Both the position numbers and the translations under genes were made by a program. Under the pieces are notes generated by a model. That model saw only the letters and a program-made list of their open reading frames with translations. It did no database searches and was not told where the DNA came from. A stretch of 64,000 nucleotides of DNA from an uncultured Clostridia bacterium (lineage in GTDB: Bacteria > Bacillota > Clostridia > TANB77 > CAG-508). Shown here one piece after another: positions 1 to 64,000 of this stretch. The stretch spans positions 145,395-209,394 of the forward strand of contig CAKPSF010000002.1 of assembly GCA_934183305.1 (NCBI GenBank). The letters run 5' to 3'. How positions within the stretch are numbered: the stretch's first letter is position 1; every line of letters begins with the position of its first letter.

Positions 1-516
1 TTTATCAAAAGCATGTGCTATTCCACTTTCTAATATCCAATATCCTATATAAATATTGTCTATATATAATGGAAAGAATATAGCTGCTTTCGCTCTTCCA
101 AACTCTAGTTTTTGATATGGCAATCTTTCATTTTCATTATTTACAGTTATATATTTAGGAGTTGCAGTCGTTATACTATCTTTAAATATATCTTCGTTTT
201 GTAAATTTCTTAATGTGTCCCAGTGTTTTTCATTAACATTAGTAGCTTTTATAACATATTCTGCTCCATCAAAAACAACTATTGTAGAATATTTTATATC
301 ATATTTTTCTATTAAAATATTATTTATCTTAATAATCTTGTTATCAACAGTTTCTTCTTCTCCTATTGTACTCATAAATTCTTGAAGTACATTTAAGCTA
401 GTAACTTTTTGATTTACATTATTCAAATTTTGCACTTTTTTATTTATACTAATATTATATACTACAAGAATTACTACTACTATTATTAGTACAATAATTA
501 AGAATATTGCTCCCAA
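1..516 (-). CDS. partial CDS (C-terminus runs off window): N-terminally membrane-anchored protein, function unknown
   Basis: TTG start at 514-516 (rc) with GGAG 10 nt upstream. N-term LGAIFLIIVLIIVVVILVVY is one TM helix followed by a soluble domain. Open to the window edge; absent from the ORF track because truncated. Confidence 0.5.
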   Translation of the reverse strand, partial: MGAIFLIIVLIIVVVILVVYNISINKKVQNLNNVNQKVTSLNVLQEFMSTIGEEETVDNKIIKINNILIEKYDIKYSTIVVFDGAEYVIKATNVNEKHWDTLRNLQNEDIFKDSITTATPKYITVNNENERLPYQKLEFGRAKAAIFFPLYIDNIYIGYWILESGIAHAFDK

Positions 517-546
517 TGTTTTTTCACTCCTTATTTATTATTTTTA

Positions 547-2823
547 TTAATATCTATTTTTCATTTGTTCCAAAGTATTATTCATGTTAGGAGAAAATTT
601 ATTGTTTGATGAATAATCTCCCATTGGTTTGTATTTATTTCCAATTAACGGATACACCATATTAGCAACTTCTTTTAATTTAGCATTAAAAAATTTTGAA
701 TATCCATTTATTGAAATTTCGCAATCCATAACTCCTTCTAGATATCTAGAACACGCATCTTCATCAAAAGGAACAGAGCAGTATTTTACACTATCTTTAT
801 TGAATAATTCAGTCATAAACGACATAGCCGGATCATTATAGAATGCTAGTCCACCAATTATTGCTTTTGGTGTTAATCCTCTAACTTTCATTTCTTTATT
901 TATAATAATTTTAATTTTTTCAGGTCTTAAAATATCTTTAGCTTTTAGATCTCTCAAGAATGCTGTCATTGGTTGAATTGTAAGAATATCCATAGTTTGA
1001 ACAACGTACAATTCTTGTGCAACTCCAAAATACTCAACTGGCGAATTAAAATCACAATCCATCAAAACGACTGAATAATTTTGAGTTAAAGTTGATATTA
1101 TTCCGTCAACCTCTTCTAATGGCAATCTGTCTCCCGGAAGTGCTGTATATACATCTAAATATTTGTCTACATTTATTCCGTTTGTGATTCCGCTTCTTAG
1201 TTTTTTTATCGATTCAAATGCTATATTTCTTAAGTTTTCCTCATTCTTTGTATAAATATAATATGAATTTCTATTTGTAGTCAAATCTAAAATAGCGGTT
1301 TTAATGCCCATTGAAGATAAACATTTAGCAACATTGTTTACCAAAAATGATGTTCCATTTTTTGTTGTTCCAACAAAGCTAACTATTTTTTTATCTTTAG
1401 ACAATACTCCGGACATATTCGTTATTGAGTCATAATTAATATTAGAATTATAATTTGTAACTGCATTATTATACTTATCTTTTTGAACTTCCGCTCTAGT
1501 TGATTGATTTGATAGATTTCCAACATTGTCAAATCCAGGTAATACCATATCCTCATCATCGCTTATTGCATCAAATCCTGGTAATGTTTGTGTTTCATCA
1601 ACTTTATCAAAACCTGGTAAAACATTTTCGTTTTGCTCTTCATTATCAAATCCTGGTAATATTGAATCTAGATTATTTTCTACTTCGTCAAAACCCGGTA
1701 GAACAGTCTCTTCCTCTGGCTCTGTTTCAGTGGCTGTAACTTTTTTAGGTCTGCCTCTTCCTCTTTTTACCGTATTTACATTAGGTTGTTCTGTTTCAAC
1801 AACAACCTTCTTAGGTCTGCCTCTTCCTCTCTTTACTGCTGTCGCCTCTGGTTCTTCTTTTAATATAGGTTCATTTATTTCAGTTTCATTATCGACTTCT
1901 TCGAATCCAGGTAAAGTTGTTTCTTTTTCAATTTGTTTTGGTTCAACTTTTTCTTCTATTTTACTTTTTATTGTTCCAGTCATTTTTTTAGTTGCTACTT
2001 TTTTTATTGCCGTAGGAACAATTACTGGTTTTACCGGTCTATTAGAAGTAGAATTATTTAAAAATCCAATTTTCAGTCCTTCTTCTTCTTTTTGTTTTTT
2101 CATAGCATTAATTGTTGATGGTGCATCTCCAAATGTCATAACAGATTGATACTTAGGTGATCTTTCTTCTAGTACCGCTTTAACATTTAGAGGTAGAAAC
2201 TTAGTTATTATTCTTAATTGTGCATCATTATATTGTGCTGCTATGTTATTAAAACTCTCTATATATCTATCTTCATCTTTTCCAAGTCTTCTATAATGGT
2301 TTAAAATATTTTTTATTTCTGCTTCACTAACATTTTCTTCGCTTTCGCTTTTGTAATTTACTTCATCAGATTCTATTTTATAATAAATCTTAGCCTCTTT
2401 TTTACTACGAGGTTTATTTAATAATGTACATACATTAGCAGTACTTCTATCTTGCCCTAGCAGTGCATTATATATTCCTATTCCAAATAATTTTACTAAT
2501 ATTGGTTCAGACTTTGTTCTTCTATCTGTTGCAATTAATATAATTGGTATATCTTCTCCATTTATTCCTGTTGCTTCGTCACTTATATTATCTAATTTTT
2601 CAAATAGAAATTTATCTATTGCATCATAATTATTGTTAGCAAATGGTTCTAAGTCCTCGCTAATAACAATTCTATCATATGTTTTATCTCTTTGTAATTC
2701 TTTAACAATTGCATTGAAATAGTACATATTTTTATATGAAATTATTTCTTTATAATCTTTTTGATATTTTTTAACTATTTGTGTTGATATATTCTCGTTA
2801 CTTACAGCAAACAGAACTTTCAT
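547..2823 (-). CDS. ParA/MinD-superfamily (CpaE/TadZ-like) ATPase with receiver-like N-domain, two AT-hooks and six LPGF(D/E) repeats
   Basis: 758-aa ORF with GGAGGGG RBS. C-terminal IVSFVGTTKNGTSFLVNN...VVLMDCDF resembles the deviant Walker A/B of MinD/ParA/CpaE. The central region has KRGRGRPKK x2 and LPGF[DE] x6. Confidence 0.7.
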   Translation of the reverse strand: MKVLFAVSNENISTQIVKKYQKDYKEIISYKNMYYFNAIVKELQRDKTYDRIVISEDLEPFANNNYDAIDKFLFEKLDNISDEATGINGEDIPIILIATDRRTKSEPILVKLFGIGIYNALLGQDRSTANVCTLLNKPRSKKEAKIYYKIESDEVNYKSESEENVSEAEIKNILNHYRRLGKDEDRYIESFNNIAAQYNDAQLRIITKFLPLNVKAVLEERSPKYQSVMTFGDAPSTINAMKKQKEEEGLKIGFLNNSTSNRPVKPVIVPTAIKKVATKKMTGTIKSKIEEKVEPKQIEKETTLPGFEEVDNETEINEPILKEEPEATAVKRGRGRPKKVVVETEQPNVNTVKRGRGRPKKVTATETEPEEETVLPGFDEVENNLDSILPGFDNEEQNENVLPGFDKVDETQTLPGFDAISDDEDMVLPGFDNVGNLSNQSTRAEVQKDKYNNAVTNYNSNINYDSITNMSGVLSKDKKIVSFVGTTKNGTSFLVNNVAKCLSSMGIKTAILDLTTNRNSYYIYTKNEENLRNIAFESIKKLRSGITNGINVDKYLDVYTALPGDRLPLEEVDGIISTLTQNYSVVLMDCDFNSPVEYFGVAQELYVVQTMDILTIQPMTAFLRDLKAKDILRPEKIKIIINKEMKVRGLTPKAIIGGLAFYNDPAMSFMTELFNKDSVKYCSVPFDEDACSRYLEGVMDCEISINGYSKFFNAKLKEVANMVYPLIGNKYKPMGDYSSNNKFSPNMNNTLEQMKNRY
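1528..1914 (-). repeat. in-frame coding repeats: six LPGF(D/E) units plus a 66-nt duplicated AT-hook unit
   Basis: The motif ccaggtaa (rc TTACCTGG = LPG) recurs six times. ttaggtctgcctcttcctct occurs at 1745-1764 and 1811-1830 (rc encodes RGRGRPKK). Confidence 0.85.
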
Positions 2824-2826
2824 TTG

Positions 2827-3228
2827 TTAACCCCTCCAACTTTTTACAACTATTGCAAATATAAGTGGTAATACCTGAGCAATTACAAATATTGTAATAA
2901 ACCCAATCATTAAAATTAAACCTCTATCTCTTACATCTATTTTTCTTACACCTAAAATATATTGATAAATTGCAGCAATTGCAACTCCAATAAAGCAACA
3001 TGGTATGCTGTATATTCTAACTTTATTTAGCATATATGCTGTAAATCCGTAGCTTTCAGAGCCATATGCTTCTGTGTAATCTTTTATTTCTTTTAATTCT
3101 TTATCTTTAATTTCTACAAGTTGACTACTTGTTTTATTGTCCATTATTTGAGTAGTGCTAGTTGCATGAACTGAATAAACAGAAAACAAGCAAATTAATA
3201 TAAAAAATATTGCTATAACTTTTTTCAT
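2827..3228 (-). CDS. small membrane protein with signal peptide (unknown function)
   Basis: 133-aa ORF with GGGGAGAAAG RBS. Has an N-terminal signal-like helix and C-terminal TM helices. Lies 3 nt upstream of the ParA-like gene. Confidence 0.7.
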   Translation of the reverse strand: MKKVIAIFFILICLFSVYSVHATSTTQIMDNKTSSQLVEIKDKELKEIKDYTEAYGSESYGFTAYMLNKVRIYSIPCCFIGVAIAAIYQYILGVRKIDVRDRGLILMIGFITIFVIAQVLPLIFAIVVKSWRG

Positions 3229-3340
3229 AACTCTTTCTCCCCTAGATATTATATATTCAATAATTATACTATATTATCATACACTACAATAAAAAAAAAT
3301 ACAAGGTTTATTTGAAATTTTTTACCACTTTTTCTAACAA

Positions 3341-3379
3341 AATCCCAAAATTAAAGAACGCTTAATTTGCGTTCTTTAA
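3341..3379 (-). terminator. intrinsic terminator after the GH73 gene
   Basis: TTAAAGAACGC / GCGTTCTTTAA 11-bp stem, followed on the minus strand by TTTTGGGATTTT. Confidence 0.8.
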
Positions 3380-3381
3380 TT

Positions 3382-4644
3382 CTATAATCTGTTATATAAA
3401 TATTTCATCCAAGTATAAATACTATTGGCCCATTTTTTATCTGTTGCATATTTTTTATTTACTCCGGCTAATGTAGCGCCATTATAGTATTTTCCAGTGG
3501 CTACTTCTCCACCATATATGCTTGTTCCTTTAGGATTTAAATAATGTTTTACTAACACTCTAGCAATCATATCTATACTTGCTGAGCATCCATCGTAAGA
3601 ATAAGCACTTGAATACGCACTATTGTCATATGCTCCGTATCCGAATAAATTTTTCTTATTTGTAGCTATCTTAGAAGTTCCCCATGCACTTTCGTGAATA
3701 CCTATTGCCGCAACAAATACTCCATTTATTCCATATGATTGTTCTATATAATAGAAATATTTTGCATTTTCTTTAAATATACCATTTTTATCTTTTGATT
3801 CGTTTTCAAATATCTTTTCAAATTGTTCTAATGTTAATCCACTTGGTTTGCTTAAGTCCATACTTTTACTAAGTTTCTTTAATAATTCTTCTTTAGAATA
3901 TTTTTCATTATTATTGTTTCCTTTAATTTCCACGTTTGGTACTATGTATGTTACACAATCTGATTCTACCCATCCATAATATGTATCATATTTAACGTAA
4001 TACCAGCTTCCATTTTTCTTTTCTATCTTTAGTTTCGAATTTTGATTAATTTTTATTATAACCTCTGCATTTTTATCATTTTCCGTCCTAATATCTAATT
4101 CATATGGTGTTGCATATACTGTATCTCCTATTTTAATTTTATGTTTATTATAATATTTAGACGTACCAACTTCAACAATTCTTTTTATAGAAGGTTTTAA
4201 GATCTTTCTTCCTATCTGTTCATCTTGTATTAACTCTTCGCCTTTATATTGTTTTTTTATAATTAATTCTTGTTTTCCATCTTGTCCTTGTTGTAATACT
4301 TGAATTGTACCTTTAGGAAGTTTACTATTATTTTGATATTCTGTTTCATATTCAAGTTCAACATCCATAGTTTCAATTACTTCTCTTATTTCATCATTTT
4401 TATTTTGATTAATAATATCATTAATATCTATTGTTCCTTCATATTCTTGGTCTAGCCATTCAATTTCTTGATTTTCTGTTTTATAGCTATCAGCAACAAT
4501 TATTTCCTTTTTTATTCTAGATTTAATTACAAATCTGCATATTAATACAACTATAAATAAAGTAGCAATTATGCTTCCAATTATTATTAATATATTTCTT
4601 TCACTATGGTCATTTATCTTTATTTTATTATTATTATTTTTCAT
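3382..4644 (-). CDS. membrane-anchored peptidoglycan hydrolase: G5 + SH3b + GH73 N-acetylglucosaminidase domains
   Basis: KLPKGTIQVLQQGQDGKQ...IVEVGT (G5-like), GSWYYVKYDTYYGWV (SH3b-like), GIHESAWGTSKIA...LFGYGAYD (glucosaminidase). ATG at 4644 has a GGTGA RBS; the track start at 4689 is the TTG of the promoter -35. Confidence 0.8.
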   Translation of the reverse strand: MKNNNNKIKINDHSERNILIIIGSIIATLFIVVLICRFVIKSRIKKEIIVADSYKTENQEIEWLDQEYEGTIDINDIINQNKNDEIREVIETMDVELEYETEYQNNSKLPKGTIQVLQQGQDGKQELIIKKQYKGEELIQDEQIGRKILKPSIKRIVEVGTSKYYNKHKIKIGDTVYATPYELDIRTENDKNAEVIIKINQNSKLKIEKKNGSWYYVKYDTYYGWVESDCVTYIVPNVEIKGNNNNEKYSKEELLKKLSKSMDLSKPSGLTLEQFEKIFENESKDKNGIFKENAKYFYYIEQSYGINGVFVAAIGIHESAWGTSKIATNKKNLFGYGAYDNSAYSSAYSYDGCSASIDMIARVLVKHYLNPKGTSIYGGEVATGKYYNGATLAGVNKKYATDKKWANSIYTWMKYLYNRL

Positions 4645-4660
4645 AAGTTTCACCAATATT

Positions 4661-4689
4661 ATTTTAAATATAAAAAGTTTTTTTGTCAA
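4661..4689 (-). promoter_or_regulatory. sigma-A-type promoter (TTGACA-17-TAAAAT)
   Basis: rc of 4684-4689 is TTGACA and rc of 4661-4666 is TAAAAT, with a 17-nt spacer. Confidence 0.6.
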
Positions 4690-4753
4690 TTATTTAATAA
4701 ATATTGATTTTAATAAAATATTATAATAATATTATGATTATAAGGAGAAAATT

Positions 4754-5590
4754 ATGAGAAGAACAAATTTACGTAAGAAAAAAAGAGTAATGATACAAGA
4801 ATCAAATAAAAAGAGTTTAAAAATCCTCTTTGCATTAACTGCAATTATAATTTTAGCATTAATTGTTTATGTGTTTTTTATTCAAAACATATTCATAAAA
4901 AGCAACTTTGAAAAAGATAATATCGAGATTGCAAGCTTAAATGAAAATATACCTTTTTCTATTAAAAAAATAATACTATTCAGTAGTGCTACTGCAAATG
5001 CTGAAAATGTTAATCAATCTTTATTAAATTTAGATATATCACAATATTGTGATATTGGAATTTATTTAAATAATTCAGATATAGACAACAATATAATTCA
5101 AGCCTTATACATAGACAACATATCAATTTCAACCCCCGAGCTTGGTAGCCCTTGTTTATATATGAAAAGAGTCACAGACTTAGGAAAATGTAGTTTTGAC
5201 GAGAAAAATATTATAAATCAGAAACTAGATTTTAATATAATAGATATTAATTCAGATATTAATTACGATAATCTAGAAATGTATAGCAATGCTTCCACTC
5301 CAATCTCAATTGGCTTTTACAATAGAAGTATAAAAAAAGATTATTTAACAGATTTAAGAGAAATTGTATATAACGGTACATTATTAAAGAAAGCAGCCAT
5401 ACCAGTAAAAAGCCTAGAATGTAACGTTTCATTTACAATTAATATTATAACTACTTCAAACGAACATTATATTTGTAACATTAGTTTTGATGTTCCTCTT
5501 CAAGACGGGGAAGGCTCAATTGCAGACACAGGTTACGCAACAATGGAAATCAACACAGCAAACTCATATAAGTTTTTAAGGATAAAATAA
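4754..5590 (+). CDS. membrane-anchored hypothetical protein
   Basis: 278-aa ORF with AAGGAG RBS, one N-terminal TM helix and its own terminator. Confidence 0.75.
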   Translation: MRRTNLRKKKRVMIQESNKKSLKILFALTAIIILALIVYVFFIQNIFIKSNFEKDNIEIASLNENIPFSIKKIILFSSATANAENVNQSLLNLDISQYCDIGIYLNNSDIDNNIIQALYIDNISISTPELGSPCLYMKRVTDLGKCSFDEKNIINQKLDFNIIDINSDINYDNLEMYSNASTPISIGFYNRSIKKDYLTDLREIVYNGTLLKKAAIPVKSLECNVSFTINIITTSNEHYICNISFDVPLQDGEGSIADTGYATMEINTANSYKFLRIK

Positions 5591-5597
5591 ATTAAAG

Positions 5598-5627
5598 ACC
5601 AGGAACGAAACTCCTGGTATTTTTTTA
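5598..5627 (+). terminator. intrinsic terminator
   Basis: ACCAGGA-acgaaac-TCCTGGT followed by ATTTTTTT. Confidence 0.85.
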
Positions 5628-5654
5628 TTTCCTAAGTTGTTAATAAGTTGTTAA

Positions 5655-5710
5655 AATTTAAAAAACACCAGCTTTTCAAATCCTTGAATCAGGCTTGAAA
5701 TCTAGTGTTT
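5655..5710 (-). terminator. probable terminator of the tRNA operon (long imperfect hairpin + T-run)
   Basis: AAACACTAG...CTGGTGTTT outer stem with an inner imperfect stem, then TTTTTTAAATTTT on the minus strand. Confidence 0.5.
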
Positions 5711-5717
5711 CGGATTA

Positions 5718-5793
<76 letters not shown>

Positions 5794-5822
5794 ATAGTAT
5801 TTTATACTATATAATAAAAAAA

Positions 5823-5899
5823 TGGCGACCTGGAACGGGCTCGAACCGTCGACCTCTAGCGTGACAGGCTAGCGTTCTAACCAACTGAACTACCAGGCC
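5823..5899 (-). tRNA. tRNA-Asp (GTC)
   Basis: rc GGCCTGGTAGTTCAGTTGGTTAGAACGCTAGCCTGTCACGCTAG...CCAGGTCGCCA. Anticodon loop CTGTCAC. Confidence 0.95.
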
Positions 5900-5908
5900 G
5901 TAAAAAAA

Positions 5909-5984
5909 TGGTGGGCGCAACAGGGCTCGAACCTGTGACCTCCTGCTTGTAAGGCAGATGCTCTCCCAGCTGAGCTATGCGCCC
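5909..5984 (-). tRNA. tRNA-Val (TAC)
   Basis: rc GGGCGCATAGCTCAGCTGGGAGAGCATCTGCCTTACAAGCAGG...TGCGCCCACCA. Anticodon loop CTTACAA. Confidence 0.95.
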
Positions 5985-6006
5985 ATCTTTCTTATCGACG
6001 AAATCT

Positions 6007-6035
6007 AGTATACTAAATTTTTAGAAAGATGTCAA
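6007..6035 (-). promoter_or_regulatory. promoter of the Val-Asp-Phe tRNA operon (TTGACA-17-TATACT)
   Basis: rc of 6030-6035 is TTGACA and rc of 6007-6012 is TATACT. About 20 nt upstream of tRNA-Val. Confidence 0.7.
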
Positions 6036-6114
6036 GACATTTTTTTGATTTTTTTGATTTTTTTGAAATTAATACATATATTTAAAAATCCAATAAATAA
6101 AAACTATGGTACTA

Positions 6115-6150
6115 ATTTAAAAAGGTGAAAGAAAAAATCTTTCACCTTTT
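6115..6150 (-). terminator. intrinsic terminator after the ATP-grasp gene
   Basis: AAAGGTGAAAGA / TCTTTCACCTTT 12-bp stem flanked by A/T runs. Confidence 0.8.
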
Positions 6151-6168
6151 GCTGTACTTTGAAATTTG

Positions 6169-7107
6169 TTATTCGAACATTGCTTGCAAGGCTTTTCTGA
6201 ATATATCTTTTACCATATCATAGCCACCATCTACAAGTTCTGTAAAAATAGTAGCCCCAACACCCGAATTAACCTCTAAAACATAGAGTTCATCATCAGT
6301 TGTTTGGATTATATCAATAGTAGCGAAATTAATATTCATTGCCTTTCCAGCTGTAACAGCTAATTGAGCTATCTTCTCATAAAGCTCACTGCCTTTTTCA
6401 AAAACTGTTGGTATTGCCCCTCCACTTAAATTATGCTTCCAAGATATTTCAAATTTTTCCCCTTTCGCAGGAACATATTCCATATCTAAAAGCTTTAAGT
6501 TTTCAGTTACAACAGATTTTTCTGGCAAATTAATGCCATCGATTAATGAGCGTAAGTTGGAAACTCCGTCTCCAATAACATATGGCTTAGTTTTTCCATA
6601 TATCAAATGCACCTCTCCATTCAAATAAAATGTTCTGTATTCAGTAACAATATTATAGTATGGACAAATGCTCACAGACGATTGGCTAGCAAAAAGTTTT
6701 TGCAAAGCCTTTTCGATTTCCTTCATATTATGGCAAAGCGTCACGCCTTGTCCCTCACACCCATTATTGGGCTTAACGACAACTGTTCCATGCTTCATAA
6801 GCTCAGAAATAACCGTTAAGGATATTCCTGCATCGCTAATGCACCCGCTCCTTGTAGCCGGATTAAATATCATTGTGTGTTCAATTATAGGCACATTTTG
6901 AGATTTTAATACCTCATATGTTGCATATTTATCACACGCAATATCTCCCGCTGCTTCAGGGTTAATGTCAAAGCGATTACCTACCACATGTCTAACCTTG
7001 TTGCCTTTTGAAAGTTGAAGAATCCAATCATATGAAAGTTTCTTCATCTCTATGCCCATTTCAGAGCACAACTCTCGCATCAAAACGTGAAAAGACCTTT
7101 CTTCCAT
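6169..7107 (-). CDS. ATP-grasp family ligase (RimK / cyanophycin-synthetase-N-like), monocistronic
   Basis: 312-aa ORF. DKYATYEVLKSQNVPI...VVVKPNNGCEGQGV...YVLEVNSGVG fits the ATP-grasp fold. Has its own promoter and terminator. G+C is visibly higher than in neighbours. Confidence 0.65.
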   Translation of the reverse strand: MEERSFHVLMRELCSEMGIEMKKLSYDWILQLSKGNKVRHVVGNRFDINPEAAGDIACDKYATYEVLKSQNVPIIEHTMIFNPATRSGCISDAGISLTVISELMKHGTVVVKPNNGCEGQGVTLCHNMKEIEKALQKLFASQSSVSICPYYNIVTEYRTFYLNGEVHLIYGKTKPYVIGDGVSNLRSLIDGINLPEKSVVTENLKLLDMEYVPAKGEKFEISWKHNLSGGAIPTVFEKGSELYEKIAQLAVTAGKAMNINFATIDIIQTTDDELYVLEVNSGVGATIFTELVDGGYDMVKDIFRKALQAMFE

Positions 7108-7171
7108 AAGTATACTCCTTTCGTAGTATAGGTTCTTTGTTTAGATGACCGTTTATTTGTACAACATTTAT

Positions 7172-7200
7172 ATTATACCTCTTTTCATTTATTATGTCAA
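7172..7200 (-). promoter_or_regulatory. consensus sigma-A promoter (TTGACA-17-TATAAT)
   Basis: rc of 7195-7200 is TTGACA and rc of 7172-7177 is TATAAT. Confidence 0.7.
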
Positions 7201-7221
7201 CTTTAATGTATTCTACTTTTG

Positions 7222-7806
7222 CTAAAAATTCTTCCCTTTTGAAATCAATGCTTCATCCATCTGCTCTGTTCTTTTTATTATTCCAATAAAATAAACACCC
7301 ATACTATGTTTTATATTTCTAATATTCACTTTTAAATTTTTTGAAGTATATACATTTTTCATATCTAACAATTCTCTTTTTAATACCTCTATCACTGACC
7401 AAGATATCAAAAGTACACTTTCAATCTCTTCCAAATTAACATTAAACAACGCCAATGGTTTGCATAACTTTTTGATTATGTTAGTAATACTCGTAGCAGT
7501 ATTAATCGAAGAATATGTATATGTAATAATACATACTATAAAAAATTTAAACATTATCCAACATGCATCACTAATATTACTAATTACAATATTAATTAAA
7601 AAAGTAAGAATAATATATGGAATTATTTTTTTGATTTTTTTTATGATTTTTTTCAAGGATATCTTAAATATAATTATTAAACATATATTTCCAAACACAA
7701 TTATTGAGAATAAAGCCACTGAATTAGGTAAGAAAAATATAGAAGTTACTATTGTTACAAATAGCAAAAAACTAATCAATTCCACATTAAACTCCTTTTC
7801 TTCCAC
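7222..7806 (-). CDS. ecfT: ECF transporter transmembrane (T, CbiQ-family) component, unusually short
   Basis: 194-aa polytopic ORF overlapping the ATPase gene by 20 nt. The C-terminal RTEQMDEALISKG resembles the EcfT coupling-helix region. Confidence 0.6.
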   Translation of the reverse strand: MEEKEFNVELISFLLFVTIVTSIFFLPNSVALFSIIVFGNICLIIIFKISLKKIIKKIKKIIPYIILTFLINIVISNISDACWIMFKFFIVCIITYTYSSINTATSITNIIKKLCKPLALFNVNLEEIESVLLISWSVIEVLKRELLDMKNVYTSKNLKVNIRNIKHSMGVYFIGIIKRTEQMDEALISKGKNF

Positions 7807-8608
7807 TTGTCAAATTTAAAGTTAGTTTATTTATTAATGTATCTACTGTTAACTCTTCATTATTGAAATCTAAAGATATACCTTGAGATTTTAATTTTAC
7901 TAAAATTTCTAATATTATAGGGATTTTTATTTCGTTCTCTTCAAATCTTTTAGCCTTTTCTATCAATTCGTTTCTTTTTATTTCTTCTACTACTTGACCA
8001 TTATTTAGTATTATTGTTTTATCTGCTAATAATATTTCATCTGCTAAGTTTGTAATGCATATAATGGTATATCCAGCTTTCTTTAATTTTAATATTAAAT
8101 TATATATTTTCTCTTTTCCTACACTATCTATCATCGTAGTAGGTTCATCTAGGACAATATATTTGGGTTTTCTAGCCAGAATTTCTGCAACCATTATTCG
8201 TTGTTTTTGCCCTAATGATAAATAGTACAAGTCACTATCTTCACAGCCAAGCATATCAACACATTCTAAAGCCTCATTTATAACATTAATATCATCAGTA
8301 ATATATGAGAACTCATCTTTTATATTATTAAAAATTATCTGGCTATCCGGATTTTGAAATACTATACCAACTTTTGAATTTATAATTTTTCTGTTTTGCT
8401 TTTTAGATATATCAATATCATCAATTAAGATCTTTCCTTCTTTTAGTTTTATTATTCCTGAAATCAATTTTCCTATCGTTGATTTTCCAGACCCATTTTT
8501 TCCTACAATAGCAACAATCTCTCCCTGTTTTACAGAAAAATTTATATTTTTCAATACATATTTACTATCTTTATATTTATATGATACATTTTCTAAATTA
8601 ATCATCAT
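7787..8608 (-). CDS. ecfA: ECF transporter ATPase component
   Basis: Walker A GKNGSGKST, signature LSLGQKQR, Walker B IVLDEPT. Confidence 0.85.
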   Translation of the reverse strand: MMINLENVSYKYKDSKYVLKNINFSVKQGEIVAIVGKNGSGKSTIGKLISGIIKLKEGKILIDDIDISKKQNRKIINSKVGIVFQNPDSQIIFNNIKDEFSYITDDINVINEALECVDMLGCEDSDLYYLSLGQKQRIMVAEILARKPKYIVLDEPTTMIDSVGKEKIYNLILKLKKAGYTIICITNLADEILLADKTIILNNGQVVEEIKRNELIEKAKRFEENEIKIPIILEILVKLKSQGISLDFNNEELTVDTLINKLTLNLTSGRKGV

Positions 8609-9134
8609 TATTCCTCAAATACTTCCAATATGGTTTTCTTAAAACTTTTTCTAAGAATAAAGTAACACTTATATGTATTGGAATCATAATTAACTGTTTT
8701 ATTATTCTTGTTGTAAATAAAACTATAAATGCCTTTCCTGTTGTAATGCTTGTCCACAATGTATTCAGCCCCATATTTACTATTACAGCAACCAAGATTG
8801 TTGCAATAGTAACCCTAACCGCAAATTGTTTATCAGAATATGAATTTTCGTTCTCTTTATACATTATAGTTCCATATATAAAAGCTGCAATTGCAGTACT
8901 TATGGTATATCCTACAAAATATGGTCCAGTTGGGAATAAGATTGCTCCTATTATATCTCCAAATACATTCACTAAAACTGTCCACTTAGGTCCTAGCCAA
9001 ATAGCGCAAAGCATAGTTGGAATAAATGCAAAACTAATCTTTACTACCGGAGTTTTTATTGATAAAATTCTTGACAGTATTATTAATAGTGCTAAAAATA
9101 TTGCTGATAGTATTATTTTTTTATTTTTTGACAT
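8598..9134 (-). CDS. folT: ECF transporter substrate-binding (S) component, folate (FolT) family
   Basis: 178-aa six-TM ORF. SFAFIPTMLCAIWLGPKW...FGDIIGAILFPTGPYFVGYT fits the FolT family. Preceded by a THF riboswitch. Confidence 0.65.
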   Translation of the reverse strand: MSKNKKIILSAIFLALLIILSRILSIKTPVVKISFAFIPTMLCAIWLGPKWTVLVNVFGDIIGAILFPTGPYFVGYTISTAIAAFIYGTIMYKENENSYSDKQFAVRVTIATILVAVIVNMGLNTLWTSITTGKAFIVLFTTRIIKQLIMIPIHISVTLFLEKVLRKPYWKYLRNNDD

Positions 9135-9204
9135 ATAAAAAACTCCCTTTCTTTTTTCCGCAACAAAAGAAAAGAAGTTTTAAAATGCTTCTCAAAATTC
9201 TTTT

Positions 9205-9309
9205 ATTAGCGGAATGCGAAAATAAATAAGCATAACAATTTAACTTTTATTTGCCCCAATAACAACTTCCCGTTTATTGAGTCTTTACTATTTATTTTCT
9301 ACTCTAATT
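9205..9309 (-). promoter_or_regulatory. THF (folT-motif) riboswitch aptamer
   Basis: Minus strand reads AAUUAGAGUAGAAAAUAAAUAG...ACGGGAAGU...CUUAUUUAUUUUCGCAUUCCGCUAAU. P1 is AUUAG/CUAAU. P2 is a 12-bp stem, GAAAAUAAAUAG/CUUAUUUAUUUUC. The GAGUAG, GGGAxG and GCAUyCCGCU blocks match the THF-I consensus as I recall it. A downstream UUUCUUUU/AAAAGAAA hairpin abuts the SD. Confidence 0.7.
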
Positions 9310-9322
9310 GAAACTTATGTAC

Positions 9323-9351
9323 AGTTTAACATATATATCATTTATCTTCAA
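9323..9351 (-). promoter_or_regulatory. promoter of riboswitch-folT operon (TTGAAG-17-TAAACT)
   Basis: rc of 9346-9351 is TTGAAG and rc of 9323-9328 is TAAACT. Confidence 0.45.
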
Positions 9352-9362
9352 GTAATATTTCG

Positions 9363-10874
9363 TTAAATTTTTTTCGTTATATTTAAATCAAAATAAAATT
9401 CAACACCATTTGTTTTATTAATAACTCCATATTCATTATTATAATTATTCATTATGGCTTTTACTAAAGATAACCCGATTCCTGTACCTCCCATTTCTCT
9501 ATTTCTTGAAGTATCTTCTTTATAAAATCTATTCCAAATTCTTTGCATATTTTCTTTGCTGATATTTTTTCCAGTATTAAATACCGAAATTCTAATTTTG
9601 TCTTCAATAATTTTAAATGAAATTTTTATGTATTTTTCTTTATTGATTTTCTCTGCATTTTTTATAGCATTACTTAAATAATTATTTACTATTTGTTCTA
9701 CAAAATTGTTATCAGCATATACGTATACTGGTTCTTTTAAATCAAACTTAGTTTCTATGTTATTTTCATTTAAAAGTACAGTATATTTTCTTAATTCTTC
9801 ATTTATTAATTCTGTAACATTAAATAATTCATCATTGAATTTTTTTGCTCCATACTCAAGTTTCATTAACTCTAGCAATTCCTTAACCATTTTATCCATT
9901 TTGTTTGCTTCATCTTGTATAACCTCTGCATAAAATTTTCTACTCTCTTCATCTGAATTAACATTTTCAATAAGCCCTTCAGAATACCCTTGAATTAATG
10001 CAATTGGTGTTTTTAACTCATGTGATACATCAGAAATAAATTGTTTTCTCATTTCATCAATTTTTGATTTTTCTTCAATATCTTTTTCCAATTCAGAATT
10101 ATTTTTTTGCAATTTTGTTATTGTTTCTTCAAGTTTGTCAGACATTTTGTTTATGCTTTTTCCTAAATTGTCTATCTCATCTTCTGAATCTTTTATTCTA
10201 TACTTTTGGCTAAAATCTAAGTTTGACATTTTATTTGCTATATTACTTAATTCTGTTATTGGTTTAGTAAATTTTTTTGAAATTATTAATATAGCTATTC
10301 CACTTATAATTACAGTAATAACTCCAAGTGAATATAAAAAGTTATTAGATATTTTAACACTATCTTTTATAGATGATATTGGCATTCTAATATATACAAT
10401 ATTATCATTATCTAATACTCCTGCAAGCATTAGAAAGTTTATTTCACTTTTTGTGTCTTTAGCTTCTACAATATATGCATTATCTGTTTTATATAATATT
10501 TTGCCTTTCTCAATTTTTTCTTGTCCTTGTAAATATTCTTTAAATTCTTTATTAGAATTATATATAACAAAATTGCTATTGCTTGTTATTAGGATATTAA
10601 GGTTATTGTTAATTGCTAATTTTTCTAGTTCTAATTCAGCATTTGCACTAGATATATTATTTGATGTTAAATATCTATTAATTTTATAAAATGATTGCAA
10701 AATTGTCTCTTTTTTATAATACAAATAGTAAGACTCAACTATAATACTATTCACCAATACAAGTGCTAATACAATAGCCATTATAGTTATAGTCATTATT
10801 AAAAATAATTTTGTTCTAAGTGATTTATTTAAGTTTTCTTTTTTGTTTTTAAAAAACTCTTTAATTTTTCTCAT
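9363..10874 (-). CDS. sensor histidine kinase (two TM helices, HAMP, HisKA, HATPase_c)
   Basis: H-box FISDVSHELKTPI and G-box GGTGIGLSLVKAI. 503 aa. Confidence 0.9.
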   Translation of the reverse strand: MRKIKEFFKNKKENLNKSLRTKLFLIMTITIMAIVLALVLVNSIIVESYYLYYKKETILQSFYKINRYLTSNNISSANAELELEKLAINNNLNILITSNSNFVIYNSNKEFKEYLQGQEKIEKGKILYKTDNAYIVEAKDTKSEINFLMLAGVLDNDNIVYIRMPISSIKDSVKISNNFLYSLGVITVIISGIAILIISKKFTKPITELSNIANKMSNLDFSQKYRIKDSEDEIDNLGKSINKMSDKLEETITKLQKNNSELEKDIEEKSKIDEMRKQFISDVSHELKTPIALIQGYSEGLIENVNSDEESRKFYAEVIQDEANKMDKMVKELLELMKLEYGAKKFNDELFNVTELINEELRKYTVLLNENNIETKFDLKEPVYVYADNNFVEQIVNNYLSNAIKNAEKINKEKYIKISFKIIEDKIRISVFNTGKNISKENMQRIWNRFYKEDTSRNREMGGTGIGLSLVKAIMNNYNNEYGVINKTNGVEFYFDLNITKKI

Positions 10875-10882
10875 TTTTGCTC

Positions 10883-11566
10883 CTAATCATTTTTTGTTTC
10901 GAATTTATATCCTACTCCTCTTATTGTTTTTATATATTTTCCTTTTTTACCTAGTTTGTGTCTAATCTTCTTTATATGACTATCTATTGTTCTAGAATCT
11001 CCATAATAATCATAATTCCACACATTATTTAATATTTTTTCTCTTGATAAGGCAATTCCTTCATTTTCTAGCAAATAAGTTAATAATTCATATTCTCTTA
11101 AACTTAACTCAATATCTTTTCCATCGCAACTTACAGTTCTTCCATCGTAATCCACAATTATTCCTGAGTAATCTGTTTTATTTTCTTTTTTAGTTCTAGT
11201 TCTATTAAGTAATGCCTCTACTCTAGCAACTAAAATTTTAGGACTAAAAGGCTTTGCAATATATTCATCAGCTCCAAGCTCAAAACCAAATAGTTCGTCT
11301 TGTTCTTCTCCTCTTGCTGTAAGCATTATTACTGGTACGTTTGAAGTTTGTCTAATTTTTCTAAGTACAGACCATCCATCAAATTTAGGCATCATAACAT
11401 CAAGCAATATTAAATCTATTTTATCTTTACGTTCCTCAAATAAATCAATTGCTACCTCTCCATTTTCTGCTTCTATTACCTTAAAATTTTTTTGAAGCAA
11501 AAAATCCTTAACTAATTTTCTCATTCTAGATTCATCATCAACTATCATTACTGTTGTTTCACTCAT
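10883..11566 (-). CDS. OmpR-family response regulator
   Basis: Receiver domain with IDLILLDVMMP, and a C-terminal winged helix ...IKTIRGVGYKFE. Confidence 0.9.
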   Translation of the reverse strand: MSETTVMIVDDESRMRKLVKDFLLQKNFKVIEAENGEVAIDLFEERKDKIDLILLDVMMPKFDGWSVLRKIRQTSNVPVIMLTARGEEQDELFGFELGADEYIAKPFSPKILVARVEALLNRTRTKKENKTDYSGIIVDYDGRTVSCDGKDIELSLREYELLTYLLENEGIALSREKILNNVWNYDYYGDSRTIDSHIKKIRHKLGKKGKYIKTIRGVGYKFETKND

Positions 11567-11631
11567 ATTTATTTCTCCTTATAATTTTTCTATAACAATT
11601 ATAATTTAATAATGTGTTTTATTTGTGAATA

Positions 11632-11668
11632 AAATGTAAAAATGGACATTCTTTAATTAGATGTCCAT
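11632..11668 (-). terminator. intrinsic terminator overlapping the stop of the 111-aa gene
   Basis: ATGGACAT-ctaattaaaga-ATGTCCAT followed by TTTTTACATTTT (minus strand). Confidence 0.7.
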
Positions 11669-11988
11669 CTTAACACTCTTATATCTTTATATTTATTAAG
11701 TACCTCCATATATTTAGAATACTCCTCTTCCCACAACATATCTGGTACCTTATCAAATGCACTAAAAACTTTTTCCGCCTCTGCTAAAAAAATCACCTGT
11801 TCTTGAGGACTAAGTTTTTCATATCTTTTTGAGAATTTGTACAATTTATCCAATGTTTCATTTGCTTTAATAAATGTCCAAAAGTCTTTTACTTTCATTC
11901 CTGCTGATTTTATTTGAAATACCGCAAATACAATTAGATAAAATATTACTAATATTAATATATATATTATAACAAGTGCTAATGACAT
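11653..11988 (-). CDS. small membrane protein, hypothetical
   Basis: 111-aa ORF with AAAGGAG RBS and an N-terminal TM helix. Confidence 0.65.
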   Translation of the reverse strand: MSLALVIIYILILVIFYLIVFAVFQIKSAGMKVKDFWTFIKANETLDKLYKFSKRYEKLSPQEQVIFLAEAEKVFSAFDKVPDMLWEEEYSKYMEVLNKYKDIRVLRWTSN

Positions 11989-12052
11989 TGTTTTGTTATT
12001 TCTCCTTTGTTTATATATTCTATTTTAAACATACTATTATTTTATATGTTAT

Positions 12053-14485
12053 TTATTTGATTGTCAAGTTTTCTGTTATTTTGCTTTGTATTTTATTATC
12101 TTCTAAATAAAATTTTATTTTGCTGCCTTCTTTTAATTTTCCCTCAACTATTTCACTGGCTATCTTATTTTCTATAATTTCTTGAATTTTTCTTTTTAAT
12201 TGTCTTGCCCCATAATTTGAATCAATTTCATTTTCAACTATATAATTTTTAACATCACTAGATACTTCTAGCTTTATCTGCTTATCTAATAGTCTTTCTT
12301 GCACATTTTCCAATATGATATCTATTATTTTTATTAAGTCCTTATTATTTAATTTATTGAAAATTATTATATTATCTATACGATTTATAAATTCTGGTTT
12401 AAATTCTCTTTTTAACTCGTTCATTATAGTTTTGTTATTTTCCTTAGTATCTTCACTTCCAAATCCTAGTTTTCTTTCTTTTATTATCTTATCTGCTCCT
12501 AGATTAGAAGTCATTATTATTATTGTATTTTTAAAATTAATTTTTCTTCCACTTGAATCTGTTAATATTCCTTCGTCTAATATTTGTAACAAAATATTTA
12601 ATACATCTGAATGTGCTTTTTCTATTTCATCAAATACTATTATAGAATATGGATTTTTTCTTACCTTTTTAGTTAAACTAGTTTCTTCATCGAATCCAAC
12701 ATAACCAGGAGGTGCACCAATTATTTTTGAAGTTGAAAACGCTTCCATATATTCGCTCATATCCAATTTTATAACATATTTATCACTTCCAAATAAATTA
12801 TACGCAAGTTCTTTTGTTAATTGTGTTTTTCCAACACCTGTTGGCCCTAAGAAAAGAAACGAACCTAATGGTTTACATGGATCATTTATTCCAACTCTTC
12901 CTCTTATTATTGCTTTAGTTATTTTAGATATTGCCTCATCTTGCCCTATTATTTTTTCTTTTAATTTATTTTCCAAATTCGAAAGTTTATTGTTTTCTGT
13001 ATTTGATATTTGTGTTATTGGAATATTAGTTAAATTTGCAATTACTTCTCTTATATCCTCTACATTAATAATTGCTTTTGTTTTAATATTTTTATTTCTC
13101 CACTCTTCTTGTTTCTTAGCTAATTCATTTTCTTTATCAATTTCATTATCTCTTAGCCTTGCTGCTGTTTCAAACTCTTGATTTAAAATAGCCTCTTCTT
13201 TTTTACTTTTCACTTTATTTATTTCTTCTTCCAATATTTTTATATCATCTGGAACAGTATATGTTTTCATTCTAACTTTAGATGCCGCTTCATCTAATAA
13301 ATCTATTGCTTTATCTGGCATGTATCTATCGTAAATATATCTATCTGATAACTTAACACATTCGCAAATCACTTCATCACTTATCTCAACATTGTGATGT
13401 TTTTCATATTTATCTTTTAGTCCCTTCAAAATTTGTATTGTTTGCGAAATATTAGGCTCATCTACAACAATTGGGCAAAACCTTCTTTCTAAAGCTGCGT
13501 CTTTTTCTATATATTTTGTATATTCATCAATTGTTGTCGCTCCTATTAACTGTATTTCTCCTCTTGCTAATATTGGTTTTAAAATATTTGCCGCATCTAT
13601 TGCTCCTTCGGCTGCACCTGCGCCCACTATTGTGTGAATTTCATCTATAAATAATATAATATCATCATTTTTCTTTACTTCATTTAAACATTTTTTTATC
13701 CTCTCTTCAAAATCTCCTCTATATTTTGCTCCAGCAATTATAGAAATTAAATCCAAATTAAAAATCGTTTTATTTTTCAACATTTCCGGCACTTCTTGAT
13801 TGGCAATTCTTTTTGCTAGGCCTTCCACAATAGCTGTTTTTCCTACTCCTGGTTCACCAATCAAACAAGGATTATTCTTTGTTCTTCTAGATAATATTTG
13901 TATTACCCTGTCTATTTCTTTATCTCTTCCTATAACAGAATCAATTTTATCCTCTAGAGCTAACTTATTTAAATCTGTTCCATATTGATTTAAAACACTA
14001 TTTCCACTTTGAGATTTATTTTTTGTTTTTTTATCTCTATTTAATTCTTCAAGTCCTGCTATTACTTTAAAGATTTCTTCATACATTTTTTCTATATCTG
14101 CGTTCAATTCAATTAATATTTTGTACGCCATATTATCTCTATCATTTAAAATACTAAGAAGCATTGTTTCTGTTCCAATACTCGCTAATAAATTTTTTTC
14201 TGTTTCTTTAAATGAATTTTCTATTATTTTTTTAGTTTTCGGAGTAAAACCATCTGTTTTATTTAAAATTATATTTCCTTCTCCAAGAATTTCTTTAATC
14301 TTAGACAATATTTTGCTTGCTTCAATTTTTTGTTTTTTTAATATTTTATATCCAACGCCTTTTTCTTCAATTGATATTGCATATAAAATATGCTCTGTTC
14401 CAATAAAATTGTGGCCCAATTCCATTGCAACTTTTTCTGCACTTTCTAAAACTTTTTTAGATGCTTCACTAAATTTATATATCAT
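12053..14485 (-). CDS. clpC: ATP-dependent Clp protease ATP-binding subunit ClpC
   Basis: Clp_N repeats, GEPGVGKT and GPTGVGKT Walker A motifs, UVR-like linker. 810 aa. Confidence 0.95.
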
Positions 14486-14518
14486 TATTTTTCTCCTTAA
14501 AATATATTCATATATATT

Positions 14519-14677
14519 TTATTCTTTATCTTTATCTGTTATGTCTGCCAATTTATCCACAATACTTTTTTGCTCATCAAGCGTTTTCCAAGCAAAATAT
14601 GATGATATAAATTCTCCATATTTACTAGCATCTTCTTCCATTATGTTTTTATCTTTTTTATTTTTATCGTTCTTCAT
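14519..14677 (-). CDS. 52-aa hypothetical protein upstream of clpC (below ORF-track cutoff)
   Basis: GAGGTGAGAG RBS 4 nt before the ATG. MKNDKNKKDKNIMEEDASKYGEFISSYFAWKTLDEQKSIVDKLADITDKDKE. Confidence 0.4.
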   Translation of the reverse strand: MKNDKNKKDKNIMEEDASKYGEFISSYFAWKTLDEQKSIVDKLADITDKDKE

Positions 14678-14740
14678 ATACTCTCACCTCTAAAAAGAGT
14701 ATACCTATATTTTTTATTTCTAATACAATTTTTATTTAAA

Positions 14741-14780
14741 CCAAAACAAAAAATCCAGCTTGTTAAACAAACTGGATTTT
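14741..14780 (-). terminator. intrinsic terminator after the beta-helix surface gene
   Basis: AAAATCCAG / CTGGATTTT stem, then TTTGTTTTGG on the minus strand. Confidence 0.75.
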
Positions 14781-14797
14781 ATTTAAAATTTATTTTT

Positions 14798-15715
14798 TTA
14801 TCTTTTATATTCTTCATTTGTAAATTCTACTCTGTCTGCACTTGATACATTTGCTGTTGTTATATTTGTTCCTTTTCCTACAAATAATTTTTGATTTTCA
14901 TCTATCCTTGCTGTTTTTCCACTTTCCATTGTTGAATTACTTATATATAATTGATTATTTGTTTCTCCAGCTGAGCCTCTTAATACTAAACCTGCTGAAA
15001 GCAATGTGCATCTATCCATATACACTTTATTGTTTGAATCGTTTGCTTTACTTCCGCCTCCTATATATAAGCATCCCCAATTTCCATCGCCAACACTTTC
15101 TCCATGTTTTCCTTTATATGGTCCACTTTGTAATGTTGCATTTTCTACATATGCTTCTCCATTTTCTCCTTGTGCAAAATATATTCCTCCATGCACATAT
15201 CCATCAAATGTTCCTCCATATACATACAATTTTGCCCCAGCATTATTTTGTAATCCTGAATGTACTCCATAAACACTTCCAGAATAAAATCTCATTTCTC
15301 CACTATTACTAATTCCTATAGAATACACTTCAGCAACATGTCCACTTGAGGCATCAGCAAATACATTTGTATTTGTAATACTCATTGTGGCACCTGTTCC
15401 ATTCTCAATTCCATATGCATTGTTTTCATCAGAATTAACATTTATTTGGGTATTTGTAATAGTAGCTGTAGAGCCTTCACCTGCCTCATTATAAATTCCA
15501 TGTGCATCTTTTTTCTTAGAATCGACATTTATATTAGTATTTGTAATACTCATTGTAACATCAGTCCAATTATTAATGCCATATGCCTCGTTTTCATCGG
15601 AATTAGCATTTATATTAGTGTTTGTAACAGTAATTTTAGAGTTCGTATAATTTACTACTGTTTGTACTATTCCTTCTTTTGAATCTCCAGTTACTTCTGC
15701 TTTTTCTATATTCAT
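14798..15715 (-). CDS. C-terminal piece of frameshift-split pseudopilin-anchored beta-helix repeat protein
   Basis: Repeats ITNTNIN(A/V)xSDENxAYGI x4. Its frame is open upstream of the annotated Met and continues the upstream ORF after a +1 shift near 15747-15758. Confidence 0.7.
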   Translation of the reverse strand: MNIEKAEVTGDSKEGIVQTVVNYTNSKITVTNTNINANSDENEAYGINNWTDVTMSITNTNINVDSKKKDAHGIYNEAGEGSTATITNTQINVNSDENNAYGIENGTGATMSITNTNVFADASSGHVAEVYSIGISNSGEMRFYSGSVYGVHSGLQNNAGAKLYVYGGTFDGYVHGGIYFAQGENGEAYVENATLQSGPYKGKHGESVGDGNWGCLYIGGGSKANDSNNKVYMDRCTLLSAGLVLRGSAGETNNQLYISNSTMESGKTARIDENQKLFVGKGTNITTANVSSADRVEFTNEEYKR

Positions 15716-16649
15716 TATTCCATAATTTACTATTGAAAAGCATATTCCGTTTATTTGCAGTACATTTTACTGTAGAATTTTTAATTTGCATATTAGGTAA
15801 TGGTGTGGATTTTGATATTTTTACCCCTTGAACATTTCCATCTGCACTACTATTTGCTTCTATTACAGAACTTTCAATATTTGCATTACTTGCTTGCACT
15901 TGTAATCCATACGCATGTTTACTATTTTCAGCATATACTTCACATTTTCTCATGTAAAATTCATTACTTATTTTAACCTTTATTGATAATACTGTTCCTG
16001 AACTATTAATATTATTTACATATTCTCCACCTATCAAATTAAAGTTTTCTCCTTCTGCATCTATCAATATAAAGTTCGAAGTTATAGCATCATTAATTTT
16101 GGATTCTATTTTACTTCCTTGTAACATTCCATTTATTGTTGCTGTTGTTGATGCTCCAAAAACTATACCTGAAGTACTTGTTGTAAAGCTTAATGTATTT
16201 CCACCTAAATTTAATTCTACATTTTTATTTATTGTTAATTTATTTGCTTCTTCTGTGTTTTTTAGTAACACAACAACCACATTGTTATTTTCATCTTTAT
16301 ATATTCCTGCTACTGCATTTTCTTTTGTTGAATCTGCATTTGCTGTTGTTTCTCCGTTCACATCAGCTATTGCTTTACTTAAGGTTGTATAATATGAAAA
16401 TTCATATTTTTCTTGTAACTCTGCTACTGTTGGCATTATTTCTTGTGTATCTAGTACACCTTCATAATATTTTAATAAATCTTCTTCTCTTTTAGTCGCA
16501 TCTATATAATCTTTTTGGGCGTTTCTCGCATGCGCTATTATTCCATCTCCTGTTATTGCATTTATTGCTACTACTGCTAATATTAATAACACAACAATTG
16601 TTATTATTAATGCAATTAAGGTAATACCTTTATTCTTTTTTCGTTCCAT
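15636..16649 (-). CDS. N-terminal piece of the same split gene (pseudopilin-like N-terminus KNKGITLIALIITIVVLLILA)
   Basis: AAAGGAGGAG RBS and a strong promoter. The last ~40 residues (NKRNMLFNSKLWNNEYRKSRSNWRFKRR...) look out of frame. Confidence 0.7.
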   Translation of the reverse strand: MERKKNKGITLIALIITIVVLLILAVVAINAITGDGIIAHARNAQKDYIDATKREEDLLKYYEGVLDTQEIMPTVAELQEKYEFSYYTTLSKAIADVNGETTANADSTKENAVAGIYKDENNNVVVVLLKNTEEANKLTINKNVELNLGGNTLSFTTSTSGIVFGASTTATINGMLQGSKIESKINDAITSNFILIDAEGENFNLIGGEYVNNINSSGTVLSIKVKISNEFYMRKCEVYAENSKHAYGLQVQASNANIESSVIEANSSADGNVQGVKISKSTPLPNMQIKNSTVKCTANKRNMLFNSKLWNNEYRKSRSNWRFKRRNSTNSSKLYEL

Positions 16650-16678
16650 ATTTTTCTCCTCCTTTGATTTCTATTGAA

Positions 16679-16707
16679 ATTGTATAACAATTTGTTTTAT
16701 ATGTCAA
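16679..16707 (-). promoter_or_regulatory. promoter (TTGACA-17-TACAAT)
   Basis: rc of 16702-16707 is TTGACA and rc of 16679-16684 is TACAAT. Confidence 0.65.
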
Positions 16708-16857
16708 TTACTTTTTTCTAAAGCAACAAGTTTAAGTTACCTTGGTCAGTGTATATTTGTTAAGTCACTTTTCTTATATTATTCACAAAGTTTTTTATTT
16801 TAATCTTTTTTAACTTTGAATTGTTCGGAATAACTCCAAAACAAAGCCAAAATTTAA

Positions 16858-16878
16858 ACGCAAAAACGAGAGACAGTA

Positions 16879-16892
<14 letters not shown>
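16858..16892 (-). terminator. intrinsic terminator of the (CA)12 micro-gene
   Basis: CGAGAGA-tgggtaatactg-TCTCTCG followed by TTTTTGCGTTT (minus strand). Confidence 0.7.
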
Positions 16893-17001
<109 letters not shown>

Positions 17002-17037
17002 TTATTTTCTCCTTTGTTTTTATATTTTTACAATATT

Positions 17038-17066
17038 ATTTTATATTTAATTTAATGCATTGTCAA
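17038..17066 (-). promoter_or_regulatory. promoter of the micro-gene (TTGACA-17-TAAAAT)
   Basis: rc of 17061-17066 is TTGACA and rc of 17038-17043 is TAAAAT. Confidence 0.6.
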
Positions 17067-17146
17067 GAAATTTTAGTATCTTTTAGGATAAGACTTATTC
17101 ATATATAACCAACAAAACATATTGTTATTTTTCTTTTTTAATAGAA

Positions 17147-17177
17147 AAAATAGCTTAACATATAGTTAAGCTATTTT
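17147..17177 (-). terminator. original terminator of tRNA-Met, now separated from the gene by the prophage
   Basis: AAAATAGCTTAAC / GTTAAGCTATTTT 13-bp stem directly abutting the tRNA 3' fragment. Confidence 0.7.
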
Positions 17178-17222
17178 TGGTAGCGAAGGGGAGATTCGAA
17201 CTCTCGACCTGCCGGGTATGAA
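17178..17222 (-). repeat. att repeat copy 1: 45-bp 3' fragment of tRNA-Met
   Basis: tggtagcgaaggggagattcgaactctcgacctgccgggtatgaa is identical to 23661-23705. Confidence 0.95.
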
Positions 17223-17350
17223 TTTTGTAATTCGCAGTAGTGTATCTAAAAAGCAAATACCTAAATTGTGTTTTAAAAAATTCTTACCATATTTCTTTAC
17301 CATATTAAAAGGGTAGCCCGTAGGGTGCGGACAGCCATACGGCGCTTGAG

Positions 17351-17470
17351 TTATTTGTTAAGTTCATTGCTTACTTTATTTGTAAAATCGGTTTCTAAGT
17401 ATCTATATGTAAGTAAAATAGATAACATTAATGCTATTATAAGTACTGATATAAATAAAAGTTTTTTCAT
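17351..17470 (-). CDS. 39-aa membrane peptide downstream of the phage repressor
   Basis: GGAG RBS. MKKLLFISVLIIALMLSILLTYRYLETDFTNKVSNELNK. Followed by a GC-rich hairpin at 17305-17346. Confidence 0.4.
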   Translation of the reverse strand: MKKLLFISVLIIALMLSILLTYRYLETDFTNKVSNELNK

Positions 17471-17483
17471 CATTTTCTCCTTT

Positions 17484-17702
17484 CTATTTTGCTGGGTATT
17501 GCTTTTTTATATTAGTAATTTTTGCTATATAATCTATTGAAACTTTATAATATTCAGCATAAATTTTTATTACGTCTAAAGGCGGAACTCTTTCCCCATT
17601 TTCATATCTTATGTATGAGTTTTTTGATATATATGCTATTTTTGAACATTCTTCTTGTGTCATATCTTTATCTTCTCTTAAATCTCTTAATCTAGTTTCC
17701 AT
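17484..17702 (-). CDS. XRE-family HTH repressor (phage cI/Cro-like)
   Basis: 72 aa. LRDLREDKDMTQEECSKIAYISKNSYIRYENGERVP is an HTH_3 pattern. GAGGTG RBS. Divergent from the phage operon. Confidence 0.85.
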   Translation of the reverse strand: METRLRDLREDKDMTQEECSKIAYISKNSYIRYENGERVPPLDVIKIYAEYYKVSIDYIAKITNIKKQYPAK

Positions 17703-17732
17703 TTTTACACCTCAAAAAAATTATACAAAATT

Positions 17733-17774
17733 ACTCCATTTGGGGTTGACAAAATACCCCATTTGGAGTATTAT
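17733..17774 (+). promoter_or_regulatory. phage early promoter (TTGACA-17-TATTAT) bracketed by operator half-sites
   Basis: ACTCCATTTGGGG (17733-17745) and CCCCATTTGGAGT (17757-17769) flank the -35 at 17746-17751. The -10 is at 17769-17774. Confidence 0.65.
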
Positions 17775-17806
17775 TATTTTAGATTTTTTTATAGGAGTGT
17801 TTTATT

Positions 17807-18091
17807 ATGAAATTAAGTGAAGATTTTAAATTTTTAAATTTAAACGCAATCAGAAGAAAAGATGCTGAAAAATTAAAGCCAGAAGAACAATTTTTTTATA
17901 CTGTTAATTTATTAGACCATGATAATAATCCAGTAAGATTTTTCAGCTTTGATAATGCTGTAAATATCAGTTTAATTAAAGCTATAAACGAAGGAAAACT
18001 AAAAGGCTTACAAGATTGTCTAGTTCATTTTGAATTAGCTTTTTCTAATAACAATTGGGTAGTAAGGCTTTTAAATATAGAATTTGAATAA
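17807..18091 (+). CDS. phage hypothetical protein (position compatible with ssDNA-binding g5p-like role)
   Basis: 94-aa ORF with AGGAG RBS. First gene of the rightward phage operon. Confidence 0.6.
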   Translation: MKLSEDFKFLNLNAIRRKDAEKLKPEEQFFYTVNLLDHDNNPVRFFSFDNAVNISLIKAINEGKLKGLQDCLVHFELAFSNNNWVVRLLNIEFE

Positions 18092-18149
18092 AATTAATTG
18101 CTTTTAAGTTTGTGCTTCAAACAAGCTTTACTAAAGAAAGGAGTCAAAT

Positions 18150-18281
18150 ATGAACGAAATTGAATTATTAACCGCAATACACAGTCAATTAGGTTACATT
18201 TGTACCTTTCTTGTTTTCTTTATCATAGTTCTTTTATGCTACTTTGCATATAAGTTCTTTGATATGTTCTTTCACATTTAA
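18150..18281 (+). CDS. 43-aa phage membrane peptide
   Basis: AAAGGAG RBS. MNEIELLTAIHSQLGYICTFLVFFIIVLLCYFAYKFFDMFFHI. Confidence 0.5.
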   Translation: MNEIELLTAIHSQLGYICTFLVFFIIVLLCYFAYKFFDMFFHI

Positions 18282-18302
18282 CAAAAGAAAGGAGCTGAGC
18301 AT

Positions 18303-18476
18303 ATGGAAGAAACTGCAGCATCTACTATTTTATCTGAAATAGTAACATCTAAAATGCTTCAAGGTGTTTTAAATGAGATTACTGGTTTATTACCTATTGT
18401 TATACCTGTTATGATTTCATTCATAGCAATAAGAAAAGGTATAGCATTTGTGCAAAGTGTTTTGCATTCTGCTTAG
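18303..18476 (+). CDS. putative major coat protein (g8p-like), copy 1
   Basis: 57 aa with AAAGGAG RBS. ...KMLQGVLNEITGLLPIVIPVMISFIAIRKGIAFVQSVLHSA has one TM helix and a basic tail. Confidence 0.55.
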   Translation: MEETAASTILSEIVTSKMLQGVLNEITGLLPIVIPVMISFIAIRKGIAFVQSVLHSA

Positions 18477-18523
18477 TTTAAGAAACTAACAAAAGAAACT
18501 AACAAAAGAAAGGAGTGATTGGT

Positions 18524-18673
18524 ATGTTATCTTCAATAGTAACAGCTGATATGCTAAAAGGTGTTTTAAATGAAATTACTGGTTTATTACCTATCGTTAT
18601 ACCTGTTATGATTTCATTCATAGCAATAAGAAAAGGTATAGCATTTGTACAAAGTATTTTACACGCTGCTTAG
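18524..18673 (+). CDS. putative major coat protein (g8p-like), copy 2 (tandem paralog)
   Basis: 49 aa with AAAGGAG RBS. The core GVLNEITGLLPIVIPVMISFIAIRKGIAFVQS is identical to copy 1. Confidence 0.55.
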   Translation: MLSSIVTADMLKGVLNEITGLLPIVIPVMISFIAIRKGIAFVQSILHAA

Positions 18674-18750
18674 TATATTTTTATTCTAATCCCCCAGGGC
18701 TACATTATAAATATTTTGTAGTCCTTATTTTTTTAAGAAAGGAGAATTTC

Positions 18751-19350
18751 ATGAAGAATAAAATTTTAACTGTTTTTCTCATTGTTATATTAATTAGTTT
18801 TTGTTTCATTGGTAATAGTGCATTTGCTAGTTCAACTTTTACTTTTACTGATAGATTTGGAAACGAAAGAACTGTTCCTTCTTTTCCTGAGAGTGATATT
18901 ATTAGTAGTTCTAATTCTTTTGCTGTTGTAAATACTGGTAACTATAAAAACACTTTGTATGTTGCTACTGGTGATGGTTTTTTCTATGGTGGTGGAAGTG
19001 TTTTTTGTTCTACACCTTGCTATATGATTTATCTTGTTAATGGCGAATACGTTATTCAACCGAACACATGCACCGCTAATGCTCGTTTGTGTTCTGCTAG
19101 TGAATTATGCTATTTTTCTACTGGTTTATATGCTGACAAAGATAAATCTAGTGTAATTGTTGAACCTGGTGGAGATTTTTTTCATCTGGCTCCACTGACC
19201 CTGGAACCAATCCTGGAGAAGGTGGAGATGACTCAGGAGATAACAACAACGATAGCTGGTTTAGCAAAATTGTTAATTCCATTACTAGTTTGCCTAGTAG
19301 GATTTTGGAAGGCTTGGCAAGCTCTTTCGAAGTTATTACACAAGGCATAA
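18751..19350 (+). CDS. phage g3p-like adsorption/minor coat protein, N-terminal part (frame 0)
   Basis: Signal peptide MKNKILTVFLIVILISFCFIGNSAFA. The frame continues into 19290..19937 after a -1 shift at the T7 run 19176-19182. Confidence 0.6.
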   Translation: MKNKILTVFLIVILISFCFIGNSAFASSTFTFTDRFGNERTVPSFPESDIISSSNSFAVVNTGNYKNTLYVATGDGFFYGGGSVFCSTPCYMIYLVNGEYVIQPNTCTANARLCSASELCYFSTGLYADKDKSSVIVEPGGDFFHLAPLTLEPILEKVEMTQEITTTIAGLAKLLIPLLVCLVGFWKAWQALSKLLHKA

Positions 19351-19937
19351 AGGGATTAGCTGATTTACTTAAATATATTAATCCCTTTGATGAAAATTTT
19401 ATTTTAAAAGGTATTATTGAAACTATTGGAAATATTTTAAGTTATATTAATCCATTTAGCGAGAACTTTTTTGGTTGGAAATTAATTGAGCTTTTTGGAA
19501 ACTTACTACAAAAGCTTTTTATTCCTTCAGAAGAGTCTGTAAATAATCTTGTTGATAGCGTTAAATCTAAATTTGCCTTTATTGATTATATTAAAAGTTC
19601 TGTTAATGACATTAATAGTATTTTAAATGGTAGTGTTCCTGCTCCATCTTTAACAATTCATGTTTCAGATAGTTCTTTTACTACTGCTCAAGATATAAAA
19701 GTTTTAGATTTAACCTGGTATAAACAATTCAAAGAATTTGGAGATAAAATTATTACTGGTTTTATTTATGCTTTATTTATCTGGAGGATTTATATTGGAT
19801 TGCCAAATATTATTTCTGGTGCTGGTAGTACTATAAATGATGTTCCGGCCGAGGTTAGTGATATTCAAGCTTATGCTAAATTTGGATTTGGTCGTGCTAC
19901 TACTACAAAACGAGGAAAGGGGAATTTGAGAAATTGA
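19290..19937 (+). CDS. phage g3p-like protein, C-terminal part (-1 frame)
   Basis: The -1 frame is open from 19182 and reads SSGSTDPGTNPGEGGDDSGDNNNDSW (Gly/Ser/Asp linker), then a C-terminal domain with a TM helix. Confidence 0.6.
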   Translation: MPSRILEGLASSFEVITQGIKGLADLLKYINPFDENFILKGIIETIGNILSYINPFSENFFGWKLIELFGNLLQKLFIPSEESVNNLVDSVKSKFAFIDYIKSSVNDINSILNGSVPAPSLTIHVSDSSFTTAQDIKVLDLTWYKQFKEFGDKIITGFIYALFIWRIYIGLPNIISGAGSTINDVPAEVSDIQAYAKFGFGRATTTKRGKGNLRN

Positions 19938-20185
19938 TAGTTAATGGTATTTTATTAATTTTACAGGGTATTGTTAATATTTTATTAACTCCCCTTACGC
20001 CTTTGAATTGGCTTGCTGATACAGCAGTAAAAATATCTGTAATTTCGGATTTTATTAATATTGTTGCTTTTGTTTTACCTTGGAAGAATATTTTACCTAT
20101 ATTTATTTTTATATCAGCAGCATTCTTGTTTAGAGCCATTGTAGCTTTAATAAAAACTATTTGGGATTTATTACCTGTTTTATAA
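19934..20185 (+). CDS. phage minor coat/membrane protein (g6p-like)
   Basis: 83-aa hydrophobic ORF. Its TTG start overlaps the upstream TGA (TTGA). Confidence 0.55.
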   Translation: MIVNGILLILQGIVNILLTPLTPLNWLADTAVKISVISDFINIVAFVLPWKNILPIFIFISAAFLFRAIVALIKTIWDLLPVL

Positions 20186-20197
20186 TTGGAGTTTATT

Positions 20198-20353
20198 ATG
20201 TTTATTTTTATTATTATATTTTTTATTATTTTTGTTATTAGTTTTGTTTATTTTTTTTATAAAATTAAGATGTTAGAGGATGATGTTGAAAGCTTATATG
20301 ATAATTATATTCGTTACATAGAAAATAGCTTTAGGAGGAATAAAAATGCTTAG
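20198..20353 (+). CDS. 51-aa phage membrane peptide
   Basis: GGAG RBS. N-terminal MFIFIIIFFIIFVISFVYFFY. Overlaps the Zot-like gene start. Confidence 0.45.
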   Translation: MFIFIIIFFIIFVISFVYFFYKIKMLEDDVESLYDNYIRYIENSFRRNKNA

Positions 20354-21215
20354 TATATTTTTTACAGTATTAGAAGGTATTTTTCTTATGTTAAAATGGC
20401 CTTTATATATTTCACTTTCTTGTTTTGCTTTGTTTTTAGTTTTATGTGCCTTTTGGTTTTTATTTTATACATTTAAAGGAAAAAGATTAAAAAAAGGTTC
20501 TAGAAGATTCATTAAACAAGATGGATTTTTTAAGAAGATTTTTTATAAATTACCCAAACAAATAGTTGAAGATATATACGATAAAAATCCTGATTATTTT
20601 AACTATCAAGGTGTAATTATCTTTGAAGGTGTTCAAGGCTCTGGAAAAACTATGTCTATGATTGAATTTGCTATGCGTATTCAAGAAGAATATCCTAAAT
20701 GTCTTTGTACATCTAATTTAGCTTATAAACATGAAAATGTTCCTTTAGAAGATTGGAAAATGTTATTGAATTATAAAAATGATATATATGGTGTATTGGT
20801 TTTAATTGATGAACTACAAAATTGGTTTTCAAGTAATGACAGCAAAAATTTTCCGCCTGATATGCTTTCTATTATAACTCAAAACCGAAAAAATAGACGT
20901 ATTATATTAGGAACTTCACAGGTTTTTAGTATGTTAGCAAAACCTATTAGAACCCAAACCACCGAGCTACGTAGGTGTACTACGTTGCTCGGTGTACTGA
21001 CTATCGTTAGAAGATTTAGGCCAATTTTTGATAGTTCTGGAGAATTAAAAGAAATTAAAAGATTAGGTTCGTATTTTTTTATTCAAAATAAAAAATTAAG
21101 AGAAGCTTACGATACTTATAAAGTAATTGATAGACTTTCAGAGGTTGGCTTCCAGGAACTTAAAAACTTAATTGAGAATAATACTATTAATTTAATTAAT
21201 TATGGAAAGAAGTAG
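20346..21215 (+). CDS. Zot/g1p-like phage assembly ATPase
   Basis: Two N-terminal TM helices, Walker A GVQGSGKT and Walker B VLVLIDELQNWF. AGGAGG RBS. Confidence 0.75.
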   Translation: MLSIFFTVLEGIFLMLKWPLYISLSCFALFLVLCAFWFLFYTFKGKRLKKGSRRFIKQDGFFKKIFYKLPKQIVEDIYDKNPDYFNYQGVIIFEGVQGSGKTMSMIEFAMRIQEEYPKCLCTSNLAYKHENVPLEDWKMLLNYKNDIYGVLVLIDELQNWFSSNDSKNFPPDMLSIITQNRKNRRIILGTSQVFSMLAKPIRTQTTELRRCTTLLGVLTIVRRFRPIFDSSGELKEIKRLGSYFFIQNKKLREAYDTYKVIDRLSEVGFQELKNLIENNTINLINYGKK

Positions 21216-21223
21216 GTGTTTGT

Positions 21224-21412
21224 ATGTTAAATCCTTATTTTAGAATTTTATTGTTTTTTGGTTTTATGTCTTTTATTGATATTTTTGTTGATAGCCTTTG
21301 CCAACATTTATCTGCCAAACGTGCTCATTATAATTGTTCAAAATGTAGTAATTGGCGTTGTATGAGTTGTTATTGTAAAAATAAAGAAAGGAATTATAAA
21401 AATGAAAAATAA
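21224..21412 (+). CDS. phage small Cys-rich membrane protein
   Basis: 62 aa with a TM helix, then CSKCSNWRCMSCYC. AGGTG RBS. Confidence 0.5.
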   Translation: MLNPYFRILLFFGFMSFIDIFVDSLCQHLSAKRAHYNCSKCSNWRCMSCYCKNKERNYKNEK

Positions 21413-21596
21413 AGATTTTATAAATTTAGTTTTATATGGTTTAGGTATTTGTGTATTAACTTTTATATTTAATTATATTTTTAACATTTATGGAGTAAAA
21501 ACATTGCATAGATGTATTTGTATGTTAGCTATTGGTTTTTCAATTTATTTATATGTACCTTTTTATAAGTTATTTTTTAAAGAGTTACATAAATAA
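21402..21596 (+). CDS. phage small membrane protein
   Basis: 64 aa with two TM helices. Overlaps the upstream gene by 11 nt. Confidence 0.5.
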   Translation: MKNKDFINLVLYGLGICVLTFIFNYIFNIYGVKTLHRCICMLAIGFSIYLYVPFYKLFFKELHK

Positions 21597-21600
21597 AAAT

Positions 21601-21628
21601 TCGGAGGGTTCTTAGTAACACCCTCCGA
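21601..21628 (+). other. GC-rich hairpin upstream of rep (candidate replication origin / packaging signal)
   Basis: TCGGAGGGT-tcttagtaac-ACCCTCCGA, a 9-bp stem with no T-run after it. A second imperfect hairpin lies at 21630-21647. Confidence 0.4.
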
Positions 21629-21674
21629 GAGTTCCACCAGTGAAACTTTTTACAAAAATTTGGAGTAAAAATAT

Positions 21675-22703
21675 ATGATTGATACTATTAAAATTTATAC
21701 TATGATTAATAAAAATACATATGATAAAATTTACAACAATTCTATTATAAAGTCAAGTTATAATAAAAAAGATGGAGAAATTTATTACGAAATTGTAAAC
21801 GATAAATTAGAAGGTTCTTATAGCTCTAGTTTGTCGGTTCGTGTTGGTTCTGGTGTTAAATATAGATTTGTAAATATGTATTATTTAGAAATTGAAGGAA
21901 GTTATCACAAAATTATTAATGGCTATAATTCTCATAATGGCTATTATAATTTGCAAAGTATTGTTAAATGGCTTATAGGTGCTGTTGAGAATTCTTATAA
22001 TATTTCTTTGCCAAAATTTAATCATTGGTTCTTACAACGTCTTGATGTAGCTGTTTGTTTTGATTTAGAAAATAATGATACTGTTCGTAAGTATATTAAT
22101 AACTTGGCTTTATGTAGTTATGCTCGTCGTAATATTAAACATTATCAGGACGAAAGTATTTATTGTTCTGGTTCAACTACTACACTAAAGATATATAATA
22201 AGTTGTTAGAATTTAAAAAGCACGATATGAAAAAATTTTTCAATTCAAATTTTAATATTGATAGCTATATCAATAAAATAAAAGGCTTTATTAGATTTGA
22301 ATGTGAAATTAAAAAGAAAAAATTAGAAGATATTTATAATAAAAAATATATTAGAATTAAAAATGTAAGATATGAAGATTTTTATGAAATTTGGAAGTGT
22401 GAGTTTATGAAATTATTAAATTTTTTTGAAAGTGATTTAACGATTGTTAGAAATAAAGAAGATATTAAAAGAAGATTATATACTTGTTATGGAAATAGAA
22501 AAGCTAATATACTTTATACTTTTTATAGCTCTATTATTTTAGACGGTATTACAGAAGTTAAGAAAAATGTTCCTAAAGTAACATTTTATAGACATATTAA
22601 AGATTTGAAAGCTTGTAATATTGATTTATCACAAAAATATACTTTAACTGCTGTTAATGATACTATTGACTTTAATCCATTTGAGTGGAAAGAGGTTGTA
22701 TAA
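21675..22703 (+). CDS. rolling-circle replication initiator (Rep_trans / RstA-like)
   Basis: 342 aa. WFLQRLDVAVCFDLE, TLKIYNKLLEFKKHD and FIRFECEIKKKKL fit the Rep_trans motif pattern as I recall it. Confidence 0.7.
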   Translation: MIDTIKIYTMINKNTYDKIYNNSIIKSSYNKKDGEIYYEIVNDKLEGSYSSSLSVRVGSGVKYRFVNMYYLEIEGSYHKIINGYNSHNGYYNLQSIVKWLIGAVENSYNISLPKFNHWFLQRLDVAVCFDLENNDTVRKYINNLALCSYARRNIKHYQDESIYCSGSTTTLKIYNKLLEFKKHDMKKFFNSNFNIDSYINKIKGFIRFECEIKKKKLEDIYNKKYIRIKNVRYEDFYEIWKCEFMKLLNFFESDLTIVRNKEDIKRRLYTCYGNRKANILYTFYSSIILDGITEVKKNVPKVTFYRHIKDLKACNIDLSQKYTLTAVNDTIDFNPFEWKEVV

Positions 22704-23630
22704 ATGAAATGTTCTCAAGTTTTAGATAAATTCATTATGCAAAAAAGTGTTGAGGGAGATACTCTTGCTACAATTAGGCATTATTCTACCCATATTCAAT
22801 TTTTTATTAACTTTTATGGTGACAAAGATATAAATAATATTACTTATAAAACTTATCAGGAGTATATCTTCTATCTAAAAAATAAAGAAAAAGCTTCTTC
22901 TGGTTTTATTGGTAAAGGTTGCAAATTATCTAGTAGAACTATTAAAACATATGCTTCAGCATTAAAAACATTTTTAAGTTGGGCATATACTAATAAATAT
23001 TTGTATTTTAATATTGCAGCAAATATAAAAATGCCTAAATATAGCAAAAAAGTAATTACTATTTTATCTATTAATGATATTGATTGCTTAATTAATCATT
23101 TTGATACTACTACATATATTGGCATTAGGGATTTATTTATTGTTTCACTAATGTTAGACGCTGGTCTTAGATTAAGTGAGGTTGCTTATTTACACGTTTT
23201 TGATTTTGATATTGGTAAGAATGTTATAAAAGTATTTGGTAAGGGGCAAAAAGAAAGATATGTGCCTTTAACTCCATTTATTTTAGATTGTTATAAAAAG
23301 TACAAAAAAGCTTTTATTAATTATTTTAATAGATACCCTGAGTATGATGAAATAATATTTAAAAATATTGACGGTACTGATATAACTAGCAATGGTATTT
23401 CTTTAATGTTTAGACGTCTTAGACATAATATGAAAAACAAATTACATCCACACTTATTAAGACATACATTTGCGACATATTTTCTATTAAATGGCGGTGA
23501 TATTGAAACACTTAAAATTATTCTAGGTCATACAACTATATATATGAGCGAACAATATTTACATTTGGCCAATCAACTAAATTTACAAAATATGTCCCGT
23601 TTTTCTCCATTATCTAATATGAATAAATAA
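22704..23630 (+). CDS. tyrosine recombinase / phage integrase
   Basis: GLRLSEV (Arg), HPHLLRHTFATY (H-x-x-R) and LGHTTIYMSEQYLH (His...Tyr). Adjacent to the att/tRNA. Confidence 0.9.
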   Translation: MKCSQVLDKFIMQKSVEGDTLATIRHYSTHIQFFINFYGDKDINNITYKTYQEYIFYLKNKEKASSGFIGKGCKLSSRTIKTYASALKTFLSWAYTNKYLYFNIAANIKMPKYSKKVITILSINDIDCLINHFDTTTYIGIRDLFIVSLMLDAGLRLSEVAYLHVFDFDIGKNVIKVFGKGQKERYVPLTPFILDCYKKYKKAFINYFNRYPEYDEIIFKNIDGTDITSNGISLMFRRLRHNMKNKLHPHLLRHTFATYFLLNGGDIETLKIILGHTTIYMSEQYLHLANQLNLQNMSRFSPLSNMNK

Positions 23631-23631
23631 A

Positions 23632-23658
23632 AAAAGTCCTATTTTTAGGACTTTTCTT
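23632..23658 (+). terminator. terminator after integrase
   Basis: AAAAGTCCT-attttt-AGGACTTTT. Confidence 0.7.
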
Positions 23659-23660
23659 AT

Positions 23661-23737
23661 TGGTAGCGAAGGGGAGATTCGAACTCTCGACCTGCCGGGT
23701 ATGAACCGGATGCTCTAGCCAACTGAGCTACTTCGCC
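23661..23737 (-). tRNA. tRNA-Met (CAT); could be Ile2 if lysidinylated
   Basis: rc GGCGAAGTAGCTCAGTTGGCTAGAGCATCCGGTTCATACCCGG...CTTCGCTACCA. The 3' 45 nt (23661-23705) is att repeat copy 2. Confidence 0.9.
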
Positions 23738-23755
23738 ATATAAAAGACAAATACT

Positions 23756-23784
23756 ATTATAATGGTTTTATATGTATTTGTCAA
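23756..23784 (-). promoter_or_regulatory. consensus promoter of tRNA-Met (TTGACA-17-TATAAT)
   Basis: rc of 23779-23784 is TTGACA and rc of 23756-23761 is TATAAT. Confidence 0.75.
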
Positions 23785-23842
23785 GAAATTTTACAAAATA
23801 TTTTAAAGGTCGCAAGTTAATAGCGACCTTTATATATTTTAA

Positions 23843-24136
23843 TTATCTTTCTTCTCTTGAATTGTCTTCTTTATCTTTTATAACTTCATTATACATTTGT
23901 CTCATAGCTGCTTTAGTTTCAGGGTTAATTTTCTTTGCAAACCCTGTTTTATTATTGCTTTGTTTGCCTGAAACAATTGCTTGTTGAATTTTATCTTCAT
24001 CTCTTTTCAAATCAGATAAAGCTTTTCTTAAATCTTCTGGTAATTCCACTTCTTGTTCATAATATTCATTATTAGTTCCAAACATTTCTTTCAACGCCAT
24101 AATGAAATTGCTTCTTTTTTTAGTTGTTGTACTCAT
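23843..24136 (-). CDS. 97-aa charged hypothetical protein downstream of dnaE
   Basis: ORF followed by the hairpin AAAGGTCGC...GCGACCTTT (23806-23832). Confidence 0.6.
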   Translation of the reverse strand: MSTTTKKRSNFIMALKEMFGTNNEYYEQEVELPEDLRKALSDLKRDEDKIQQAIVSGKQSNNKTGFAKKINPETKAAMRQMYNEVIKDKEDNSREER

Positions 24137-24223
24137 TTTTTATCAATTCCTTTTCAAAATTTAAACAATACTATATTAATATTAACATAAATTTACAGAA
24201 AAAGCAAGTACTTTTAGAATTTG

Positions 24224-27200
24224 TTAACAGAAGTTCACTCTTTCTTGTCCCATTAGCTCTTTAAATTCTTCTAATATTTCTTTATTCAATAATATTGTTC
24301 CACAGTCTAGTACCTTTTCTCCATCTATTACTTGTACTTTTGTATTGTTTCTTTCTCCATTAAAAAATTTAAGTGCACCACGTAGTTTTGCTTTTTCGTG
24401 TTCATCTAAATTTGTAATATTAATTTGCAATATTTTATTACGTGTTGTATCTTGATTTATATCTTCTATATTATCACTTAATTCTGTTATTTCTCTTGCA
24501 ACAATTTTTACATCTTCATCTTCTCTTATACTTAGGCGTCCATCTACTAAAACTACATTATCCACCATTAATAAGTTTGCAGCTTTTTGATACGCATTTT
24601 CAAACACAATTATTTCAGCTGTTCCATACAAGTCTTCTATTGTAACAAATGCCATAAGTTTATTACTTTTTGTATATTTCTTTTTTATGCTTGATATTAT
24701 TCCCGCATATTTTACAAATTGTCCATCCTTATATCTTGTACTTTCACCTGTTGTATCCACTTCTTCTTTTATTTCTGCCATTTTCATTGTATCGATGTTT
24801 GTAGACTTTATTATTTTCTCTCTAATTTTTTCTAATGGGTGACCTGAAATATATATACCAAGCATTTCTTTTTCCATTGAAAGTAGCTCTTTATCTTCAA
24901 ATTCTGGCTGTTCTGAAAAATTATATTTTAACTCTTCTTTATCGTTTTCTTCCATACTGTCTAGATCAAACATGCTTACTTGTCCCTTTAAATTCTTTTT
25001 TGCTGAATCTTGTATTGTATCAATTATTCCTTCAAAAGATTCTAAAAGTGTTCTTCTTGTTTGTCCAAATTCGTCAAATGCTCCTGCTTTTATTAAACTT
25101 TCAATACATTTTCTATTTACAGATTCCTCTTGTATTCTTTCACAAAAATCTGTAAAACTTAAATATTGTCCATTTTTTTCACGCTCTGCCACTATGCTGT
25201 CTACTACTGCTATTCCAACATTCTTTATGCTTCCTAGACCAAATCTAATTTTTCCACCATCAACAGTAAATTTAGTTAAGCTTCTATTTATATCTGGCTT
25301 TAGAATCTCAATATTCATTCTTCTACATTCGTCTACATATAACGGAATTTTATCCAAATTTCCCAAATAACTATTAAGTGTCGCAGCCATAAATTCTTCT
25401 GGATAATATGCTTTTAAATATGCTGTTCTATATGATACAACAGCATATGCAGCTGCATGAGATTTGTTGAAAGCATATTTTGCAAACTCTGCCATTTCAT
25501 CAAATATTTTATTTGCAGATACTTCGTCTATTCCGTTTCTTACACAGCCAGGTACTACAACATTACCATTTTCGTCCACTTGACCATGTATAAATATTTC
25601 TCTTTCTTTAGCCATTATATCTAGCTTTTTCTTTCCCATAGCACGACGAACTAAATCTGCTCTTCCTAATGAATAACCAGCTAAATCTCTAACTATTTGC
25701 ATAACTTGCTCTTGATAAACCATACAGCCATATGTTACTTTAAGTATTGGTTCTAGTGATGGATGTGTATATACTGCATGTTCTGGATCCAATTTATTTT
25801 GTATATATCTTGGTATTTGATCCATAGGTCCTGGACGATACAAAGAAACACCGGCTATAATATCTTCTAGACTATCTGGTTTTAATTCTTTCATAAAGTT
25901 AGTCATACCAGCACTTTCGAACTGGAATATACCAATTGTTTTTCCTTCTCCCCAAAGTTTAAATACCTTTGGATCGCTCATCTCTTTATCAAATTCTGCG
26001 TCTATTCCTCTATTTTTCTTTACTAAGTTTATTGCATCTTGAATAACTGTAAGAGTTCTTAGCCCTAAGAAGTCCATTTTTAACAATCCTAGTTGTTCTA
26101 GAATTGTCATTGTATATTGTGTTGATATAGCTCCATCATTTACATATAAAGGTACATATGTATCTACTGGGTCTTTTGTTATAACTACACCACACGCATG
26201 AGTTGATGCTTGTCTTGGCATTCCTTCCAATCCCATAGCTATATCTAACAATTTGTGTATTTCTTCATTGTTTTCATATAATTCTCTTAATTCTCTATTT
26301 TGTTCCATTGCTTTGGCTATTGTCATATGAATTGCAAAAGGAACCATTTTTGCAAGTTTATCTGTTTCTGCATATGGAAAATCTAATGCTCTTCCAACAT
26401 CACGAATAACCATTCTTGCAGACATTGTTCCAAAAGTTATAATTTGAGAAACGTGGTCTCTTCCATATTTTCTTGCAACATAATCTATAACCTCTTGTCT
26501 TCTTTCATAACAAAAATCAACGTCAAAGTCTGGCATGCTTATTCTATCTGGATTTAAAAATCTCTCAAAAAGCAAATTATATTTTATTGGGTCTATATCT
26601 GTAATTTCAATAGCGTATGCAACAATAGAACCTGCACCAGAGCCACGTCCTGGTCCAACTGGTATACCATTTGATTTGGCCCAGTTTATGAAATCCCAAA
26701 CAATTAAGAAATAATCTACATATCCCATTTTTTTAATTACAGATATCTCATATTCCATTCTGTCTAGTATTTCTTTTGGTGGCACTTCTCCATATCTTTT
26801 TCTGATACCATCATCACACAATTTCTTAAAGAAATCATAATGTGTTGGAAACTCTGCTGGCACTTCATAATTTGGAAGTATTGTATGTCCAAATTCAAAT
26901 TCAACATTACATTTTTCAGCAATTTTAACAGTGTTTTCTAATGCTTCTGGTAAATTTGGAAAAAACTCTTTTACTTCTTCTGGACTCTTTATATAAAAAT
27001 CATCTGTTTCAAATTTCATTCTATCTATATCAGACATTTTTTTGCCTGTTTGAATACATAAAAGTACTTCGTGATTATATGCATCTTCTCTTCTTGTATA
27101 ATGCGCATCATTTGTGGCAACTAATGGTATATTTAGTTTTCTAGATAGTTCAACCATTTTTTGATTAACTAATGCTTGTTCTTTCAAAGTATTTGTTTGA

Positions 27201-27721
27201 ATTTCTAAATAATAATCTTCGCCAAATAAATTTTTATACCATAGTGCTGTCTCCTCTGCTTTTTGCATATCTCCTGAAAGTATTGCTTGTGGCACACTTC
27301 CTGCTAAACAAGCACTACAACAAATTAAACCTTCATGATATTTTTCCAAAGTTTCTAAGTCTATTCTTGGTTTATAATAATATCCTTCTGTAAAGCCTAT
27401 TGAAACCATTTTACTTAAATTTTTATATCCATTATTATCTTTTGCAAGTAATATTAAATGGTTATATTTATTATCAATTCCTGCTTCTTTATCAAAACGA
27501 GTACGTGGAGCAACATACACTTCACAACCAATAATAGGCTTTATACCCTCTTCTTTACAAGCTTTATAGAACTCTATTGCTCCATACATAACTCCATGGT
27601 CCGTAATTGCAATAGCATCCATTCCAAGCTCTTTTGCAACTTTAGGTAACTCTTTTATTCTATTTGCTCCATCAAGCAAGCTATACTCACTATGTATATG
27701 TAAGTGTACAAAATCTCCCAT
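24224..27721 (-). CDS. dnaE: DNA polymerase III alpha subunit (DnaE type, N-terminal PHP domain)
   Basis: MGDFVHLHIHSEYSLLDG PHP motif. About 1165 aa. GGGAGA RBS before the ATG at 27721; the track start 27751 is TTG. Confidence 0.95.
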   Translation of the reverse strand: MGDFVHLHIHSEYSLLDGANRIKELPKVAKELGMDAIAITDHGVMYGAIEFYKACKEEGIKPIIGCEVYVAPRTRFDKEAGIDNKYNHLILLAKDNNGYKNLSKMVSIGFTEGYYYKPRIDLETLEKYHEGLICCSACLAGSVPQAILSGDMQKAEETALWYKNLFGEDYYLEIQTNTLKEQALVNQKMVELSRKLNIPLVATNDAHYTRREDAYNHEVLLCIQTGKKMSDIDRMKFETDDFYIKSPEEVKEFFPNLPEALENTVKIAEKCNVEFEFGHTILPNYEVPAEFPTHYDFFKKLCDDGIRKRYGEVPPKEILDRMEYEISVIKKMGYVDYFLIVWDFINWAKSNGIPVGPGRGSGAGSIVAYAIEITDIDPIKYNLLFERFLNPDRISMPDFDVDFCYERRQEVIDYVARKYGRDHVSQIITFGTMSARMVIRDVGRALDFPYAETDKLAKMVPFAIHMTIAKAMEQNRELRELYENNEEIHKLLDIAMGLEGMPRQASTHACGVVITKDPVDTYVPLYVNDGAISTQYTMTILEQLGLLKMDFLGLRTLTVIQDAINLVKKNRGIDAEFDKEMSDPKVFKLWGEGKTIGIFQFESAGMTNFMKELKPDSLEDIIAGVSLYRPGPMDQIPRYIQNKLDPEHAVYTHPSLEPILKVTYGCMVYQEQVMQIVRDLAGYSLGRADLVRRAMGKKKLDIMAKEREIFIHGQVDENGNVVVPGCVRNGIDEVSANKIFDEMAEFAKYAFNKSHAAAYAVVSYRTAYLKAYYPEEFMAATLNSYLGNLDKIPLYVDECRRMNIEILKPDINRSLTKFTVDGGKIRFGLGSIKNVGIAVVDSIVAEREKNGQYLSFTDFCERIQEESVNRKCIESLIKAGAFDEFGQTRRTLLESFEGIIDTIQDSAKKNLKGQVSMFDLDSMEENDKEELKYNFSEQPEFEDKELLSMEKEMLGIYISGHPLEKIREKIIKSTNIDTMKMAEIKEEVDTTGESTRYKDGQFVKYAGIISSIKKKYTKSNKLMAFVTIEDLYGTAEIIVFENAYQKAANLLMVDNVVLVDGRLSIREDEDVKIVAREITELSDNIEDINQDTTRNKILQINITNLDEHEKAKLRGALKFFNGERNNTKVQVIDGEKVLDCGTILLNKEILEEFKELMGQERVNFC

Positions 27722-27767
27722 CGCTATTCTCCCTATATAATTTTCAAACAAATTATATTACATTTGC

Positions 27768-27797
27768 ATAAAAAAAGCAAGAGTTCACACTCTTGCT
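27768..27797 (-). terminator. terminator between the mini-gene cassette and dnaE
   Basis: AGCAAGAG-tgtgaa-CTCTTGCT followed by TTTTTTTA. The 3' arm doubles as a TTGCTT -35 for a TATAAT 17 nt downstream. Confidence 0.8.
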
Positions 27798-27897
27798 TTG
27801 GTCACATCTTATAAATGAAATATGATAATGTTTTAAGTAATGAAATAGGAAAATGTCCCAACTTAAAAATATTGCATCTCCAATAATATGACAATTA

Positions 27898-28155
27898 TTA
27901 TTTAAGCTCTAAAATCTCAAGCTTATTTAAAACTACACCTTCCAGCTTCATACTTCCTTGTATAAAAATTAACATATTATTTTGCAATTTACTATAACAA
28001 TAATCTGCATTTTCATTGTATGCTTTTACTGTTACTATTCCTGCATTATTTAATAATTCCAAATCAAATATTGCAACAGAATAGTTTGAACCTTCTACAA
28101 TGAATTCAAATTTTATATTACTACAAACTTTTCCTAATAGAAAACATATATTCAT
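27898..28155 (-). CDS. 85-aa OB-fold/SSB-like mini protein
   Basis: AAGGAGAG RBS. FLLGKVCSNIKFEF...VAIFDLELLNN...VTVKAYNENADYCY...IFIQGSMK resembles a minimal SSB-type OB-fold pattern (by eye). Confidence 0.55.
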   Translation of the reverse strand: MNICFLLGKVCSNIKFEFIVEGSNYSVAIFDLELLNNAGIVTVKAYNENADYCYSKLQNNMLIFIQGSMKLEGVVLNKLEILELK

Positions 28156-28241
28156 AGTCTCTCTCCTTATATAATATACATAAGATACATATATTCAAAT
28201 ATTTACTAATATGTATCTTATTGATTCATTTTTACCTATAA

Positions 28242-28421
28242 TCAGGAAGGAATAAATCTCTTTAATACTAATACTTTACTGTATGCATTCCTTAAATTTA
28301 ATAACTGATTTAATAATAACGCATCTTTTCCTCTTGCAATGTAGAAACTTCCAGCATTAACTAATACTATGCTACCTTTACTTTTTATTTGTAACAATCC
28401 AAGCATTTTACTAAATCCCAT
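28242..28421 (-). CDS. 59-aa MutS-domain-I-like mini protein
   Basis: AAAGGAGG RBS 7 nt before the ATG at 28421. IVLVNAGSFYIARGKDALLLNQLLNL parallels the MutS N-terminal segment [29 protein letters not shown]. Confidence 0.5.
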   Translation of the reverse strand: MGFSKMLGLLQIKSKGSIVLVNAGSFYIARGKDALLLNQLLNLRNAYSKVLVLKRFIPS

Positions 28422-28471
28422 TTTAAGCCTCCTTTGGTATTTATAGAGGCGCATTTTTGTGCTGAAAGCAC

Positions 28472-28497
28472 AAAAAAATGCGCCCCGTTAGGGGCGC
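28472..28497 (-). terminator. GC-rich intrinsic terminator after pilin-FGE gene A
   Basis: Minus strand GCGCCCC-UAAC-GGGGCGC followed by AUUUUUUU. Confidence 0.8.
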
Positions 28498-28666
28498 CCC
28501 GTTAGGGTAATTTTTAATATCTTCGCAAAATCTATTATCATAGATTTTGTGTGATTTTAAAAATTACCTTTTTAACGTATTGCATTCGTTAAAATCTCTC
28601 GACTTTAACTTTTCTATTTAAAATTACTTCCAGCAAAATATAGTATTTCGCCCTCAGCGTTCAGTC

Positions 28667-29941
28667 CTACATATATAAAAGTGGACGGAAAGAAATGCCA
28701 ACGTTAGCACTGGTCGTGAAGATGCCGCCACGATAGCTCGTATAGTAGCGGCTGAAGTTGTAAAAACCACCACGTTGAGTGCAAGGAGAGTTGGAAAGGC
28801 TAGAGGTTTCTGTTGACCATTCAATACAATTGCTTGCCATATCATATACATTACATATTGTATCTTTTGTTCCACTATAACTTGTTCCTGATGTTCCTGT
28901 ATTTGCTAAACTACTATTTACACTTGTTTTACTTGCATATGTGCTATTATCTCCAAATTCTTGGAAAAAGATTATTGCTGTATCCCATGCATAACTATTT
29001 ACTAAATCACTTTCATATGGTTTATTTGTATACATATTTTGGCATCTCTCTGATGCTTGTAATTGTGTTACACAATTCCATACTTGTGAATTTGCTTTAC
29101 TTACTAACTTTAGTTTTTTTCCACTTTCTGCTACATATCCTGTCCAATCTATAGAACTACTACTATTTGATTTACTTATATTTGAAGCGTCATAATTTTC
29201 TACTCTTGCTTCATATCTTGCTATATAATAACCCCCACTTGTATTTGCTTTTGTACAAAATTCTGCTATATTTTTTGCTATTGCATTACTTTGGGTTGTA
29301 TTATATTCCGTATAGTTATAAGAATTCCTCATTATAGAAGTTGGGGTTGCATATGCACTCGCATTTTGTGCTACTGTATACGTTCCATCCTCATTTTTAG
29401 TAAAATTTTCATATCTTCCCAAATTTATTGTTTTTGCATTTGCTTCTGTTTTTGCTACATCTGTATATATTTTTTCTACTGGTATCCATACAAATTGATT
29501 GCCTGCTGTTTCTACTTGTGTATCTTCTACTACTATTCCTTTTGTTACATCTATATCATCTGCTGTATAACTAGTTGTACTATCTACTAATATTTTAAAT
29601 CCTGCTGGTAACATTATTTTATTTCCATACTCGTCTGTTAATGGTGTATTATCTGTTGTACTTAATACTTTATTTAAGCTATCTTTTAATGTTTTTGCTC
29701 CTGAACCTCCACCATTTATTTTTGAACTTTCTGTATCTAAATATTCTGAATATTCATCTAATCTTGCTTGTTCATTTGTTTGTGCTTCTGAATATTTTGT
29801 CTTTGCATTTTGTGCATGATTTAGTATTCCATTTCCACTTACTGCACTTATTGCTACTACTGCTAAGATTAATAACACAATTATTGTGATTATTAAGGCA
29901 ACTAGTGTAATACCTTTGTTCTTTTTTAGTTTTTGTTTCAT
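28667..29941 (-). CDS. pseudopilin-like N-terminus + FGE-sulfatase/C-type-lectin-like C-domain surface protein (paralog A)
   Basis: MKQKLKKNKGITLVALIITIIVLLILA. C-terminal GGYYIARYEAR, ICNVYDMASNCIEWSTE and RGG...ISFRPLLYM fit the FGE/SUMF1 pattern. 424 aa. Confidence 0.75.
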   Translation of the reverse strand: MKQKLKKNKGITLVALIITIIVLLILAVVAISAVSGNGILNHAQNAKTKYSEAQTNEQARLDEYSEYLDTESSKINGGGSGAKTLKDSLNKVLSTTDNTPLTDEYGNKIMLPAGFKILVDSTTSYTADDIDVTKGIVVEDTQVETAGNQFVWIPVEKIYTDVAKTEANAKTINLGRYENFTKNEDGTYTVAQNASAYATPTSIMRNSYNYTEYNTTQSNAIAKNIAEFCTKANTSGGYYIARYEARVENYDASNISKSNSSSSIDWTGYVAESGKKLKLVSKANSQVWNCVTQLQASERCQNMYTNKPYESDLVNSYAWDTAIIFFQEFGDNSTYASKTSVNSSLANTGTSGTSYSGTKDTICNVYDMASNCIEWSTETSSLSNSPCTQRGGFYNFSRYYTSYRGGIFTTSANVGISFRPLLYM

Positions 29942-30156
29942 TATTTTTTCTCCCTTCTTTTGTTTTTAGTTTGATAGTTAATCCATCTCTAAATTTTTTC
30001 TGTTTTTATTTTGTGTTTCTTTTGATTTTTTTAATCATTCTTTTCACAATTTTTTACTATTTCTATAAATAGCTTTTTAGCCTTTTATTTCAACAAAGAT
30101 ATATCATTTTCAAGGTTCTTTTTCTCTATTTATAAAAATAGTTTTATTCATTTTGC

Positions 30157-30185
30157 ATAATATATCAATCTATTTCTTTTGTCAA
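30157..30185 (-). promoter_or_regulatory. promoter of paralog A (TTGACA-17-TATTAT), ~210-nt leader
   Basis: rc of 30180-30185 is TTGACA and rc of 30157-30162 is TATTAT. Confidence 0.55.
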
Positions 30186-30377
30186 TATATTGTTAGAATT
30201 TTTTAGGACATTTTCAAAAATCATTGACAGAATACCTAGTTCGTAAACAAGAATTATTAAAGCAATCAATAAATATGGATTAACAAATATCTTACTTATT
30301 ATAACCTTTATTGATTTCATATTGTCATAAATTTATAAAAATACTGTAATAAAAAAGCACAATAAAGGTCTTTGCCT

Positions 30378-31097
30378 CTATTGTACTTTTTTTACTGCAG
30401 TCATCATTTGACTCATTCTACCATATACTAAGTCTACCCATGTTGATGATGGACAGAATTTCTTTTTAACTCCTGCTAATGTCTTACCTCCGTAGAATCT
30501 TCCTCCTGGTGTTAAATAATTGTTGTGTAATTTCTTAGCTGCAACTTCAAGTCCTTCTTCTACTGAAGAATAATGGATTAATTTTCCTTTTGACATTAAA
30601 CTTATATAGTTATGTGTTTTTCTGTGGTTTCCAGCAATATTCCATCCAGATTCTGCTGATATAAGTCCACAGAAAAATATTTCATTTATTTGATATTCTT
30701 CACATAAATCGTATATTGTATCTGCATTGTTGTAAAAGAATTTTGATGTATCTTGTTTCAAATTTTTTACAACTTTTTTAAAGTCTTGTTTTGATAAACC
30801 TGTTCTTACTGTTAAGTCCATATTTTTGCTTATTTTTACGTCCTTAATTTCTTTGTATTTTTTTGTTTCTTGCTCTTCTTGTTTGTTTTGTGTTCTATCT
30901 ACATCACCTCTTGATGTAGTAGTCTTAGCTGTTTCTCTTGTGTAATATTTAACTGTGTTTGATTCTTTATTTCTTATTAACTTATCAATATTTACATCTT
31001 CAATAACTTTAATTTCTTTAATTCTATCTTTCGTAGCCTCTACACTATTGCTAGCGTATGTTGTATTACCAAACATTGTAATTCCTAAAATCGCCAT
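30378..31097 (-). CDS. secreted GH73 N-acetylglucosaminidase-domain protein (true start probably non-AUG at ~31151)
   Basis: FFCGLISAESGWN...YLTPGGRFYGGKTLAGV. The frame is open to 31157, and AAAGGAGG at 31159-31166 (rc) is followed 7 nt later by ATA, giving a full signal peptide. Confidence 0.8.
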   Translation of the reverse strand: MAILGITMFGNTTYASNSVEATKDRIKEIKVIEDVNIDKLIRNKESNTVKYYTRETAKTTTSRGDVDRTQNKQEEQETKKYKEIKDVKISKNMDLTVRTGLSKQDFKKVVKNLKQDTSKFFYNNADTIYDLCEEYQINEIFFCGLISAESGWNIAGNHRKTHNYISLMSKGKLIHYSSVEEGLEVAAKKLHNNYLTPGGRFYGGKTLAGVKKKFCPSSTWVDLVYGRMSQMMTAVKKVQ

Positions 31098-31185
31098 AGG
31101 TATTATAATTAACCCTTTATTTGATAATACACTTTTTAGTTTTAACTCTATAATAATTCCTCCTTTTTTCTAGAGCAACTATTTA

Positions 31186-31214
31186 ATTATAGCATACATT
31201 TTTAAAATTGTCAA
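31186..31214 (-). promoter_or_regulatory. consensus promoter (TTGACA-17-TATAAT) for the GH73 gene
   Basis: rc of 31209-31214 is TTGACA and rc of 31186-31191 is TATAAT. Confidence 0.7.
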
Positions 31215-31306
31215 ATTTTAGGTGGTTTTTGCATTTCTAACCTTGAATATATTTTATTATTATGCTATTATATTTATGTTAGAATTTAAGAAATGAGGTA
31301 ATTTAT

Positions 31307-32230
31307 ATGGAAAAAATACTAGTTTTCGGACATAAGAATCCAGATACAGATACAATATGTTCATCTTTAGTAAAATCAATTTTAGAAAAGAAAAAAAATA
31401 ATAAAGAAGTTATTGCAGCAAGACTTGGTAATGTAAATAAAGAAACTCAATTTGTTTTAGATTACTTAAAAATTGATGCTCCAGTTTTAATAGAAAAGGT
31501 GGAAAAAGACCAAAAAGTTATTTTAGTGGACCACAATGAATTTGCGCAAAGTGCAGATGGAATTGAAGATGCCAAAGTAATTGAAGTTATAGATCACCAC
31601 AGAATATATGGTTTTCAAACAACAGAGCCACTTTATTATACTGCAAAGCCATATGGTTGTACTTGTACAATTCTTTATAACATGTTTAAAGAAGAAAATA
31701 TTGAAATAGAAAAATTAGAAGCAACATTAATGGCTAGCGCAATAATATCTGATACATTACTTTTAAAATCACCTACTACTACAAAAAAAGATGTTGAAGC
31801 TTTAGAAGCTTTAGCAAAAATTGCTAACATAGATATAAATACATATGGTTTAGATATGTTAAAAGCTGGAACAGACCTATCTTCTTTTTCAATAAATGAA
31901 ATTTTAAATTTAGATGCTAAAAAAGTAGATATTAAAGGAAAAAATGTTATAGTTAATCAAGTAAATACAGCTTCAATACCTGATGTTATGAAAATGAAAG
32001 AAGACTTAGAAGCAGGTATGAATGAAATAATAGAAAAAGAAAATTTAGACTTATTCTTATTATTAATAACAGATATAGTAAATAGTAACTCTCAGGCAAT
32101 TGTATTAGGAAAAGAATCTGAATTAATAGAAAAATCATATAATGTTAAATTAGAAAATAACACCGCTTTATTAAAAGGAATAGTTTCAAGAAAAAAACAA
32201 GTTATTCCTGTATTAACTGAAAATGCATAA
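31307..32230 (+). CDS. ppaC: manganese-dependent inorganic pyrophosphatase (family II, DHH)
   Basis: FGHKNPDTDTICS, ILVDHNE and VIDHHRI motifs. 307 aa. Confidence 0.9.
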   Translation: MEKILVFGHKNPDTDTICSSLVKSILEKKKNNKEVIAARLGNVNKETQFVLDYLKIDAPVLIEKVEKDQKVILVDHNEFAQSADGIEDAKVIEVIDHHRIYGFQTTEPLYYTAKPYGCTCTILYNMFKEENIEIEKLEATLMASAIISDTLLLKSPTTTKKDVEALEALAKIANIDINTYGLDMLKAGTDLSSFSINEILNLDAKKVDIKGKNVIVNQVNTASIPDVMKMKEDLEAGMNEIIEKENLDLFLLLITDIVNSNSQAIVLGKESELIEKSYNVKLENNTALLKGIVSRKKQVIPVLTENA

Positions 32231-32233
32231 AAC

Positions 32234-32265
32234 AAAAGAAACAGCATATGCATGCTGTTTCTTTT
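32234..32265. terminator. bidirectional terminator between convergent ppaC and mnmA
   Basis: AAAAGAAACAGCAT-atgc-ATGCTGTTTCTTTT, a 14-bp stem. Confidence 0.85.
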
Positions 32266-33331
32266 ATATTATTTTTCCTCCACCAATGACTACATCATCA
32301 ATATAAAAAACTAATGATTGTCCTGGTGTTACTGCTCGTTGTGCTTCTTCAAATACAAATTTTGCTTTTCCATTTTCTAATGGATATAAAACTGCTTTTG
32401 CTGGTTTTGCTCTATATCTAACTTTAGCCTCTACTTCTATTTTTTTGTTTTCTAAACTTGGCACTAAATAGTTTAAATCTTCTGTAAAAACTTCTTTTGT
32501 ATATAGTTCCTTTTCTGTACCAACTATAACCTCATTTTTATCTTTGTCTAGTTTTAAAACATATAATGGTTCACTATATGATATTCCAAGTCCTTTTCTT
32601 TGCCCTACTGTATAGTTTATAATTCCATTATGTTTTCCCAAAACTTCACCATTTTTTAAAACAATATTTCCTTCTCTTATTTTTATATTAGAATGTTCTT
32701 TTATAAATTTTACATAGTTATCATCTGGTATAAAGCAAACTTCTTGACTTTCTTTTTTTTCTGCTACCGGTAATTCATTTTTTCTTGCAATTTCTCTTAT
32801 TTGTTCTTTATCTGTGTAATTTTCTAATGGAAATATTATTTTCGATAATACTTCTGTTGGAATCCTATATAAAAAATAAGATTGGTCTTTTGCTGTTGCA
32901 TCTGCTCTTTTCAAAACATATTGATTATATCTTTCACTATATTCAACTTTTGCATAATGCCCTGTTGCAATATAATCGCATTCTAATTCCATTGCCTTTC
33001 TATAAAAAGCTCCAAATTTTAGATATTTATTACATTCAACACATGGATTTGGTGTTTTTGCATTATCATAGCAATTAATAAAATCATCTACAACACATTT
33101 TCTAAATTCTGCTTTGCAATTAACTACATAGTGTGGTATATCTAGCTTGTCGCACACTCTTTTAGCATCGTTTACAGCACTATATGAACAACAAGATTTT
33201 TCAGTTGCTCTTTCATCTTGCCATAATTCCATTGTTGCTCCTATTACTTCATAACCCTGATTTTTAAGTAATACTGCTGATGTACTGCTATCCACACCTC
33301 CACTCATTCCTAATAAAACTCTTTTACTCAT
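32264..33331 (-). CDS. mnmA: tRNA-specific 2-thiouridylase MnmA
   Basis: LLGMSGGVDSS PP-loop. The ATG at 33331 has an AAGGGA RBS; the longer ORF to 33358 is also possible. Confidence 0.9.
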   Translation of the reverse strand: MSKRVLLGMSGGVDSSTSAVLLKNQGYEVIGATMELWQDERATEKSCCSYSAVNDAKRVCDKLDIPHYVVNCKAEFRKCVVDDFINCYDNAKTPNPCVECNKYLKFGAFYRKAMELECDYIATGHYAKVEYSERYNQYVLKRADATAKDQSYFLYRIPTEVLSKIIFPLENYTDKEQIREIARKNELPVAEKKESQEVCFIPDDNYVKFIKEHSNIKIREGNIVLKNGEVLGKHNGIINYTVGQRKGLGISYSEPLYVLKLDKDKNEVIVGTEKELYTKEVFTEDLNYLVPSLENKKIEVEAKVRYRAKPAKAVLYPLENGKAKFVFEEAQRAVTPGQSLVFYIDDVVIGGGKII

Positions 33332-33347
33332 CTTTTTCCCTTTACTA

Positions 33348-33524
33348 TTATTTTGCATCTAAACTTATTTCTATTAATTCTTCTTCTGAAAAATTATATT
33401 TTTTCTTACACTTTGGGCAAACAACTTCTGCTTTTTTATCCTCTTTTATTATAACATTTAATTGTTCTTTTCCCAATGATTTTAATGCATTTTTTACTTT
33501 TTCTGTATTACAACATTCTCCCAT
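33348..33524 (-). CDS. stand-alone Hsp33 C-terminal zinc/redox-switch-like domain (58 aa)
   Basis: MGECCNTEKVKNALKSLGKEQLNVIIKEDKKAEVVCPKCKKKYNFSEEELIEI parallels the Hsp33 C-terminal pattern CxC...LG..EL....ED...E..CxFC..Y.F..eEL. GGAG RBS. Confidence 0.5.
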   Translation of the reverse strand: MGECCNTEKVKNALKSLGKEQLNVIIKEDKKAEVVCPKCKKKYNFSEEELIEISLDAK

Positions 33525-33542
33525 AAATATTTTCTCCAAATA

Positions 33543-33579
33543 ATATGAAAATAGGAACGGTCATAAATATTCCGTTCCT
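33543..33579 (-). terminator. terminator after rpmA
   Basis: AGGAACGG-aatatttatga-CCGTTCCT followed by ATTTTCAT. Confidence 0.75.
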
Positions 33580-33595
33580 AAACATTTTTAATATA

Positions 33596-33856
33596 TTAGT
33601 CTTCTACTGGATAAACACTAATTTGTTTTTTATCCTTACCTAATCTTTCAAATTTAACTTTACCATCTACTAATGCATATAAAGTATCATCGCTACCTTT
33701 ACCAACATTAGTACCTGGATGCATTTTTGTTCCTCTTTGTCTAAACAATATATTTCCTGCTAGAACGAATTGACCATCTGCTCTTTTTACACCAAGACGC
33801 TTAGATTCACTATCTCTACCGTTCTTAACACTACCTTGCCCTTTTTTATGTGCCAT
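33596..33856 (-). CDS. rpmA: 50S ribosomal protein L27 (no N-terminal propeptide)
   Basis: [25 protein letters not shown]... 86 aa. Confidence 0.95.
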
Positions 33857-33916
33857 GCCTTAAGTCACTCCTTTCAACTTTTAAAGTTTCTCTATTAACT
33901 ATTATTATTCTTATAA

Positions 33917-34342
33917 TTAAGCTTCTACTTTTTCAGCTTTAGCTGCTGATGTTTTAGTTGCAGCTTTTTTTGTTGTAGTTTTAGCTGCTGTTTCAACTGT
34001 TTTTTCTTCAGCTACTTCTTTTTTAGCTGTTGGAAGTTTTATAGCTGTTATCTCAACTTTAGTATATGGTTGTCTATGACCTTGTTTTCTCTTATAGTTT
34101 TTCTTAGCTTTATATTTGAAAACAATTATCTTTTTACCTTTACCATGAGCAACTACTTTACCTTCAACTTTAATACCTTTTACGTAAGGAGCTCCTACTT
34201 CTACTTTTCCTTCATCTGATAATAAAACAACTTTATCAAAAGTTACTTTTTTACCTTCTTCTACGTCTAATTTTTCGAAGAAAACTACATCTCCTTTAGT
34301 TACTTTGTATTGTTTTCCACATGCTTCGATTACTGCGTACAT
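33917..34342 (-). CDS. rplU: 50S ribosomal protein L21 with Lys/Ala-rich C-terminal extension
   Basis: [14 protein letters not shown] start at 34342 with a GGGAGGTG RBS. The track ORF extends into the leader. Confidence 0.9.
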
Positions 34343-34445
34343 ACGAAAGCACCTCCCTTTTCTTGTATACTCGCTAACCTTAAACTTTAGGTATCTAAAC
34401 TTAATTAGACTTTTTGAACCTTGAATTATGCGGTTGACAAAAGTC

Positions 34446-34475
34446 ATTATAACATAAAAAATAGCTGTTTGTCAA
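34446..34475 (-). promoter_or_regulatory. promoter of rplU-rpmA (TTGACA-18-TATAAT) with ~100-nt structured leader
   Basis: rc of 34470-34475 is TTGACA and rc of 34446-34451 is TATAAT. The leader has an 8-bp hairpin GACTTTTG...CAAAAGTC, possibly an L21-leader-type element. Confidence 0.6.
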
Positions 34476-34500
34476 CACTTTAACAGCTATTTTTATTATT

Positions 34501-35682
34501 TTAATTCATATAATCTTTTAATTTTTTGCTTCTACTTGGATGTCTTAGTTTTCTTAATGCTTTTGCTTCAATTTGTCTTATTCTTTCACGAGTTACATCA
34601 AATTCTTTTCCTACTTCTTCTAGTGTTCTTGCTTTTCCGTCTTCTAGTCCAAATCTTAATTTCAATACCTTTGCTTCTCTTGGTGTTAATGTGTTCATTA
34701 CTTCTTCTAATTGTTCTTTTAACATTGTATATGCTGCTGCATCTTGTGGAGCTGGTGAGTCATCATCTTGTATGAAGTCTCCTAAATGGCTATCGTCTTC
34801 TTCCCCAATTGGTGTTTCTAATGATACTGGGTCTTGTGCTATTTTTTGTATTTCCATTACTTTTTCAACTGGCATTTCTAGTTCTTCTGCAATTTCTTCT
34901 GGACTTGGTTCTCTACCTAGTCTTTGAAGAAGTAATCTAGATGTACGAATTAGTTTATTTATTGTTTCTACCATATGAACTGGTATTCTTATTGTTCTCG
35001 CTTGATCTGCTATTGCTCTTGTTATAGCTTGTCTAATCCACCATGTTGCATAGGTACTAAATTTGTATCCTTTTGTATAATCAAATTTTTCCACTGCCTT
35101 TATTAATCCCATATTTCCTTCTTGGATTAAATCTAAGAATAACATTCCTCTACCTACATATTTTTTAGCTATACTAACAACTAACCTTAAGTTAGATTCA
35201 GATAATTTCTTTTTGGCTTCTTCGTCGCCTTCTAATACTTTTTTTGCAAGTTCTAGTTCTTCATCGTATGTAAGAAGTGGAATCTTTCCTATTTCTCTTA
35301 AATACATTCTTACAGGGTCATCAATGTTCATTCCTTCAAAGCTTGTTAAATTAATGTTTTGTAAGTCTTCAACCTCTTCAATATCTTCTAGGTCTTCAAC
35401 ATCTGGTTCTGCTTCAAAGTCATCTTTTAATATGTCTACTCCCATTTCTTCAAACTTATCAAAAACTTTATCTATTTGTTCCGGATTAATATTATCTAAT
35501 TTTGTAGCAAGTTCAGCATATGTCATATTTCCATCCTTAGCTTTTTCTACAATGTCTTTTACTTCATCCTTTACTTGATCATCTGTTACAGTTTTTTCTT
35601 TATTTTGTAGTTCTGGATTATTTTCTTTTTGATTTGTAACTTCTATTTTTTCTTCAATATCCTCGTTTTTCTTTTTTCCCAT
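34501..35682 (-). CDS. rpoD: primary RNA polymerase sigma factor (SigA/RpoD)
   Basis: [27 protein letters not shown] (region 2) and a region 4 HTH. Acidic N-terminal region. Confidence 0.95.
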
Positions 35683-35698
35683 TTAAACTTCATACCTC

Positions 35699-36229
35699 CT
35701 ACTTAAATTTTGCAAGTTTAATTATTGTTTCACTTAAACTATTTTCTAAACTTGCTATTTCTTCCTTAGTCAAATCTTTATTTTCCAAATCACTTAAAAT
35801 TTGTTTCTTTTTATTTTGTAATTTTTCCTTTTGATATATGTTAATTATGTCTAATATTGCTTTGTCCATGTCTTTGATGTCATAATCATCAGCCATTATT
35901 TTTGTTATCTGTGCCAACTCGTTTTCATCTTTTATTTGGTCTAAAACATTATTAGTATTACTATTTCCTTTTTCAAATTCATCATACAATTTTTTTAATA
36001 TTTGTTTGTTTATTTCATTTTTGAAATCTTCTGCTACTATTATATCTTTTATTTTTTCATATGCTTTATCACCAGCATTTAATAATATTGCTATTACTGT
36101 ATTTTCAGTTCTAATTGTATCCTCAGCATTTGAATTTTTTTCTTTATCTATTGTCTTTGGTATTATCTTCTTTTCTAAAACTTTTTCTCCGTGCAGAATT
36201 TGAATATTGTAGTTTATTAGTTTGAGCAT
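35699..36229 (-). CDS. dnaG: DNA primase C-terminal (DnaB-interaction) part, in +1 frame relative to the N-terminal part
   Basis: ORF 35699..36250. The internal ATG at 36229 is preceded by AGAGG 6 nt upstream. Overlaps the N-terminal ORF by ~86-107 nt. Confidence 0.6.
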   Translation of the reverse strand: MLKLINYNIQILHGEKVLEKKIIPKTIDKEKNSNAEDTIRTENTVIAILLNAGDKAYEKIKDIIVAEDFKNEINKQILKKLYDEFEKGNSNTNNVLDQIKDENELAQITKIMADDYDIKDMDKAILDIINIYQKEKLQNKKKQILSDLENKDLTKEEIASLENSLSETIIKLAKFK

Positions 36230-37490
36230 ATATTGCCTCTTTAGACACATTATACTCTTTCGAAATTCTTTCTATATATATTTCTTTTTCAATATTATTA
36301 TCTACTTTAGATAAAATTTTAGAAACTTCATTTAAGAACTTAATCTTATCACTTGTGCTATTTATAGATAAAGATTTTTTTAACATTTTAACTTTAAATT
36401 CTACTAATGATATTGCTTTATCTGCACATAAGTTAAATCTCCCACTTCCATTTTTCAAAACATACTCGTCTGGATCTTTAACATCTGGATCGTCTAGTTG
36501 CAGTATTCTAACATCATAACCTAAATTTTGTAGTATTTCCAATCCTCTCATTGTAGCAGCTTGCCCTGCGCCGTCTGAATCGTAAGATATTATTATTTTA
36601 TTAGCATATCTTCTAAGTAAACGCCCTTGTGATTCTGTAAGTGCTGTTCCAAGAGATGCAACAACATTGGTTATGCCTCTTTGATAAAGTGAAATTGCAT
36701 CCATATATCCTTCTACAATTATGATTCTATCCATCGGTTCTCTTTTAGCAACATTAAGTCCAAATAAATTTCTTCCTTTGCTATACACAATGTTTTCTGG
36801 TGAATTAATATATTTAGGCTTAGAGTCATCTAAAACTCTACCTCCAAATGCAATAACCCTTTCTTTTACATCTTTTATTGGAATCATAAATCTTTTTCTA
36901 AACCTATCAACATATGTACCATCTTGATTTTTTATAACCATACTAGAAGCTAGAATTTCTTCTTCTTTAAAGCCTTTTTTTATAAGTTCTTGATATAGTT
37001 CATTATATCTTCCTGCATATCCAATTTGAAATGCCTTTAAAGTTTTATTGTCCAACTTTCTCTTTTTTACATAGTCTTGAGCAGGTTTTGATGTTGGTTT
37101 GTATAAATTTTCATGATAGAACTGAGCTGCAATTTCATTTATTTCATATACTTTAGACTTTAAAAATTGTTTTTTACTATCCTCGTTATTATCTAAAGTT
37201 GGAAGCGCAATTCCAGCTCTATCTGCTAGGACTTGCATGCTTTCTATGAAATTCATATTTTCGATTTTGCTTATAAAATGGAATACGTTTCCACCAGCTC
37301 CACAACCAAAACAGTGAAATATTTGTTTATCAGGCGAAACAGAAAAAGAAGGCGATTTTTCTTTGTGAAATGGACATAGTCCAAAGTAATTTCTACCGCT
37401 TCTTTTTAATACTACATATTGTGATATTATATCTACTATATCGTTACTATTTCTAACTTCTTCGATTAATTCCTCACTGTATCGTACCAT
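36144..37490 (-). CDS. dnaG: DNA primase N-terminal part (zinc-binding + RNA polymerase + TOPRIM domains)
   Basis: CPFHKEKSPSFSVSPDKQIFHCFGCGAGG and IIVEGYMDAISL. The tail ...SARRKSFRKEDNTKDNR looks out of frame. Confidence 0.85.
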   Translation of the reverse strand: MVRYSEELIEEVRNSNDIVDIISQYVVLKRSGRNYFGLCPFHKEKSPSFSVSPDKQIFHCFGCGAGGNVFHFISKIENMNFIESMQVLADRAGIALPTLDNNEDSKKQFLKSKVYEINEIAAQFYHENLYKPTSKPAQDYVKKRKLDNKTLKAFQIGYAGRYNELYQELIKKGFKEEEILASSMVIKNQDGTYVDRFRKRFMIPIKDVKERVIAFGGRVLDDSKPKYINSPENIVYSKGRNLFGLNVAKREPMDRIIIVEGYMDAISLYQRGITNVVASLGTALTESQGRLLRRYANKIIISYDSDGAGQAATMRGLEILQNLGYDVRILQLDDPDVKDPDEYVLKNGSGRFNLCADKAISLVEFKVKMLKKSLSINSTSDKIKFLNEVSKILSKVDNNIEKEIYIERISKEYNVSKEAIYAQTNKLQYSNSARRKSFRKEDNTKDNR

Positions 37491-37574
37491 TTTTACAAAC
37501 CTTTCTTAATATATTATACTATTCGACAGATATTATTCAAATCCTTCTTTATGTACACTAGTTTAAATGCGACA

Positions 37575-37603
37575 AAAAAGAGAATTGAAACAATTCTCTT
37601 TTT
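37575..37603 (-). terminator. terminator after the carD-like gene
   Basis: AAAAAGAGAATTG-ttt-CAATTCTCTTTTT. Confidence 0.85.
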
Positions 37604-37613
37604 GTATTTCATC

Positions 37614-38177
37614 TTAATTATTATTTTCCTCATTAAATGGAATAAATTTATTTACCACATTTGTTAATGGTGATTCTTCATCTAATCTAAATTCTTTAAA
37701 TGATTGATTTATTTTGTTATCTACTATATATTCCATTTCTTCATATGAAGAATGTTCTGCAAGTACTAATTCGCTTACTAAAATTTGTTTTGCGTTATTT
37801 AGCATTTTCTTTTCGCCTGTTGAAAGTCCTTTTTCCTTTTGTTTAAAACTTAAGTTTCTTACAACATCAGCTACTTCATATATATCTCCGCTCTTCATTT
37901 TATCCATATTGTCTCTATATCTTTTATTCCAGTTCATAGCCATTTCTGTTTCGTCTTCTTCTAATATTTCAAATACTTTTTCAGCAGATGTTTTATCTAT
38001 TATACTTCTAACGCCTATTTGTTCTGCCTTTTCGGTTGGAACCATAACTTTAACTTCACCTGGCATTTTTAAAATATAATATGATTGTTTCTCTCCTAAA
38101 ATATCTTTTTCTTCTATTGCATCTATTGTTCCTGCCCCGTGCATTGGGTATACTATAAAATCTCCTACATTAAACAT
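37614..38177 (-). CDS. CarD/CdnL-family RNA polymerase-binding transcription factor
   Basis: MFNVGDFIVYPMHGAGTIDAIEEKDILGEKQSYYIL. AAGGAG RBS before the ATG at 38177. Confidence 0.85.
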   Translation of the reverse strand: MFNVGDFIVYPMHGAGTIDAIEEKDILGEKQSYYILKMPGEVKVMVPTEKAEQIGVRSIIDKTSAEKVFEILEEDETEMAMNWNKRYRDNMDKMKSGDIYEVADVVRNLSFKQKEKGLSTGEKKMLNNAKQILVSELVLAEHSSYEEMEYIVDNKINQSFKEFRLDEESPLTNVVNKFIPFNEENNN

Positions 38178-38295
38178 GCAAGTCTCTCCTTTCAAAAGAT
38201 ATAGTTTAGGACTAAAAAAATAAGATTCTTTGCGAACATGAAGTTAGTTTTTATATGTACTAGAATCATATTTTCCTTCGTTTCCAACTGTATTA

Positions 38296-38324
38296 ATTAT
38301 ACTACAAATTTTGGCAAAAGTCAA
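38296..38324 (-). promoter_or_regulatory. promoter (TTGACT-17-TATAAT)
   Basis: rc of 38319-38324 is TTGACT and rc of 38296-38301 is TATAAT. Confidence 0.7.
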
Positions 38325-38363
38325 AAGATTTGGAAAAGAATTTTTTATTTTTTATGAAATATT

Positions 38364-39632
38364 CTACATATATAAAACCGGGCGAAAACCAAGGTTGTCG
38401 TAAGCATCGTACGTTTTGTTACTGCGACGAATACTCGTGTAATAAGAGGCATTGTAGCAAAAGCCTCCACGTTTATTTGAAGGGCTTTCTGAAAAACTAG
38501 ATGTTTCTGTTGACCACTCATAGCAATTGCTTCCCATATCATAAACGTTACATATTACATCTACTTCTCCAGTATAAATTGTTCCAGATGTTCCTGTGAC
38601 AGCTAAATAATTATTCACACTTTTTTTGCTCGCATATGCTGCATTGTCTCCAAATTCTTGGAAGAATATTATTGCTGTATCCCACGCATAACCATTCACT
38701 AAATCACTTTCAAAAGGCTTATTGGTGTACATAGTTTGACATCTTTCTGAAGCTTGCGGTTGTGTTACATAATTATACACATAATTATCTGCTTTTAATG
38801 TCACTTGAGCTAATTCATCATTTTTAGATTTTCTTTCTGTTTCAGTTCCTACTCTTGCTTCATATCTTCCTATATAGTAACCTCCACTTGCATTAGTTTT
38901 GGTGCAAAATTCCCCTATGTTTTGGGCTATTACATTGCTTTGAGGTGTAGTATATTCTGTATAGTTGTAAGATCCATTATTTATAGGAATTATTTTTTCA
39001 TATTCATTTGCATTTTGGGCTACTGTATATTCTCCATTTGTTTTAGTAAAATTTTCATACCTTCCCAATGTTATTGTTTTGGCATTCTCTTCTGTTTTTT
39101 CTGTATCTGTATATATTTTTCCTACTGGTATCCACACAAATTGATTGCCTGCCGTTTCTAGTTGTGTATCTTCTACTACTATTCCTTTTGTTATATCTAT
39201 ATCATCCGCTGTATAATTTGTTGTGTTATCTACTATTATTTTAAAACCAGCAGGTACTTTTATCTTATTTCCAAAGTCATCTATCAACACTATATTTTCA
39301 CTTGTACTTAACACCTTATTCAAATTATCTTTTACTCTTGCCACATTATTTATTTTTGAGTTTTCTCTGTCTAGCTTTTCCAAATATTCGCCTAATTGTG
39401 TGTGTTCATTTATTTGTGAACCTGAATATTGGCTTCTTGCATTACTTGCATAGTTAAGCATTTTATTTCCTGTTACTGCGCCTATTACTACTACTACCAA
39501 TATTAATAATACAATAATTGTAATTATTAAGGCAACTAATGTCATGCCTTTATTGCGTGCAGGCAAAAAGCCTGTCTCTTCATATTTATTGTTTTTTGAA
39601 TATATAGACTTTCTTTTTAGTTTTTGATTCAT
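38364..39632 (-). CDS. pseudopilin-like N-terminus + FGE-sulfatase/C-type-lectin-like C-domain surface protein (paralog B)
   Basis: ...ARNKGMTLVALIITIIVLLILV. GGYYIGRYEAR, ICNVYDMGSNCYEWSTE, RGG...LGFRPVLYM. 422 aa, about 75% identical to paralog A outside the C-terminal 30 residues. Confidence 0.75.
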   Translation of the reverse strand: MNQKLKRKSIYSKNNKYEETGFLPARNKGMTLVALIITIIVLLILVVVVIGAVTGNKMLNYASNARSQYSGSQINEHTQLGEYLEKLDRENSKINNVARVKDNLNKVLSTSENIVLIDDFGNKIKVPAGFKIIVDNTTNYTADDIDITKGIVVEDTQLETAGNQFVWIPVGKIYTDTEKTEENAKTITLGRYENFTKTNGEYTVAQNANEYEKIIPINNGSYNYTEYTTPQSNVIAQNIGEFCTKTNASGGYYIGRYEARVGTETERKSKNDELAQVTLKADNYVYNYVTQPQASERCQTMYTNKPFESDLVNGYAWDTAIIFFQEFGDNAAYASKKSVNNYLAVTGTSGTIYTGEVDVICNVYDMGSNCYEWSTETSSFSESPSNKRGGFCYNASYYTSIRRSNKTYDAYDNLGFRPVLYM

Positions 39633-39738
39633 TTTTTCTCCTTCTTTTGTTTTTTAGTTTTGCATGTACAAAACCCACCATTAAATTCTCTATACTCTTA
39701 TTTTATGTTGTCAAAAAACTCCGTCCTGTATTACATTT

Positions 39739-40971
39739 TTAGCCTATTTTTGCAATATAGTGATTCTTTTTTCCTCTTTTTATAATAAGATATATATCGT
39801 TAATTAAATCGTCTTCTGTTATTGTCTTTTCTATGTCTGTAACCTTTTTTCCTTTTATTTCAATACTATTATTTGAAATAAATTCTCTTGCTTCTCTTTT
39901 ACTTGATGCAGCATTCATTTGTATAAGTACATCAATAATATTTTGCCCCAATTCTACTGTTTTTATTTCTTTACCTTTAAATGCTTCTTCCAATTCATCT
40001 TTGCTTAGATTTTCAAATTCACCTTTAAATAGACTTTCAGTTATTCTTACTGCTTTGTTATATGATTCTTCACTATGAATAAATTTTATTACTTCTTCTG
40101 CTAAACGTTTTTGTGCAATTCTTAAATGTGGTGCTTCATTATGTTCTTTCATAATGCTTTCTATTTCTTCTTTACTTAAAAAAGTATATTTCTTCAAATA
40201 TTCTTCCATCATTACATCTTCAAAGTTTAATATGTATTGATACATTTCATAACTTGAGGTTTTATTTTCATCAAGCCACAAGGCATTTCCGTAGCTTTTT
40301 CCTAGTTTTTTACCTGTTGAATCAACAATTAAAGGAACTGAGAATGCATATACTTCTTCGTTATTAAGTTTTCTTATTATTTCTATTCCTGTTGTCAAAT
40401 TTCCCCATTGATCTGAACCACCAAATTGAAGTGTAGCACCATAATTGTCATGAATATATTTAAAGTCAAATCCTTGTATTAACATATATGAAAATTCAGC
40501 ATATGAAATTCCCACTTCCATTTGTCTTTTTACTAGGTCTTTATTAATCATATATGCAACATTTACATATTTTCCAACATCTCTTAAAAAATCTATGTAA
40601 TTATAGTTTTTGAACCAATCGTAATTATTAACTACTAATGTGTCTTCTCCAAATAGTTTTTTCATTTGAGCTTGAATTTTTGTAAAATTACTTTCTATAA
40701 CTTTTATATCTGCTTTTTCTCTTTCACCTGTTCCTCTTGGGTCTCCTACACGTCCAGTTGCCCCACCAACTAATATTATTGGTTTATGTCCTGCTCTTCT
40801 TAATCTTTCCGCAACTAAAAATGTTGGAAATTGTCCTATATGAAGGCTTTCTGCTGTTGGGTCCGCTCCTATATAAAAAGTCATACCACCATTATTTAAT
40901 TTTTCTTCTAATTCTGGAGATGTAACATCTTTTATTAACCCTCTCCATTTTAAATCTTCATACAAATTCAT
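39739..40971 (-). CDS. tyrS: tyrosine--tRNA ligase
   Basis: HIGH-type AESLHIGQF, KMSKS-type KLGKS and a C-terminal S4 domain. AAAGGAGG RBS before the ATG at 40971. Confidence 0.95.
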   Translation of the reverse strand: MNLYEDLKWRGLIKDVTSPELEEKLNNGGMTFYIGADPTAESLHIGQFPTFLVAERLRRAGHKPIILVGGATGRVGDPRGTGEREKADIKVIESNFTKIQAQMKKLFGEDTLVVNNYDWFKNYNYIDFLRDVGKYVNVAYMINKDLVKRQMEVGISYAEFSYMLIQGFDFKYIHDNYGATLQFGGSDQWGNLTTGIEIIRKLNNEEVYAFSVPLIVDSTGKKLGKSYGNALWLDENKTSSYEMYQYILNFEDVMMEEYLKKYTFLSKEEIESIMKEHNEAPHLRIAQKRLAEEVIKFIHSEESYNKAVRITESLFKGEFENLSKDELEEAFKGKEIKTVELGQNIIDVLIQMNAASSKREAREFISNNSIEIKGKKVTDIEKTITEDDLINDIYLIIKRGKKNHYIAKIG

Positions 40972-40990
40972 TTTTATTCCTCCTTTTAAC

Positions 40991-41220
40991 AAAATAGCTA
41001 GTTCATCCTTATTAAAGGACGAGACTAGCTACTCGTGGTACCACCTTTATTCATAATACTTTTATAGTATTACCTTATTTTTCTTTACTTACGTTTGTTA
41101 CTATAAGAATTGTAATTCATAATTTAATGCTTAATAATTTTCACCAACCATTATCTCTCTTTACAAGCCACTTTTAAATTACTACTAGGTTTCTTTTTAA
41201 AACATAACAAAATTCAATTG
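40991..41220 (-). promoter_or_regulatory. T-box riboswitch leader (Tyr)
   Basis: T-box sequence AAAGGUGGUACCACG (rc of 41031-41045). Terminator UAGCUAGU...ACUAGCUAUUUU. AGAGAGA box. Candidate UAC specifier in GAAUUACAAU. Confidence 0.85.
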
Positions 41221-41225
41221 TAAAT

Positions 41226-41254
41226 ATTGTATATTGTTTTTTTTATTTTGTCAA
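41226..41254 (-). promoter_or_regulatory. promoter of the T-box-tyrS unit (TTGACA-17-TACAAT)
   Basis: rc of 41249-41254 is TTGACA and rc of 41226-41231 is TACAAT. Confidence 0.7.
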
Positions 41255-41260
41255 CACATA

Positions 41261-42376
41261 CTATACAAATTCTTCCCATACTATATTTGCAAGGTCTAGT
41301 CCTTTGTTTGTTAATTTTATATAATCGCCATTAATTAAAATTAGTTTTTCTTTTGAGAGCTTATTTAATTCATTTCTAAATAAGAATATTGGGTTTTCTC
41401 CAAATTTATTTTTAAATTCTTGAATACTAACTCCTTTTATTTTCCTAAGCCCTAGTAGCATATATTCTTTTTGCATATCAGCTATTTCTTGTTCTTCATG
41501 AACTACTTTTATAAGTTTTTCAAATTTGTTTTTGTTATCTGCCTCATATGAATATCTTGTTCCATTTATATATGAATGTGCTGCTAAACCAAATCCTAAA
41601 TATTCTTTTTGATTCCAACAGTCTAGATTATGTTTTGATTCATATCCAGTTTTTGCAAAGTTTGATATTTCATAGTGTATATATCCATTTTGTTCTAATG
41701 TATTTTTTACATACCAATACATATTTCTTTCTAATTCTTCACTTGGTAGCTCAATTTCTTTGTTTATATATTTTTCGTAAAGTGGTGTATTTTCTTCTAA
41801 TATTAGTGAGTATACACTGATATGTTCTGGATTTAATTTTATTATTTTTTCTAAGTTTTCTTTTATATTTTGTATTCTCTGATTTGGAAGTCCAATCATT
41901 AAATCTACATTTATATTTTTAAATCCTAATTCTCTTGCCAAATTATATGTATCCAAAAATTCTTCATAAGTATGGATTCTGCCTATTTGTTTTAATAAAT
42001 TGTTATGTGTTTCTTGAAGTCCTATACTTAATCTATTAATACCTGCCTTTTTATAGTCTTCTAATTTTTTCTCTGTAACCGTACCTGGATTTAATTCAAT
42101 TGTTATTTCTGCATTTTCAATTTTGTAAGAATTATTATTAATAGTATCTAGCAATTCTAAAATATATTTAGAATTAATATAAGAAGGTGTACCACCTCCT
42201 ATATAAATCGTTTTTATATTGTATTTATCTTTTTGTAATTCAGTTTCTATTTCTTTTTTTAAAGTTTCAATATATTGCCTAATATATTCATCTTTATTGC
42301 AGTAAGATATAAAGTCGCAATAATCACATTTTTTCCTACAAAATGGAATGTGCACATAAATTCCTATATTTTTCAT
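41261..42376 (-). CDS. hemW: radical SAM heme chaperone HemW (HemN-like)
   Basis: YVHIPFCRKKCDYCDF CxxxCxxC motif. 371 aa. Confidence 0.85.
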   Translation of the reverse strand: MKNIGIYVHIPFCRKKCDYCDFISYCNKDEYIRQYIETLKKEIETELQKDKYNIKTIYIGGGTPSYINSKYILELLDTINNNSYKIENAEITIELNPGTVTEKKLEDYKKAGINRLSIGLQETHNNLLKQIGRIHTYEEFLDTYNLARELGFKNINVDLMIGLPNQRIQNIKENLEKIIKLNPEHISVYSLILEENTPLYEKYINKEIELPSEELERNMYWYVKNTLEQNGYIHYEISNFAKTGYESKHNLDCWNQKEYLGFGLAAHSYINGTRYSYEADNKNKFEKLIKVVHEEQEIADMQKEYMLLGLRKIKGVSIQEFKNKFGENPIFLFRNELNKLSKEKLILINGDYIKLTNKGLDLANIVWEEFV

Positions 42377-42396
42377 TTTATTTTATCCTTTAGTAA

Positions 42397-42425
42397 TTGA
42401 CAAATTAAATTTATTTTTATATAAT
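42397..42425 (+). promoter_or_regulatory. perfect consensus sigma-A promoter (TTGACA-17-TATAAT) with no plus-strand ORF downstream
   Basis: TTGACA at 42397-42402, 17-nt spacer, TATAAT at 42420-42425. Confidence 0.65.
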
Positions 42426-42430
42426 AATTA

Positions 42431-42512
42431 TAGGAAATGAAAAACCACAAATGTGGTTTACCGGTTATGTAAAAAACACATCTAACCTGCAAGTTACAGA
42501 TGTGTTTTTTTA
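42431..42512 (+). ncRNA. candidate ~80-nt sRNA (type I antitoxin-like), ends approximate
   Basis: Promoter, then hairpin AAACCACAaaTGTGGTTT, then terminator ACACATCT...AGATGTGT plus T7. Convergent with and overlapping the 3' end of the 36-aa peptide mRNA. Confidence 0.5.
42471..42510. terminator. bidirectional intrinsic terminator shared by the sRNA and the peptide gene
   Basis: A6-CACATCT-(14 nt)-AGATGTG-T6. Confidence 0.85.
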
Positions 42513-42516
42513 TTCT

Positions 42517-42627
42517 TTATTTGCTTAAAATTATAAATAATATAATTAAGGCAAATACTATAATAGTTTCAGCAATCAAGCTAAATAAAAGCAAGTACAC
42601 TATTTCTAACAAAAAAGATTCTATCAT
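42517..42627 (-). CDS. 36-aa hydrophobic peptide (type I toxin-like)
   Basis: GGAGGTGG RBS. MIESFLLEIVYLLLFSLIAETIIVFALIILFIILSK. Below the ORF-track cutoff. Confidence 0.55.
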   Translation of the reverse strand: MIESFLLEIVYLLLFSLIAETIIVFALIILFIILSK

Positions 42628-42710
42628 AGCACCACCTCCAATCTCACAATTTATATTGTGGAATAAAAGTGGTAAAGCACATCTGCTTATTCTCATCTCC
42701 TATGTGTTAT

Positions 42711-42739
42711 AATATACTACACTTTTTACAAAAAAGCAA
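42711..42739 (-). promoter_or_regulatory. promoter of the peptide gene (TTGCTT-17-TATATT), ~77-nt 5' UTR
   Basis: rc of 42734-42739 is TTGCTT and rc of 42711-42716 is TATATT. Confidence 0.45.
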
Positions 42740-42756
42740 GTATTTTGTTTTAATTT

Positions 42757-43395
42757 TTAAGTTAAATCTTTTGCTATTGTTGAAATTTTTTTTAGTCTAT
42801 GGTTAACTCCTGATTTTCCTATTGGTTCTTTTAATAATTTTCCTAGTTCTACTAATGACAAGTCTGGGTTTTCAATTCTTAAATTTGCTATTTCTTGCAA
42901 GTTTTCTGGCAAAGCTGCAAACTTTCCTTTAGCTTTTATAAGTTTTATATCTTCTATTTGTTTTACTGCTGCATTTATTGTTTTGTTTAAGTTGGCTGTT
43001 TCGCAGTTTACTAATCTATTTATATCGTTTCTTTTTTCTTTTATTACTCGTACTTCTTCAAATTTTAAAACTGTATTATTGGCTCCAATTAACGCAAGAA
43101 ATTGTGATATTTCTTCTCCATCTTTTAGATATAGCATATAGTTATTTTCTTTTTTTATTATTCTTGGATGGATATAAAAGTTTTCAAGTAGTTTTTGCAT
43201 TTCTTCTGCTTTCTTTTTAGTTTTAAACATTATTTGCAAGTGGTATTTTTTATTAGGGTCATTCATAGAACCAGATTTAATAAAGGCTTCTCTTATACAC
43301 AATCTTGCAATTTGTTCATCTTGTTTCATTTGTGCATTAGTATCCCACATTTTTAATGATAATAATTCTTCTTTTAAATCACTGGCAAATGACAT
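42757..43395 (-). CDS. whiA: DNA-binding protein WhiA, short form (212 aa)
   Basis: MSFASDLKEEL..., NRLVNCETANLNKTINAA and KSGVNHRLKKI HTH. Lacks ~100 residues of the first LAGLIDADG-like lobe compared with ~315-aa WhiA. Confidence 0.8.
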   Translation of the reverse strand: MSFASDLKEELLSLKMWDTNAQMKQDEQIARLCIREAFIKSGSMNDPNKKYHLQIMFKTKKKAEEMQKLLENFYIHPRIIKKENNYMLYLKDGEEISQFLALIGANNTVLKFEEVRVIKEKRNDINRLVNCETANLNKTINAAVKQIEDIKLIKAKGKFAALPENLQEIANLRIENPDLSLVELGKLLKEPIGKSGVNHRLKKISTIAKDLT

Positions 43396-43429
43396 TTTTA
43401 TTCCTTTCTATATTGTCGCAACAACTACT

Positions 43430-44245
43430 CTATCGTTTCCGTCCCAAATCTTTTTTACAATATATATCTTTATATTTTCCTGTTTTACTTAGCAAATCAA
43501 TTACTTTTTCTTTTTGATTGTATCCAATTTCTATAGCTAGAATACCTTCTTCTTTCAGATATTTATATGCTTCATTTGCTATTATTCTATAAAAGTCTAG
43601 TCCATCAAATCCACCATCCAATGCGATTATCGGTTCACTTTGTACTTCTTTAGGTAAAATTTTTATTTCTTCAGATTCAATATATGGTGGGTTTGAAACA
43701 ATTACATCATATTTACTATATATGTTTTCAAACATATTTGAAACAATAAGCTCGCATCTTTCTTCAACTTTATTTTTTGTTATATTTCTTTTGGCAATTT
43801 CTAATGCCTTTTCAGATACATCTGACATATATATTTTAATATTTTCAGTGTTTTTGGCTAAAGCTATCCCTATTGCTCCACTTCCAGTGCATAAGTCTAA
43901 TATTTTCTCTTGTTTATTAATCTTACTAAGAACTTCTTCAACTAAAATTTCTGTATCTGGTTGAGGTATTAAAACATTTTCATCCACATAGAAACTCAAT
44001 TCCATAAATTCTTGTTTATTAGTAATGTATTGTATTGGCATTCCATTATCTAATAATTGAATAGCTGATTGAAAAAAATCAAAAATAAATGGTTTTACTT
44101 CTTCCTCGCCATTTATAATTAAATAAGTATCATCAACTTTAAGAAAATGTTTTGCAAGCATTTTTGATAATATGTATGCATCTTCTTTTTTTATTAAATT
44201 CTTTTTTCCATATTCTATCATTTCTTTTATTTTCATATTATACAT
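43430..44245 (-). CDS. prmC: peptide chain release factor N5-glutamine methyltransferase
   Basis: ILDLCTGSGAIGI SAM motif and VSNPPYI. Confidence 0.9.
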   Translation of the reverse strand: MYNMKIKEMIEYGKKNLIKKEDAYILSKMLAKHFLKVDDTYLIINGEEEVKPFIFDFFQSAIQLLDNGMPIQYITNKQEFMELSFYVDENVLIPQPDTEILVEEVLSKINKQEKILDLCTGSGAIGIALAKNTENIKIYMSDVSEKALEIAKRNITKNKVEERCELIVSNMFENIYSKYDVIVSNPPYIESEEIKILPKEVQSEPIIALDGGFDGLDFYRIIANEAYKYLKEEGILAIEIGYNQKEKVIDLLSKTGKYKDIYCKKDLGRKR

Positions 44246-44261
44246 TTTAACATTTTAAATA

Positions 44262-44302
44262 ATAAATAGCAATAGAGCACTTTAAATAAAAGTGCTCTAT
44301 TG
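44262..44302 (-). terminator. terminator after the beta-helix gene
   Basis: CAATAGAGCAC / GTGCTCTATTG 11-bp stem. Confidence 0.75.
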
Positions 44303-44310
44303 TTTTAGGA

Positions 44311-44892
44311 TTAGTAATTGATTTCCGACTGACCAACCAATATTGAATAACCATTAGTGTTAATGCCACCATAGCATTCAAATTTCTGGCCCACTATTAC
44401 CTGGCATGTGTTGGCTCTGTTGTAGCAACTCCAATTTTGTGTTACTACAACCTGGCAAGAATCAATTTCTTTCTGGGTTACAAAATTTCTTACAACAAAT
44501 ATGTCGCCTGCATTTATATACCCATATGCATTGAAATTCTCACCAACAAAAATGTTACCACTGCAGATATTCTCGTATAACACTAGGTCACCGCAGACTT
44601 CAAGGTCTCCATCAATATTTATGTTGCTTTTAGAATACAGGCTTCCATTAATAATTAATCTATTAATGTTTCGCCAAGTATTTGGCTTATAATTGCCCAA
44701 TATCCACAAGTTTCCATAAATTGAGACTTCTGTTATCGGCATATCAGTTAGTAGCACACTTCCGTCATCGATCAAACTGCCATTAATAACAATGTCGCCG
44801 TCAAAACCAGGTGAGAAAAGCTTTCTGAGTTCCTCGAAAGTTACATCTCTGTCAAAAAAGACTACGCAATCATCAATTACTTTCCGTTCCAT
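44311..44892 (-). CDS. beta-helix-repeat protein (bactofilin/polymer-forming-like?), monocistronic, high G+C
   Basis: 193 aa. Recurrent G(D/N)(I/L)xVxGxL-type repeats (INIDGDLEVCGDLVLYENICSGNIFVGENF...). AGGAGGG RBS, with its own promoter and terminator. Confidence 0.6.
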   Translation of the reverse strand: MERKVIDDCVVFFDRDVTFEELRKLFSPGFDGDIVINGSLIDDGSVLLTDMPITEVSIYGNLWILGNYKPNTWRNINRLIINGSLYSKSNINIDGDLEVCGDLVLYENICSGNIFVGENFNAYGYINAGDIFVVRNFVTQKEIDSCQVVVTQNWSCYNRANTCQVIVGQKFECYGGINTNGYSILVGQSEINY

Positions 44893-44950
44893 TTGGGAAG
44901 CCCTCCTAAAAAAATATAAAATTACAAACCGTTTTCCGGTATGCTCTTAT

Positions 44951-44979
44951 ATTATATCACATTTTTATGTATACTGCAA
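44951..44979 (-). promoter_or_regulatory. promoter (TTGCAG-17-TATAAT)
   Basis: rc of 44974-44979 is TTGCAG and rc of 44951-44956 is TATAAT. Confidence 0.6.
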
Positions 44980-45057
44980 CTAATGCATAGAAAATGCACC
45001 TTAAAACATTAGATTGTTGGTCTAACATTTCGCGGTGCACTTCATTTTTTACTATAA

Positions 45058-46746
45058 TTATCTTTTTATTTTATTTGTTGTTGTTTTATTAAATTCTGTT
45101 TTTCTTATTTCAATACTTTGAATATGTTTATATGAAGGTAATTCCCTGGTTGCCTTTGAAATATCTTTCTTTAATTGTTCTTCTATGTTTTCGCAATCCA
45201 TTTCATCAACAATTTCTTTATTTAAAAATACTTCTGCACATAAAGAAACTTCTTCTCCATTTTCATTTTTAGATGATTTTACAATTACTTCTTGAACGTA
45301 TGGAATACTTGAAATATAATTTTCTATTTCTTCTGGATATATATTTTTTCCATTACTTAATACTATTACATTTTTCTTTCTACCATTAATAACAAGTTGA
45401 CCTTTATCGTTTATTCTTCCATAATCTTCTGTATTAAACCATCCATCTACTAAAACTTTTGCTGTCTTTTCTGGTTGTTTATAATATCCCATCATAACGA
45501 TATCACCTTTAACCCAGATTTCTCCATCGCCTTCTTCATTTTTATCTCTTATATCAACTTCACAGCATGGAAGAATTACACCAACAGTTGCGGGATCATT
45601 ATTGTAATTTTTTCTATTAACACTAACAAGTGGAGAACATTCTGTTATTCCATAGCCATTTAATAGCATTATTCCTATATCATTAAAGAATTTTCCTATT
45701 TCTGGTCTTATTGGTGCTCCTCCAACTACTAATTGGTATAAGTTTCCACCAAATGCTTCATGTATTGATTTAAATAGTTGTTTTCTTTTGTCTATTCCTA
45801 ATTTTCTTAAGAAATTGCTTAATCCAATTAAGAATTTAAGTCCACCTTCTTTTCCTTCTTTACGTACTTTGTTCCATATATTTTTATAAAACACTTCTGT
45901 AAAAGCTGGAACTAAATAAATATAATCTGGTTTATATAATTGTAGGTTTTTTAAAACATTTTTTAAACTATCATTTATACATATTGTTACATGATAATGA
46001 ATACCAACTAATATTCCTGAAACTGCTTCGTATGTATGATGATAAGGAAGAACTGATAAACATTTGGTTTCAACATCTGCAACTTGAAGCCCATAATATA
46101 CACTACTTACTAGGTTATGTTCTGAAAGCATAACTCCTTTTGCAACTCCTGTTGTTCCTGATGTATATACTAACATTCTTAAATTGTTTGTTCCTTCACT
46201 TTTTAGTTCTACATATGATTTGTTTCCTGCTTCATATTCTTTTTTGCCTAATTCTTTAAATTTATTATATGATAAAACATTATCTTCATCTTCTTCTCTA
46301 TTTAAACCTATGAAGTATTTTATATTTGGCAAATCTTTTTTAAATTGTTCTATGTATTTTTCATATTTTTCACCATAGAATAATACTTCACTATCACTAT
46401 TACTTAATAAATTAACCATATCTTTATATGGAAGTTCTTTATCTATTGGAACAAAAACTCCATTTGTTTTTAATACAGTTAAATATACTGTTATCCATTT
46501 ATAACTATTATCTCCAACTATTGCAATATGATTTTTTAACATATTAATTTTTGATAATGCTGTTCCTAAATAAAATGTATCTTCTTGAAATTCTTTATAT
46601 GTAGCTTTAATTATATTATCTTTATTTTTCTCATCTCTATATTCAAATGCTATTTTATCACCTGCTTGTTCTACTGCAAGTTCCATCATTTCTCTAATAC
46701 TATCAAACTTTTGAATTTTATTGAATTCGCAAATATCTTTTTTCAT
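45058..46746 (-). CDS. AMP-dependent synthetase/ligase (long-chain fatty-acid--CoA ligase-like)
   Basis: LVYTSGTTGVAKGV AMP-binding motif. 562 aa. Confidence 0.85.
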   Translation of the reverse strand: MKKDICEFNKIQKFDSIREMMELAVEQAGDKIAFEYRDEKNKDNIIKATYKEFQEDTFYLGTALSKINMLKNHIAIVGDNSYKWITVYLTVLKTNGVFVPIDKELPYKDMVNLLSNSDSEVLFYGEKYEKYIEQFKKDLPNIKYFIGLNREEDEDNVLSYNKFKELGKKEYEAGNKSYVELKSEGTNNLRMLVYTSGTTGVAKGVMLSEHNLVSSVYYGLQVADVETKCLSVLPYHHTYEAVSGILVGIHYHVTICINDSLKNVLKNLQLYKPDYIYLVPAFTEVFYKNIWNKVRKEGKEGGLKFLIGLSNFLRKLGIDKRKQLFKSIHEAFGGNLYQLVVGGAPIRPEIGKFFNDIGIMLLNGYGITECSPLVSVNRKNYNNDPATVGVILPCCEVDIRDKNEEGDGEIWVKGDIVMMGYYKQPEKTAKVLVDGWFNTEDYGRINDKGQLVINGRKKNVIVLSNGKNIYPEEIENYISSIPYVQEVIVKSSKNENGEEVSLCAEVFLNKEIVDEMDCENIEEQLKKDISKATRELPSYKHIQSIEIRKTEFNKTTTNKIKR

Positions 46747-46768
46747 ATAACTAATCTCCTTTTTACCA

Positions 46769-46814
46769 ATCTAGTTTGCAAAACTAGATTATCATTTTTT
46801 CAATACTTTGTCAA
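46769..46814 (-). promoter_or_regulatory. promoter (TTGACA-17-TAATCT) overlapped by a perfect palindromic operator
   Basis: ATCTAGTTT-GCA-AAACTAGAT at 46769-46789 overlaps the -10 (rc of 46786-46791). The -35 is rc of 46809-46814. Confidence 0.6.
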
Positions 46815-46933
46815 TCATATTAATTAAATATTTTTAAAAATGTAAAAATATTACAGTAAGTGTTTTTCTTATGCAATAAAAAAACATTAGAAATTAATGC
46901 CCAAATAGATAAAAAGTTGTTAATTATAAAAAT

Positions 46934-46972
46934 AGAGTATCAAGATTATTTTTTTGTAATCATTGATACTCT
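46934..46972 (-). terminator. terminator after tRNA-Glu
   Basis: AGAGTATCAA / TTGATACTCT 10-bp stem, then ATTTTTAT on the minus strand. Confidence 0.7.
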
Positions 46973-46987
46973 AATTTTTTATGTTTT

Positions 46988-47062
46988 TGGTGACCCCTAC
47001 GGGAATCGAACCCATGATTCCACCTTGAGAGGGTGGCGTCTTAACCGCTTGACCAAGGGGCC
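46988..47062 (-). tRNA. tRNA-Glu (CTC)
   Basis: rc GGCCCCTTGGTCAAGCGGTTAAGACGCCACCCTCTCAAGGTGG...GGGGTCACCA. Anticodon loop CTCTCAA. TTGACA promoter at 47106-47111 (rc). Confidence 0.9.
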
Positions 47063-47157
47063 GTTATTTTTGGTACTTATATATATTAGCAATTTTTTTT
47101 AGCTTTGTCAATACTATTAACTTAAGAAAAATGACTTGTTTTTGCCCCGTCCCCAAA

Positions 47158-47544
47158 TCATTCTTTTTTTAGTTCTAAGGATTTTTTTAGTATTTCTTCT
47201 AGTCTTTCTTTTTGATTTGTTAAATATAAATACCCAATTAGTCCTTCAAATGCTGTTGCATACATATATTCTTGTATTGTTGCATTTTTAGGTAAATGAT
47301 GATTTTCTGTGTTTCTTGCTCTTCTAACAATTTCTTTTTCGTCGTCAGAAAGTTCATTTTCTAGTTTCTGTAATATATATGCTTGTGCAGAAGCTTTTAC
47401 AAGTTTTGTTGCTTCTATATGTAATTTATGTGGTTTATATTTTGTATTTGTTACCAAATATTCTCTTATATATTTTTCATAAATGCAATCTCCCATATAT
47501 GCCCATGTAAGTGGAGACATTTGATTCACATCTATTTCTTCCAT
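47158..47544 (-). CDS. mrnC: Mini-ribonuclease 3
   Basis: LTWAYMGDCIYEKYIREYL. 128 aa. Its start overlaps the rbgA stop. Confidence 0.85.
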   Translation of the reverse strand: MEEIDVNQMSPLTWAYMGDCIYEKYIREYLVTNTKYKPHKLHIEATKLVKASAQAYILQKLENELSDDEKEIVRRARNTENHHLPKNATIQEYMYATAFEGLIGYLYLTNQKERLEEILKKSLELKKE

Positions 47545-48443
47545 TATTTTTCCACCTTTTCTAATGTTATATTTCCTAGTTTTCCTGTTCTATAATCATC
47601 TAATATTATATTTGATACTTTGTCGTCATCAACATTTCCACCAGATACAATGCACCCTCTTTTTTTGCCTATTAAGCACATTATATCATAAATCTTAAAG
47701 TTTTCTGGATTGTCACTATTTAATATTTCTTGGATTACAGTTTCATCTAATTTATATCTTTCTAAAACATTAGAATTATAGTTTTCAATTAAAAATTTTA
47801 ATAATCTATATGCTATTTCAACTTTAGGTAAAATTTCATCTTTAATAGTTCCCGTAAAAGATAAATTAAGAGCTACTTTTTCATTTTCAAATTTAGGCCA
47901 TAAAACACCTGGAGTATCTAGTAGTTCAATATTATTTGATAATCTAATCCATTGTTTTTGTTTTGTAACACCTGGCTTATTTCCAACTGCCATTGTTGTT
48001 TTTTTAGAAATTCTATTTATAAATGAAGATTTTCCTACATTTGGGATTCCTAAAACTAATACTCTTATTGGTTTGCCTGTTCTTCCTTTTTGGCTGTTTT
48101 TTTCTTGTTCTTCTTGCACTAGGTTTAATATAGCTTTTTCAACTTTGTTAATTCCTTTACCTGAATTTGAGTCGCAACTAATTGCAACAGAATTTGCAGT
48201 TCTAAACTTATTTTCCCATTTTAAAGTTTCTTTTTCGTCTGCCAAATCGCATTTATTTAATATATATATTTTTTTCTTATTTTTCGTTAGTTCCCTCATA
48301 TCCGGGTTTTGGCTAGAAACTGGAATACGTGCATCTAAAACTTCAATTACCACATCAATTAATTTTAAGTCTTCAGCTATTTGTCTCTTCGTTTTTGCCA
48401 TATGGCCTGGATACCAGTTAATATTTGTTTTATTTTCATTCAT
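47544..48443 (-). CDS. rbgA: ribosome biogenesis GTPase A (YlqF)
   Basis: INWYPGHMAKTKRQI, circularly permuted GTPase motifs NKCDL ... GIPNVGKSS. AAAGGTGA RBS before the ATG at 48443. Confidence 0.9.
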   Translation of the reverse strand: MNENKTNINWYPGHMAKTKRQIAEDLKLIDVVIEVLDARIPVSSQNPDMRELTKNKKKIYILNKCDLADEKETLKWENKFRTANSVAISCDSNSGKGINKVEKAILNLVQEEQEKNSQKGRTGKPIRVLVLGIPNVGKSSFINRISKKTTMAVGNKPGVTKQKQWIRLSNNIELLDTPGVLWPKFENEKVALNLSFTGTIKDEILPKVEIAYRLLKFLIENYNSNVLERYKLDETVIQEILNSDNPENFKIYDIMCLIGKKRGCIVSGGNVDDDKVSNIILDDYRTGKLGNITLEKVEK

Positions 48444-48543
48444 ACTTTTCACCTTTTTATATTTTAACATAAACATAAATGTTTTTCAACTAATGGCTTA
48501 TATCTAAGCCATTTGCATTTTTTATTTATGTCTACTTTCAAAA

Positions 48544-48572
48544 TTGACTTTTTGCAGTAAAATTGGTATAAT
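48544..48572 (+). promoter_or_regulatory. promoter with extended -10 (TTGACT-17-TGgTATAAT)
   Basis: TTGACT at 48544-48549 and TATAAT at 48567-48572, preceded by TGG. Confidence 0.7.
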
Positions 48573-48659
48573 GTCTATATAAGCACCTTTTGCAAATCCC
48601 CCTGGTGTTTATCAATTCCAATATCCACATCAAATTAATTAATTTACAGGAGGTAACTT

Positions 48660-48896
48660 ATGCCAAACAGAAAAAATCATTATAAGGATATGGAGAAATA
48701 CAAAAAAACACGTGATTTTCAAAAATATCGTTATTACGCCAAGACAGCAATATATGAACCCAGTCGTTGGACTTATGAGCAAGACGAAATGGTTTTACAG
48801 CATACTATTACTGACACTGAATTATCAGCCAGAATAAATCATTCAGTCAAAGCCATTCAAATACGCCGGTGTAGGCTAAAAAAAGGAGAGGTTTAA
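48660..48896 (+). CDS. small SANT/Myb-like HTH protein
   Basis: 78 aa. WTYEQDEMVLQHTITDTELSARINHSVKAIQIRRCRL fits a Myb-type helix pattern. AGGAGG RBS. Confidence 0.6.
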   Translation: MPNRKNHYKDMEKYKKTRDFQKYRYYAKTAIYEPSRWTYEQDEMVLQHTITDTELSARINHSVKAIQIRRCRLKKGEV

Positions 48897-48915
48897 TAAC
48901 CTCTTTTCTTTTTGG
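48887..48915 (+). terminator. intrinsic terminator
   Basis: AGAGGTT-taat-AACCTCT followed by TTTCTTTTT. The stop codon lies in the loop. Confidence 0.8.
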
Positions 48916-48934
48916 TTGAAAATTCAAAACGCTA

Positions 48935-49537
48935 TTATAAAATTTCTTTGCAAAGAAATTCTATAACATCATCTTCATTTTCTTGAATTTTTTCGTTGTC
49001 TTCTTCTGTTATATCTGTAAAGTATTTATTCAACTTTTTATTTATAGATATTGTGTTTAATGGATAACCTGGATTAATCTTATTTGAGGGTTTATCTACT
49101 ATATAAAAATCATTCTTACTCCAGGTATAAGTTGATTCTTTGCCATTATTTATAACAGCAATACCGTAAACCCATCTACAAGTTAATCTTCCATTTTTCC
49201 CATATGTATGGGCTAAATTAGAATAGTATTCTATCATTTCATCATCGTTTAATCTTTTTCCATTAACTCTTCTTACATACATTCCTGGTTGTTTTTCTTC
49301 TGGTATTCCTTCAATATATAAATTATCATCCATAGCGAATACTGGCAAATCGCATACATCTGCATATGTTCTTGCTTTTATTAAAGCATTTTCTATTGCG
49401 TTTTTTCCGTTCTCTATAATTTCTACTTTTGCATCTATATTATTTAATGTGATTATTTCAATATCATTTTCTAATAATCCACTCTTAAATCTTTTAACCT
49501 TACTTTCATTACCTGTTGCAAATAATACTTTTTTCAT
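48935..49537 (-). CDS. Ham1/RdgB-family non-canonical purine NTP pyrophosphatase-like
   Basis: FATGNESKVKRF, ENGKNAIENALIKAR and PVFAMDDNLYIEG parallel the Ham1 motifs. Confidence 0.6.
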   Translation of the reverse strand: MKKVLFATGNESKVKRFKSGLLENDIEIITLNNIDAKVEIIENGKNAIENALIKARTYADVCDLPVFAMDDNLYIEGIPEEKQPGMYVRRVNGKRLNDDEMIEYYSNLAHTYGKNGRLTCRWVYGIAVINNGKESTYTWSKNDFYIVDKPSNKINPGYPLNTISINKKLNKYFTDITEEDNEKIQENEDDVIEFLCKEIL

Positions 49538-49558
49538 TTTTTCTCCTTTTATATGTTA

Positions 49559-50065
49559 CTATAAAATAAATTCATTTTTTGTCTCAATTAAATTTACTAT
49601 TTTATTAATTGATAAGTTAGTTGTATCTAATATGTTTTGTTGATTAAATTTCTTATTTTTAAAACTGTTTAACAGTGTAATACAGCGTTCTTTCATTTGG
49701 CATTCTTCGGGACGTTCTCTATCTCTTGAAAGTAATGCATTTTCATCTGCTAACAATACAATAAATTTTATTTCATATTCTTTAAACTCTTTTTGTATAA
49801 TTTCCAAACTTTCTGCATTAACTATATAATTAAATATAACATCATATCCATTTCTCAAGTATATTCTTATTGTATTTATACATACTTTCCAAAAAGTTTC
49901 TAAATGATTTCCATTTTTCCAAGCTTGAACATATCCACCAATAACTTGATGATAAATATCATCGCCTTCTATTAAAGCTGATTTACTTTTTAACTTTGCT
50001 ATTTCTTTAGAAATTGTACTTTTACCAACTCCCGCCGGTCCAGTAATTATATATAGTTTTGGCAT
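49559..50065 (-). CDS. P-loop kinase-like ATPase (AAA_33-type)
   Basis: ITGPAGVGKSTISKEIA Walker A. 168 aa. Confidence 0.6.
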   Translation of the reverse strand: MPKLYIITGPAGVGKSTISKEIAKLKSKSALIEGDDIYHQVIGGYVQAWKNGNHLETFWKVCINTIRIYLRNGYDVIFNYIVNAESLEIIQKEFKEYEIKFIVLLADENALLSRDRERPEECQMKERCITLLNSFKNKKFNQQNILDTTNLSINKIVNLIETKNEFIL

Positions 50066-50083
50066 TTTTCTACCTCTTTTATT

Positions 50084-50557
50084 TTATAATGTTCTATAAT
50101 TATTTTTATCGGCTCTATCATCGTATTTTCTATCATATGCTTCGTTTTTATAAAAGAAATCTGTTTTTTTATCAACTGGTCTTTTTTCTTGTTCTTTTGC
50201 AAATGCAATTATGAAGAATGCAAATATTGGTATAACTATACCAATTACAGAAACAAGTAATTGTATTGCTGTATTTATACTCATAACAGAATTTGATAAA
50301 TTTGTTAGTCTAGTTAATAAATCTGGTCCATAGTATGCGATTGAGCTTATTACTAATATAATTGGTCCTAGTAATTTGTTTTTACTCATTAATATAATAC
50401 TTATTATCATTATAAATAATAAGCCTATTTCAAAATTTACATTTAATGGAGTAACTGCAAATTCTATTCCCATTGTAAATGTAAAGACTACCACCAATCT
50501 AAATATAAACAACAAAACTGATAGCATTATTATTAAATAATTTGCCATTGTTCTCAT
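50084..50557 (-). CDS. polytopic membrane protein, hypothetical
   Basis: AAGAGGTGG RBS before the ATG at 50557. Four predicted TM helices. Confidence 0.65.
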   Translation of the reverse strand: MRTMANYLIIMLSVLLFIFRLVVVFTFTMGIEFAVTPLNVNFEIGLLFIMIISIILMSKNKLLGPIILVISSIAYYGPDLLTRLTNLSNSVMSINTAIQLLVSVIGIVIPIFAFFIIAFAKEQEKRPVDKKTDFFYKNEAYDRKYDDRADKNNYRTL

Positions 50558-50599
50558 TTGTACCACCTCTTGTTCTAATTTTAACATTTTATATTTTTA

Positions 50600-50633
50600 A
50601 AAGCAAGAAAAAAGACCATTTTATTGGTCTTTT
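50600..50633 (-). terminator. terminator after divIVA
   Basis: AAAAGACCA-ataaaa-TGGTCTTTT followed by TTCTTGCTTTT. Confidence 0.8.
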
Positions 50634-50636
50634 AAA

Positions 50637-51086
50637 TTAATCTCTATTCATTTCTTTTAATATTTCTAATTGTGATATTAAAAGTGATTCCATTTTTGCT
50701 TTATATACGTCAAATTGTTTTTGAACATCATCAAGTTCTTTTTGTTTAATAGCAATTTGATTTGTAAGGCTATCAACCTCTTTTTGAGCATTAGCCTTTG
50801 CTTCATTAACTATTTGTTCTGCTTGTTCTCTAGCAACATTTTTTACCTCTTCTGCTGTTGTTTGTGCCATAACTAATGTGCTTTGAAGTGTAGTTTCTAT
50901 CGCTTTATAATGTTCCATATCTTCTTTTAGTTTTTCTACTTGTGATTTATATTCTGAGTTTTCTTTAAATAATTTTTCATATTCAACAGTTAAATCATCT
51001 AAAAAATCATCGACTTCATCAACACTATATCCATTTACCATTTGTTTAGCAAATTTTTTATTTTCAATATCAAGAGGTGTAATCAT
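50637..51086 (-). CDS. divIVA: DivIVA-domain cell-division protein
   Basis: ITPLDIENKKFAKQMVNGYSVDEVDDFLDDL followed by coiled coil. Confidence 0.9.
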   Translation of the reverse strand: MITPLDIENKKFAKQMVNGYSVDEVDDFLDDLTVEYEKLFKENSEYKSQVEKLKEDMEHYKAIETTLQSTLVMAQTTAEEVKNVAREQAEQIVNEAKANAQKEVDSLTNQIAIKQKELDDVQKQFDVYKAKMESLLISQLEILKEMNRD

Positions 51087-51163
51087 AACAACTCATTCCT
51101 TTCTTATTTGAAAAAATTAGGACAGACAGCTTCTTTGTCCGCCCTATATATTATATCTAATTA

Positions 51164-51625
51164 TTATCCATTTTTCAACCATGAAACTGAAAGTTTATTT
51201 TTAATTTCATCTCTAGCCATTTCTGTTGAGATTTCATAGTATGTAGGTGCTATTAAGAATATTGAATTAGATATTTTCTGAATGTGTCCATCAAGTGCAT
51301 GAACTGCTCCACTCATAACATCTACTATTCTTCTAGCAACATCTTTATTAACATATTCCAAATTAACAATTACAGATTTTCTATTTTTTAAGTATGTGCA
51401 TATTTCCTCAGCTTGTTCAAATGTTGTTGGTTGAGAAATAACCATTCTAACTTGTTGAGTATTTGGCATATTTACTACTTTTCTTCTATTAAAAAATCCT
51501 CTCTCTTCTGGTTCACCAGCTTCTTCATCCATAACTTCTTCATCTATATATTCTTCTTCGTTATTATCATCGTTTTCTGGTATACCAAACATTTCCATAA
51601 ACTTATTTACAATAGCTCCTGCCAT
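51164..51625 (-). CDS. sepF: cell division protein SepF
   Basis: C-terminal VVISQPTTFEQAEEICTYLKNRKSVIVNLEYV...IFLIAP. Confidence 0.9.
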   Translation of the reverse strand: MAGAIVNKFMEMFGIPENDDNNEEEYIDEEVMDEEAGEPEERGFFNRRKVVNMPNTQQVRMVISQPTTFEQAEEICTYLKNRKSVIVNLEYVNKDVARRIVDVMSGAVHALDGHIQKISNSIFLIAPTYYEISTEMARDEIKNKLSVSWLKNG

Positions 51626-51752
51626 TTACAAAACCTCCTAAAAAATCATTAGTAATTTAATTCATTTATAGTATCTTACTTTTCCAATTCAATGTCAAGC
51701 TTTTTTAAATAACGTAATTAATTTTTAATATTGTTGTAACATTGTCGTAACA

Positions 51753-52994
51753 TTATTGTGTTGGTTTTATTATTATTTCATCATATAATGCTATATTTTT
51801 CATATTTCTAATTTCTTCTGTCGAATACCCAAGTTCTTTTAATTCTAAGTTTGTATAATTTTCTATTATACTGTAATCTCCTGATGTTTTTAGTACTTTT
51901 ATTAAGATATTATCTGTATATCCTATTCTTTTTCTAACTATATATTTTTTGCCATCTTTTTCTATAATAGATGAATTTGGAACTTTTAGTCCAGTAGCTT
52001 TCCACCATATTATTTCAAAAGAAATCTTTCTATAATTAATAAGTTTTTCTACACAGTCTGTTATTTTGAAAATCACTAGTTTCTTTCCGCTATTCTGTTC
52101 TGCAGTATATTCGATTGTTGCTTTTATTTCATCGCCAGTAGACAGTAAAATCTGAACAGTATTATTAACTTCAGCATCTTTTGCTTGTTCAGAGCTTAAA
52201 ATAGTAGCAATGTAGCAATAATAATTATTAACTATTTTTCCACTTTCGTTGCTACTAGGAACCATTTGTCCTGTTTTGATTTTTAAGCTTGATAAATACT
52301 CTTCTGTTATATCTGAAAAACTATTTGGTGTAAGAGTTTCTTCAAGCCCATCAATTTTATATGATACAAGTCCACTTACAGTTGCTTCAATATATTCTGA
52401 ACCTGAATTTAATTGTTCTTCATATTTACTTCTTTTAGAAACCAATTCTTTTATATATGAACCTGCTGGGCTAGACTCTCCTGTTAGTTTGGCTTTCTTA
52501 GTAAGAGAATTACTTATTTCTTTTTTTATTTCTAATATGTCACTTTTCTTATTTAGCTTAGAAATATCCATCAACTTCTCTTCAATTTGTTTATCTATTG
52601 ATGCAATATCACTAGAATAAACAGTTTTGTTCTGATCTAATGCATCTTGGATTTGTAGGTCTAATTCAGCTATTTTCTTAGTTATATTTTCTTCATTATT
52701 TGTGTAATATCTAAATATTGGATCTCCTTTTGCAACTCTTTGTCCTTCTGTTTTTATTTGAGATATTCCATTTTTATAGTTATTACCTTGAAATACTTTT
52801 TCTTCTCTTATTAAATATCCTATACTTTCTTCAGTACATGAAATCTTTCCATTGTCAATCATAAAAGTATCTGTTGGGTTTAAAAATAAAGCTATAATAT
52901 TATAGGCAAAACATATTAAAAATACCAAAATAATAAATATTGCTACTAATAATTTAATATTTAATTTTATTTTTTGATTTTTTCCTCTAGCCAA
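51753..52994 (-). CDS. membrane-anchored HlyD/membrane-fusion-like protein
   Basis: TM anchor, a lipoyl-like KTEGQRVAKGDPIFRY hairpin and coiled coil. Probable TTG start at 52994, 7 nt after GGAGGAA. Confidence 0.55.
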   Translation of the reverse strand: MARGKNQKIKLNIKLLVAIFIILVFLICFAYNIIALFLNPTDTFMIDNGKISCTEESIGYLIREEKVFQGNNYKNGISQIKTEGQRVAKGDPIFRYYTNNEENITKKIAELDLQIQDALDQNKTVYSSDIASIDKQIEEKLMDISKLNKKSDILEIKKEISNSLTKKAKLTGESSPAGSYIKELVSKRSKYEEQLNSGSEYIEATVSGLVSYKIDGLEETLTPNSFSDITEEYLSSLKIKTGQMVPSSNESGKIVNNYYCYIATILSSEQAKDAEVNNTVQILLSTGDEIKATIEYTAEQNSGKKLVIFKITDCVEKLINYRKISFEIIWWKATGLKVPNSSIIEKDGKKYIVRKRIGYTDNILIKVLKTSGDYSIIENYTNLELKELGYSTEEIRNMKNIALYDEIIIKPTQ

Positions 52995-53913
52995 TATTTG
53001 ATTCCTCCATAATCTTTTCAATGTTGTCTTCTATATTTGCTTGTCCATTTATCCATATTGTTTGTTTATTTTTTCTAAACCAGGTAAATTGCCTTTTAGC
53101 ATATCTTCTTGATTCTTGCTTTATTTTTTCTATCATTTCGTCTTTAGAAAGTTCACAATCTAAATATTGTTTTACCTCTTTATATCCTAAACCTTGCATA
53201 GAAGTTGGAAACTCATTATATTTTTTTAGCAGATTCTTTACTTCGTCTATTAAGCCTTTTTCTATCATTATATCTACTCTTTTATTAATTCTTTCATAAA
53301 GCTTTTCTCTATCGTAATCTATTGCAAAAACTTTATAATCATAAGGTATTTCGTTAAGTCTAGATTCTGCCTCTTGTTGAGTTTTATTTTTTCCAGTTGC
53401 TTCATAGATTTCTAAAATTCTTGTTATTCTTTTATAATCATTTGGGCTAATTTTTTTCATAGCCTCTGGATCTATTTCTAAAGCTTTTCTATATAAAACT
53501 TCTAAGCCTTTTTCTTTCTTAATTTTTTCTAACTCTTTTCTATAGTTTTCATTTATTTTAATATCTTTATATTCTATCTCGTATATTAAAGCATCTATAT
53601 ATAGTCCAGTTCCTCCAACAACAATTGGGACTTTGCCTTTTTTTAATATTTCTTCAATAGCTGCTTTAGCATCTTTTTTATAATTTGCTACGCTATATCT
53701 TTCATCTGGAGAAACGCAGTCAATAAGATAATGCTTTATGCCATCTGCTTCTTCAGGAGTAACTTTGGCACTACCTATATCCATATCTTTATAAATTTGC
53801 ATTGAATCTGCTGAAACAATTTCACCATTAATTCTTTTTGCAAGTTCAATTGATAAAGCAGTTTTTCCAGACGCCGTGGGTCCACAAATTACAATAACTG
53901 TTGGTTTTTTCAT
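52987..53913 (-). CDS. miaA: tRNA dimethylallyltransferase
   Basis: VICGPTASGKTALSIELA...SADSMQIYKDMDIGSAK. ATG at 53913 with a GAGGAAA RBS. Confidence 0.95.
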   Translation of the reverse strand: MKKPTVIVICGPTASGKTALSIELAKRINGEIVSADSMQIYKDMDIGSAKVTPEEADGIKHYLIDCVSPDERYSVANYKKDAKAAIEEILKKGKVPIVVGGTGLYIDALIYEIEYKDIKINENYRKELEKIKKEKGLEVLYRKALEIDPEAMKKISPNDYKRITRILEIYEATGKNKTQQEAESRLNEIPYDYKVFAIDYDREKLYERINKRVDIMIEKGLIDEVKNLLKKYNEFPTSMQGLGYKEVKQYLDCELSKDEMIEKIKQESRRYAKRQFTWFRKNKQTIWINGQANIEDNIEKIMEESNIG

Positions 53914-53979
53914 AAAGATTTCCTCACTATTCAAATCTAATTTAAGTTTTCCAATGCAATACAAAGTTTTTCATCGCTC

Positions 53980-56139
53980 TTACTTTCTACGAGCGAACTT
54001 TTTCTCAATATCTTTCTTATCCATCTTAATTGCAGTTGGTCTTCCATGAGGGCAAGTAAATGGATTTGGCAATACTAATAGTTTGTCCATTAAACTTTCC
54101 ACCTCTTGTTTATCCAAAGACATTTTTGCTTTTACAGCTGCTTTGCATGCAACTGTTTCTATAAATCTTTCTTCTATTTCTTGTTTTGCAGTTCTTGCAA
54201 CAGTATTTATTTCATCAAGTGTTTCTAAAAATAATTCTTTTGTATCTAGGTCATAACATACTGTTGGAACTCCATTAAGTTTTATTGTGTTTTCGCCAAA
54301 TTCCTCAATGTCAAATCCTGCTTTTTCGAATATTTCCATATTATCTCTTGCTATATCCATTTCTTTATGTGTTAAAGTTATAACGTCTGGTAATAGCAAT
54401 AGTTGAGATTCTTTTTCATCTTTAGAATAATAATTCTTCTTTATTTTTTCATACATAATTCTTTCATGTGCTGCATGTTGGTCTATTATGTACATTTCAT
54501 CTTTTATTTCAATTATTATATAAGTTGAAAATGCAATTCCTATAAATTTATAATTTGGTTTTTGTTTATATTCTTCTAGTTCTTCAAACACAGAAACATT
54601 ATTGTCTTTTATTAAATCATAAGCATCAATTTCCTTTTTATCTTGTGCAATTTTTTCTTCTGTTGATGCTGGTATTTTACCAAAAGTTTTTTCATACATT
54701 GTGTCAAAGCTTTCTGCAACTTTTAAATTATCCAATTCACTCACTTTGTTGTTTACTGCAACATTATCTTGTACATTTAATTGCTCTGGTATATCTACTT
54801 CATCTTGTATGTTAGCCTTTATTTTTGCTAAGTCCACTAATATATTTCCTATTGAGGTTGTATCACTTTTTATCTGTTCTTGAGCAGATAAAGTTTTTAC
54901 ATTTTTATTTATATTCTCTTCTTCGTTTTTCAAATTTTCTTTTATTTCTTCTGTACTTACTACTTGAGTTTTTTCTAATTCTGCACTATTTTTTGCATTG
55001 TACATTTCTTCTATTATATTTGGTTTTATTTCTGTTTTTAAAGGTTCATTTTCTTTTCTGTTAAACAAATTACTAAATACATTATTCTTTTTTATTTCTT
55101 CAACAGCATCTTTATTATCTTCTATTTCTCTTTCTGGCGAAGAAACAAGCTCTGCTTTTAATAATGTTTCTTGTATAGCATGATACACACATTTAAATAT
55201 ATTATTTTCTTCTGCAAACCTTACCTCTAGCTTCGCTGGATGTACATTAACATCAACTTTTGCTGGATTCATTTCTATATTTAAAACTACGAATCCATAT
55301 TTTCCTATTGGTATCATTCCTTTAAAAGCTTTTTCTGTAGCTCCTGTTAAAACTTTATCTTTTATATATCTTTTATTTACAAAAAACATTTGATTACTTC
55401 TGTTGCTTCTTGCAATTTCAGGTTTACCAACTACACCTGTTATACGAATATCTTCAAATTTATAATCCACATCAAGCACACTGCTTGCAATATCTTTTCC
55501 ATAAATTGAATAGATTACATCTTGTAAATTTCCATTACCACTCGTTTGAATTACTGTTTTTCCTGTGTTTACTAATTTAATTGCAATGTCTGGGTTTACT
55601 AATGCTATTCTTGTTATAACATCTTCTATATATCCAGCTTCCGTGAAATCTTTTCTTAAGAATTTATATCTAACTGGTGTGTTAAAAAATAGATTTTTTA
55701 CAGTTATACTCGTTCCAACAGGGCAACCTGTTTCATTGAATTCTAATACCTTTCCTGCTTCTACAACTATTCTATTTCCTACTTGTTCATCTTTATATTT
55801 TGAAACCATTTCTACATTTGCAATAGCTGCAATACTAGCTAAGGCCTCACCTCTGAACCCCATAGACTTTATTGTATCTAAGTCACTTGCTTCTCTTATT
55901 TTACTTGTTGCGTGTCTTTCAAATGCTATTTCCATATCATCTTTTTGTATACCTTTTCCATTATCAGATACACGAATATATGATATTCCACCATTTTTTA
56001 TTTCTACATTTATATTTGTAGCTCCTGCATCTATTGAATTTTCAACCATTTCTTTTATTACAGATGCTGGTCTTTCTATAACTTCACCGGCTGCTATTTT
56101 ATTTATTGTTAAATCATCTAATAAAACTATATTTCCCAT
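53980..56139 (-). CDS. mutL: DNA mismatch repair protein MutL
   Basis: INKIAAGEVIERPASVIKEMVENSIDAGA GHKL N-terminus. C-terminal ...CPHGRPT. 719 aa. Confidence 0.95.
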   Translation of the reverse strand: MGNIVLLDDLTINKIAAGEVIERPASVIKEMVENSIDAGATNINVEIKNGGISYIRVSDNGKGIQKDDMEIAFERHATSKIREASDLDTIKSMGFRGEALASIAAIANVEMVSKYKDEQVGNRIVVEAGKVLEFNETGCPVGTSITVKNLFFNTPVRYKFLRKDFTEAGYIEDVITRIALVNPDIAIKLVNTGKTVIQTSGNGNLQDVIYSIYGKDIASSVLDVDYKFEDIRITGVVGKPEIARSNRSNQMFFVNKRYIKDKVLTGATEKAFKGMIPIGKYGFVVLNIEMNPAKVDVNVHPAKLEVRFAEENNIFKCVYHAIQETLLKAELVSSPEREIEDNKDAVEEIKKNNVFSNLFNRKENEPLKTEIKPNIIEEMYNAKNSAELEKTQVVSTEEIKENLKNEEENINKNVKTLSAQEQIKSDTTSIGNILVDLAKIKANIQDEVDIPEQLNVQDNVAVNNKVSELDNLKVAESFDTMYEKTFGKIPASTEEKIAQDKKEIDAYDLIKDNNVSVFEELEEYKQKPNYKFIGIAFSTYIIIEIKDEMYIIDQHAAHERIMYEKIKKNYYSKDEKESQLLLLPDVITLTHKEMDIARDNMEIFEKAGFDIEEFGENTIKLNGVPTVCYDLDTKELFLETLDEINTVARTAKQEIEERFIETVACKAAVKAKMSLDKQEVESLMDKLLVLPNPFTCPHGRPTAIKMDKKDIEKKFARRK

Positions 56140-56328
56140 ATTTTTCTCCCTTGTTTATATCTAAATTATTCTAGTCGAATTATATCATTTAATTAATAAT
56201 TTGTGTACCCATTTTCCAAAGAATTTACAATTTGTTTTGTGTAACCATTTTTTTATATCTTGAATACTATATATCATATACAAAAGAACAAAGATTTTAA
56301 GAAATTTCACATAGGGAGGTCTGCTAAT

Positions 56329-56433
56329 ATGGGAAATTGTTGTGGCTGTAATAGTGAATTTTTATGGTTCATTATACTTTTCATACTACTTTTCTGTTGC
56401 GGATGTGGCAATAGATGTTGCTGTAATAACTAA
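56329..56433 (+). CDS. 34-aa tiny Cys/Gly-rich transmembrane protein (YjcZ-like sporulation family?)
   Basis: GGGAGG RBS. MGNCCGCNSEFLWFIILFILLFCCGCGNRCCCNN. Confidence 0.6.
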   Translation: MGNCCGCNSEFLWFIILFILLFCCGCGNRCCCNN

Positions 56434-56485
56434 TTGCCCTAGACAAGAAAAATGTACATTTTTAAGTTGAAAGGGGGGAATTTAG

Positions 56486-56611
56486 ATGCCTGAAAACAGA
56501 GGATGCGGATGTGGCGGTTTCGGTTTTGGTGGAGATTGCTGCTGGATAATCATATTAATAATAATACTTTTCTGCTGCTGCGGATGTGGTAACAACGGTT
56601 GCGGTTGCTAG
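56486..56611 (+). CDS. 41-aa tiny Cys/Gly-rich transmembrane protein (paralog)
   Basis: AAAGGGGGG RBS. MPENRGCGCGGFGFGGDCCWIIILIIILFCCCGCGNNGCGC. Confidence 0.6.
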   Translation: MPENRGCGCGGFGFGGDCCWIIILIIILFCCCGCGNNGCGC

Positions 56612-56626
56612 TATTTAAACACATAA

Positions 56627-56660
56627 AAAATCCTGACCTAAATAAATAAGTCAGGATTTT
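56627..56660. terminator. bidirectional terminator
   Basis: AAAATCCTGAC-(12 nt)-GTCAGGATTTT between convergent genes. Confidence 0.85.
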
Positions 56661-56663
56661 GCT

Positions 56664-58556
56664 TTATTTTATATCTTTATATTTTCCATATTTAACTTTT
56701 GAAATTATTGCAACAACTAATATTGCTATTCCAATTATTGACATGAACGCAATACCCGTTTGTGGTAATTTGCTATCGTTTTTAATTGTGGTATCATCGT
56801 CTTTATCTGTTGTTTTATCAATTTCGTCTGACGCATTGGTTGATTTTCCACTTCCATCCATTGTGTAAACTTCTGCCTCATATACTGTTTTAGTATCCAT
56901 TACTAGTTTTCCCCATAACGCAAATTTCTTTGTTCCTGTAAACTCAGATAAGTCTTTTTCAAATTTTCCATCTGTTGTTTCTATCCAATTTGCATCATTA
57001 TATTGTGGCAATATTTGTTTATATCTTGTTAAAAATTCAGCATATGTTATTTCTGAATTTTGATATTCTTCTTTTAGTGCTGTTAATTGGCTATATTGTT
57101 CATCAGTTACTTCTACAAATTGATAGTATAGTTGATAACTTCCATTATAGTTCTTTACAGTTATACTTGATTTTCCATTAAATATTATAAATGGGAAAGA
57201 TAAGTATTGTGTTGTGTCTTCGTTTTGTTTGTCATCTACGTTTGCACTTGTTCCATTTGCATAGGCATATGCCTCACTAAGATATTGTACATATAATGTT
57301 TTACAACTTAATTCTGCTTTATTTCCTGCGTTATCTGTAATATTTCCGCCCTCATAGCTCACAGAAGTAATAGCTCCAACATCTCCTTTTTGTATTGTAT
57401 AATCATATACAATATCTTTTCCAGAAACTGCTCCACTTTTTATTGTTCTTTCTTCTCCATCTCCACATTTTATTTTTAATGTAGGAGCTGTTCCTTTTAT
57501 ATCTTCACTAAACGTTACTATTATTTGTATTTTTCCACCTGTTGGTATGCTATATTTATTAGTTGTTTTATCCCAATAATTTAAAACACTACTATATTTT
57601 ATTACCATTGATTCTACTTTAGGAGCTGTTATATCTGTTCCACTACTTGCTTTATTCCAGTTAGCTATATAATCAAATTTAATTTTATTATCTTCTGCAT
57701 ATTGTTTTGATACTTGACCATCATTACCGTAAATGGTTAATTTAGGGCACTCCCAAAAAACTCCCGCTTCTATTGTTGCTACTGTGTCAGGTATAAGAAT
57801 TTTTGTTAGATTACTGCATCCTCTAAAAGCCCCATCTATTGAATAACTTGCTTTTAGAGTTGTAACCGTTTTCGGCAATTTAACACTTGTTAGTCCTGTG
57901 CAATCTTTAAATGTGCTATCATTAATAATAGAAATATTATTAGATAATGTTAGCGTAGTAACTCCTGAACATCCTGCAAAAGCATAGCTTCCAATACTTG
58001 TAACATTATTTGGTATTATTAATTGTTTTAAACCTGTGCATTTTTGAAAAGCGCCAGATCCTATGCTTGTTACTCCTGTTCCTATTGAAAGCGTAGTAAC
58101 TCCTGAACATCCTGCAAAAGCATAGTTTCCAATGCTTGTAACATTATTTGGAATTGTAATATCTTTTAATCCTTTGCAATTATCAAAGGCACTGTTACCA
58201 ATTTCTTTAATTGTATTTGGAATTGTAACTCCTTGTAATCCATAACATGCTTCAAATGTTCCTTCACCATAATATTTATTAGTATGGTCATAACTAACTG
58301 CTCCTAGTTTTTTTACTGTATATCCATCTATGGTTGATGGTATTGATAAAGTACCTGTAATATCTGCCTTATTAGAACACATTAAAGTTACTATTTCATT
58401 ATTGCTGTCTAATTCATATTCCCATTTCACATCAACTCCTGTTGAGGTCTTTGTGGTTTCTGTTGCTTGAGTTGCTTTTGCATTTACAATACTTGGAATT
58501 AGAAGTAATGCGGTTACTACAATAAGCATTAATAAAATTCTTTTGTTTTTTAACAT
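56664..58556 (-). CDS. LPXTG-anchored surface protein with BspA-type leucine-rich repeats
   Basis: Signal peptide. Repeats IPNNVTSIG(N/S)YAFAGCSGVTTL. C-terminal LPQTG + TM + KYGKYKDIK. A 62-nt internal DNA repeat at 57952-58013 and 58090-58151. Confidence 0.85.
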   Translation of the reverse strand: MLKNKRILLMLIVVTALLLIPSIVNAKATQATETTKTSTGVDVKWEYELDSNNEIVTLMCSNKADITGTLSIPSTIDGYTVKKLGAVSYDHTNKYYGEGTFEACYGLQGVTIPNTIKEIGNSAFDNCKGLKDITIPNNVTSIGNYAFAGCSGVTTLSIGTGVTSIGSGAFQKCTGLKQLIIPNNVTSIGSYAFAGCSGVTTLTLSNNISIINDSTFKDCTGLTSVKLPKTVTTLKASYSIDGAFRGCSNLTKILIPDTVATIEAGVFWECPKLTIYGNDGQVSKQYAEDNKIKFDYIANWNKASSGTDITAPKVESMVIKYSSVLNYWDKTTNKYSIPTGGKIQIIVTFSEDIKGTAPTLKIKCGDGEERTIKSGAVSGKDIVYDYTIQKGDVGAITSVSYEGGNITDNAGNKAELSCKTLYVQYLSEAYAYANGTSANVDDKQNEDTTQYLSFPFIIFNGKSSITVKNYNGSYQLYYQFVEVTDEQYSQLTALKEEYQNSEITYAEFLTRYKQILPQYNDANWIETTDGKFEKDLSEFTGTKKFALWGKLVMDTKTVYEAEVYTMDGSGKSTNASDEIDKTTDKDDDTTIKNDSKLPQTGIAFMSIIGIAILVVAIISKVKYGKYKDIK

Positions 58557-58589
58557 TTTTATCTATCTCCTTTTATATTTTTCAACTAT

Positions 58590-58618
58590 ATTTTATATAA
58601 AGTGATTTTTTTTGTCAA
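58590..58618 (-). promoter_or_regulatory. promoter (TTGACA-17-TAAAAT)
   Basis: rc of 58613-58618 is TTGACA and rc of 58590-58595 is TAAAAT. Confidence 0.65.
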
Positions 58619-58654
58619 TAAATTTACTGTCTTTTAATATTACATTTGTATTAC

Positions 58655-58694
58655 AAAAAAGTCTGAAGTGAGTTTTTTCACTTCAGACTTTTTA
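58655..58694 (-). terminator. terminator after groEL
   Basis: AGTCTGAAGTGA / TCACTTCAGACT 12-bp stem flanked by A/T runs. Confidence 0.9.
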
Positions 58695-58700
58695 TATTTT

Positions 58701-60369
<1,669 letters not shown>

Positions 60370-60390
60370 TGAATTTCAGTGAATAATTAA

Positions 60391-60684
<294 letters not shown>

Positions 60685-60695
60685 TTAAAATAGTT

Positions 60696-60722
60696 TTAGC
60701 AGTCTTTTTTATTGACTGCTAA
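60696..60722 (-). promoter_or_regulatory. CIRCE operator (HrcA binding site)
   Basis: TTAGCAGTC-N9-GACTGCTAA, versus the consensus TTAGCACTC-N9-GAGTGCTAA. Confidence 0.85.
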
Positions 60723-60723
60723 A

Positions 60724-60752
60724 ATTGTATATCTTTTATTAATATAAGTCAA
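60724..60752 (-). promoter_or_regulatory. groESL promoter (TTGACT-17-TACAAT)
   Basis: rc of 60747-60752 is TTGACT and rc of 60724-60729 is TACAAT. Abuts CIRCE. Confidence 0.7.
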
Positions 60753-60866
60753 TATATATTTTTCATATTTCACACACTTTTCACATTTATATATATTAAA
60801 TTATATGCTTTCAGAAATTAGTTTAGAACAAAAATAGATATGCAAAATCACATATCTATTCTCACA

Positions 60867-62468
60867 CTAATTATCTTTTTTTGCTGCTTTAACCAATCCT
60901 ACAAATAATGGTGATGGTCTATCCGGTCTAGATTTAAATTCTGGATGGAATTGTCCTGCTATAAAATATTTATGTGTAGGTATTTCTACTATTTCTACAA
61001 GTCTTCCATCTGGTGATGTTCCTGAACATATTAGTCCTGCTTTTTCTAGTTTTTCTTTGTAGTCGTTGTTATATTCAAATCTATGTCTATGTCTTTCAGA
61101 TATTTCTTTGGTTCCATATAGTTTATATGCTAAACTATCTTTTTTTAATATACATGGATATTTTCCAAGTCTCATTGTTCCACCTTTTTTGTCTACTGTT
61201 TTTTGGTCATCCATTATATGTATTACCTGATTTTTGCACTTGGTATCAAATTCTTCTGAATTTGCATCTTTAAGTCCTAAAACATTTCTTGCAAATTCTA
61301 CTACTGCCATTTGCATTCCTAAACATATTCCCAAAAATGGTACATTATTTGTTCTTGCATATTCTACTGTATTTATTTTTCCTTCTATACCTCTATTTCC
61401 AAATCCACCTGGAACTACTATTCCATCTAATTCTCCAAGTAATCTTTGTGCATTTTCTCTTGTAATTGTTTCACAGTCTATGTACTCAACGTTTACTTTT
61501 ACATTATTAGCAAATCCAGCATGGTGTAAACTTTCTGTTACTGATAAATATGAATCTTCTAGTCTTACATATTTTCCAACTATACCAATTGTTACTTCTC
61601 CATCTTTAACTTTTCTAATGTTTCCTATCATCTCATCCCATTTTTCGTTATGAGGTTCAATATTAGAAAGTTTTAAATGTTTACATACTTGTCTTGCTAG
61701 TCCTTGATTTTCAAGCATTAATGGTACTGCATATAAATTATCTGCGGTTAAGTTTGCTATAACATTTTCTTTTTTTACATTACAAAACAATGATAGTTTC
61801 TCTTTTATTTCTTCTGGTATTGTTACATCGCTTCTACATACTAATATATCTGGTTTAATTCCTAAAGATTGCAACTCTTTTACAGAGTGTTGAGTTGGTT
61901 TTGATTTTATTTCATTTGAGCCAGTTATATATGGAAGTAAAGTTACATGTATATACATTACATCTTCTGCATCTTTTTCTATTCCAACCTGACGTATTGC
62001 TTCTAAAAAAGCTAAACTCTCTATGTCTCCAACTGTTCCGCCAAGCTCTGTTATTACAATATCTATATCTTCGTCTTCAAAACTATATATGTTTTGTTTA
62101 ATTTCGTTTGTTATATGAGGAATTACTTGAACTGTTTTTCCTAGGTAATCTCCTCTTCTTTCTTTATTTATAACATTTTGATAGATTTTTCCAGATGTAA
62201 CACTAGAATTTTTAGTTAAGTTTTCATCTATAAATCTTTCATAATGTCCCAAATCTAAATCCGTTTCTGCTCCATCATCTGTAACAAAAACCTCACCATG
62301 TTCATATGGACTCATTGTTCCTGGATCTACATTTATATAAGGATCAAATTTTTGTATTGTTACTTTATATCCTCTATTTTTTAATAATCTTCCTAATGAT
62401 GCAGCAGTTATTCCTTTTCCAAGTCCTGATACTACTCCACCTGTTATAAATATGTATTTTGTATTCAT
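60867..62468 (-). CDS. pyrG: CTP synthase
   Basis: [17 protein letters not shown] and the GATase GICLGMQ. 533 aa. Confidence 0.97.
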
Positions 62469-62556
62469 AAACTCCTCCTAAATAAGAACAGTGGCTTTGC
62501 CACATGTGTGTTTTGCTTTGCAAATATGCACAGTTCAATGTAACTTAACCTTATTA

Positions 62557-62611
62557 AATAAAAAATAGATTTAAAAAATACTTTCCGAAAAACGGGGTTT
62601 TTTTTAAATCT
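62557..62611 (-). terminator. hairpin + U-run in the pyrG upstream region (attenuator or terminator of the upstream gene)
   Basis: AGATTTAAAAAA...TTTTTTAAATCT 12-bp outer stem with an inner CCG/CGG pairing, then ATTTTTTATTT. A TTGCAA-17-TATTAT promoter-like pair at 62620-62648 sits immediately upstream. Confidence 0.55.
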
Positions 62612-62670
62612 ATATCATTATAATAACATTTTATTTTGGGCTTTGCAATATCTTTTAAAAAAATATTAAA

Positions 62671-63549
62671 TTATCTTTCATGATCTTCTTCAGCTTTGAC
62701 TTCTTTAAGTTCATCTCCATCAACTTCTAAATCTTTTTTTTCCGAAAATTTTCTTGCTTTCATTAATGTTTTTATTAAATCTCTTCTACTCCTAGCACTT
62801 GTAGCCTCTTCAATTATCGATGTTATTCCTTTACTTTTCAAAGTATTTCCTATATTAATTGGTGAGCGTAAATCTTGTTCGGCCTTATAAGTAACATCTC
62901 CAGCAATTACTTCTGTTCTTATTAGTTCTGAATCAGGATGAGAATGCCATAATTTTATGTGCTCTTTACTTTCTTGGGTAGCATCTGAAACTTCTTGTTT
63001 TAATATATCAATAATCTCATCTTGTATCTCATCATCTGTTAATTCTTGCACCTCTTTAGCAACATTTTCGTACTCTATATTTTTATCTATTATATGTGCG
63101 AATTCGCCTATTGAACCCGCAATTAGTATGGCAAATAACATAGCTTTAAGTCTTGTTCTCTTTTTTCCGCTATATTTTTTAGGCATTTTTTTCTTTTGCC
63201 TTGATGGATTAGGTCTCCTGATTTCTTTCTTTTCTATTGCGTGATGTTCTTGGTGTGGACTTTTTCTATTAGGATTAACATAATGAACATTATTGTTGTT
63301 TTTTCTTCTTTGAGCAAATATTTTGTCAACGGCTTCTTCTGTTTCTTTATTGTATTGTTCTTCTCTAGCCTTTTTTTCTTTTAACATATCTTGAATTTTT
63401 TCATTATACTGTTCATATAAGTCTTCTGGCAAATAATAATGATTTTTTCCTTTATACACTCTTGCCTTAATATCTTTATTTTTACTTTTTCGTACTACTA
63501 TTTTTTCTTGAGTACCTTTTTCCACAAAATATTCCAATTCATCTTTCAT
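62671..63549 (-). CDS. Lys/Glu-rich protein with one central TM helix, hypothetical
   Basis: 292-aa ORF with AAAGGAG RBS. Confidence 0.7.
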   Translation of the reverse strand: MKDELEYFVEKGTQEKIVVRKSKNKDIKARVYKGKNHYYLPEDLYEQYNEKIQDMLKEKKAREEQYNKETEEAVDKIFAQRRKNNNNVHYVNPNRKSPHQEHHAIEKKEIRRPNPSRQKKKMPKKYSGKKRTRLKAMLFAILIAGSIGEFAHIIDKNIEYENVAKEVQELTDDEIQDEIIDILKQEVSDATQESKEHIKLWHSHPDSELIRTEVIAGDVTYKAEQDLRSPINIGNTLKSKGITSIIEEATSARSRRDLIKTLMKARKFSEKKDLEVDGDELKEVKAEEDHER

Positions 63550-63674
63550 AATAAATATCTCCTTTTTTATTATAAATTTATTATATCAAAACAAAAAAAT
63601 AAATGCAACATGTTCATTTTTTTATTTATATTCATATAATATTTATAGTAAAATTATAATTTATGGAGGTTTTT

Positions 63675-64000
63675 ATGTGTGGCTATTCTGGTTTTTGTAA
63701 TTTAAATAGTGATATATCAACAGCTAACAATATTGATATATTAAAAAAGCTAACTAAAGCTTTAACGCATCGTGGTCCAGATGAAGAAGGATATTTTACA
63801 CAAGAACACATTAATTTAGGACACAGAAGATTAATAATTATAGATGCTGAAAATGGTAAACAACCTATGAGTTTTAAATATAATGATAATATTTATACTA
63901 TAGTATATAATGGTCAGCTTTATAATGCAAAAGATATAAGAGAAAATTTAATTGCTGCTGGTTTTGACTTTAATGGTTATTCAGATACAGAAGTTATTTT
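63675..64000 (+). CDS. asnB: asparagine synthase (glutamine-hydrolysing), 5' partial
   Basis: MCGYSGF... Ntn class-II amidotransferase start, RGPDEEGY, HRRLIIID. GGAGG RBS. Runs off the window. Confidence 0.85.
   Translation, partial: MCGYSGFCNLNSDISTANNIDILKKLTKALTHRGPDEEGYFTQEHINLGHRRLIIIDAENGKQPMSFKYNDNIYTIVYNGQLYNAKDIRENLIAAGFDFNGYSDTEVI

Follow-up and report, generated by a model that had tools for sequence, protein, structure and literature searches.

A probable, conserved programmed -1 frameshift in the g3p-like gene of an apparently intact inovirus-like prophage of an uncultured gut bacterium

The window, a 64,000-nucleotide stretch of DNA from an uncultured low-G+C human-gut bacterium, carries a filamentous-phage-like element whose g3p-like gene is split between two reading frames at a run of seven thymines, which raises the question of whether this gene is broken or is read in both frames. 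A sequence-only reading had taken the split for decay. We found the same split kept in 19 diverged phages, and comparison of these sequences indicates that the gene probably undergoes a conserved programmed -1 frameshift. Taken as a whole, positions 17223-23660 plus one att core are likely to be an integrated, apparently intact genome of an inovirus-like filamentous phage, about 6,483 nt as a circle, with a programmed -1 recoded g3p-like gene. The prophage itself is of a kind already known; the proposed recoding of its g3p-like gene would be new.

The element occupies the 3' end of an intact tRNA-Met(cat) gene (23661-23737, minus strand; identified by ARAGORN, with Rfam concurring) that is preceded by a consensus promoter (23784-23756, 12/12 positions). 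The 3' 45 nt of this gene (23661-23705) form the attR core and recur as the displaced attL core at 17178-17222, as seen from the repeat and from comparison with empty sites. An exact repeat of this length is far beyond chance; the perfect 45-nt att repeats proposed earlier are present, and exact identity even extends to 46 nt (17177-17222 and 23660-23705), within a direct repeat of 49 nt that has one mismatch (17174-17222 and 23657-23705). The attL copy adjoins an intrinsic terminator (17152-17172, minus strand; hairpin AGCTTAAC/GTTAAGCT and a T-run), and its assignment as the original terminator of tRNA-Met was borne out by seven empty-site contigs in which the identical sequence lies directly 3' of an undamaged tRNA gene. 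The tRNA gene has been rebuilt by the phage copy, and the displaced fragment remains with the old terminator. A phage-supplied bidirectional terminator, with terminator-like sites on both strands (23632-23655), would end the integrase gene (plus strand) as well as the rebuilt tRNA-Met (minus strand). The sign of the GC skew changes at both borders of the element.

A search for an empty attB and a circular attP junction had been proposed. The empty attB was found in seven independent metagenome contigs from this species, each with a single core, the original terminator and the intact tRNA but not the 6,483-bp insert; their flanks are mostly 96-99.9% identical to those of the window, with one flank at 90.6%. 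The attP junction had no match in one exact-match scan of one collection. At least three other assemblies have the occupied allele. That its copies are identical between strains is uninformative on recent activity, since dnaE in the flank is as identical as the prophage.

Between the att cores lie, in order, genes for an XRE repressor, a predicted OB-fold protein, small membrane proteins, two coat-like paralogues, g3p-like and g6p-like proteins, a Zot/pI ATPase, a replication initiator and a tyrosine integrase, an arrangement that follows the gene order of Ff. All open reading frames listed in the sequence-only reading exist, about where it placed them, and HMM searches supported its repressor, ATPase and integrase assignments. 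The repressor (17484-17702, minus strand, 72 aa, Cro/C1-type, divergent from the structural operon) matches HTH_3 (E 1.7e-13) and phrog_8 (E 1.3e-16). The morphogenesis ATPase (20346-21215, plus strand, 289 aa) matches Zot PF05707 (E 3e-7, 30.5 bits against a cutoff of 20.3 bits), has an N-terminal TM region ahead of its Walker A motif, and shares 38% identity with the protein annotated as Zot in bajarodino virus 76 (E 1e-52) and 33-41% with metagenomic Inovirus records. The integrase (22704-23630, plus strand, 308 aa; PF00589 E 3.9e-28, phrog_1 E 1.9e-50) adjoins the att core, itself the last 45-46 nt of the tRNA-Met gene. The initiator (21675-22703, plus strand, 342 aa) had been called Rep_trans-type; it instead matches the filamentous-phage G2P family (Phage_CRI/G2P PF05144, E 1.7e-14; G2P_X_C PF05155, E 1e-4; phrog_702, E 9e-30) and, weakly by tblastn, f1 gene II/X, which strengthens the phage assignment.

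Twenty-one relatives were found through the initiator, 18 of them in MAGs of gut Clostridia or Bacilli (labelled Clostridia, Clostridium sp. or Bacilli), and most share the Ff-like gene order. Four have tRNA att repeats of 46-78 nt (Phe, Met, Thr and Phe) around elements of 6.3-7.7 kb. The prophage reading is thus supported by HMM matches, Ff-like synteny, precise empty sites and syntenic tRNA-gene prophages in gut Clostridia MAGs. That the element is instead a non-phage integrative element, or a defective satellite unable to form particles alone, is most improbable: several small open reading frames lack a family match, a secretin gene is absent and the circular form was not found in the one collection scanned, but the module order is complete with Zot/pI ATPase and G2P initiator, conjugation and relaxase genes are absent, and diverged relatives keep the full gene set. 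Lack of a secretin is expected in a single-membrane host. The earlier description of such phages as very sparsely characterised needs correction, as some characterisation of inoviruses from gut Clostridia now exists: secretion of Enterocloster inoviruses has been demonstrated (PMC10061712).

Most remaining genes encode small proteins on the plus strand. The 94-aa product of 17807-18091, conserved in relatives, is predicted to adopt an OB fold with topology b1-b2-b3-a-b4-b5 (AF2; pLDDT 92 for the best model, 58-74 for the other four). Its top Foldseek hits are ssDNA-binding OB folds (PrgE at E 4.5e-3, Teb1, RPA and SSB), none reaching E <= 1e-3, and we regard it as a candidate ssDNA-binding protein analogous to g5p. 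A 43-aa TM protein in the g7p/g9p position (18150-18281) has no family match, is conserved in L001, L013, L004, L015 and L017 (loci of related phages), and is a candidate minor coat protein. Coat-like protein A (18303-18476, 57 aa) has one TM helix, a basic C-terminus and 244 homologue clusters, 49-66 aa long among those listed; its tandem paralogue B (18524-18673, 49 aa, so called in other assemblies too) lies in a 155-nt direct repeat of 90% identity. Neither matches a curated family in Pfam or PHROG, and their reading as major coat proteins relies on size, single TM helix, basic C-terminus, gene order and the large number of homologues. Downstream of the g3p-like gene are a multi-TM protein that is g6p-like by position (19934-20185, 83 aa; conserved in L001, L006, L011, L013 and L015, and also called in L080), a 55-aa TM protein (20186-20353; conserved in L001, L011 and L013) with only weak PHROG matches of unknown function, a 62-aa TM protein whose tail is rich in Cys (21224-21412), called in other assemblies and without a family match, and a 64-aa two-TM protein (21402-21596) that is 62% identical to its L001 homologue.

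The g3p-like gene begins with a frame-0 open reading frame of 199 codons (18751-19350, plus strand) whose product has a signal peptide, a beta-rich N-domain and a coat-like C-terminal helix (in the AF2 model, residues 2-23 form the signal helix, 29-136 hold the strands and 163-198 form the last helix). Within it, the sequence GAT TTT TTT CAT presents a slippery U_UUU_UUU in frame 0 (19176-19182). From 19164, four codons upstream of the T-run, the -1 frame is open, and after the run it continues (19183-19937) through a SSGSTDPGTNPGEGGDDSGDNNND linker into a C-domain with a TM anchor, alignable to the -1 products of 10 relatives. SSVIVEPGGDFFHLAPLTLEPILEK is a frame-0 peptide, and SSVIVEPGGDFFSSGSTDPGTNPGEGGDDSGDNNNDSWFSK is an example of the predicted trans-frame peptide. 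G+C is 0.42 in the overlap, up from 0.28 and 0.31 on its two sides, and frame-0 GC3 is about threefold higher in the overlap at most loci. Between the window and its sibling phage L080, 9 of 18 substitutions in the overlap are synonymous in frame 0 and 4 of 18 in the -1 frame.

The frame-0 tail is itself a conserved coat homologue. Its alignment to the coat-like protein reaches z 8.9 against shuffles in the window, the cognate coat-like protein is its best match at all 18 loci tested (z 3-14), and the tails of each phage group follow that group's coat family. Comparison of tail and coat profiles by hhalign gave 98.4% probability and E 7e-15, aligned to the very C-terminus, although such comparisons of hydrophobic helices can inflate significance. 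Homologue clusters of the frame-0 product are all 184-248 aa long (27/27). When 1.84 billion representatives were scanned with a coat profile of 15 rows, one of them the window's own tail, 87 of the best 150 matches were at least 150 aa long, and in every protein of that length in the hit table the match was C-terminal.

The two-frame layout recurs in the window and 18 other phages, at loci spanning 27-51% G+C: a T4-T10 run with T_TTT_Y in frame 0 lies 0-44 nt past the point where the -1 frame opens, and the shift is -1 in all 19, never in frame or +1. Homopolymer tracts are classic contingency loci and frequent sites of assembly error, and single-ORF homologues are known (L001, L015, L066 and L067), so the run might be a phase-variable tract, a recent inactivating mutation or a sequencing error in a gene that is OFF or decaying. 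This is extremely unlikely given the constant -1 register and the coat homology of the tail, which is not random read-through. Moreover, the T7 run is identical across four occupied contigs (three independent assemblies, as two contigs come from one scaffold), tracts of T4-T5 are too short for plausible length variation, and in 18 of 19 cases the matching frame of single-ORF homologues contains 1-7 stops.

Another reading, which we consider very unlikely, makes these two separate genes, a frame-0 coat-fusion and an independently initiated g3p-C/g6p-like membrane protein in the -1 frame, leaving the Gly/Ser stretch untranslated. Gene callers do start a product of 207 aa at a TTG (19314), and in L079 the coat-fusion truly is a stand-alone gene next to a separate g3p-like gene, a layout that also counts in favour of the recoding. 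However, such start calls vary among near-identical contigs (200 against 208 aa), and the -1 product would have no signal peptide. In 19/19 phages the -1 frame is open onward from the T-run, and a conserved Gly/Ser/Asp/Asn/Thr-rich linker and S/G-W-F/L-D motif precede any start. In the window the first canonical start is at codon 43, past the conserved SWFSKI motif; at eight loci it lies 31-63% into the -1 ORF, within the conserved C-domain, and the 249-codon -1 ORF of L005 has no ATG, GTG or TTG at all.

What slips is a further question. RNA polymerase might add one U to some mRNAs on the T-run, yielding the same -1 outcome by straight translation into the linker and C-domain, and many runs are long (T7 in the window and L013, T8 in five loci, T9 in four, T10 in L080). 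Little of the RNA structure downstream of the sites is convincing: stem-loops are present at 11/11 sites folded, but clearly beat composition-matched shuffles only in L004 and L017 (z -3.2 and -3.6), the others lying between -1.6 and +0.3 (window -1.4). Yet six loci (L005, L006, L009, L045, L050 and L072) keep the layout with T4 or T5 alone; such runs are short for polymerase slippage, and are also weak as slippery sequences. The T_TTT register in frame 0 at all sites matters for tRNA re-pairing and not for polymerase. We judge polymerase slippage alone unlikely; a mixture of ribosomal and polymerase slippage is possible.

The best reading of these sequences is that -1 frameshifting would supply one N-terminal domain in coat-anchored and tip-anchored forms. 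Ribosomes staying in frame 0 would make the 199-aa protein, with its helix homologous to the coat-like protein, hypothetically coat-anchored along the filament or in the membrane; some would slip -1 on U_UUU_UUU, and their product of about 395 aa, hypothetically tip-anchored, would carry the same N-domain joined by a Gly/Ser/Asp linker to a membrane-anchored g3p-like C-domain. No known structure matched the N-domain (best E 0.27; pLDDT of the model 67), so receptor binding is assumed. We found no published report of a frameshift placing one domain on two virion anchors. For the rest of the cycle, gene families and Ff-like gene order suggest that the repressor would hold down the rightward promoter, the G2P-family initiator would start rolling-circle replication, the predicted OB-fold protein would coat the single strand, and the membrane-anchored Zot/pI ATPase would power extrusion across the envelope, with no secretin of the phage's own, as a filament of the two coat-like paralogues and small membrane proteins.

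The rightward promoter (TTGACA-17-TATTAT, 17746-17774, plus strand, 11/12 match; 17734-17774 with its repeats) is bracketed by two 12-nt near-palindromes CYCCATTTGGRG (17734-17745 and 17757-17768), which are candidate operators. Co-oriented with the repressor is a 40-aa single-TM peptide (17351-17473, minus strand), called in other assemblies and without a PHROG match. The non-coding left arm (17223-17350) holds a G+C-rich hairpin (17316-17345), a candidate origin or packaging element, although the 128-nt arm folds no better than shuffles (z -0.5 and +0.9). A weak terminator-like hairpin and T-run (18696-18725, plus strand; z -0.7) lies 3' of the coat genes, a position like that of the Ff terminator after gene VIII. 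Upstream of rep, a perfect 9-bp G+C-rich intergenic hairpin (21601-21628), a candidate origin, packaging signal or terminator, scores z -3.0 and -3.6 against shuffles when its two strands are folded as ssDNA.

The insert in the tRNA-Met gene is an integrated inovirus-like phage, a previously undescribed member of a known category. ARAGORN found tRNA-Met(cat) on the minus strand (23661-23737), in agreement with Rfam, and the sequence-only reading was right that the flanking repeats derive from this gene: the 45 nt that it named are the tRNA 3' part, with cores at 17178-17222 and 23661-23705 and 6,483 nt from att core to att core. Exact identity covers 46 nt (17177-17222 and 23660-23705), and a repeat search of the window returned a 49-nt direct repeat with one mismatch (17174-17222 and 23657-23705). 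A hairpin and T-run (17152-17172) adjoin the left core copy, and the gene for a tyrosine integrase (22704-23630, plus strand; PF00589, E 3.9e-28) adjoins the core that duplicates the tRNA 3' part, leaving tRNA-Met intact. The int gene and the rebuilt tRNA share a bidirectional terminator (23632-23655). At each element border the G+C skew reverses, because the leftward orientation of the host genes gives way to a rightward one in the insert.

The flanking protein of 97 aa (23843-24136) was looked up by exact match, which returned 17 contigs; these were compared with the window by BLAST, and their junctions were inspected. An empty attB, which the sequence-only reading had proposed as a check on integration, was present in seven independent metagenome contigs (L029, L030, L031, L032, L033, L035 and L037). 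All seven carry the old terminator, one core and an intact tRNA-Met without the 6,483-bp insert, and mostly match the window at 96-99.9% identity in their flanks (90.6% for one flank). At least three further assemblies (L028/L038, L039 and L040) have the occupied allele with this gene set, and contig L041 has its attR side. No exact match to the 77-nt attP junction (23705 joined to 17223) was found in metagenome_contigs, a collection outside which the carrier samples (ENA/Logan assemblies; ERZ28613985, ERZ27287290, ERR7738661 and the Hadza runs) lie. The window and L038 show zero differences across the element, and their 65 differences cluster at 28419-29514 and 15879-16497. We dropped recent acquisition as an interpretation of this identity, since the adjoining dnaE is equally identical and the differences cluster elsewhere. 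On L041 (positions 1-2442; window 21362-23803), rep is identical and all 26 differences fall within the integrase gene (~3%), which points to recombination at a shared site between related phages. An intergenic (TG)n microsatellite (~16920-16975) lies to the left of the displaced terminator, and empty-site contig L031 lacks ~175 nt near it (window 16676-16849).

A sigma-70-type promoter (17746-17774, 11/12 match) lies between the XRE repressor gene (17484-17702, minus strand; HTH_3, E 1.7e-13) and the operon, and is bracketed by two 12-nt near-palindromes (CYCCATTTGGRG). The operon encodes, in order, a putative OB-fold protein, a 43-aa TM protein, two coat-like paralogues, a g3p-like protein, a g6p-like protein, a 55-aa protein and an ATPase. 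The ATPase (20346-21215, plus strand) proved to be of Zot type, as the sequence-only reading had it (PF05707, E 3e-7, 30.5 bits against a cutoff of 20.3 bits). It shares 33-41% identity with Zot/ATPase genes in Inovirus records from pig and rodent faecal metagenomes, with 38% identity (E 1e-52, tblastn) to the annotated Zot of bajarodino virus 76. The replication initiator (21675-22703, plus strand) had been read as Rep_trans; no PF02486 match was found at E <= 0.1, and the protein is instead of the G2P type (Phage_CRI/G2P, PF05144, E 1.7e-14; G2P_X_C, PF05155; phrog_702, E 9e-30), with a weak tblastn match to f1 gene II/X. Upstream of rep is a perfect 9-bp G+C-rich hairpin (21601-21628; z about -3 to -3.6). 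A G+C-rich patch at 17316-17345 was rejected as a structured element, being no better than shuffles, and Rfam returned no family inside the element except the tRNA.

The small ORFs have no family match, and most of them are kept in relatives. The 94-aa product (17807-18091) was modelled with an OB-fold topology (pLDDT 92 for the best model, 58-74 for the other four); its top structural matches are ssDNA-binding OB folds (PrgE, Teb1, RPA and SSB), all weak at E >= 4.5e-3, and a profile search of PDB sequences gave nothing. The coat-like paralogues (57 and 49 aa) match nothing in Pfam, PHROG or GenBank phages, and have the expected size and position, one TM helix and a basic C-terminus. They correspond to a tandem duplication (18326-18480 and 18523-18677; 155 nt, 90% identity, 197-nt spacing), and the related locus L015 likewise carries two coat-like paralogues. 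The 6,483 nt of the element lie within the ~5-15 kb expected of inovirus-like phages (Tubulavirales) by the criteria of Roux et al. (2019). Within the element, no Pfam match to capsid, terminase or tail genes was found at E <= 0.1. PHROG tail, head-morphogenesis and Rz-like matches were confined to the g3p-like ORFs, the Zot ATPase and the 55-aa protein, all of them below the Zot Pfam match.

In Ff phages the gene order is V, VII/IX, VIII, III, VI, I, and gene III is a single ORF. Like Ff (f1/M13/fd; genus Inovirus), with a genome of ~6.4 kb, the element has a G2P-family initiator (PF05144) and an Ff-like module order of predicted ssDNA-binding protein, small candidate minor coats, candidate major coat, g3p-like protein, g6p-like protein and pI/Zot ATPase. 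Its predicted g3p-like protein shares the Ff architecture of signal peptide, Gly/Ser linker and C-terminal anchor. Unlike Ff, the element integrates by its own tyrosine integrase, carries an XRE repressor and has no secretin (g4p) gene; its initiator stands at the operon end, the TM region of its ATPase precedes Walker A, and its coat and g3p-like proteins match no Ff family. Roux et al. (2019) described pI-bearing elements of 5-16 kb with direct repeats, many in tRNA genes or beside an integrase, and reported 582 inovirus prophages with canonical att sites (PMC6813254); Enterocloster inoviruses of gut Clostridia are secreted in vitro and in vivo (PMC10061712). These share with the element a pI gene, direct repeats and gut Clostridia among the hosts. 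Because gut Clostridia inoviruses are already catalogued, the prophage alone adds a clean, population-validated example with att site, empty allele and gene map.

The g3p-like gene is where the element probably departs from its known category. Frame 0 (18751-19350) encodes a 199-aa product ending in PGGDFFHLAPLTLEPILEKVEMTQEITTTIAGLAKLLIPLLVCLVGFWKAWQALSKLLHKA and a stop, and a -1 frame, which opens four codons before a T7 run (19176-19182), reads FFSSGSTDPGTNPGEGGDDSGDNNNDSWFSK and continues to 19937. The sequence-only reading had taken this split as decay of the gene. That account does not fit the relatives: the two-frame layout is conserved in the window and 18 other phages (L002, L004, L005, L006, L007, L009, L010, L013, L017, L027, L045, L046, L048, L050, L070, L071, L072 and L080), and the shift is -1 in all. 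T7 is constant in three independent assemblies of the window's phage. At the junction, frame 0 reads GAT TTT TTT CAT, a U_UUU_UUU heptamer; across the 19 phages, which span 27-51% locus G+C, the run varies from T4 to T10, with T_TTT_Y held in the frame-0 register throughout.

From its codons, the -1 ORF is predicted to be unable to initiate on its own. Over its 249 codons in L005 it contains no ATG, GTG or TTG. Eight loci have their first start 31-63% of the way along the ORF, and the window has it at codon 43, downstream of a conserved SWFSKI motif. The -1 products align as FF, then a linker rich in Gly, Ser, Asp, Asn and Thr, then a C-domain ending in a TM segment. Neither ORF matched a g3p family in Pfam or PHROG (weak unrelated matches only, E >= 0.02), and the likeness to g3p is confined to architecture and gene position. 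An AF2 model of the frame-0 product, of moderate confidence (pLDDT 67), starts with a signal helix, followed by a beta-rich domain and, at the C-terminus, a long helix. Foldseek returned nothing meaningful for this model, and the N-domain, the part that the products of both frames would share, had no PDB match. Since the N-domain model has no structural neighbour, receptor binding is assumed from its position.

The C-terminal tail of the frame-0 product resembles a copy of the phage coat protein. Its last 45 residues align best with the neighbouring coat-like small ORF in all 18 loci tested (local alignment z = 3-14 against shuffled tails), and profile-profile comparison of 11 tails with 11 coat proteins gave 98.4% probability (E 7e-15) over 43 columns reaching the very C-terminus. 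The tails track the coat family of their own phage group, with a mean score of 61 within group A and of 23-32 for group A against two others, and the coat tail is conserved even with an unrelated N-domain. Counting this tail, the phage has three coat-type modules. All 27 homologue clusters of the 199-aa product measure 184-248 aa, and none is fused at ~400 aa.

The overlap of the two frames has a G+C content of 0.42, compared with 0.28 upstream and 0.31 downstream, and frame-0 third-position G+C rises about threefold there in most loci, as expected if both frames are constrained. Among single-ORF homologues (e.g. L001, L015, L066 and L067), the corresponding frame is interrupted by 1-7 stops in 18 of 19 cases, the lone exception being one with faulty coordinates. 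Eighteen substitutions separate the window from its sibling L080 in the overlap; 9 of them are synonymous when read in frame 0, and 4 when read in the -1 frame.

We also took a census of the coat family by searching its profile, in which the window tail is one of 15 rows, against 1.84 billion representative proteins. Among the best 150 of the 575 matches, 61 are plain coat-sized proteins and 87 are at least 150 aa long; among those listed, the match is always C-terminal, and 82 of the 87 long proteins have a signal-peptide-like start. The family had no match in GenBank phages. The relative L079 (728-3138) encodes a 215-aa protein with a signal peptide and, at its end, a full coat module. The gene is a stand-alone one, beside a plain coat gene (56 aa) and ahead of a separate gene for a g3p-like protein of 577 aa; therefore, natural coat fusions exist without frameshifting. 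Since L079 has its coat fusion and g3p-like protein as separate genes, the clade has three layouts: a single fused g3p-like gene, separate coat-fusion and g3p-like genes, and, as in the window, the pair probably coupled by a frameshift.

Programmed frameshifts in phage structural genes include T7 gene 10A/10B, lambda G/GT and those of Listeria phages PSA and A118. In these cases a common N-terminal part carries alternative C-termini in a fixed ratio, both products are used in virion assembly, and slippage occurs at a homopolymeric or X_XXY_YYZ site. Comparative evidence points to a frameshift-coupled dual-anchor adhesin gene in our element as a variant of this mechanism, in a group for which we found no earlier description of it. 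Most ribosomes would end in frame 0 and produce a secreted N-domain on a coat-like anchor (expected frame-0 peptide, SSVIVEPGGDFFHLAPLTLEPILEK), while some would slip by -1 on the U-run and produce the N-domain followed by linker and g3p-like C-domain (expected trans-frame peptide, SSVIVEPGGDFFSSGSTDPGTNPGEGGDDSGDNNNDSWFSK). As in the T7, lambda and Listeria phages, one gene would thus give two proteins with a shared N-terminus, the second being proposed here. Those are tailed dsDNA phages in which a C-terminal extension is added, whereas in the element each frame would give a different membrane or virion anchor and the frame-0 end resembles a coat copy. The adhesin gene would also differ from Ff gene III in needing a -1 shift.

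Slippage could occur during transcription instead, at least on the long T-runs; the sites with only T4-T5 argue against this as a general mechanism, and ribosomal frameshifting is the reading that we prefer. Downstream stem-loops begin 0-8 nt past the T-run at all 11 sites folded, and those of L004 and L017 alone clearly exceed shuffles, so that with just 2 of 11 convincing sites we rejected a downstream structure as strong support. A Shine-Dalgarno-like upstream stimulator, seen by eye in the window and L013, was inconsistent across loci and was likewise set aside.

Comparison with L080 points to modular exchange. This sibling matches the window at 99% identity over the coat end (18619-18749) and at 87% between the T-run (19176) and 22732, and the N-domain cassette between 18749 and 19176 is unrelated to the window's. 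The cassette boundary between the two (L080:1-5099 compared) coincides with the slip site. The run in L080 is T10, and its integrase/att module targets tRNA-Phe (window match 5715-5763). This tRNA-Phe (5718-5793), the attachment site of L001, L016 and L080, is single-copy and unoccupied in the window; a second prophage there was discounted, as the window holds no further copy of the tRNA-Phe 3' part.

We tentatively propose, at somewhat short of an even chance, that in this clade of gut filamentous phages one overlapping gene with a programmed -1 frameshift displays the same outer domain both as a coat fusion and as a g3p-like tip protein, with N-domain cassettes exchanged exactly between signal peptide and slip site. 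The coat-fusion format would be present in many copies and could decorate the filament or the cell membrane; the g3p-like tip format would be present in few, at a ratio set by slip efficiency. The short form could enter the filament, block superinfection at the membrane or act otherwise. In engineered hybrid display, the pVIII coat or the g3p C-domain is fused to a foreign domain that has a signal peptide in front, with wild-type coat genes present. The arrangement proposed here would resemble this, but would be natural and would have both fusion formats in one overlapping gene.

The word "frameshift" is absent from the main text of PMC6813254 and PMC10061712, as is "slippage" from that of PMC6813254, and we found no report of frameshifting in inoviruses or filamentous phages in the literature searched. 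If true, the recoding would be the first programmed frameshift found reported for a filamentous phage, and would change the annotation of a "split" gene now called as two unrelated ORFs. Dual display, if true, would be new as a principle of how inovirus virions are built and how their host range evolves, and the clean cassette boundary at the slip site offers a testable model of host-range switching. The suggested natural coat-fusion adhesin has the format of the engineers' multivalent phage display; it bears on filament attachment to cells, pili or mucus in the gut, and such genes are possible ready-made display scaffolds for Gram-positive hosts.

A scan with the Rep protein against one genome per species, in which the window's own genome is not a representative, returned 21 loci with a best Rep identity of 83% to the window. 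Eighteen of the 21 are in MAGs labelled Clostridia, Clostridium sp. (including CAG:780), Clostridiaceae, Lachnospiraceae, Eubacteriales or Bacilli. Synteny is common to the window and its relatives, several of which have 46-78-nt repeats of a tRNA 3' end on either side; element sizes are 6,530 bp at tRNA-Met (L007), 7,710 and 7,704 bp at tRNA-Phe (L001 and L016) and 6,319 bp at tRNA-Thr (L013). The element had no nucleotide match among GenBank phages and no close relative in IMG/VR (best Zot match 65%), where a query with the L002 ATPase also found no relatives. In the nearest GenBank record, bajarodino virus 76, the corresponding gene is a single one of 460 aa without slippage annotation.

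In three relatives (L004:6763-7657, L017:2613-3501 and L009 ~6600-7500), the Zot/pI ATPase gene is split by a +1 frame change around Walker A, for example with YGLTIFCGRQRWW and a stop, then GGGKTISMVEY. L004 and L017 come from different MAGs and have an identical break with no homopolymer there; the window's ATPase gene is intact. A second recoding site, decay or faulty assembly could each account for the split.

Immediately to the left of attB (14798-16649, minus strand), the genes encode proteins with a prepilin-like N-terminus (KGITLIALIITIVVLLILAVVAI) and internally repeated modules, and paralogous stretches lie near 29814-29931 and 38364-39554. Type IV pili are common inovirus receptors. 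Elsewhere in the window, a THF riboswitch (RF01831, 58 bits) lies at 9205-9308 on the minus strand, and an RT-14 RNA (RF02921, 83 bits, E 5.7e-10) at 28180-28321, also on the minus strand, upstream of an 85-aa ORF beside dnaE. Of the 65 differences that separate the window from another strain, 61 fall in the stretch just past this RNA (28419-29514).

Follow-up and report, generated by a model that had tools for sequence, protein, structure and literature searches.

A variable region at the 3' end of a pilin-like gene in uncultured Clostridia as the probable fossil of a deleted diversity-generating retroelement

In the window (the whole 64-kb stretch of DNA analysed), the 3' end of a gene designated here as gene A is most readily explained as the fossil variable region (VR) of a diversity-generating retroelement (DGR) of a known type. 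The cassette would formerly have lain adjacent to gene A on its downstream side and have been deleted, and the VR, designated VR_A, would have been frozen since; we place the probability of this reading at about 0.8. The mechanism is that of a standard DGR of the type carrying a small MutS-like gene (MSL) and avd, with a target putatively of the CLec/FGE class, and the system would now be dead.

The window is chromosomal DNA with a GC content of 28%. Besides DnaE, its genes include those for MnmA, a DHH phosphoesterase, sigma-70, DnaG, CarD and TyrRS, and the relatives of the locus are uncultured Clostridia from human-gut metagenomes. The features discussed below are listed in Table 1. The product of gene A begins with a pilin-like signal/anchor helix, continues with a central beta domain and closes with an FGE/CLec-like domain, at whose C-terminal end the VR lies.

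Table 1 Features of the gene A locus and related features in the window.
Feature	Position	Strand	Description
Target gene A	28667..29941	minus	clean ORF, 424 aa
Variable region (VR_A)	28680..28807	minus	homologous over a 128-nt core to the TR (1884-2011) of L134, an intact cassette
IMH-like invariant VR 3' end	28680..28693	minus	TCTTTCCGTCCACT, identical in TR and VR
Post-VR motif	28646..28666	minus	GACTGAACGCTGAGGGCGAAA, immediately past the stop codon of gene A
Tandem GC-rich hairpin units, terminator-like	28480..28508	minus	CCCTAACGGGGCG x2, separating gene A from the cassette remnant
MSL 5' stub	28292..28421	minus	first ~43 codons; promoter/RBS kept
Deletion junction	28292..28296	minus	5-nt microhomology TTTAA, overlap of both L134 matches
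SSB/OB-fold-like ORF	27898..28155	minus	intact, 85 aa
DnaE	24224-27751		window neighbour
Paralog B	38364..39632	minus	422 aa, 67% identical to A; VR about 38377-38504

The base composition of gene A changes at its 3' end. Among the VR codons, 20 of 43 end in C, compared with 16 of the 378 codons in the remainder of the gene (Fisher P = 3.5e-13). The A content is 0.186 in the VR codons and 0.462 in the remainder, and the GC content is 0.496 and 0.297, respectively. When the gene was scanned in sliding windows of 40 codons, the number of C-ending codons stayed at 0-4 along most of its length and reached 19 in the last full window, where A fell from ~0.45 to 0.19 and GC rose from ~0.30 to 0.50. 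The adenine-poor, C-ending tail described in a previous reading of this DNA, which was made from the sequence alone (hereafter, the sequence-only reading), is thus real, and the segment that it delimited (28682-28807) coincides almost exactly with the stretch homologous to a template repeat (TR). That reading also took an overlapping minus-strand open reading frame (ORF), 28654..28875, to be spurious; the ORF is present in another frame, and nothing backs its status as a gene.

The TR used for comparison with VR_A comes from a close relative and not from the source genome. This relative is represented by a contig of 2,309 nt from sample SRR13434610, L134, whose shared flanks are 98.5% identical to the window. 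When the L134 TR was aligned with VR_A, 28 mismatches were found, 26 of which fall on TR adenines (binomial P = 3.6e-9 with 39% adenine in the TR core), and the adenine-derived substitutions span 28695-28803. The remaining two mismatches are synonymous C->T changes, TAC->TAT at 28742 and GCC->GCT at 28706. The latter may be a TR allele rather than drift after the deletion, because it is also found in the VRs of L133 and L158. Read in the frame of gene A, the TR encodes TYSNSNNPCTKRGGNYNNSNNYTSNRNNNNTTNANDNNSFRP and is rich in AAC and AAT codons, and the third codon positions of VR_A are kept as in AAC/AAT. Judged from this alignment, 28680-28807 is a genuine DGR variable region, and the proposal of such a region at the C-terminus of gene A was borne out, since the TR of the relative accounts for nearly all of the differences as adenine substitutions.

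The VR ends in an IMH-like sequence. Right after TCTTTCCGTCCACT, the VR reads TTTATATATG but the TR reads CTAATATTAT, a divergence that is expected for IMH versus IMH*, and TCTTTCCGTCCACT also closes the VRs of other paralogs. On the model of the Bordetella phage BPP-1 DGR, TCTTTCCGTCCACT probably functions as the IMH. The post-VR motif is common to the paralogs with TR-fitting VRs, namely gene A, the copies in L129 and L133 and two copies in L132, and is partially present in L128 and L124; it may take part in target recognition. No significant hairpin was found in this motif relative to shuffled sequence (z = -0.5). A cruciform at this position was considered and is not claimed, because the motif folds no better than shuffled sequence. 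As the IMH-like end and the post-VR motif are both intact, VR_A may remain competent for retrohoming.

Contig L134 was reached through a search with a reverse transcriptase (RT) HMM, which led to a degraded MSL-RT fusion downstream of one paralog in contig L132; a search with this fragment then gave the full-length RT P0244. L134 carries an intact cassette with MSL at 85-495, bAvd at 499-867, RT at 851-1864, TR at about 1877-2011 and an SSB-like ORF starting at 2177. The RT matches PF00078 and has the motifs IGNYTSQ and YMDD, bAvd matches PF22296, and MSL matches PF01624 MutS_I with 25.4 bits, above the cutoff. From the flank identity on this short (2.3 kb) contig, the L134 cassette probably also adjoins dnaE in the chromosome. 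The exact L134 TR was not found in the GTDB representative genomes and JGI metagenomes, and its codon-degenerate form gave no match in the GTDB representative genomes; these negative results are weak evidence of absence. A pattern of the VR scaffold in which the variable positions were set to N returned one related VR (L133) and no TR. An all-degenerate 'X or A' pattern derived from the VR was discarded as a TR probe; it matched poly-A and low-complexity DNA.

Comparison with L134 resolved what is left of the cassette in the window. L134 1-214 corresponds to window 28507..28292 (98.6% identity), and L134 2036-2309 corresponds to window 28296..28023, which reaches into the 85-aa ORF (98.5%). 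The intervening 1,826 bp of L134 (215-2040), which comprise the 3' part of MSL, bAvd, RT and TR, are missing from the window. The identical junction sequence is found in L145 and L148, and the spacing from the target to the SSB-like ORF is equal in L141, L143 and L146. Contig L134 begins with the CCCTAACGGGGCG hairpin units that lie between gene A and the remnant in the window. The cassette remnants occupy 27898-28454, beside gene A. The listed ORF 28242..28454 is the MSL stub running on into unrelated sequence; the stub was matched by tblastn with residues 1-34 of the L134 MSL at 97% identity and is 43-47% identical to the MSL N-termini of the more distant loci L124 and L125. Both the stub and the 85-aa ORF are homologous to their L124/L125 counterparts (E about 1e-13 to 1e-14).

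No RT was found in the 64-kb window with an RT HMM on the six-frame translation together with blastn and tblastn with the intact cassette, and the blastn/tblastn searches gave no Avd there either. A-tolerant scans of the window and blastn with the L134 TR returned just the VR itself. The sequence-only reading, which saw neither an RT nor a template repeat in the window, was correct on both. With RT, TR and Avd absent and MSL cut to ~43 codons, no functional DGR system was found within the 64 kb.

Cassette loss was also observed at a second site. A paralogous cassette at another chromosomal position, in L132 and L135, has undergone different deletions that left a 235-aa MSL-RT fusion, P0241. 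This fusion was present on 10 contigs, including a 507-kb scaffold that carries a near-clonal copy of the gene A locus. RTs at least 88% identical to P0241 were found only on contigs of 1.8-2.3 kb, and not on the long contigs of the species. As the deletions in the two paralogous cassettes differ, the cassette has been lost at least two times in the species.

We propose the following course of events. A cassette would have been situated directly downstream of gene A in the order target, MutS-like gene, bAvd, RT, TR and SSB-like ORF. By analogy with characterised DGRs, VR_A would have been made by mutagenic retrohoming, in which adenine-mutagenised TR cDNA replaced the 3' end of gene A. The deletion would then have occurred between two TTTAA microhomologies and have taken the bulk of the cassette, after which the VR would have been frozen; it would now be evolving as ordinary DNA, as its two synonymous C->T changes suggest.

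Subsequently, VR_A was compared among strains. An exact lookup of the 85-aa protein gave 19 contigs, of which L141 (the 507-kb scaffold), L143 and L146 reach gene A; because the lookup demanded an identical neighbour protein, the set is biased towards close relatives. In these three contigs, which come from three other samples and all have the deletion, 142 nt across the VR were identical to the window, and the flanks diverged from the window by 0.1% in L141, 0.8% in L146 and about 1.2-1.7% in L143. Samples that contain the locus include ERZ28613985, ERZ28614474 and ERZ27287327. Hypervariability confined to the VR was looked for among the strains, and 0 VR differences were found across the 4 samples, in a comparison of three assembled consensus contigs, a level at which minority variants are invisible. 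The sequence-only reading had suggested a comparison of strains for hypervariable codons and had named invariance of the segment as one half of what would speak against it; VR_A was invariant in all four samples. Since ~1% divergence would place only about 1 ordinary difference in a stretch of 128 nt, this invariance speaks against hypermutation and not for unusual conservation. As a positive control, loci with an intact cassette, an identical RT (P0220) and flanks 99.3-99.4% identical were compared, and 27 of 73 and 31 of 61 differences were located inside the 141-nt VR. The contrast between 27-31 VR differences in the control and none in VR_A speaks against any diversification of VR_A after the deletion. 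One VR is common to four samples at the other cassette locus, where L132 differs; the VRs of other paralogs are likewise identical between samples.

These data bear on the proposal, made in the sequence-only reading, that a DGR acts on VR_A in trans. VR_A would then still be an active target, diversified by an intact DGR elsewhere in the genome, such as one on a prophage. Distant targets were indeed reached in this lineage, as at least five dispersed paralogs have VRs that fit a single TR; furthermore, VR_A retains its IMH-like end and the post-VR motif, and an intact cassette persists in close relatives (L134). However, VR_A is identical in 4 samples at flank divergences of 0.1-1.5%, similar to those at which intact-cassette loci differ at many VR positions, the VRs of the other paralogs are identical between samples as well, and the near-clonal 507-kb scaffold has both known cassette loci in a degraded state. 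A TR of the matching type was not found in the GTDB representative genomes or the JGI metagenomes. The target VR of locus 1 does differ between L132 and L135 in spite of the P0241 remnant that both have in common. We rejected this difference as a sign of trans activity: the divergence of 6.4% extends over the entire gene, a pattern that indicates replacement of the allele and not mutation limited to the VR. The proposal of trans action was not upheld: the cognate cassette adjoined gene A and was deleted, leaving its remnants beside the gene. We consider continued diversification in trans improbable, and in the remainder of the genome, beyond the 64 kb read, probably no other DGR acts on VR_A.

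It is very unlikely that the cassette was never present at the window site, in which case L134 would represent a mobile DGR inserted into an ancestrally empty site and VR_A would have been written from another locus. DGRs move horizontally and are sporadic among strains, as described by Wu et al. (2018, PMC5758913), and the chromosomal context of L134 lies outside the 2.3-kb contig. However, the window retains the MSL promoter/RBS and coding start, which runs into unrelated sequence, at one end, and at the other the spacer that follows the TR and the SSB-like ORF that ends the cassette, and an empty site would not hold both cassette ends. Moreover, the 5-nt microhomology at the junction is typical of a deletion, and the second, different deletion in the paralogous L132 cassette retains parts that are absent from the window. 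The preserved MSL stub together with the microhomology thus points to a deletion in the window lineage and not to an insertion in L134. A composition shift unrelated to any DGR, whether through a GC-richer segment gained by recombination or horizontal transfer or through a local codon bias, is refuted for practical purposes by the concentration of mismatches on TR adenines, the AAC/AAT-like third positions and the cassette remnants adjoining gene A, even though recombination does act on this gene, whose centre is mosaic between near-identical strains.

The fossil VR of gene A belongs to a wider set of targets. Paralogs from strains of the same species have a DNA-level scaffold in common with gene A and carry NNC or NNT at the variable codons. 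When the L134 TR was compared with other paralogs of the species, 20/20, 27/27, 24/25, 24/25 and 26/30 mismatches were at adenines; as one TR fits several paralogs, the intact DGR once served several dispersed targets. Paralog B, in the window itself, shows 48 mismatches with the L134 TR, only 23 of them at adenines, and has neither the IMH-like end nor the GACTGAACGCTGA motif that follows the stop codon in the other copies. Its VR is an older, decayed one.

Gene A has more than 7,000 homologs (about 7,300), with several copies on single contigs. None of the 120 homologs listed had a precomputed Pfam domain, and an exact-match lookup of protein P0001 returned no match. Another gene in the window, 15636..16649, has the N-terminus alone in common with gene A. 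When the gene A protein was used to find related loci in contigs, 7 distant relatives were obtained, two of which (L124 and L125) have intact cassettes. In these two, a near-repeat of the 3' end of the gene lies a few kb downstream, and the mismatches fall on adenines of the downstream copy in 25 of 25 cases in L124 and 25 of 27 in L125. A small MutS_I-like ORF, an Avd-like ORF and a reverse transcriptase lie between the target and the repeat. In L149 and L154, from two further species, the order is target, MSL (PF01624), bAvd (PF22296), RT (PF00078), TR and an SSB-like ORF of 84-87 aa, and the TR/VR pairs of these species have 16/17 and 26/27 mismatches at adenines. As far as these loci indicate, the gene A family is a DGR target family elsewhere.

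The N-terminus of the gene A protein (KKNKG followed by ITLVALIITIIVLLILAVVAI) resembles a type IV prepilin leader and alpha-1 helix. The N_methyl domain PF07963 scored 16.1 bits in this protein, below the cutoff of 21.2, and was weakly detected in 66 of 68 homologs. A profile of the family searched against PDB sequences matched only pilin N-termini (E 1e-4 to 4e-3), and an AF2 model of the gene A protein (pLDDT 78) showed a long N-terminal helix followed by beta-rich domains. Glu was not found at +5 after the predicted cleavage site; the position is occupied by Ala (A15), which is nearly invariant in the family. Since the canonical Glu5 is replaced by Ala, membership of the pilins is unproven; some tip or minor pilins are known to lack Glu5. 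No prepilin peptidase or pilus assembly genes were found among the window ORFs scanned.

With regard to the C-terminal domain, the sequence-only reading had suggested a CLec/FGE fold. The top Foldseek matches of the model were TvpA, Mtd and FGE, at values below significance (E 0.06-0.2, TM 0.17-0.36). The FGE-sulfatase domain PF03781 was detected below threshold in 22 of 68 homologs and gave no match in the gene A protein, in which the motifs NC.EWSTE, RGG and FRP resemble FGE-sulfatase motifs. The suggestion is consistent with the identity of the top structural matches; their E values and the sub-threshold Pfam scores show it only weakly, and the assignment made from the model is not established. 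We infer that the gene A protein could be a surface or pilus-borne (pilus-tip) ligand-binding adhesin.

The SSB-like ORF was the final cassette gene in every intact relative examined, and its homologs follow RT-TR in L124, L125, L149 and L154. It is conserved at the cassette end in five genomic contexts. PF00436 SSB was weakly detected in 4 of 5 SSB-like ORFs (best E = 1.1e-5), and a profile of the SSB-like ORF gave no significant match against the PDB (SSB at E 0.35). A single-sequence AF2 model of the 85-aa ORF had a pLDDT of 43 and was left out of the fold search. The main text of Wu et al. (2018, PMC5758913) names Avd, HRDC, MSL and CH1 as accessory classes, and the SSB-like ORF does not appear there. 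The most novel lead of this study, and one that may interest DGR specialists, is the presence of this gene at the end of MSL-type cassettes.

A broader interpretation is offered tentatively, and we regard it as somewhat doubtful. The window could be what is left of a five-gene DGR lineage in gut Clostridia, composed of a pilin-like target, MutS-like gene, bAvd, RT, TR and SSB/OB-fold ORF, in which the SSB-like ORF would be an undescribed accessory factor, perhaps handling single-stranded cDNA. The targets would be modular adhesins with type IV pilin-like features, forming a large family that lacks annotation, with several of its >7,000 homologs per genome, and repeated within-species deletion of the cassette would fix one receptor-binding variant at every dispersed target.

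As the DGR mechanism is already known, the present results are of value for annotation and evolution. A gene tail that is poor in adenine and rich in NNC codons can flag a dead DGR target, and a missing nearby RT does not necessarily imply action in trans. Intact, differently deleted and fully deleted cassettes coexist in closely related gut Clostridia, with the VRs fixed afterwards. These observations are relevant to surveys in which DGR targets are counted or DGR activity is deduced solely from sequence signatures. Furthermore, the very large Pfam-less family of pilin-like DGR targets in human-gut Clostridia may interest DGR specialists.

TvpA carries a lipoprotein signal and Mtd has a phage tail-fibre context, whereas the gene A protein has a type IV pilin-like N-terminus. 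As in Mtd (Bordetella phage, PDB 1yu1) and TvpA (Treponema denticola, PDB 2y3c), its VR forms the last ~40 residues. A pilin-type domain is a rare DGR target in the survey literature (PMC11661182), and our literature search for DGRs combined with type IV pilins found no paper. In gut Bacteroides type V pili, a commensal DGR diversifies the ligand-binding end of the pilus adhesin (bioRxiv 10.1101/2024.11.15.621889). The present case resembles these adhesins, as described there, in being a DGR target with pilus-type features in a gut commensal; it differs in that the host belongs to another phylum, being one of the uncultured Clostridia, the pilus class is another one, with a type IV pilin-like N-terminus (membership being unproven), and the system is dead here.

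DGRs whose cassettes contain MSL have been described before, as architecture D of Wu et al. (2018, NAR 46:11, PMC5758913). In agreement with that description, the intact relatives carry a small MutS_I-like gene, avd, a DGR-type RT and a TR on one strand beside the target, and the target has a C-terminal VR with adenine-specific mismatches and an IMH-like end. Unlike architecture D, the window has lost its cassette except for the MSL 5' stub and the downstream SSB-like ORF. A sporadic DGR distribution was reported for Legionella pneumophila Corby versus other strains (Wu et al. 2018, PMC5758913), and 'inactive' DGRs were described by Roux et al. (2021, PMC8144416). The present case is like these, as far as they are described there, in that the DGR occurs in some close relatives only and the VRs are without current diversification. 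It differs from them in that the loss is resolved to the base pair and is observed as two independent events, each in one of a pair of paralogous cassettes within a single species.

The second copy of gene A, the pilin-like DGR target, in the window (paralog B) showed a composition shift of the same kind as gene A, though a weaker one (13 of 40 codons ending in C). When its variable region (VR) was compared with the template repeat (TR) of L134, a contig of a close relative, 25 non-adenine differences were counted, and both the IMH-like end and the post-VR motif were absent from this VR. The VR of paralog B is a decayed, older one. Separately, a third gene with the pilin-like N-terminus of gene A, followed by a tandem-repeat ORF, was observed at window 14798-16649 (minus strand). 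The N-terminus of this gene (15636-16649, minus) matched PF07963 just above threshold and its body was unrelated to gene A; the ORF after it (15353-15641, minus) carries tandem repeats of 81-87 nt.

A 12-kb part of the window was compared with L141, a near-clonal scaffold from another sample. The two were 99.5% identical, and 48 of the 57 differences fell in the middle of gene A (window 29037-29585), while none lay inside its VR. A comparable cluster in the centre of gene A was also found in L143, another contig with the same cassette deletion. This clustering has the look of mosaic recombination, or of gene conversion between paralogs, at work on the central domain.

The gap separating gene A from what is left of the cassette contains two GC-rich hairpin units in tandem. 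No further copy of the motif was found in the window, and short cassette assemblies (L134) break exactly at these units. At a different locus, the species once held a second DGR cassette, paralogous to that of the window, of which only P0241, a 235-aa fusion ORF of the MutS-like (MSL) gene and the RT, is left. P0241 was kept on 10 contigs from several samples and arose by deletions distinct from the one in the window. We also observed a probable filamentous-phage-like element (window 17174-23737), integrated at tRNA-Met, the 3' end of which is present as a 49-nt direct repeat (17174-17222 and 23657-23705).

Coordinates of features in the window and in related contigs
Feature	Sequence	Positions	Strand	Remark
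Paralog B	window	38364-39632	-	VR about 38377-38504; adjoins carD
P0241, remnant of second DGR cassette	L132	19974-20681		same species, different locus
P0241	L135	10001-10708		same species, different locus
Two tandem hairpin units, CCCTAACGGGGCG	window	28480-28508	-	
Zot-like ATPase, phage-like element	window	20346-21215		
G2P/Phage_CRI replication protein, phage-like element	window	21675-22703		
Tyrosine integrase, phage-like element	window	22704-23630		
SSB/OB-fold-like ORF	window	27898-28155	-	intact, rest of cassette deleted
SSB/OB-fold-like ORF	L124	3960-4238		after TR
SSB/OB-fold-like ORF	L125	3083-3355		after TR
SSB/OB-fold-like ORF	L149	6368-6622		after TR
SSB/OB-fold-like ORF	L154	6409-6672		after TR

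Finally, a small SSB/OB-fold-like ORF (84-92 aa) was the terminal gene, 3' of the TR, in each intact cassette examined of this DGR lineage, and it was found in five chromosomal contexts, all different. Four of the five ORFs matched PF00436, weakly (best E=1.1e-5). This ORF may be a DGR accessory gene so far undescribed.

What the first reader, a model, noticed from the sequence alone, without database searches (positions are those of the whole stretch)
38376..38486. Second paralog carries an equal-length but almost completely different C-terminal segment (candidate VR B)
Paralog B (38364..39632) aligns without gaps to paralog A.
In the 24 residues before the variable stretch, DTICNVYDMASNCIEWSTETSSLS vs DVICNVYDMGSNCYEWSTETSSFS differ at 4 positions.
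In the 24 residues between RGGF and FRP, YNFSRYYTSYRGGIFTTSANVGIS vs CYNASYYTSIRRSNKTYDAYDNLG differ at 17. Identity resumes at FRP(L/V)LYM.
B is also enriched in NNC codons (TGC TAC GCC TAC CGC AAC TAC TAC GAC AAC CGC; 12 of 32 by hand). It too generates an alternative-frame ORF (38345..38542).
Synonymous C/T differences at the conserved residues (TAC/TAT, AGC/AGT) argue that the two segments are not copied from one template. That implies either two TRs or one active and one fossil VR.
Basis: partly seen in the sequence, partly recalled or inferred. Interest (0 to 1): 0.7.

Follow-up and report, generated by a model that had tools for sequence, protein, structure and literature searches.

The report
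Fossil DGR variable region in pilin-lectin paralogue
The divergent tail of the second paralogue is a real variable region of the kind written by a diversity-generating retroelement (DGR), but here it is a frozen relic: the window has no template repeat or reverse transcriptase, and the only retroelement remnant, next to the other paralogue, has lost them by deletion.

Summary
Paralogues A (28667..29941 -) and B (38364..39632 -) align without gaps at the C-terminus. They differ at 4 of 24 residues before the segment and at 17 of 24 within it. B is enriched in NNC codons.

Across the family, the variable codons are NNC or NNT, and the third base is conserved column by column. Lys, Glu, Gln, Met and Trp are almost absent. 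Relatives carry intact cassettes in this order: pilin-lectin target, MutS-like gene, bAvd, RT, TR, RT-14 RNA, SSB-like gene. Their TR encodes the family scaffold with Asn at the variable sites. The segment is therefore DGR-made in origin.

The window has no TR and no RT. Downstream of A lies a decayed cassette. A deletion of about 1.77 kb removed most of the MutS-like gene, bAvd, RT and TR, leaving RT-14 RNA (28180..28321) and the SSB-like ORF.

B lacks the conserved post-stop motif and hairpins that A has. It has seven NNA codons, three residues that A-mutagenesis of AAY codons cannot produce, and has lost a conserved Cys. It is identical in five assemblies. B is most likely an old fossil VR and A a more recently orphaned one. 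An intact DGR elsewhere in the genome cannot be excluded. This is a new member of a known kind, of modest interest.

The parts
38364..39632 (-). Paralogue B: 422-aa protein with a type IV pilin-like N-terminus and a divergent FGE-sulfatase/C-type-lectin-like C-terminal domain
   Evidence: ORF. N_methyl motif at 16.5 bits, below Pfam's cut-off. The family profile hits geopilin and PilE N-termini at E = 1e-4. 12 of 45 family members give weak FGE-sulfatase hits. The Foldseek top hit is TvpA (2y3c) at a non-significant E = 0.21.
38385..38504 (-).
   Evidence: 22 of 40 residues differ from A. Codon third bases: 12 NNC, 19 NNT, 7 NNA, 2 NNG. Three residues (E, K, K) cannot arise from AAY codons. 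The segment is identical in 5 assemblies.
38297..38363 (-). Sequence after B's stop codon: AT-rich, lacking the post-stop motif and GC hairpin found after A and after active VRs
   Evidence: The best match to TAGGACTGAATGCT has more than 4 mismatches.
28667..29941 (-). Paralogue A: 424 aa, same architecture, 63-67% identical to B
28688..28807 (-). VR-like segment of A (residues 379-418), 49% G+C in a 28% G+C window
   Evidence: 20 of 40 codons are NNC and 1 is NNA. It is one of the few G+C islands in the window. It is identical in strain L090.
28656..28669 (-). Conserved post-stop motif TAGGACTGAACGCT after A; candidate target-side cis element
   Evidence: The motif is present after 24 of 59 family VRs, and those VRs have the cleaner DGR codon signature. 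It also follows the active VR of L083.
28448..28594 (-). Conserved hairpins between A and the cassette remnant: TTAACG..CGTTAA (28570-28594), GCGCCCC-TAAC-GGGGCGC (28480-28497) and a terminator-like stem (28448-28484)
   Evidence: The same elements occur upstream of the MutS-like gene in L087, L095 and L002.
28242..28421 (-). Truncated MutS-like (MSL) accessory gene: only the first ~44 codons are homologous to the intact 138-141-aa MSL
   Evidence: blastp gives 60-66% identity to the L083 and L087 MSL over residues 1-44/58. Weak Pfam MutS_I hit here; significant hit (E = 5e-9) for the L049 homologue.
28292..28296 (-). Deletion junction, equivalent to L087 positions 365 and 2130. About 1.77 kb is missing: the MSL 3' part, bAvd, RT, TR and the first ~27 nt of RT-14
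   Evidence: blastn of the window against L087 and L083.
28180..28321 (-). RT-14 RNA (Rfam RF02921). In intact relatives it directly follows the TR
   Evidence: 83.1 bits against a gathering score of 48.1. L083 has the TR at 11810-11946 and RT-14 at 11942-12095. L087 has RT-14 at 2103-2245.
27898..28155 (-). 85-aa SSB/OB-like ORF, the last gene of the cassette in relatives
   Evidence: 45-50% identical to the 82-aa ORFs after RT-14 in L083 and L087. Weak Pfam SSB hit.

Best explanation
B's divergent C-terminal segment is a relic variable region of a diversity-generating retroelement (DGR). It lies in the ligand-binding face of a C-type-lectin/FGE-sulfatase-like domain carried on a pilin-like, membrane-anchored surface protein.

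Shown in relatives: an error-prone RT copies a TR that has AAC or AAT codons at the variable sites, and the resulting adenine-mutagenised cDNA replaces the VR. The cassette order is target, MutS-like gene, bAvd, RT, TR, RT-14 RNA, SSB-like gene.

Shown in this window: the machinery is gone. The one cassette, downstream of paralogue A, has lost RT, bAvd and TR through a ~1.77-kb deletion.

Inferred: B is a dispersed paralogue whose VR was written earlier from a different TR version and has since been frozen. It is drifting by ordinary point mutation and has lost the downstream cis elements. A was diversified more recently and is now orphaned.
For: Family signature. In 25 distinct 61-residue VRs, the variable codons vary at positions 1-2 while position 3 is a column-specific C or T. 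The third base is C or T in 84% of variable VR columns, against 39% in variable columns elsewhere in the protein. K, E, Q, M and W make up 2.9% of the segment, against 19.7% of the rest.

Templates. In L083 the TR and VR differ at TR adenines, apart from one 3-nt indel and one C/T at the 3' edge. The L088 TR translates to ETYSNSNNPCVNRGGNYNNSNNYTSNRNNDNTSNANSNNSFRPL, which is the family scaffold with Asn at the variable sites.

Intact cassettes. MutS_I, bAvd and RVT_1 genes follow a family target in L083-L088. This matches Architecture D of Wu et al. 2018 (PMC5758913).

Machinery lost in the window. There is no TR and no RT-like YxDD ORF. The RT-14 RNA, MSL fragment and SSB-like ORF lie downstream of A, with a clean deletion junction. 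The strain L090 shows the same decay.

B as a fossil. It has 7 NNA codons, three residues (E, K, K) that AAY codons cannot yield, and PS in place of the conserved PC. It lacks the post-stop motif and GC hairpin. VRs without the motif are more decayed across the family: NNR fraction 0.247 against 0.138 (p = 9e-5), NNC fraction 0.264 against 0.475. The whole B gene is identical between the window and L090, while 61 differences lie elsewhere in the 21 kb compared. The VR is identical in 5 cluster members.

No RT nearby. None lies within 10 kb of any of the six known paralogues of this species.
Against: Only ~64 kb of this genome, plus ~20-kb neighbourhoods of other paralogues, could be inspected. 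DGRs can act on remote targets (PMC5758913), so an intact DGR elsewhere is possible.

The compared strains are 99.7-99.9% identical. Their invariance limits recent activity but cannot exclude rare events.

B's cognate TR is unknown. Against the heterologous L088 TR, B's mismatches are only mildly enriched at TR adenines (25 of 52 against 26 of 83).

The lectin fold rests on weak hits. Foldseek gives E = 0.21 on a model with pLDDT 67. Pfam FGE-sulfatase matches are below threshold.

The role of the post-stop motif as a cis element is an inference from co-occurrence.
Confidence: 0.7

Rival explanations
1. B, and perhaps A, is still a live remote target of an intact DGR located elsewhere in the genome, outside the window. 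The A/B difference would then reflect ongoing independent retrohoming from one or two TRs.
For: Remote targets more than 100 kb from the RT are documented for non-phage DGRs (PMC5758913). B still shows significant NNC enrichment. The family has many paralogues per genome. Intact cassettes of this clade are common in related gut Clostridia.
Against: B's VR is invariant in 5 assemblies and A's in 2. B carries NNA codons and E/K residues that an AAY template cannot produce. B lacks the downstream motif and hairpin. The synonymous C/T differences between A and B rule out a single shared TR. No RT lies near any of the six paralogues examined. None of the 120 listed RT homologues sits on a contig with the length of one known for this species; this is a weak test.
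Confidence: 0.17
2. Ordinary paralogue divergence under diversifying selection, with no retroelement ever involved.
For: No TR or RT in the window. The segment is fixed among strains.
Against: Point mutation plus selection in a 28% G+C genome would not keep third codon positions as column-specific C or T while randomising positions 1-2. It would not exclude K, E, Q, M and W. Homologous TRs with Asn codons at exactly these sites exist in relatives. A decayed DGR cassette sits beside paralogue A.
Confidence: 0.03
3. The A/B difference is mainly due to recombination or gene conversion that moves ready-made VR cassettes or gene bodies among paralogues and strains. DGR mutagenesis would be only the distant source of the alleles.
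For: Identical VRs occur in proteins that fall in different 90% clusters, for example P0005, P0006, P0015, P0052 and P0081. 49 of the 61 differences between two 99.7%-identical strains are packed into A's central domain. Paralogue positions differ between strains and sister species.
Against: This explains how alleles are shuffled, not how the NNY-patterned diversity arose. No donor copy of B's VR exists in the window. It is compatible with the best explanation rather than exclusive of it.
Confidence: 0.1

Closest known systems
DGR variable proteins with a C-type-lectin/FGE-sulfatase fold, such as Treponema denticola TvpA (PDB 2Y3C) and its remote paralogous targets
   Same: The VR lies at the extreme C-terminus, within a scaffold of the kind seen here (...EW..TE...RGG...FRP). 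Variable codons follow the AAY template pattern. There are several dispersed paralogous targets per genome. The best structural match of the model is TvpA, though it is not significant.
   Different: The N-terminus here is a type IV pilin-like methylation motif with a transmembrane helix, not a lipoprotein signal. Sequence similarity to FGE-sulfatase is below Pfam's threshold. In this genome no TR or RT was found, so B is not demonstrably a current target.
Architecture D DGR cassettes, which carry MutS-like (MSL) and avd accessory genes (Wu et al. 2018, PMC5758913)
   Same: Relatives (L083-L088) have target, MSL (MutS_I), bAvd, RT, then TR. The window keeps the MSL N-terminus in the same position downstream of A.
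   Different: The window's copy is a deletion derivative without bAvd, RT or TR. Relatives also carry an RT-14 RNA right after the TR and a conserved small SSB-like gene. The parts of that paper I read do not list either as a DGR component.
RT-14 RNA motif (Rfam RF02921; Weinberg et al. 2017, PMC5737381)
   Same: Full-length match at 83 bits in the window, and at 99-112 bits in L083 and L087. The motif was defined by its proximity to RT genes.
   Different: Its function was left open (retron or DGR). Here it abuts the 3' end of a verified TR, which places it in the DGR RNA. This is comparable in idea to RT-10, the spacer region of the BPP-1 DGR, but the gene order is RT-TR-RNA. In the window it survives without any RT, and its first ~27 nt have been replaced.

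Membership tests
DGR variable region (current target) | A cognate template repeat in the same genome that differs from the VR essentially only at TR adenines | tested here: not met
   An A-aware ungapped scan and blastn of both strands of the 64-kb window found only A and B themselves; the next best place had 28 or more non-A mismatches. The rest of the genome could not be searched.
DGR variable region (current target) | A DGR-clade reverse transcriptase in the cassette or genome | tested here: not met
   No YxDD-containing RT-like ORF in the window. No RVT_1 gene within 10 kb of six paralogues of this species. Genome-wide absence is not testable with these tools.
DGR variable region (current target) | Hypervariability among near-identical strains or within populations | tested here: not met
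   B's VR is identical in 5 cluster members and A's in 2. There are no differences in B across window, L090 and L001 DNA. Read-level variation was not testable.
DGR variable region (origin / family level) | Substitutions confined to sites that are adenines in a homologous TR (AAY codons: positions 1-2 vary, position 3 is fixed) | tested here: met
   Column-specific conserved third-base C or T with randomised positions 1-2. Third base is C or T in 84% of variable VR columns against 39% outside. KEQMW 2.9% against 19.7%. The TRs of L083 and L088 have Asn codons at these sites. For B itself the pattern is only partial: 7 NNA codons and E, K, K.
DGR variable region (origin / family level) | VR located at the C-terminus of a C-type-lectin/FGE-sulfatase-fold domain | tested here: inconclusive
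   12 of 45 members give sub-threshold Pfam FGE-sulfatase hits, best E = 0.0018. The profile hits PvdO at E = 0.13. The AlphaFold model has pLDDT 67 and pTM 0.73. The Foldseek top hits are TvpA, pFGE and EgtB, but with E of 0.2 or more.
DGR variable region (current target) | Target-side cis elements at or after the VR 3' end (IMH region, downstream hairpin) | tested here: not met
   For B there is no TAGGACTGAAYGCT-like motif and no GC hairpin within 180 nt. For A both are present. That these elements function as recognition signals is inferred by analogy with Guo et al. 2011 (PMC3240598; seen in the search list but not read here, so the analogy rests on my own knowledge).
Architecture D DGR cassette (locus downstream of A) | MSL + avd + RT + TR present and intact | tested here: not met
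   Only the first ~44 codons of MSL, the RT-14 RNA and the SSB-like ORF remain. The deletion maps to L087 365-2130.
RT-14 RNA (RF02921) | Covariance-model score above Rfam's gathering threshold | tested here: met
   83.1 bits against 48.1, model positions 1-144. However, the 5' ~27 nt are non-homologous MSL-derived sequence.
Type IV pilin-like proteins | N-terminal prepilin cleavage/methylation motif followed by a hydrophobic helix | tested here: inconclusive
   N_methyl scores 16.5 bits for B, below the 21.2 cut-off. 32 of 45 family members hit it. The family profile matches geopilin and PilE N-termini at E = 1e-4 to 4e-3. Processing by a prepilin peptidase is not testable here.

The most novel reading that the evidence does not exclude
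A very large family of pilin-anchored lectin-like surface proteins in uncultured gut Clostridia (more than 7,800 database homologues, several paralogues per genome) may be diversified in bursts by one highly conserved DGR type: MSL, bAvd, RT, TR, RT-14 RNA, SSB-like gene. The RT module is then repeatedly deleted, leaving each lineage with a frozen repertoire of binding sites. In this reading, B and A are two successive layers of that 'write, then lock' process. The post-stop motif with its hairpins would be the handle that marks a paralogue as writable. RT-14 would be the structured part of the DGR template RNA.
Probability: 0.3. Interest if true: 0.55.

Novelty: new member of a known kind. 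Interest (0 to 1): 0.35.

Why it matters
The result shows how to recognise a DGR-written binding site after the retroelement has gone. The marks are NNY codons with a conserved third base and the absence of Lys, Glu, Gln, Met and Trp. It also gives a graded picture of decay within one genome: A looks fresh but is orphaned, B is drifting. In addition, it places the orphan Rfam motif RT-14 directly after a verified TR. It points to a conserved post-stop motif, and to a small SSB-like gene, as candidate parts of this DGR type. For gut-microbiome work, it flags a very large, unannotated family of pilin-like adhesin candidates whose specificity was set by DGRs. The central fact, that a C-terminal lectin-type VR is of DGR origin, is established biology.

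Tried and rejected
- TR search in the window, by blastn and by an A-tolerant sliding comparison for both VRs: nothing found.
- RT motif scan of the window and of 79 related loci (1.2 Mb): no RT next to the family genes retrieved from representative genomes. The RT was found only by following the MutS-like ORF.
- Exact-pattern scan of viral contigs with the RT-14 core: two chance hits, one in a group I intron and one in a phage tail gene.
- Full-length structure prediction of B failed (pLDDT 44). The C-terminal domain with 91 sequences gave pLDDT 67, but the Foldseek matches were not significant.
- phmmer of B against PDB sequences: only noise.
- Positional orthologues of B (between tyrS and carD) in other species: none among the 79 loci, so no cross-species entropy or dN/dS profile specific to B could be made.
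- Literature search for pilin-type DGR targets in Clostridia: nothing specific found in the held library.
- Supplementary files of the RT-14 paper are not held.
- The alternative-frame ORFs over both VRs were considered and rejected as genes. I read them as by-products of the NNY codon runs.

Full report
**Observation.**
The window has 28% G+C and comes from an uncultured gut Clostridia bacterium; related loci are titled as MAGs of 'uncultured Clostridia/Clostridium sp.'. Paralogue B is 38364..39632 (-), 422 aa. Paralogue A is 28667..29941 (-), 424 aa. They are 63-67% identical, and the last ~150 residues align without gaps.

Four of 24 residues differ before the segment and 17 of 24 between RGGF and FRP (Fisher p = 3.6e-4). 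Identity resumes at FRP(L/V)LYM. NNC codons make up 12 of 40 in B's segment, against 35 of 376 in the rest of the gene (p = 5.6e-4). In A they make up 20 of 40, against 16 of 378 (p = 7e-14). The alternative-frame ORF exists in both paralogues. I read it as a mechanical by-product of stop-poor NNY codons.

**What the proteins are.**
Both have a prepilin-type N-terminal methylation motif followed by a hydrophobic helix. The single-sequence Pfam hits are sub-threshold. Thirty-two of 45 family members hit N_methyl, and the family profile matches geopilin and PilE N-termini at E = 1e-4.

The C-terminal domain has FGE-sulfatase/C-type-lectin-like motifs. Statistical support is weak:
- 12 of 45 members give sub-threshold FGE-sulfatase hits.
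- A domain model with pLDDT 67 has TvpA (2y3c), pFGE and EgtB as its top Foldseek hits, at E of 0.2 or more.

The family is very large. More than 7,800 homologues were scored, and one contig often carries several paralogues.

**Family-level signature.**
The C-terminal ends of 125 homologues share an invariant scaffold, CNVYDMASNCxEWSTETxSxSxxPCTxRGGxYxxSxxYTSxRxxxxTxxAxxxxSFRPLLYM, with hypervariable x positions.

At the DNA level, I compared 25 distinct VRs of the 61-residue class from species whose proteins are only 35-60% identical:
- The variable codons vary at positions 1 and 2, while position 3 is almost always C or T.
- The choice of C or T is conserved column by column. For example, C occurs in 20-21 of 25 sequences in some columns and T in 23 of 25 in others.
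- In a codon alignment of 38 genes, the third base is C or T in 84% of variable VR columns, against 39% in variable columns elsewhere. There, A dominates, as expected for an AT-rich genome.
- K, E, Q, M and W, which NNY codons cannot encode, make up 2.9% of the segment and 19.7% of the rest of the protein.

This is the footprint of adenine mutagenesis of AAC/AAT template codons. Ordinary diversifying selection does not produce it.

**Finding the retroelement.**
The window has no TR and no RT-like ORF. Seventy-nine related loci with 10-kb flanks also showed no RT.

An Rfam scan found RT-14 RNA (RF02921) at 28180..28321 (-), scoring 83 bits against a gathering score of 48. This is about 350 nt downstream of A's stop codon. 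Weinberg et al. defined the RT-n motifs by proximity to RT genes and left their role open (PMC5737381).

Between A and RT-14 lies a small ORF whose first ~44 codons match a MutS_I-domain protein. The L049 homologue scores Pfam E = 5e-9. After RT-14 comes an 85-aa SSB/OB-like ORF, and then dnaE.

Homologues of the MutS-like protein led to intact cassettes in relatives (L083-L088). The order is pilin-lectin target, MutS_I gene (138-141 aa), bAvd, RVT_1 (336 aa), TR, RT-14 RNA, and an 82-aa SSB-like gene.
- In L083, the TR (11810-11946) and the VR (9609-9748) differ at TR adenines, apart from one 3-nt indel and one C/T at the 3' edge.
- The L088 TR translates in the VR frame to ETYSNSNNPCVNRGGNYNNSNNYTSNRNNDNTSNANSNNSFRPL. 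This is the family scaffold with Asn at the variable sites.
- A VR from the same chromosomal locus in another sample (L095) differs from that TR at 15 of 52 adenines and at 6 of 83 other bases.

This layout corresponds to Architecture D, MSL plus avd, of Wu et al. 2018 (PMC5758913).

**State of the window.**
Alignment to L087 and L083 shows a clean junction at about 28292-28296. Window 28629-28292 matches L087 30-365, which is the intergenic region plus the MSL 5' end. Window 28296-27985 matches L087 2130-2443, which is RT-14 from about its 28th nucleotide plus the SSB-like gene. About 1.77 kb is therefore missing: the rest of MSL, bAvd, RT, TR and the first ~27 nt of RT-14.

The same decayed arrangement is present in a strain that is 99.7% identical (L090, 507-kb contig). 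The other known paralogues of this species (P0002, P0006, P0070, P0024) have no DGR gene within 10 kb.

P0006 sits at the ylxM/ffh locus. There, one relative carries the full cassette (L087), another carries only MSL (L094), and this species carries nothing. Loss of the RT module is therefore recurrent in this clade.

**A versus B.**

| Feature | A | B |
|---|---|---|
| NNC codons in the 40-codon VR | 20 | 12 |
| NNA codons | 1 | 7 |
| Residues not encodable by NNY | 1 (Q) | 3 (E, K, K) |
| Adenine fraction of the VR | 19% | 29% |
| Conserved PC in the scaffold | PC | PS |
| Post-stop motif TAGGACTGAAYGCT | present | absent |
| Conserved downstream hairpins | two | none; an AT-rich promoter-like spacer instead |
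| Mismatches to the L088 TR at adenines | 29 of 52 | 25 of 52 |
| Mismatches to the L088 TR at other bases | 18 of 83 | 26 of 83 |

The same post-stop motif and hairpins follow the active VR of L083 and the VRs upstream of MSL in L087 and L095.

Across 59 distinct VRs, the 24 with the post-stop motif differ from the 35 without it:
- NNR codon fraction: 0.138 with the motif, 0.247 without (p = 9e-5).
- NNC codon fraction: 0.475 with, 0.264 without (p = 1e-4).
- K/E/Q/M/W residues per VR: 0.88 with, 2.46 without (p = 1.6e-4).

B falls in the decayed class and A in the fresh class.

Neither VR varies among the available strains. B's VR is identical in five cluster members that differ elsewhere. 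The whole B gene is identical between the window and L090. A's VR is identical in a strain whose A protein differs at about 25 other positions.

**Interpretation.**
B's segment is a DGR variable region by origin (high confidence). In this genome it is most probably a fossil. It was written from a TR version different from A's, since the synonymous C/T differences exclude a recent common template. It was later cut off from mutagenesis and is now drifting toward AT. A was diversified more recently and was orphaned by the cassette deletion.

Three steps remain inferred:
- That no intact DGR exists elsewhere in the genome.
- That the post-stop motif and hairpins are target-recognition elements. 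This rests on co-occurrence here and on analogy with the BPP-1 IMH and hairpin (Guo et al. 2011, PMC3240598; seen in the list but not read here, so from my own knowledge).
- That the domain has a lectin fold.

**Rivals.**
- An unseen DGR still acting on B is possible (about 0.17). Invariance, non-template codons and the missing cis elements argue against it.
- Retroelement-free drift is rejected as the origin (about 0.03).
- Recombination among paralogues clearly occurs. Identical VRs sit on diverged gene bodies. A 500-bp mosaic patch in A holds 49 of the 61 strain differences. Paralogues are gained and lost between strains and sister species. This process shuffles alleles but does not create the NNY pattern.

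**Novelty and score.**
DGRs, lectin-type VRs, remote and degenerate targets, and MSL-type cassettes are all known. This is a new member of a known kind. Several side results are worth recording:
- RT-14 RNA sits directly 3' of a verified TR.
- A small SSB-like gene is a conserved end of the cassette.
- A post-stop motif correlates with the freshness of the VR.
- The family of pilin-anchored targets is very large and largely unannotated.
- The RT module has been deleted repeatedly.

Interest: 0.35.

Noticed in passing
window 9205-9308 (-): THF (tetrahydrofolate) riboswitch aptamer, Rfam RF01831, 58 bits.
   Followed up: no
window ~18751-23630, beside tRNA-Met 23661-23737: Integrated filamentous-phage-like element. 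The syntenic genes in L090 carry Zot, Phage_CRI (replication initiator) and Phage_integrase domains. The block from window 14739 to 23657 is not found at the corresponding place in the related species L002.
   Followed up: partly
window 29000-29499 (central domain of paralogue A): 49 of the 61 differences between the window and the 99.7%-identical strain L090 over 21 kb fall in this 500-bp stretch. This suggests a recombination or mosaic patch in A's middle domain, while its VR is untouched.
   Followed up: partly
L001 1-925, against the window at ~41255: Strain L001 carries an additional, heavily decayed family paralogue (6 K/E/Q/M/W residues in its VR) upstream of tyrS. The window lacks it. 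Homology to the window resumes at L001 942, equivalent to window 41255.
   Followed up: partly
L002 9889-11171, against the window at 12067/12096: In a sister species (dnaE protein 98% identical), a family gene with the post-stop motif and GC hairpin is inserted just downstream of the 810-aa ORF. The window has no such gene there. Paralogue locations are therefore fluid.
   Followed up: partly
window 15636-16649 (-): A third pilin-like ORF (337 aa; N_methyl at 21.7 bits, above the cut-off) whose N-terminus resembles those of A and B but which lacks the lectin-like domain.
   Followed up: no
L025, L026, L029, L050, L055, L059, about 60-100 nt after the family genes' stop codons: Recurrent conserved sequence ATATAACTGTGTAAAT(TC) downstream of several family genes in different species. 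Its function is unknown.
   Followed up: no
L087, L094 and L100 (ylxM/ffh locus): Presence/absence series of the DGR at one chromosomal locus: full cassette (L087), MutS-like gene only (L094), and target gene only in the window's species (L100).
   Followed up: yes
RT homologues P0161-P0280: The RT of this DGR clade is unusually conserved: the 120 listed 90%-identity clusters are 80-90% identical to the query. The MutS-like proteins listed are 58-81% identical to their query, and the targets 35-70%. This could reflect strong constraint or horizontal spread.
   Followed up: no
window 28480-28506 (-): Tandem duplication of CCCTAACGGGGCG. It forms the GC-rich hairpin GCGCCCC-TAAC-GGGGCGC followed by a terminator-like stem. 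The same element, as CCACTAACGTGGCG x2, lies upstream of the MutS-like gene in L087, and a single copy directly follows the stop of the L002 and L100 paralogues.
   Followed up: partly
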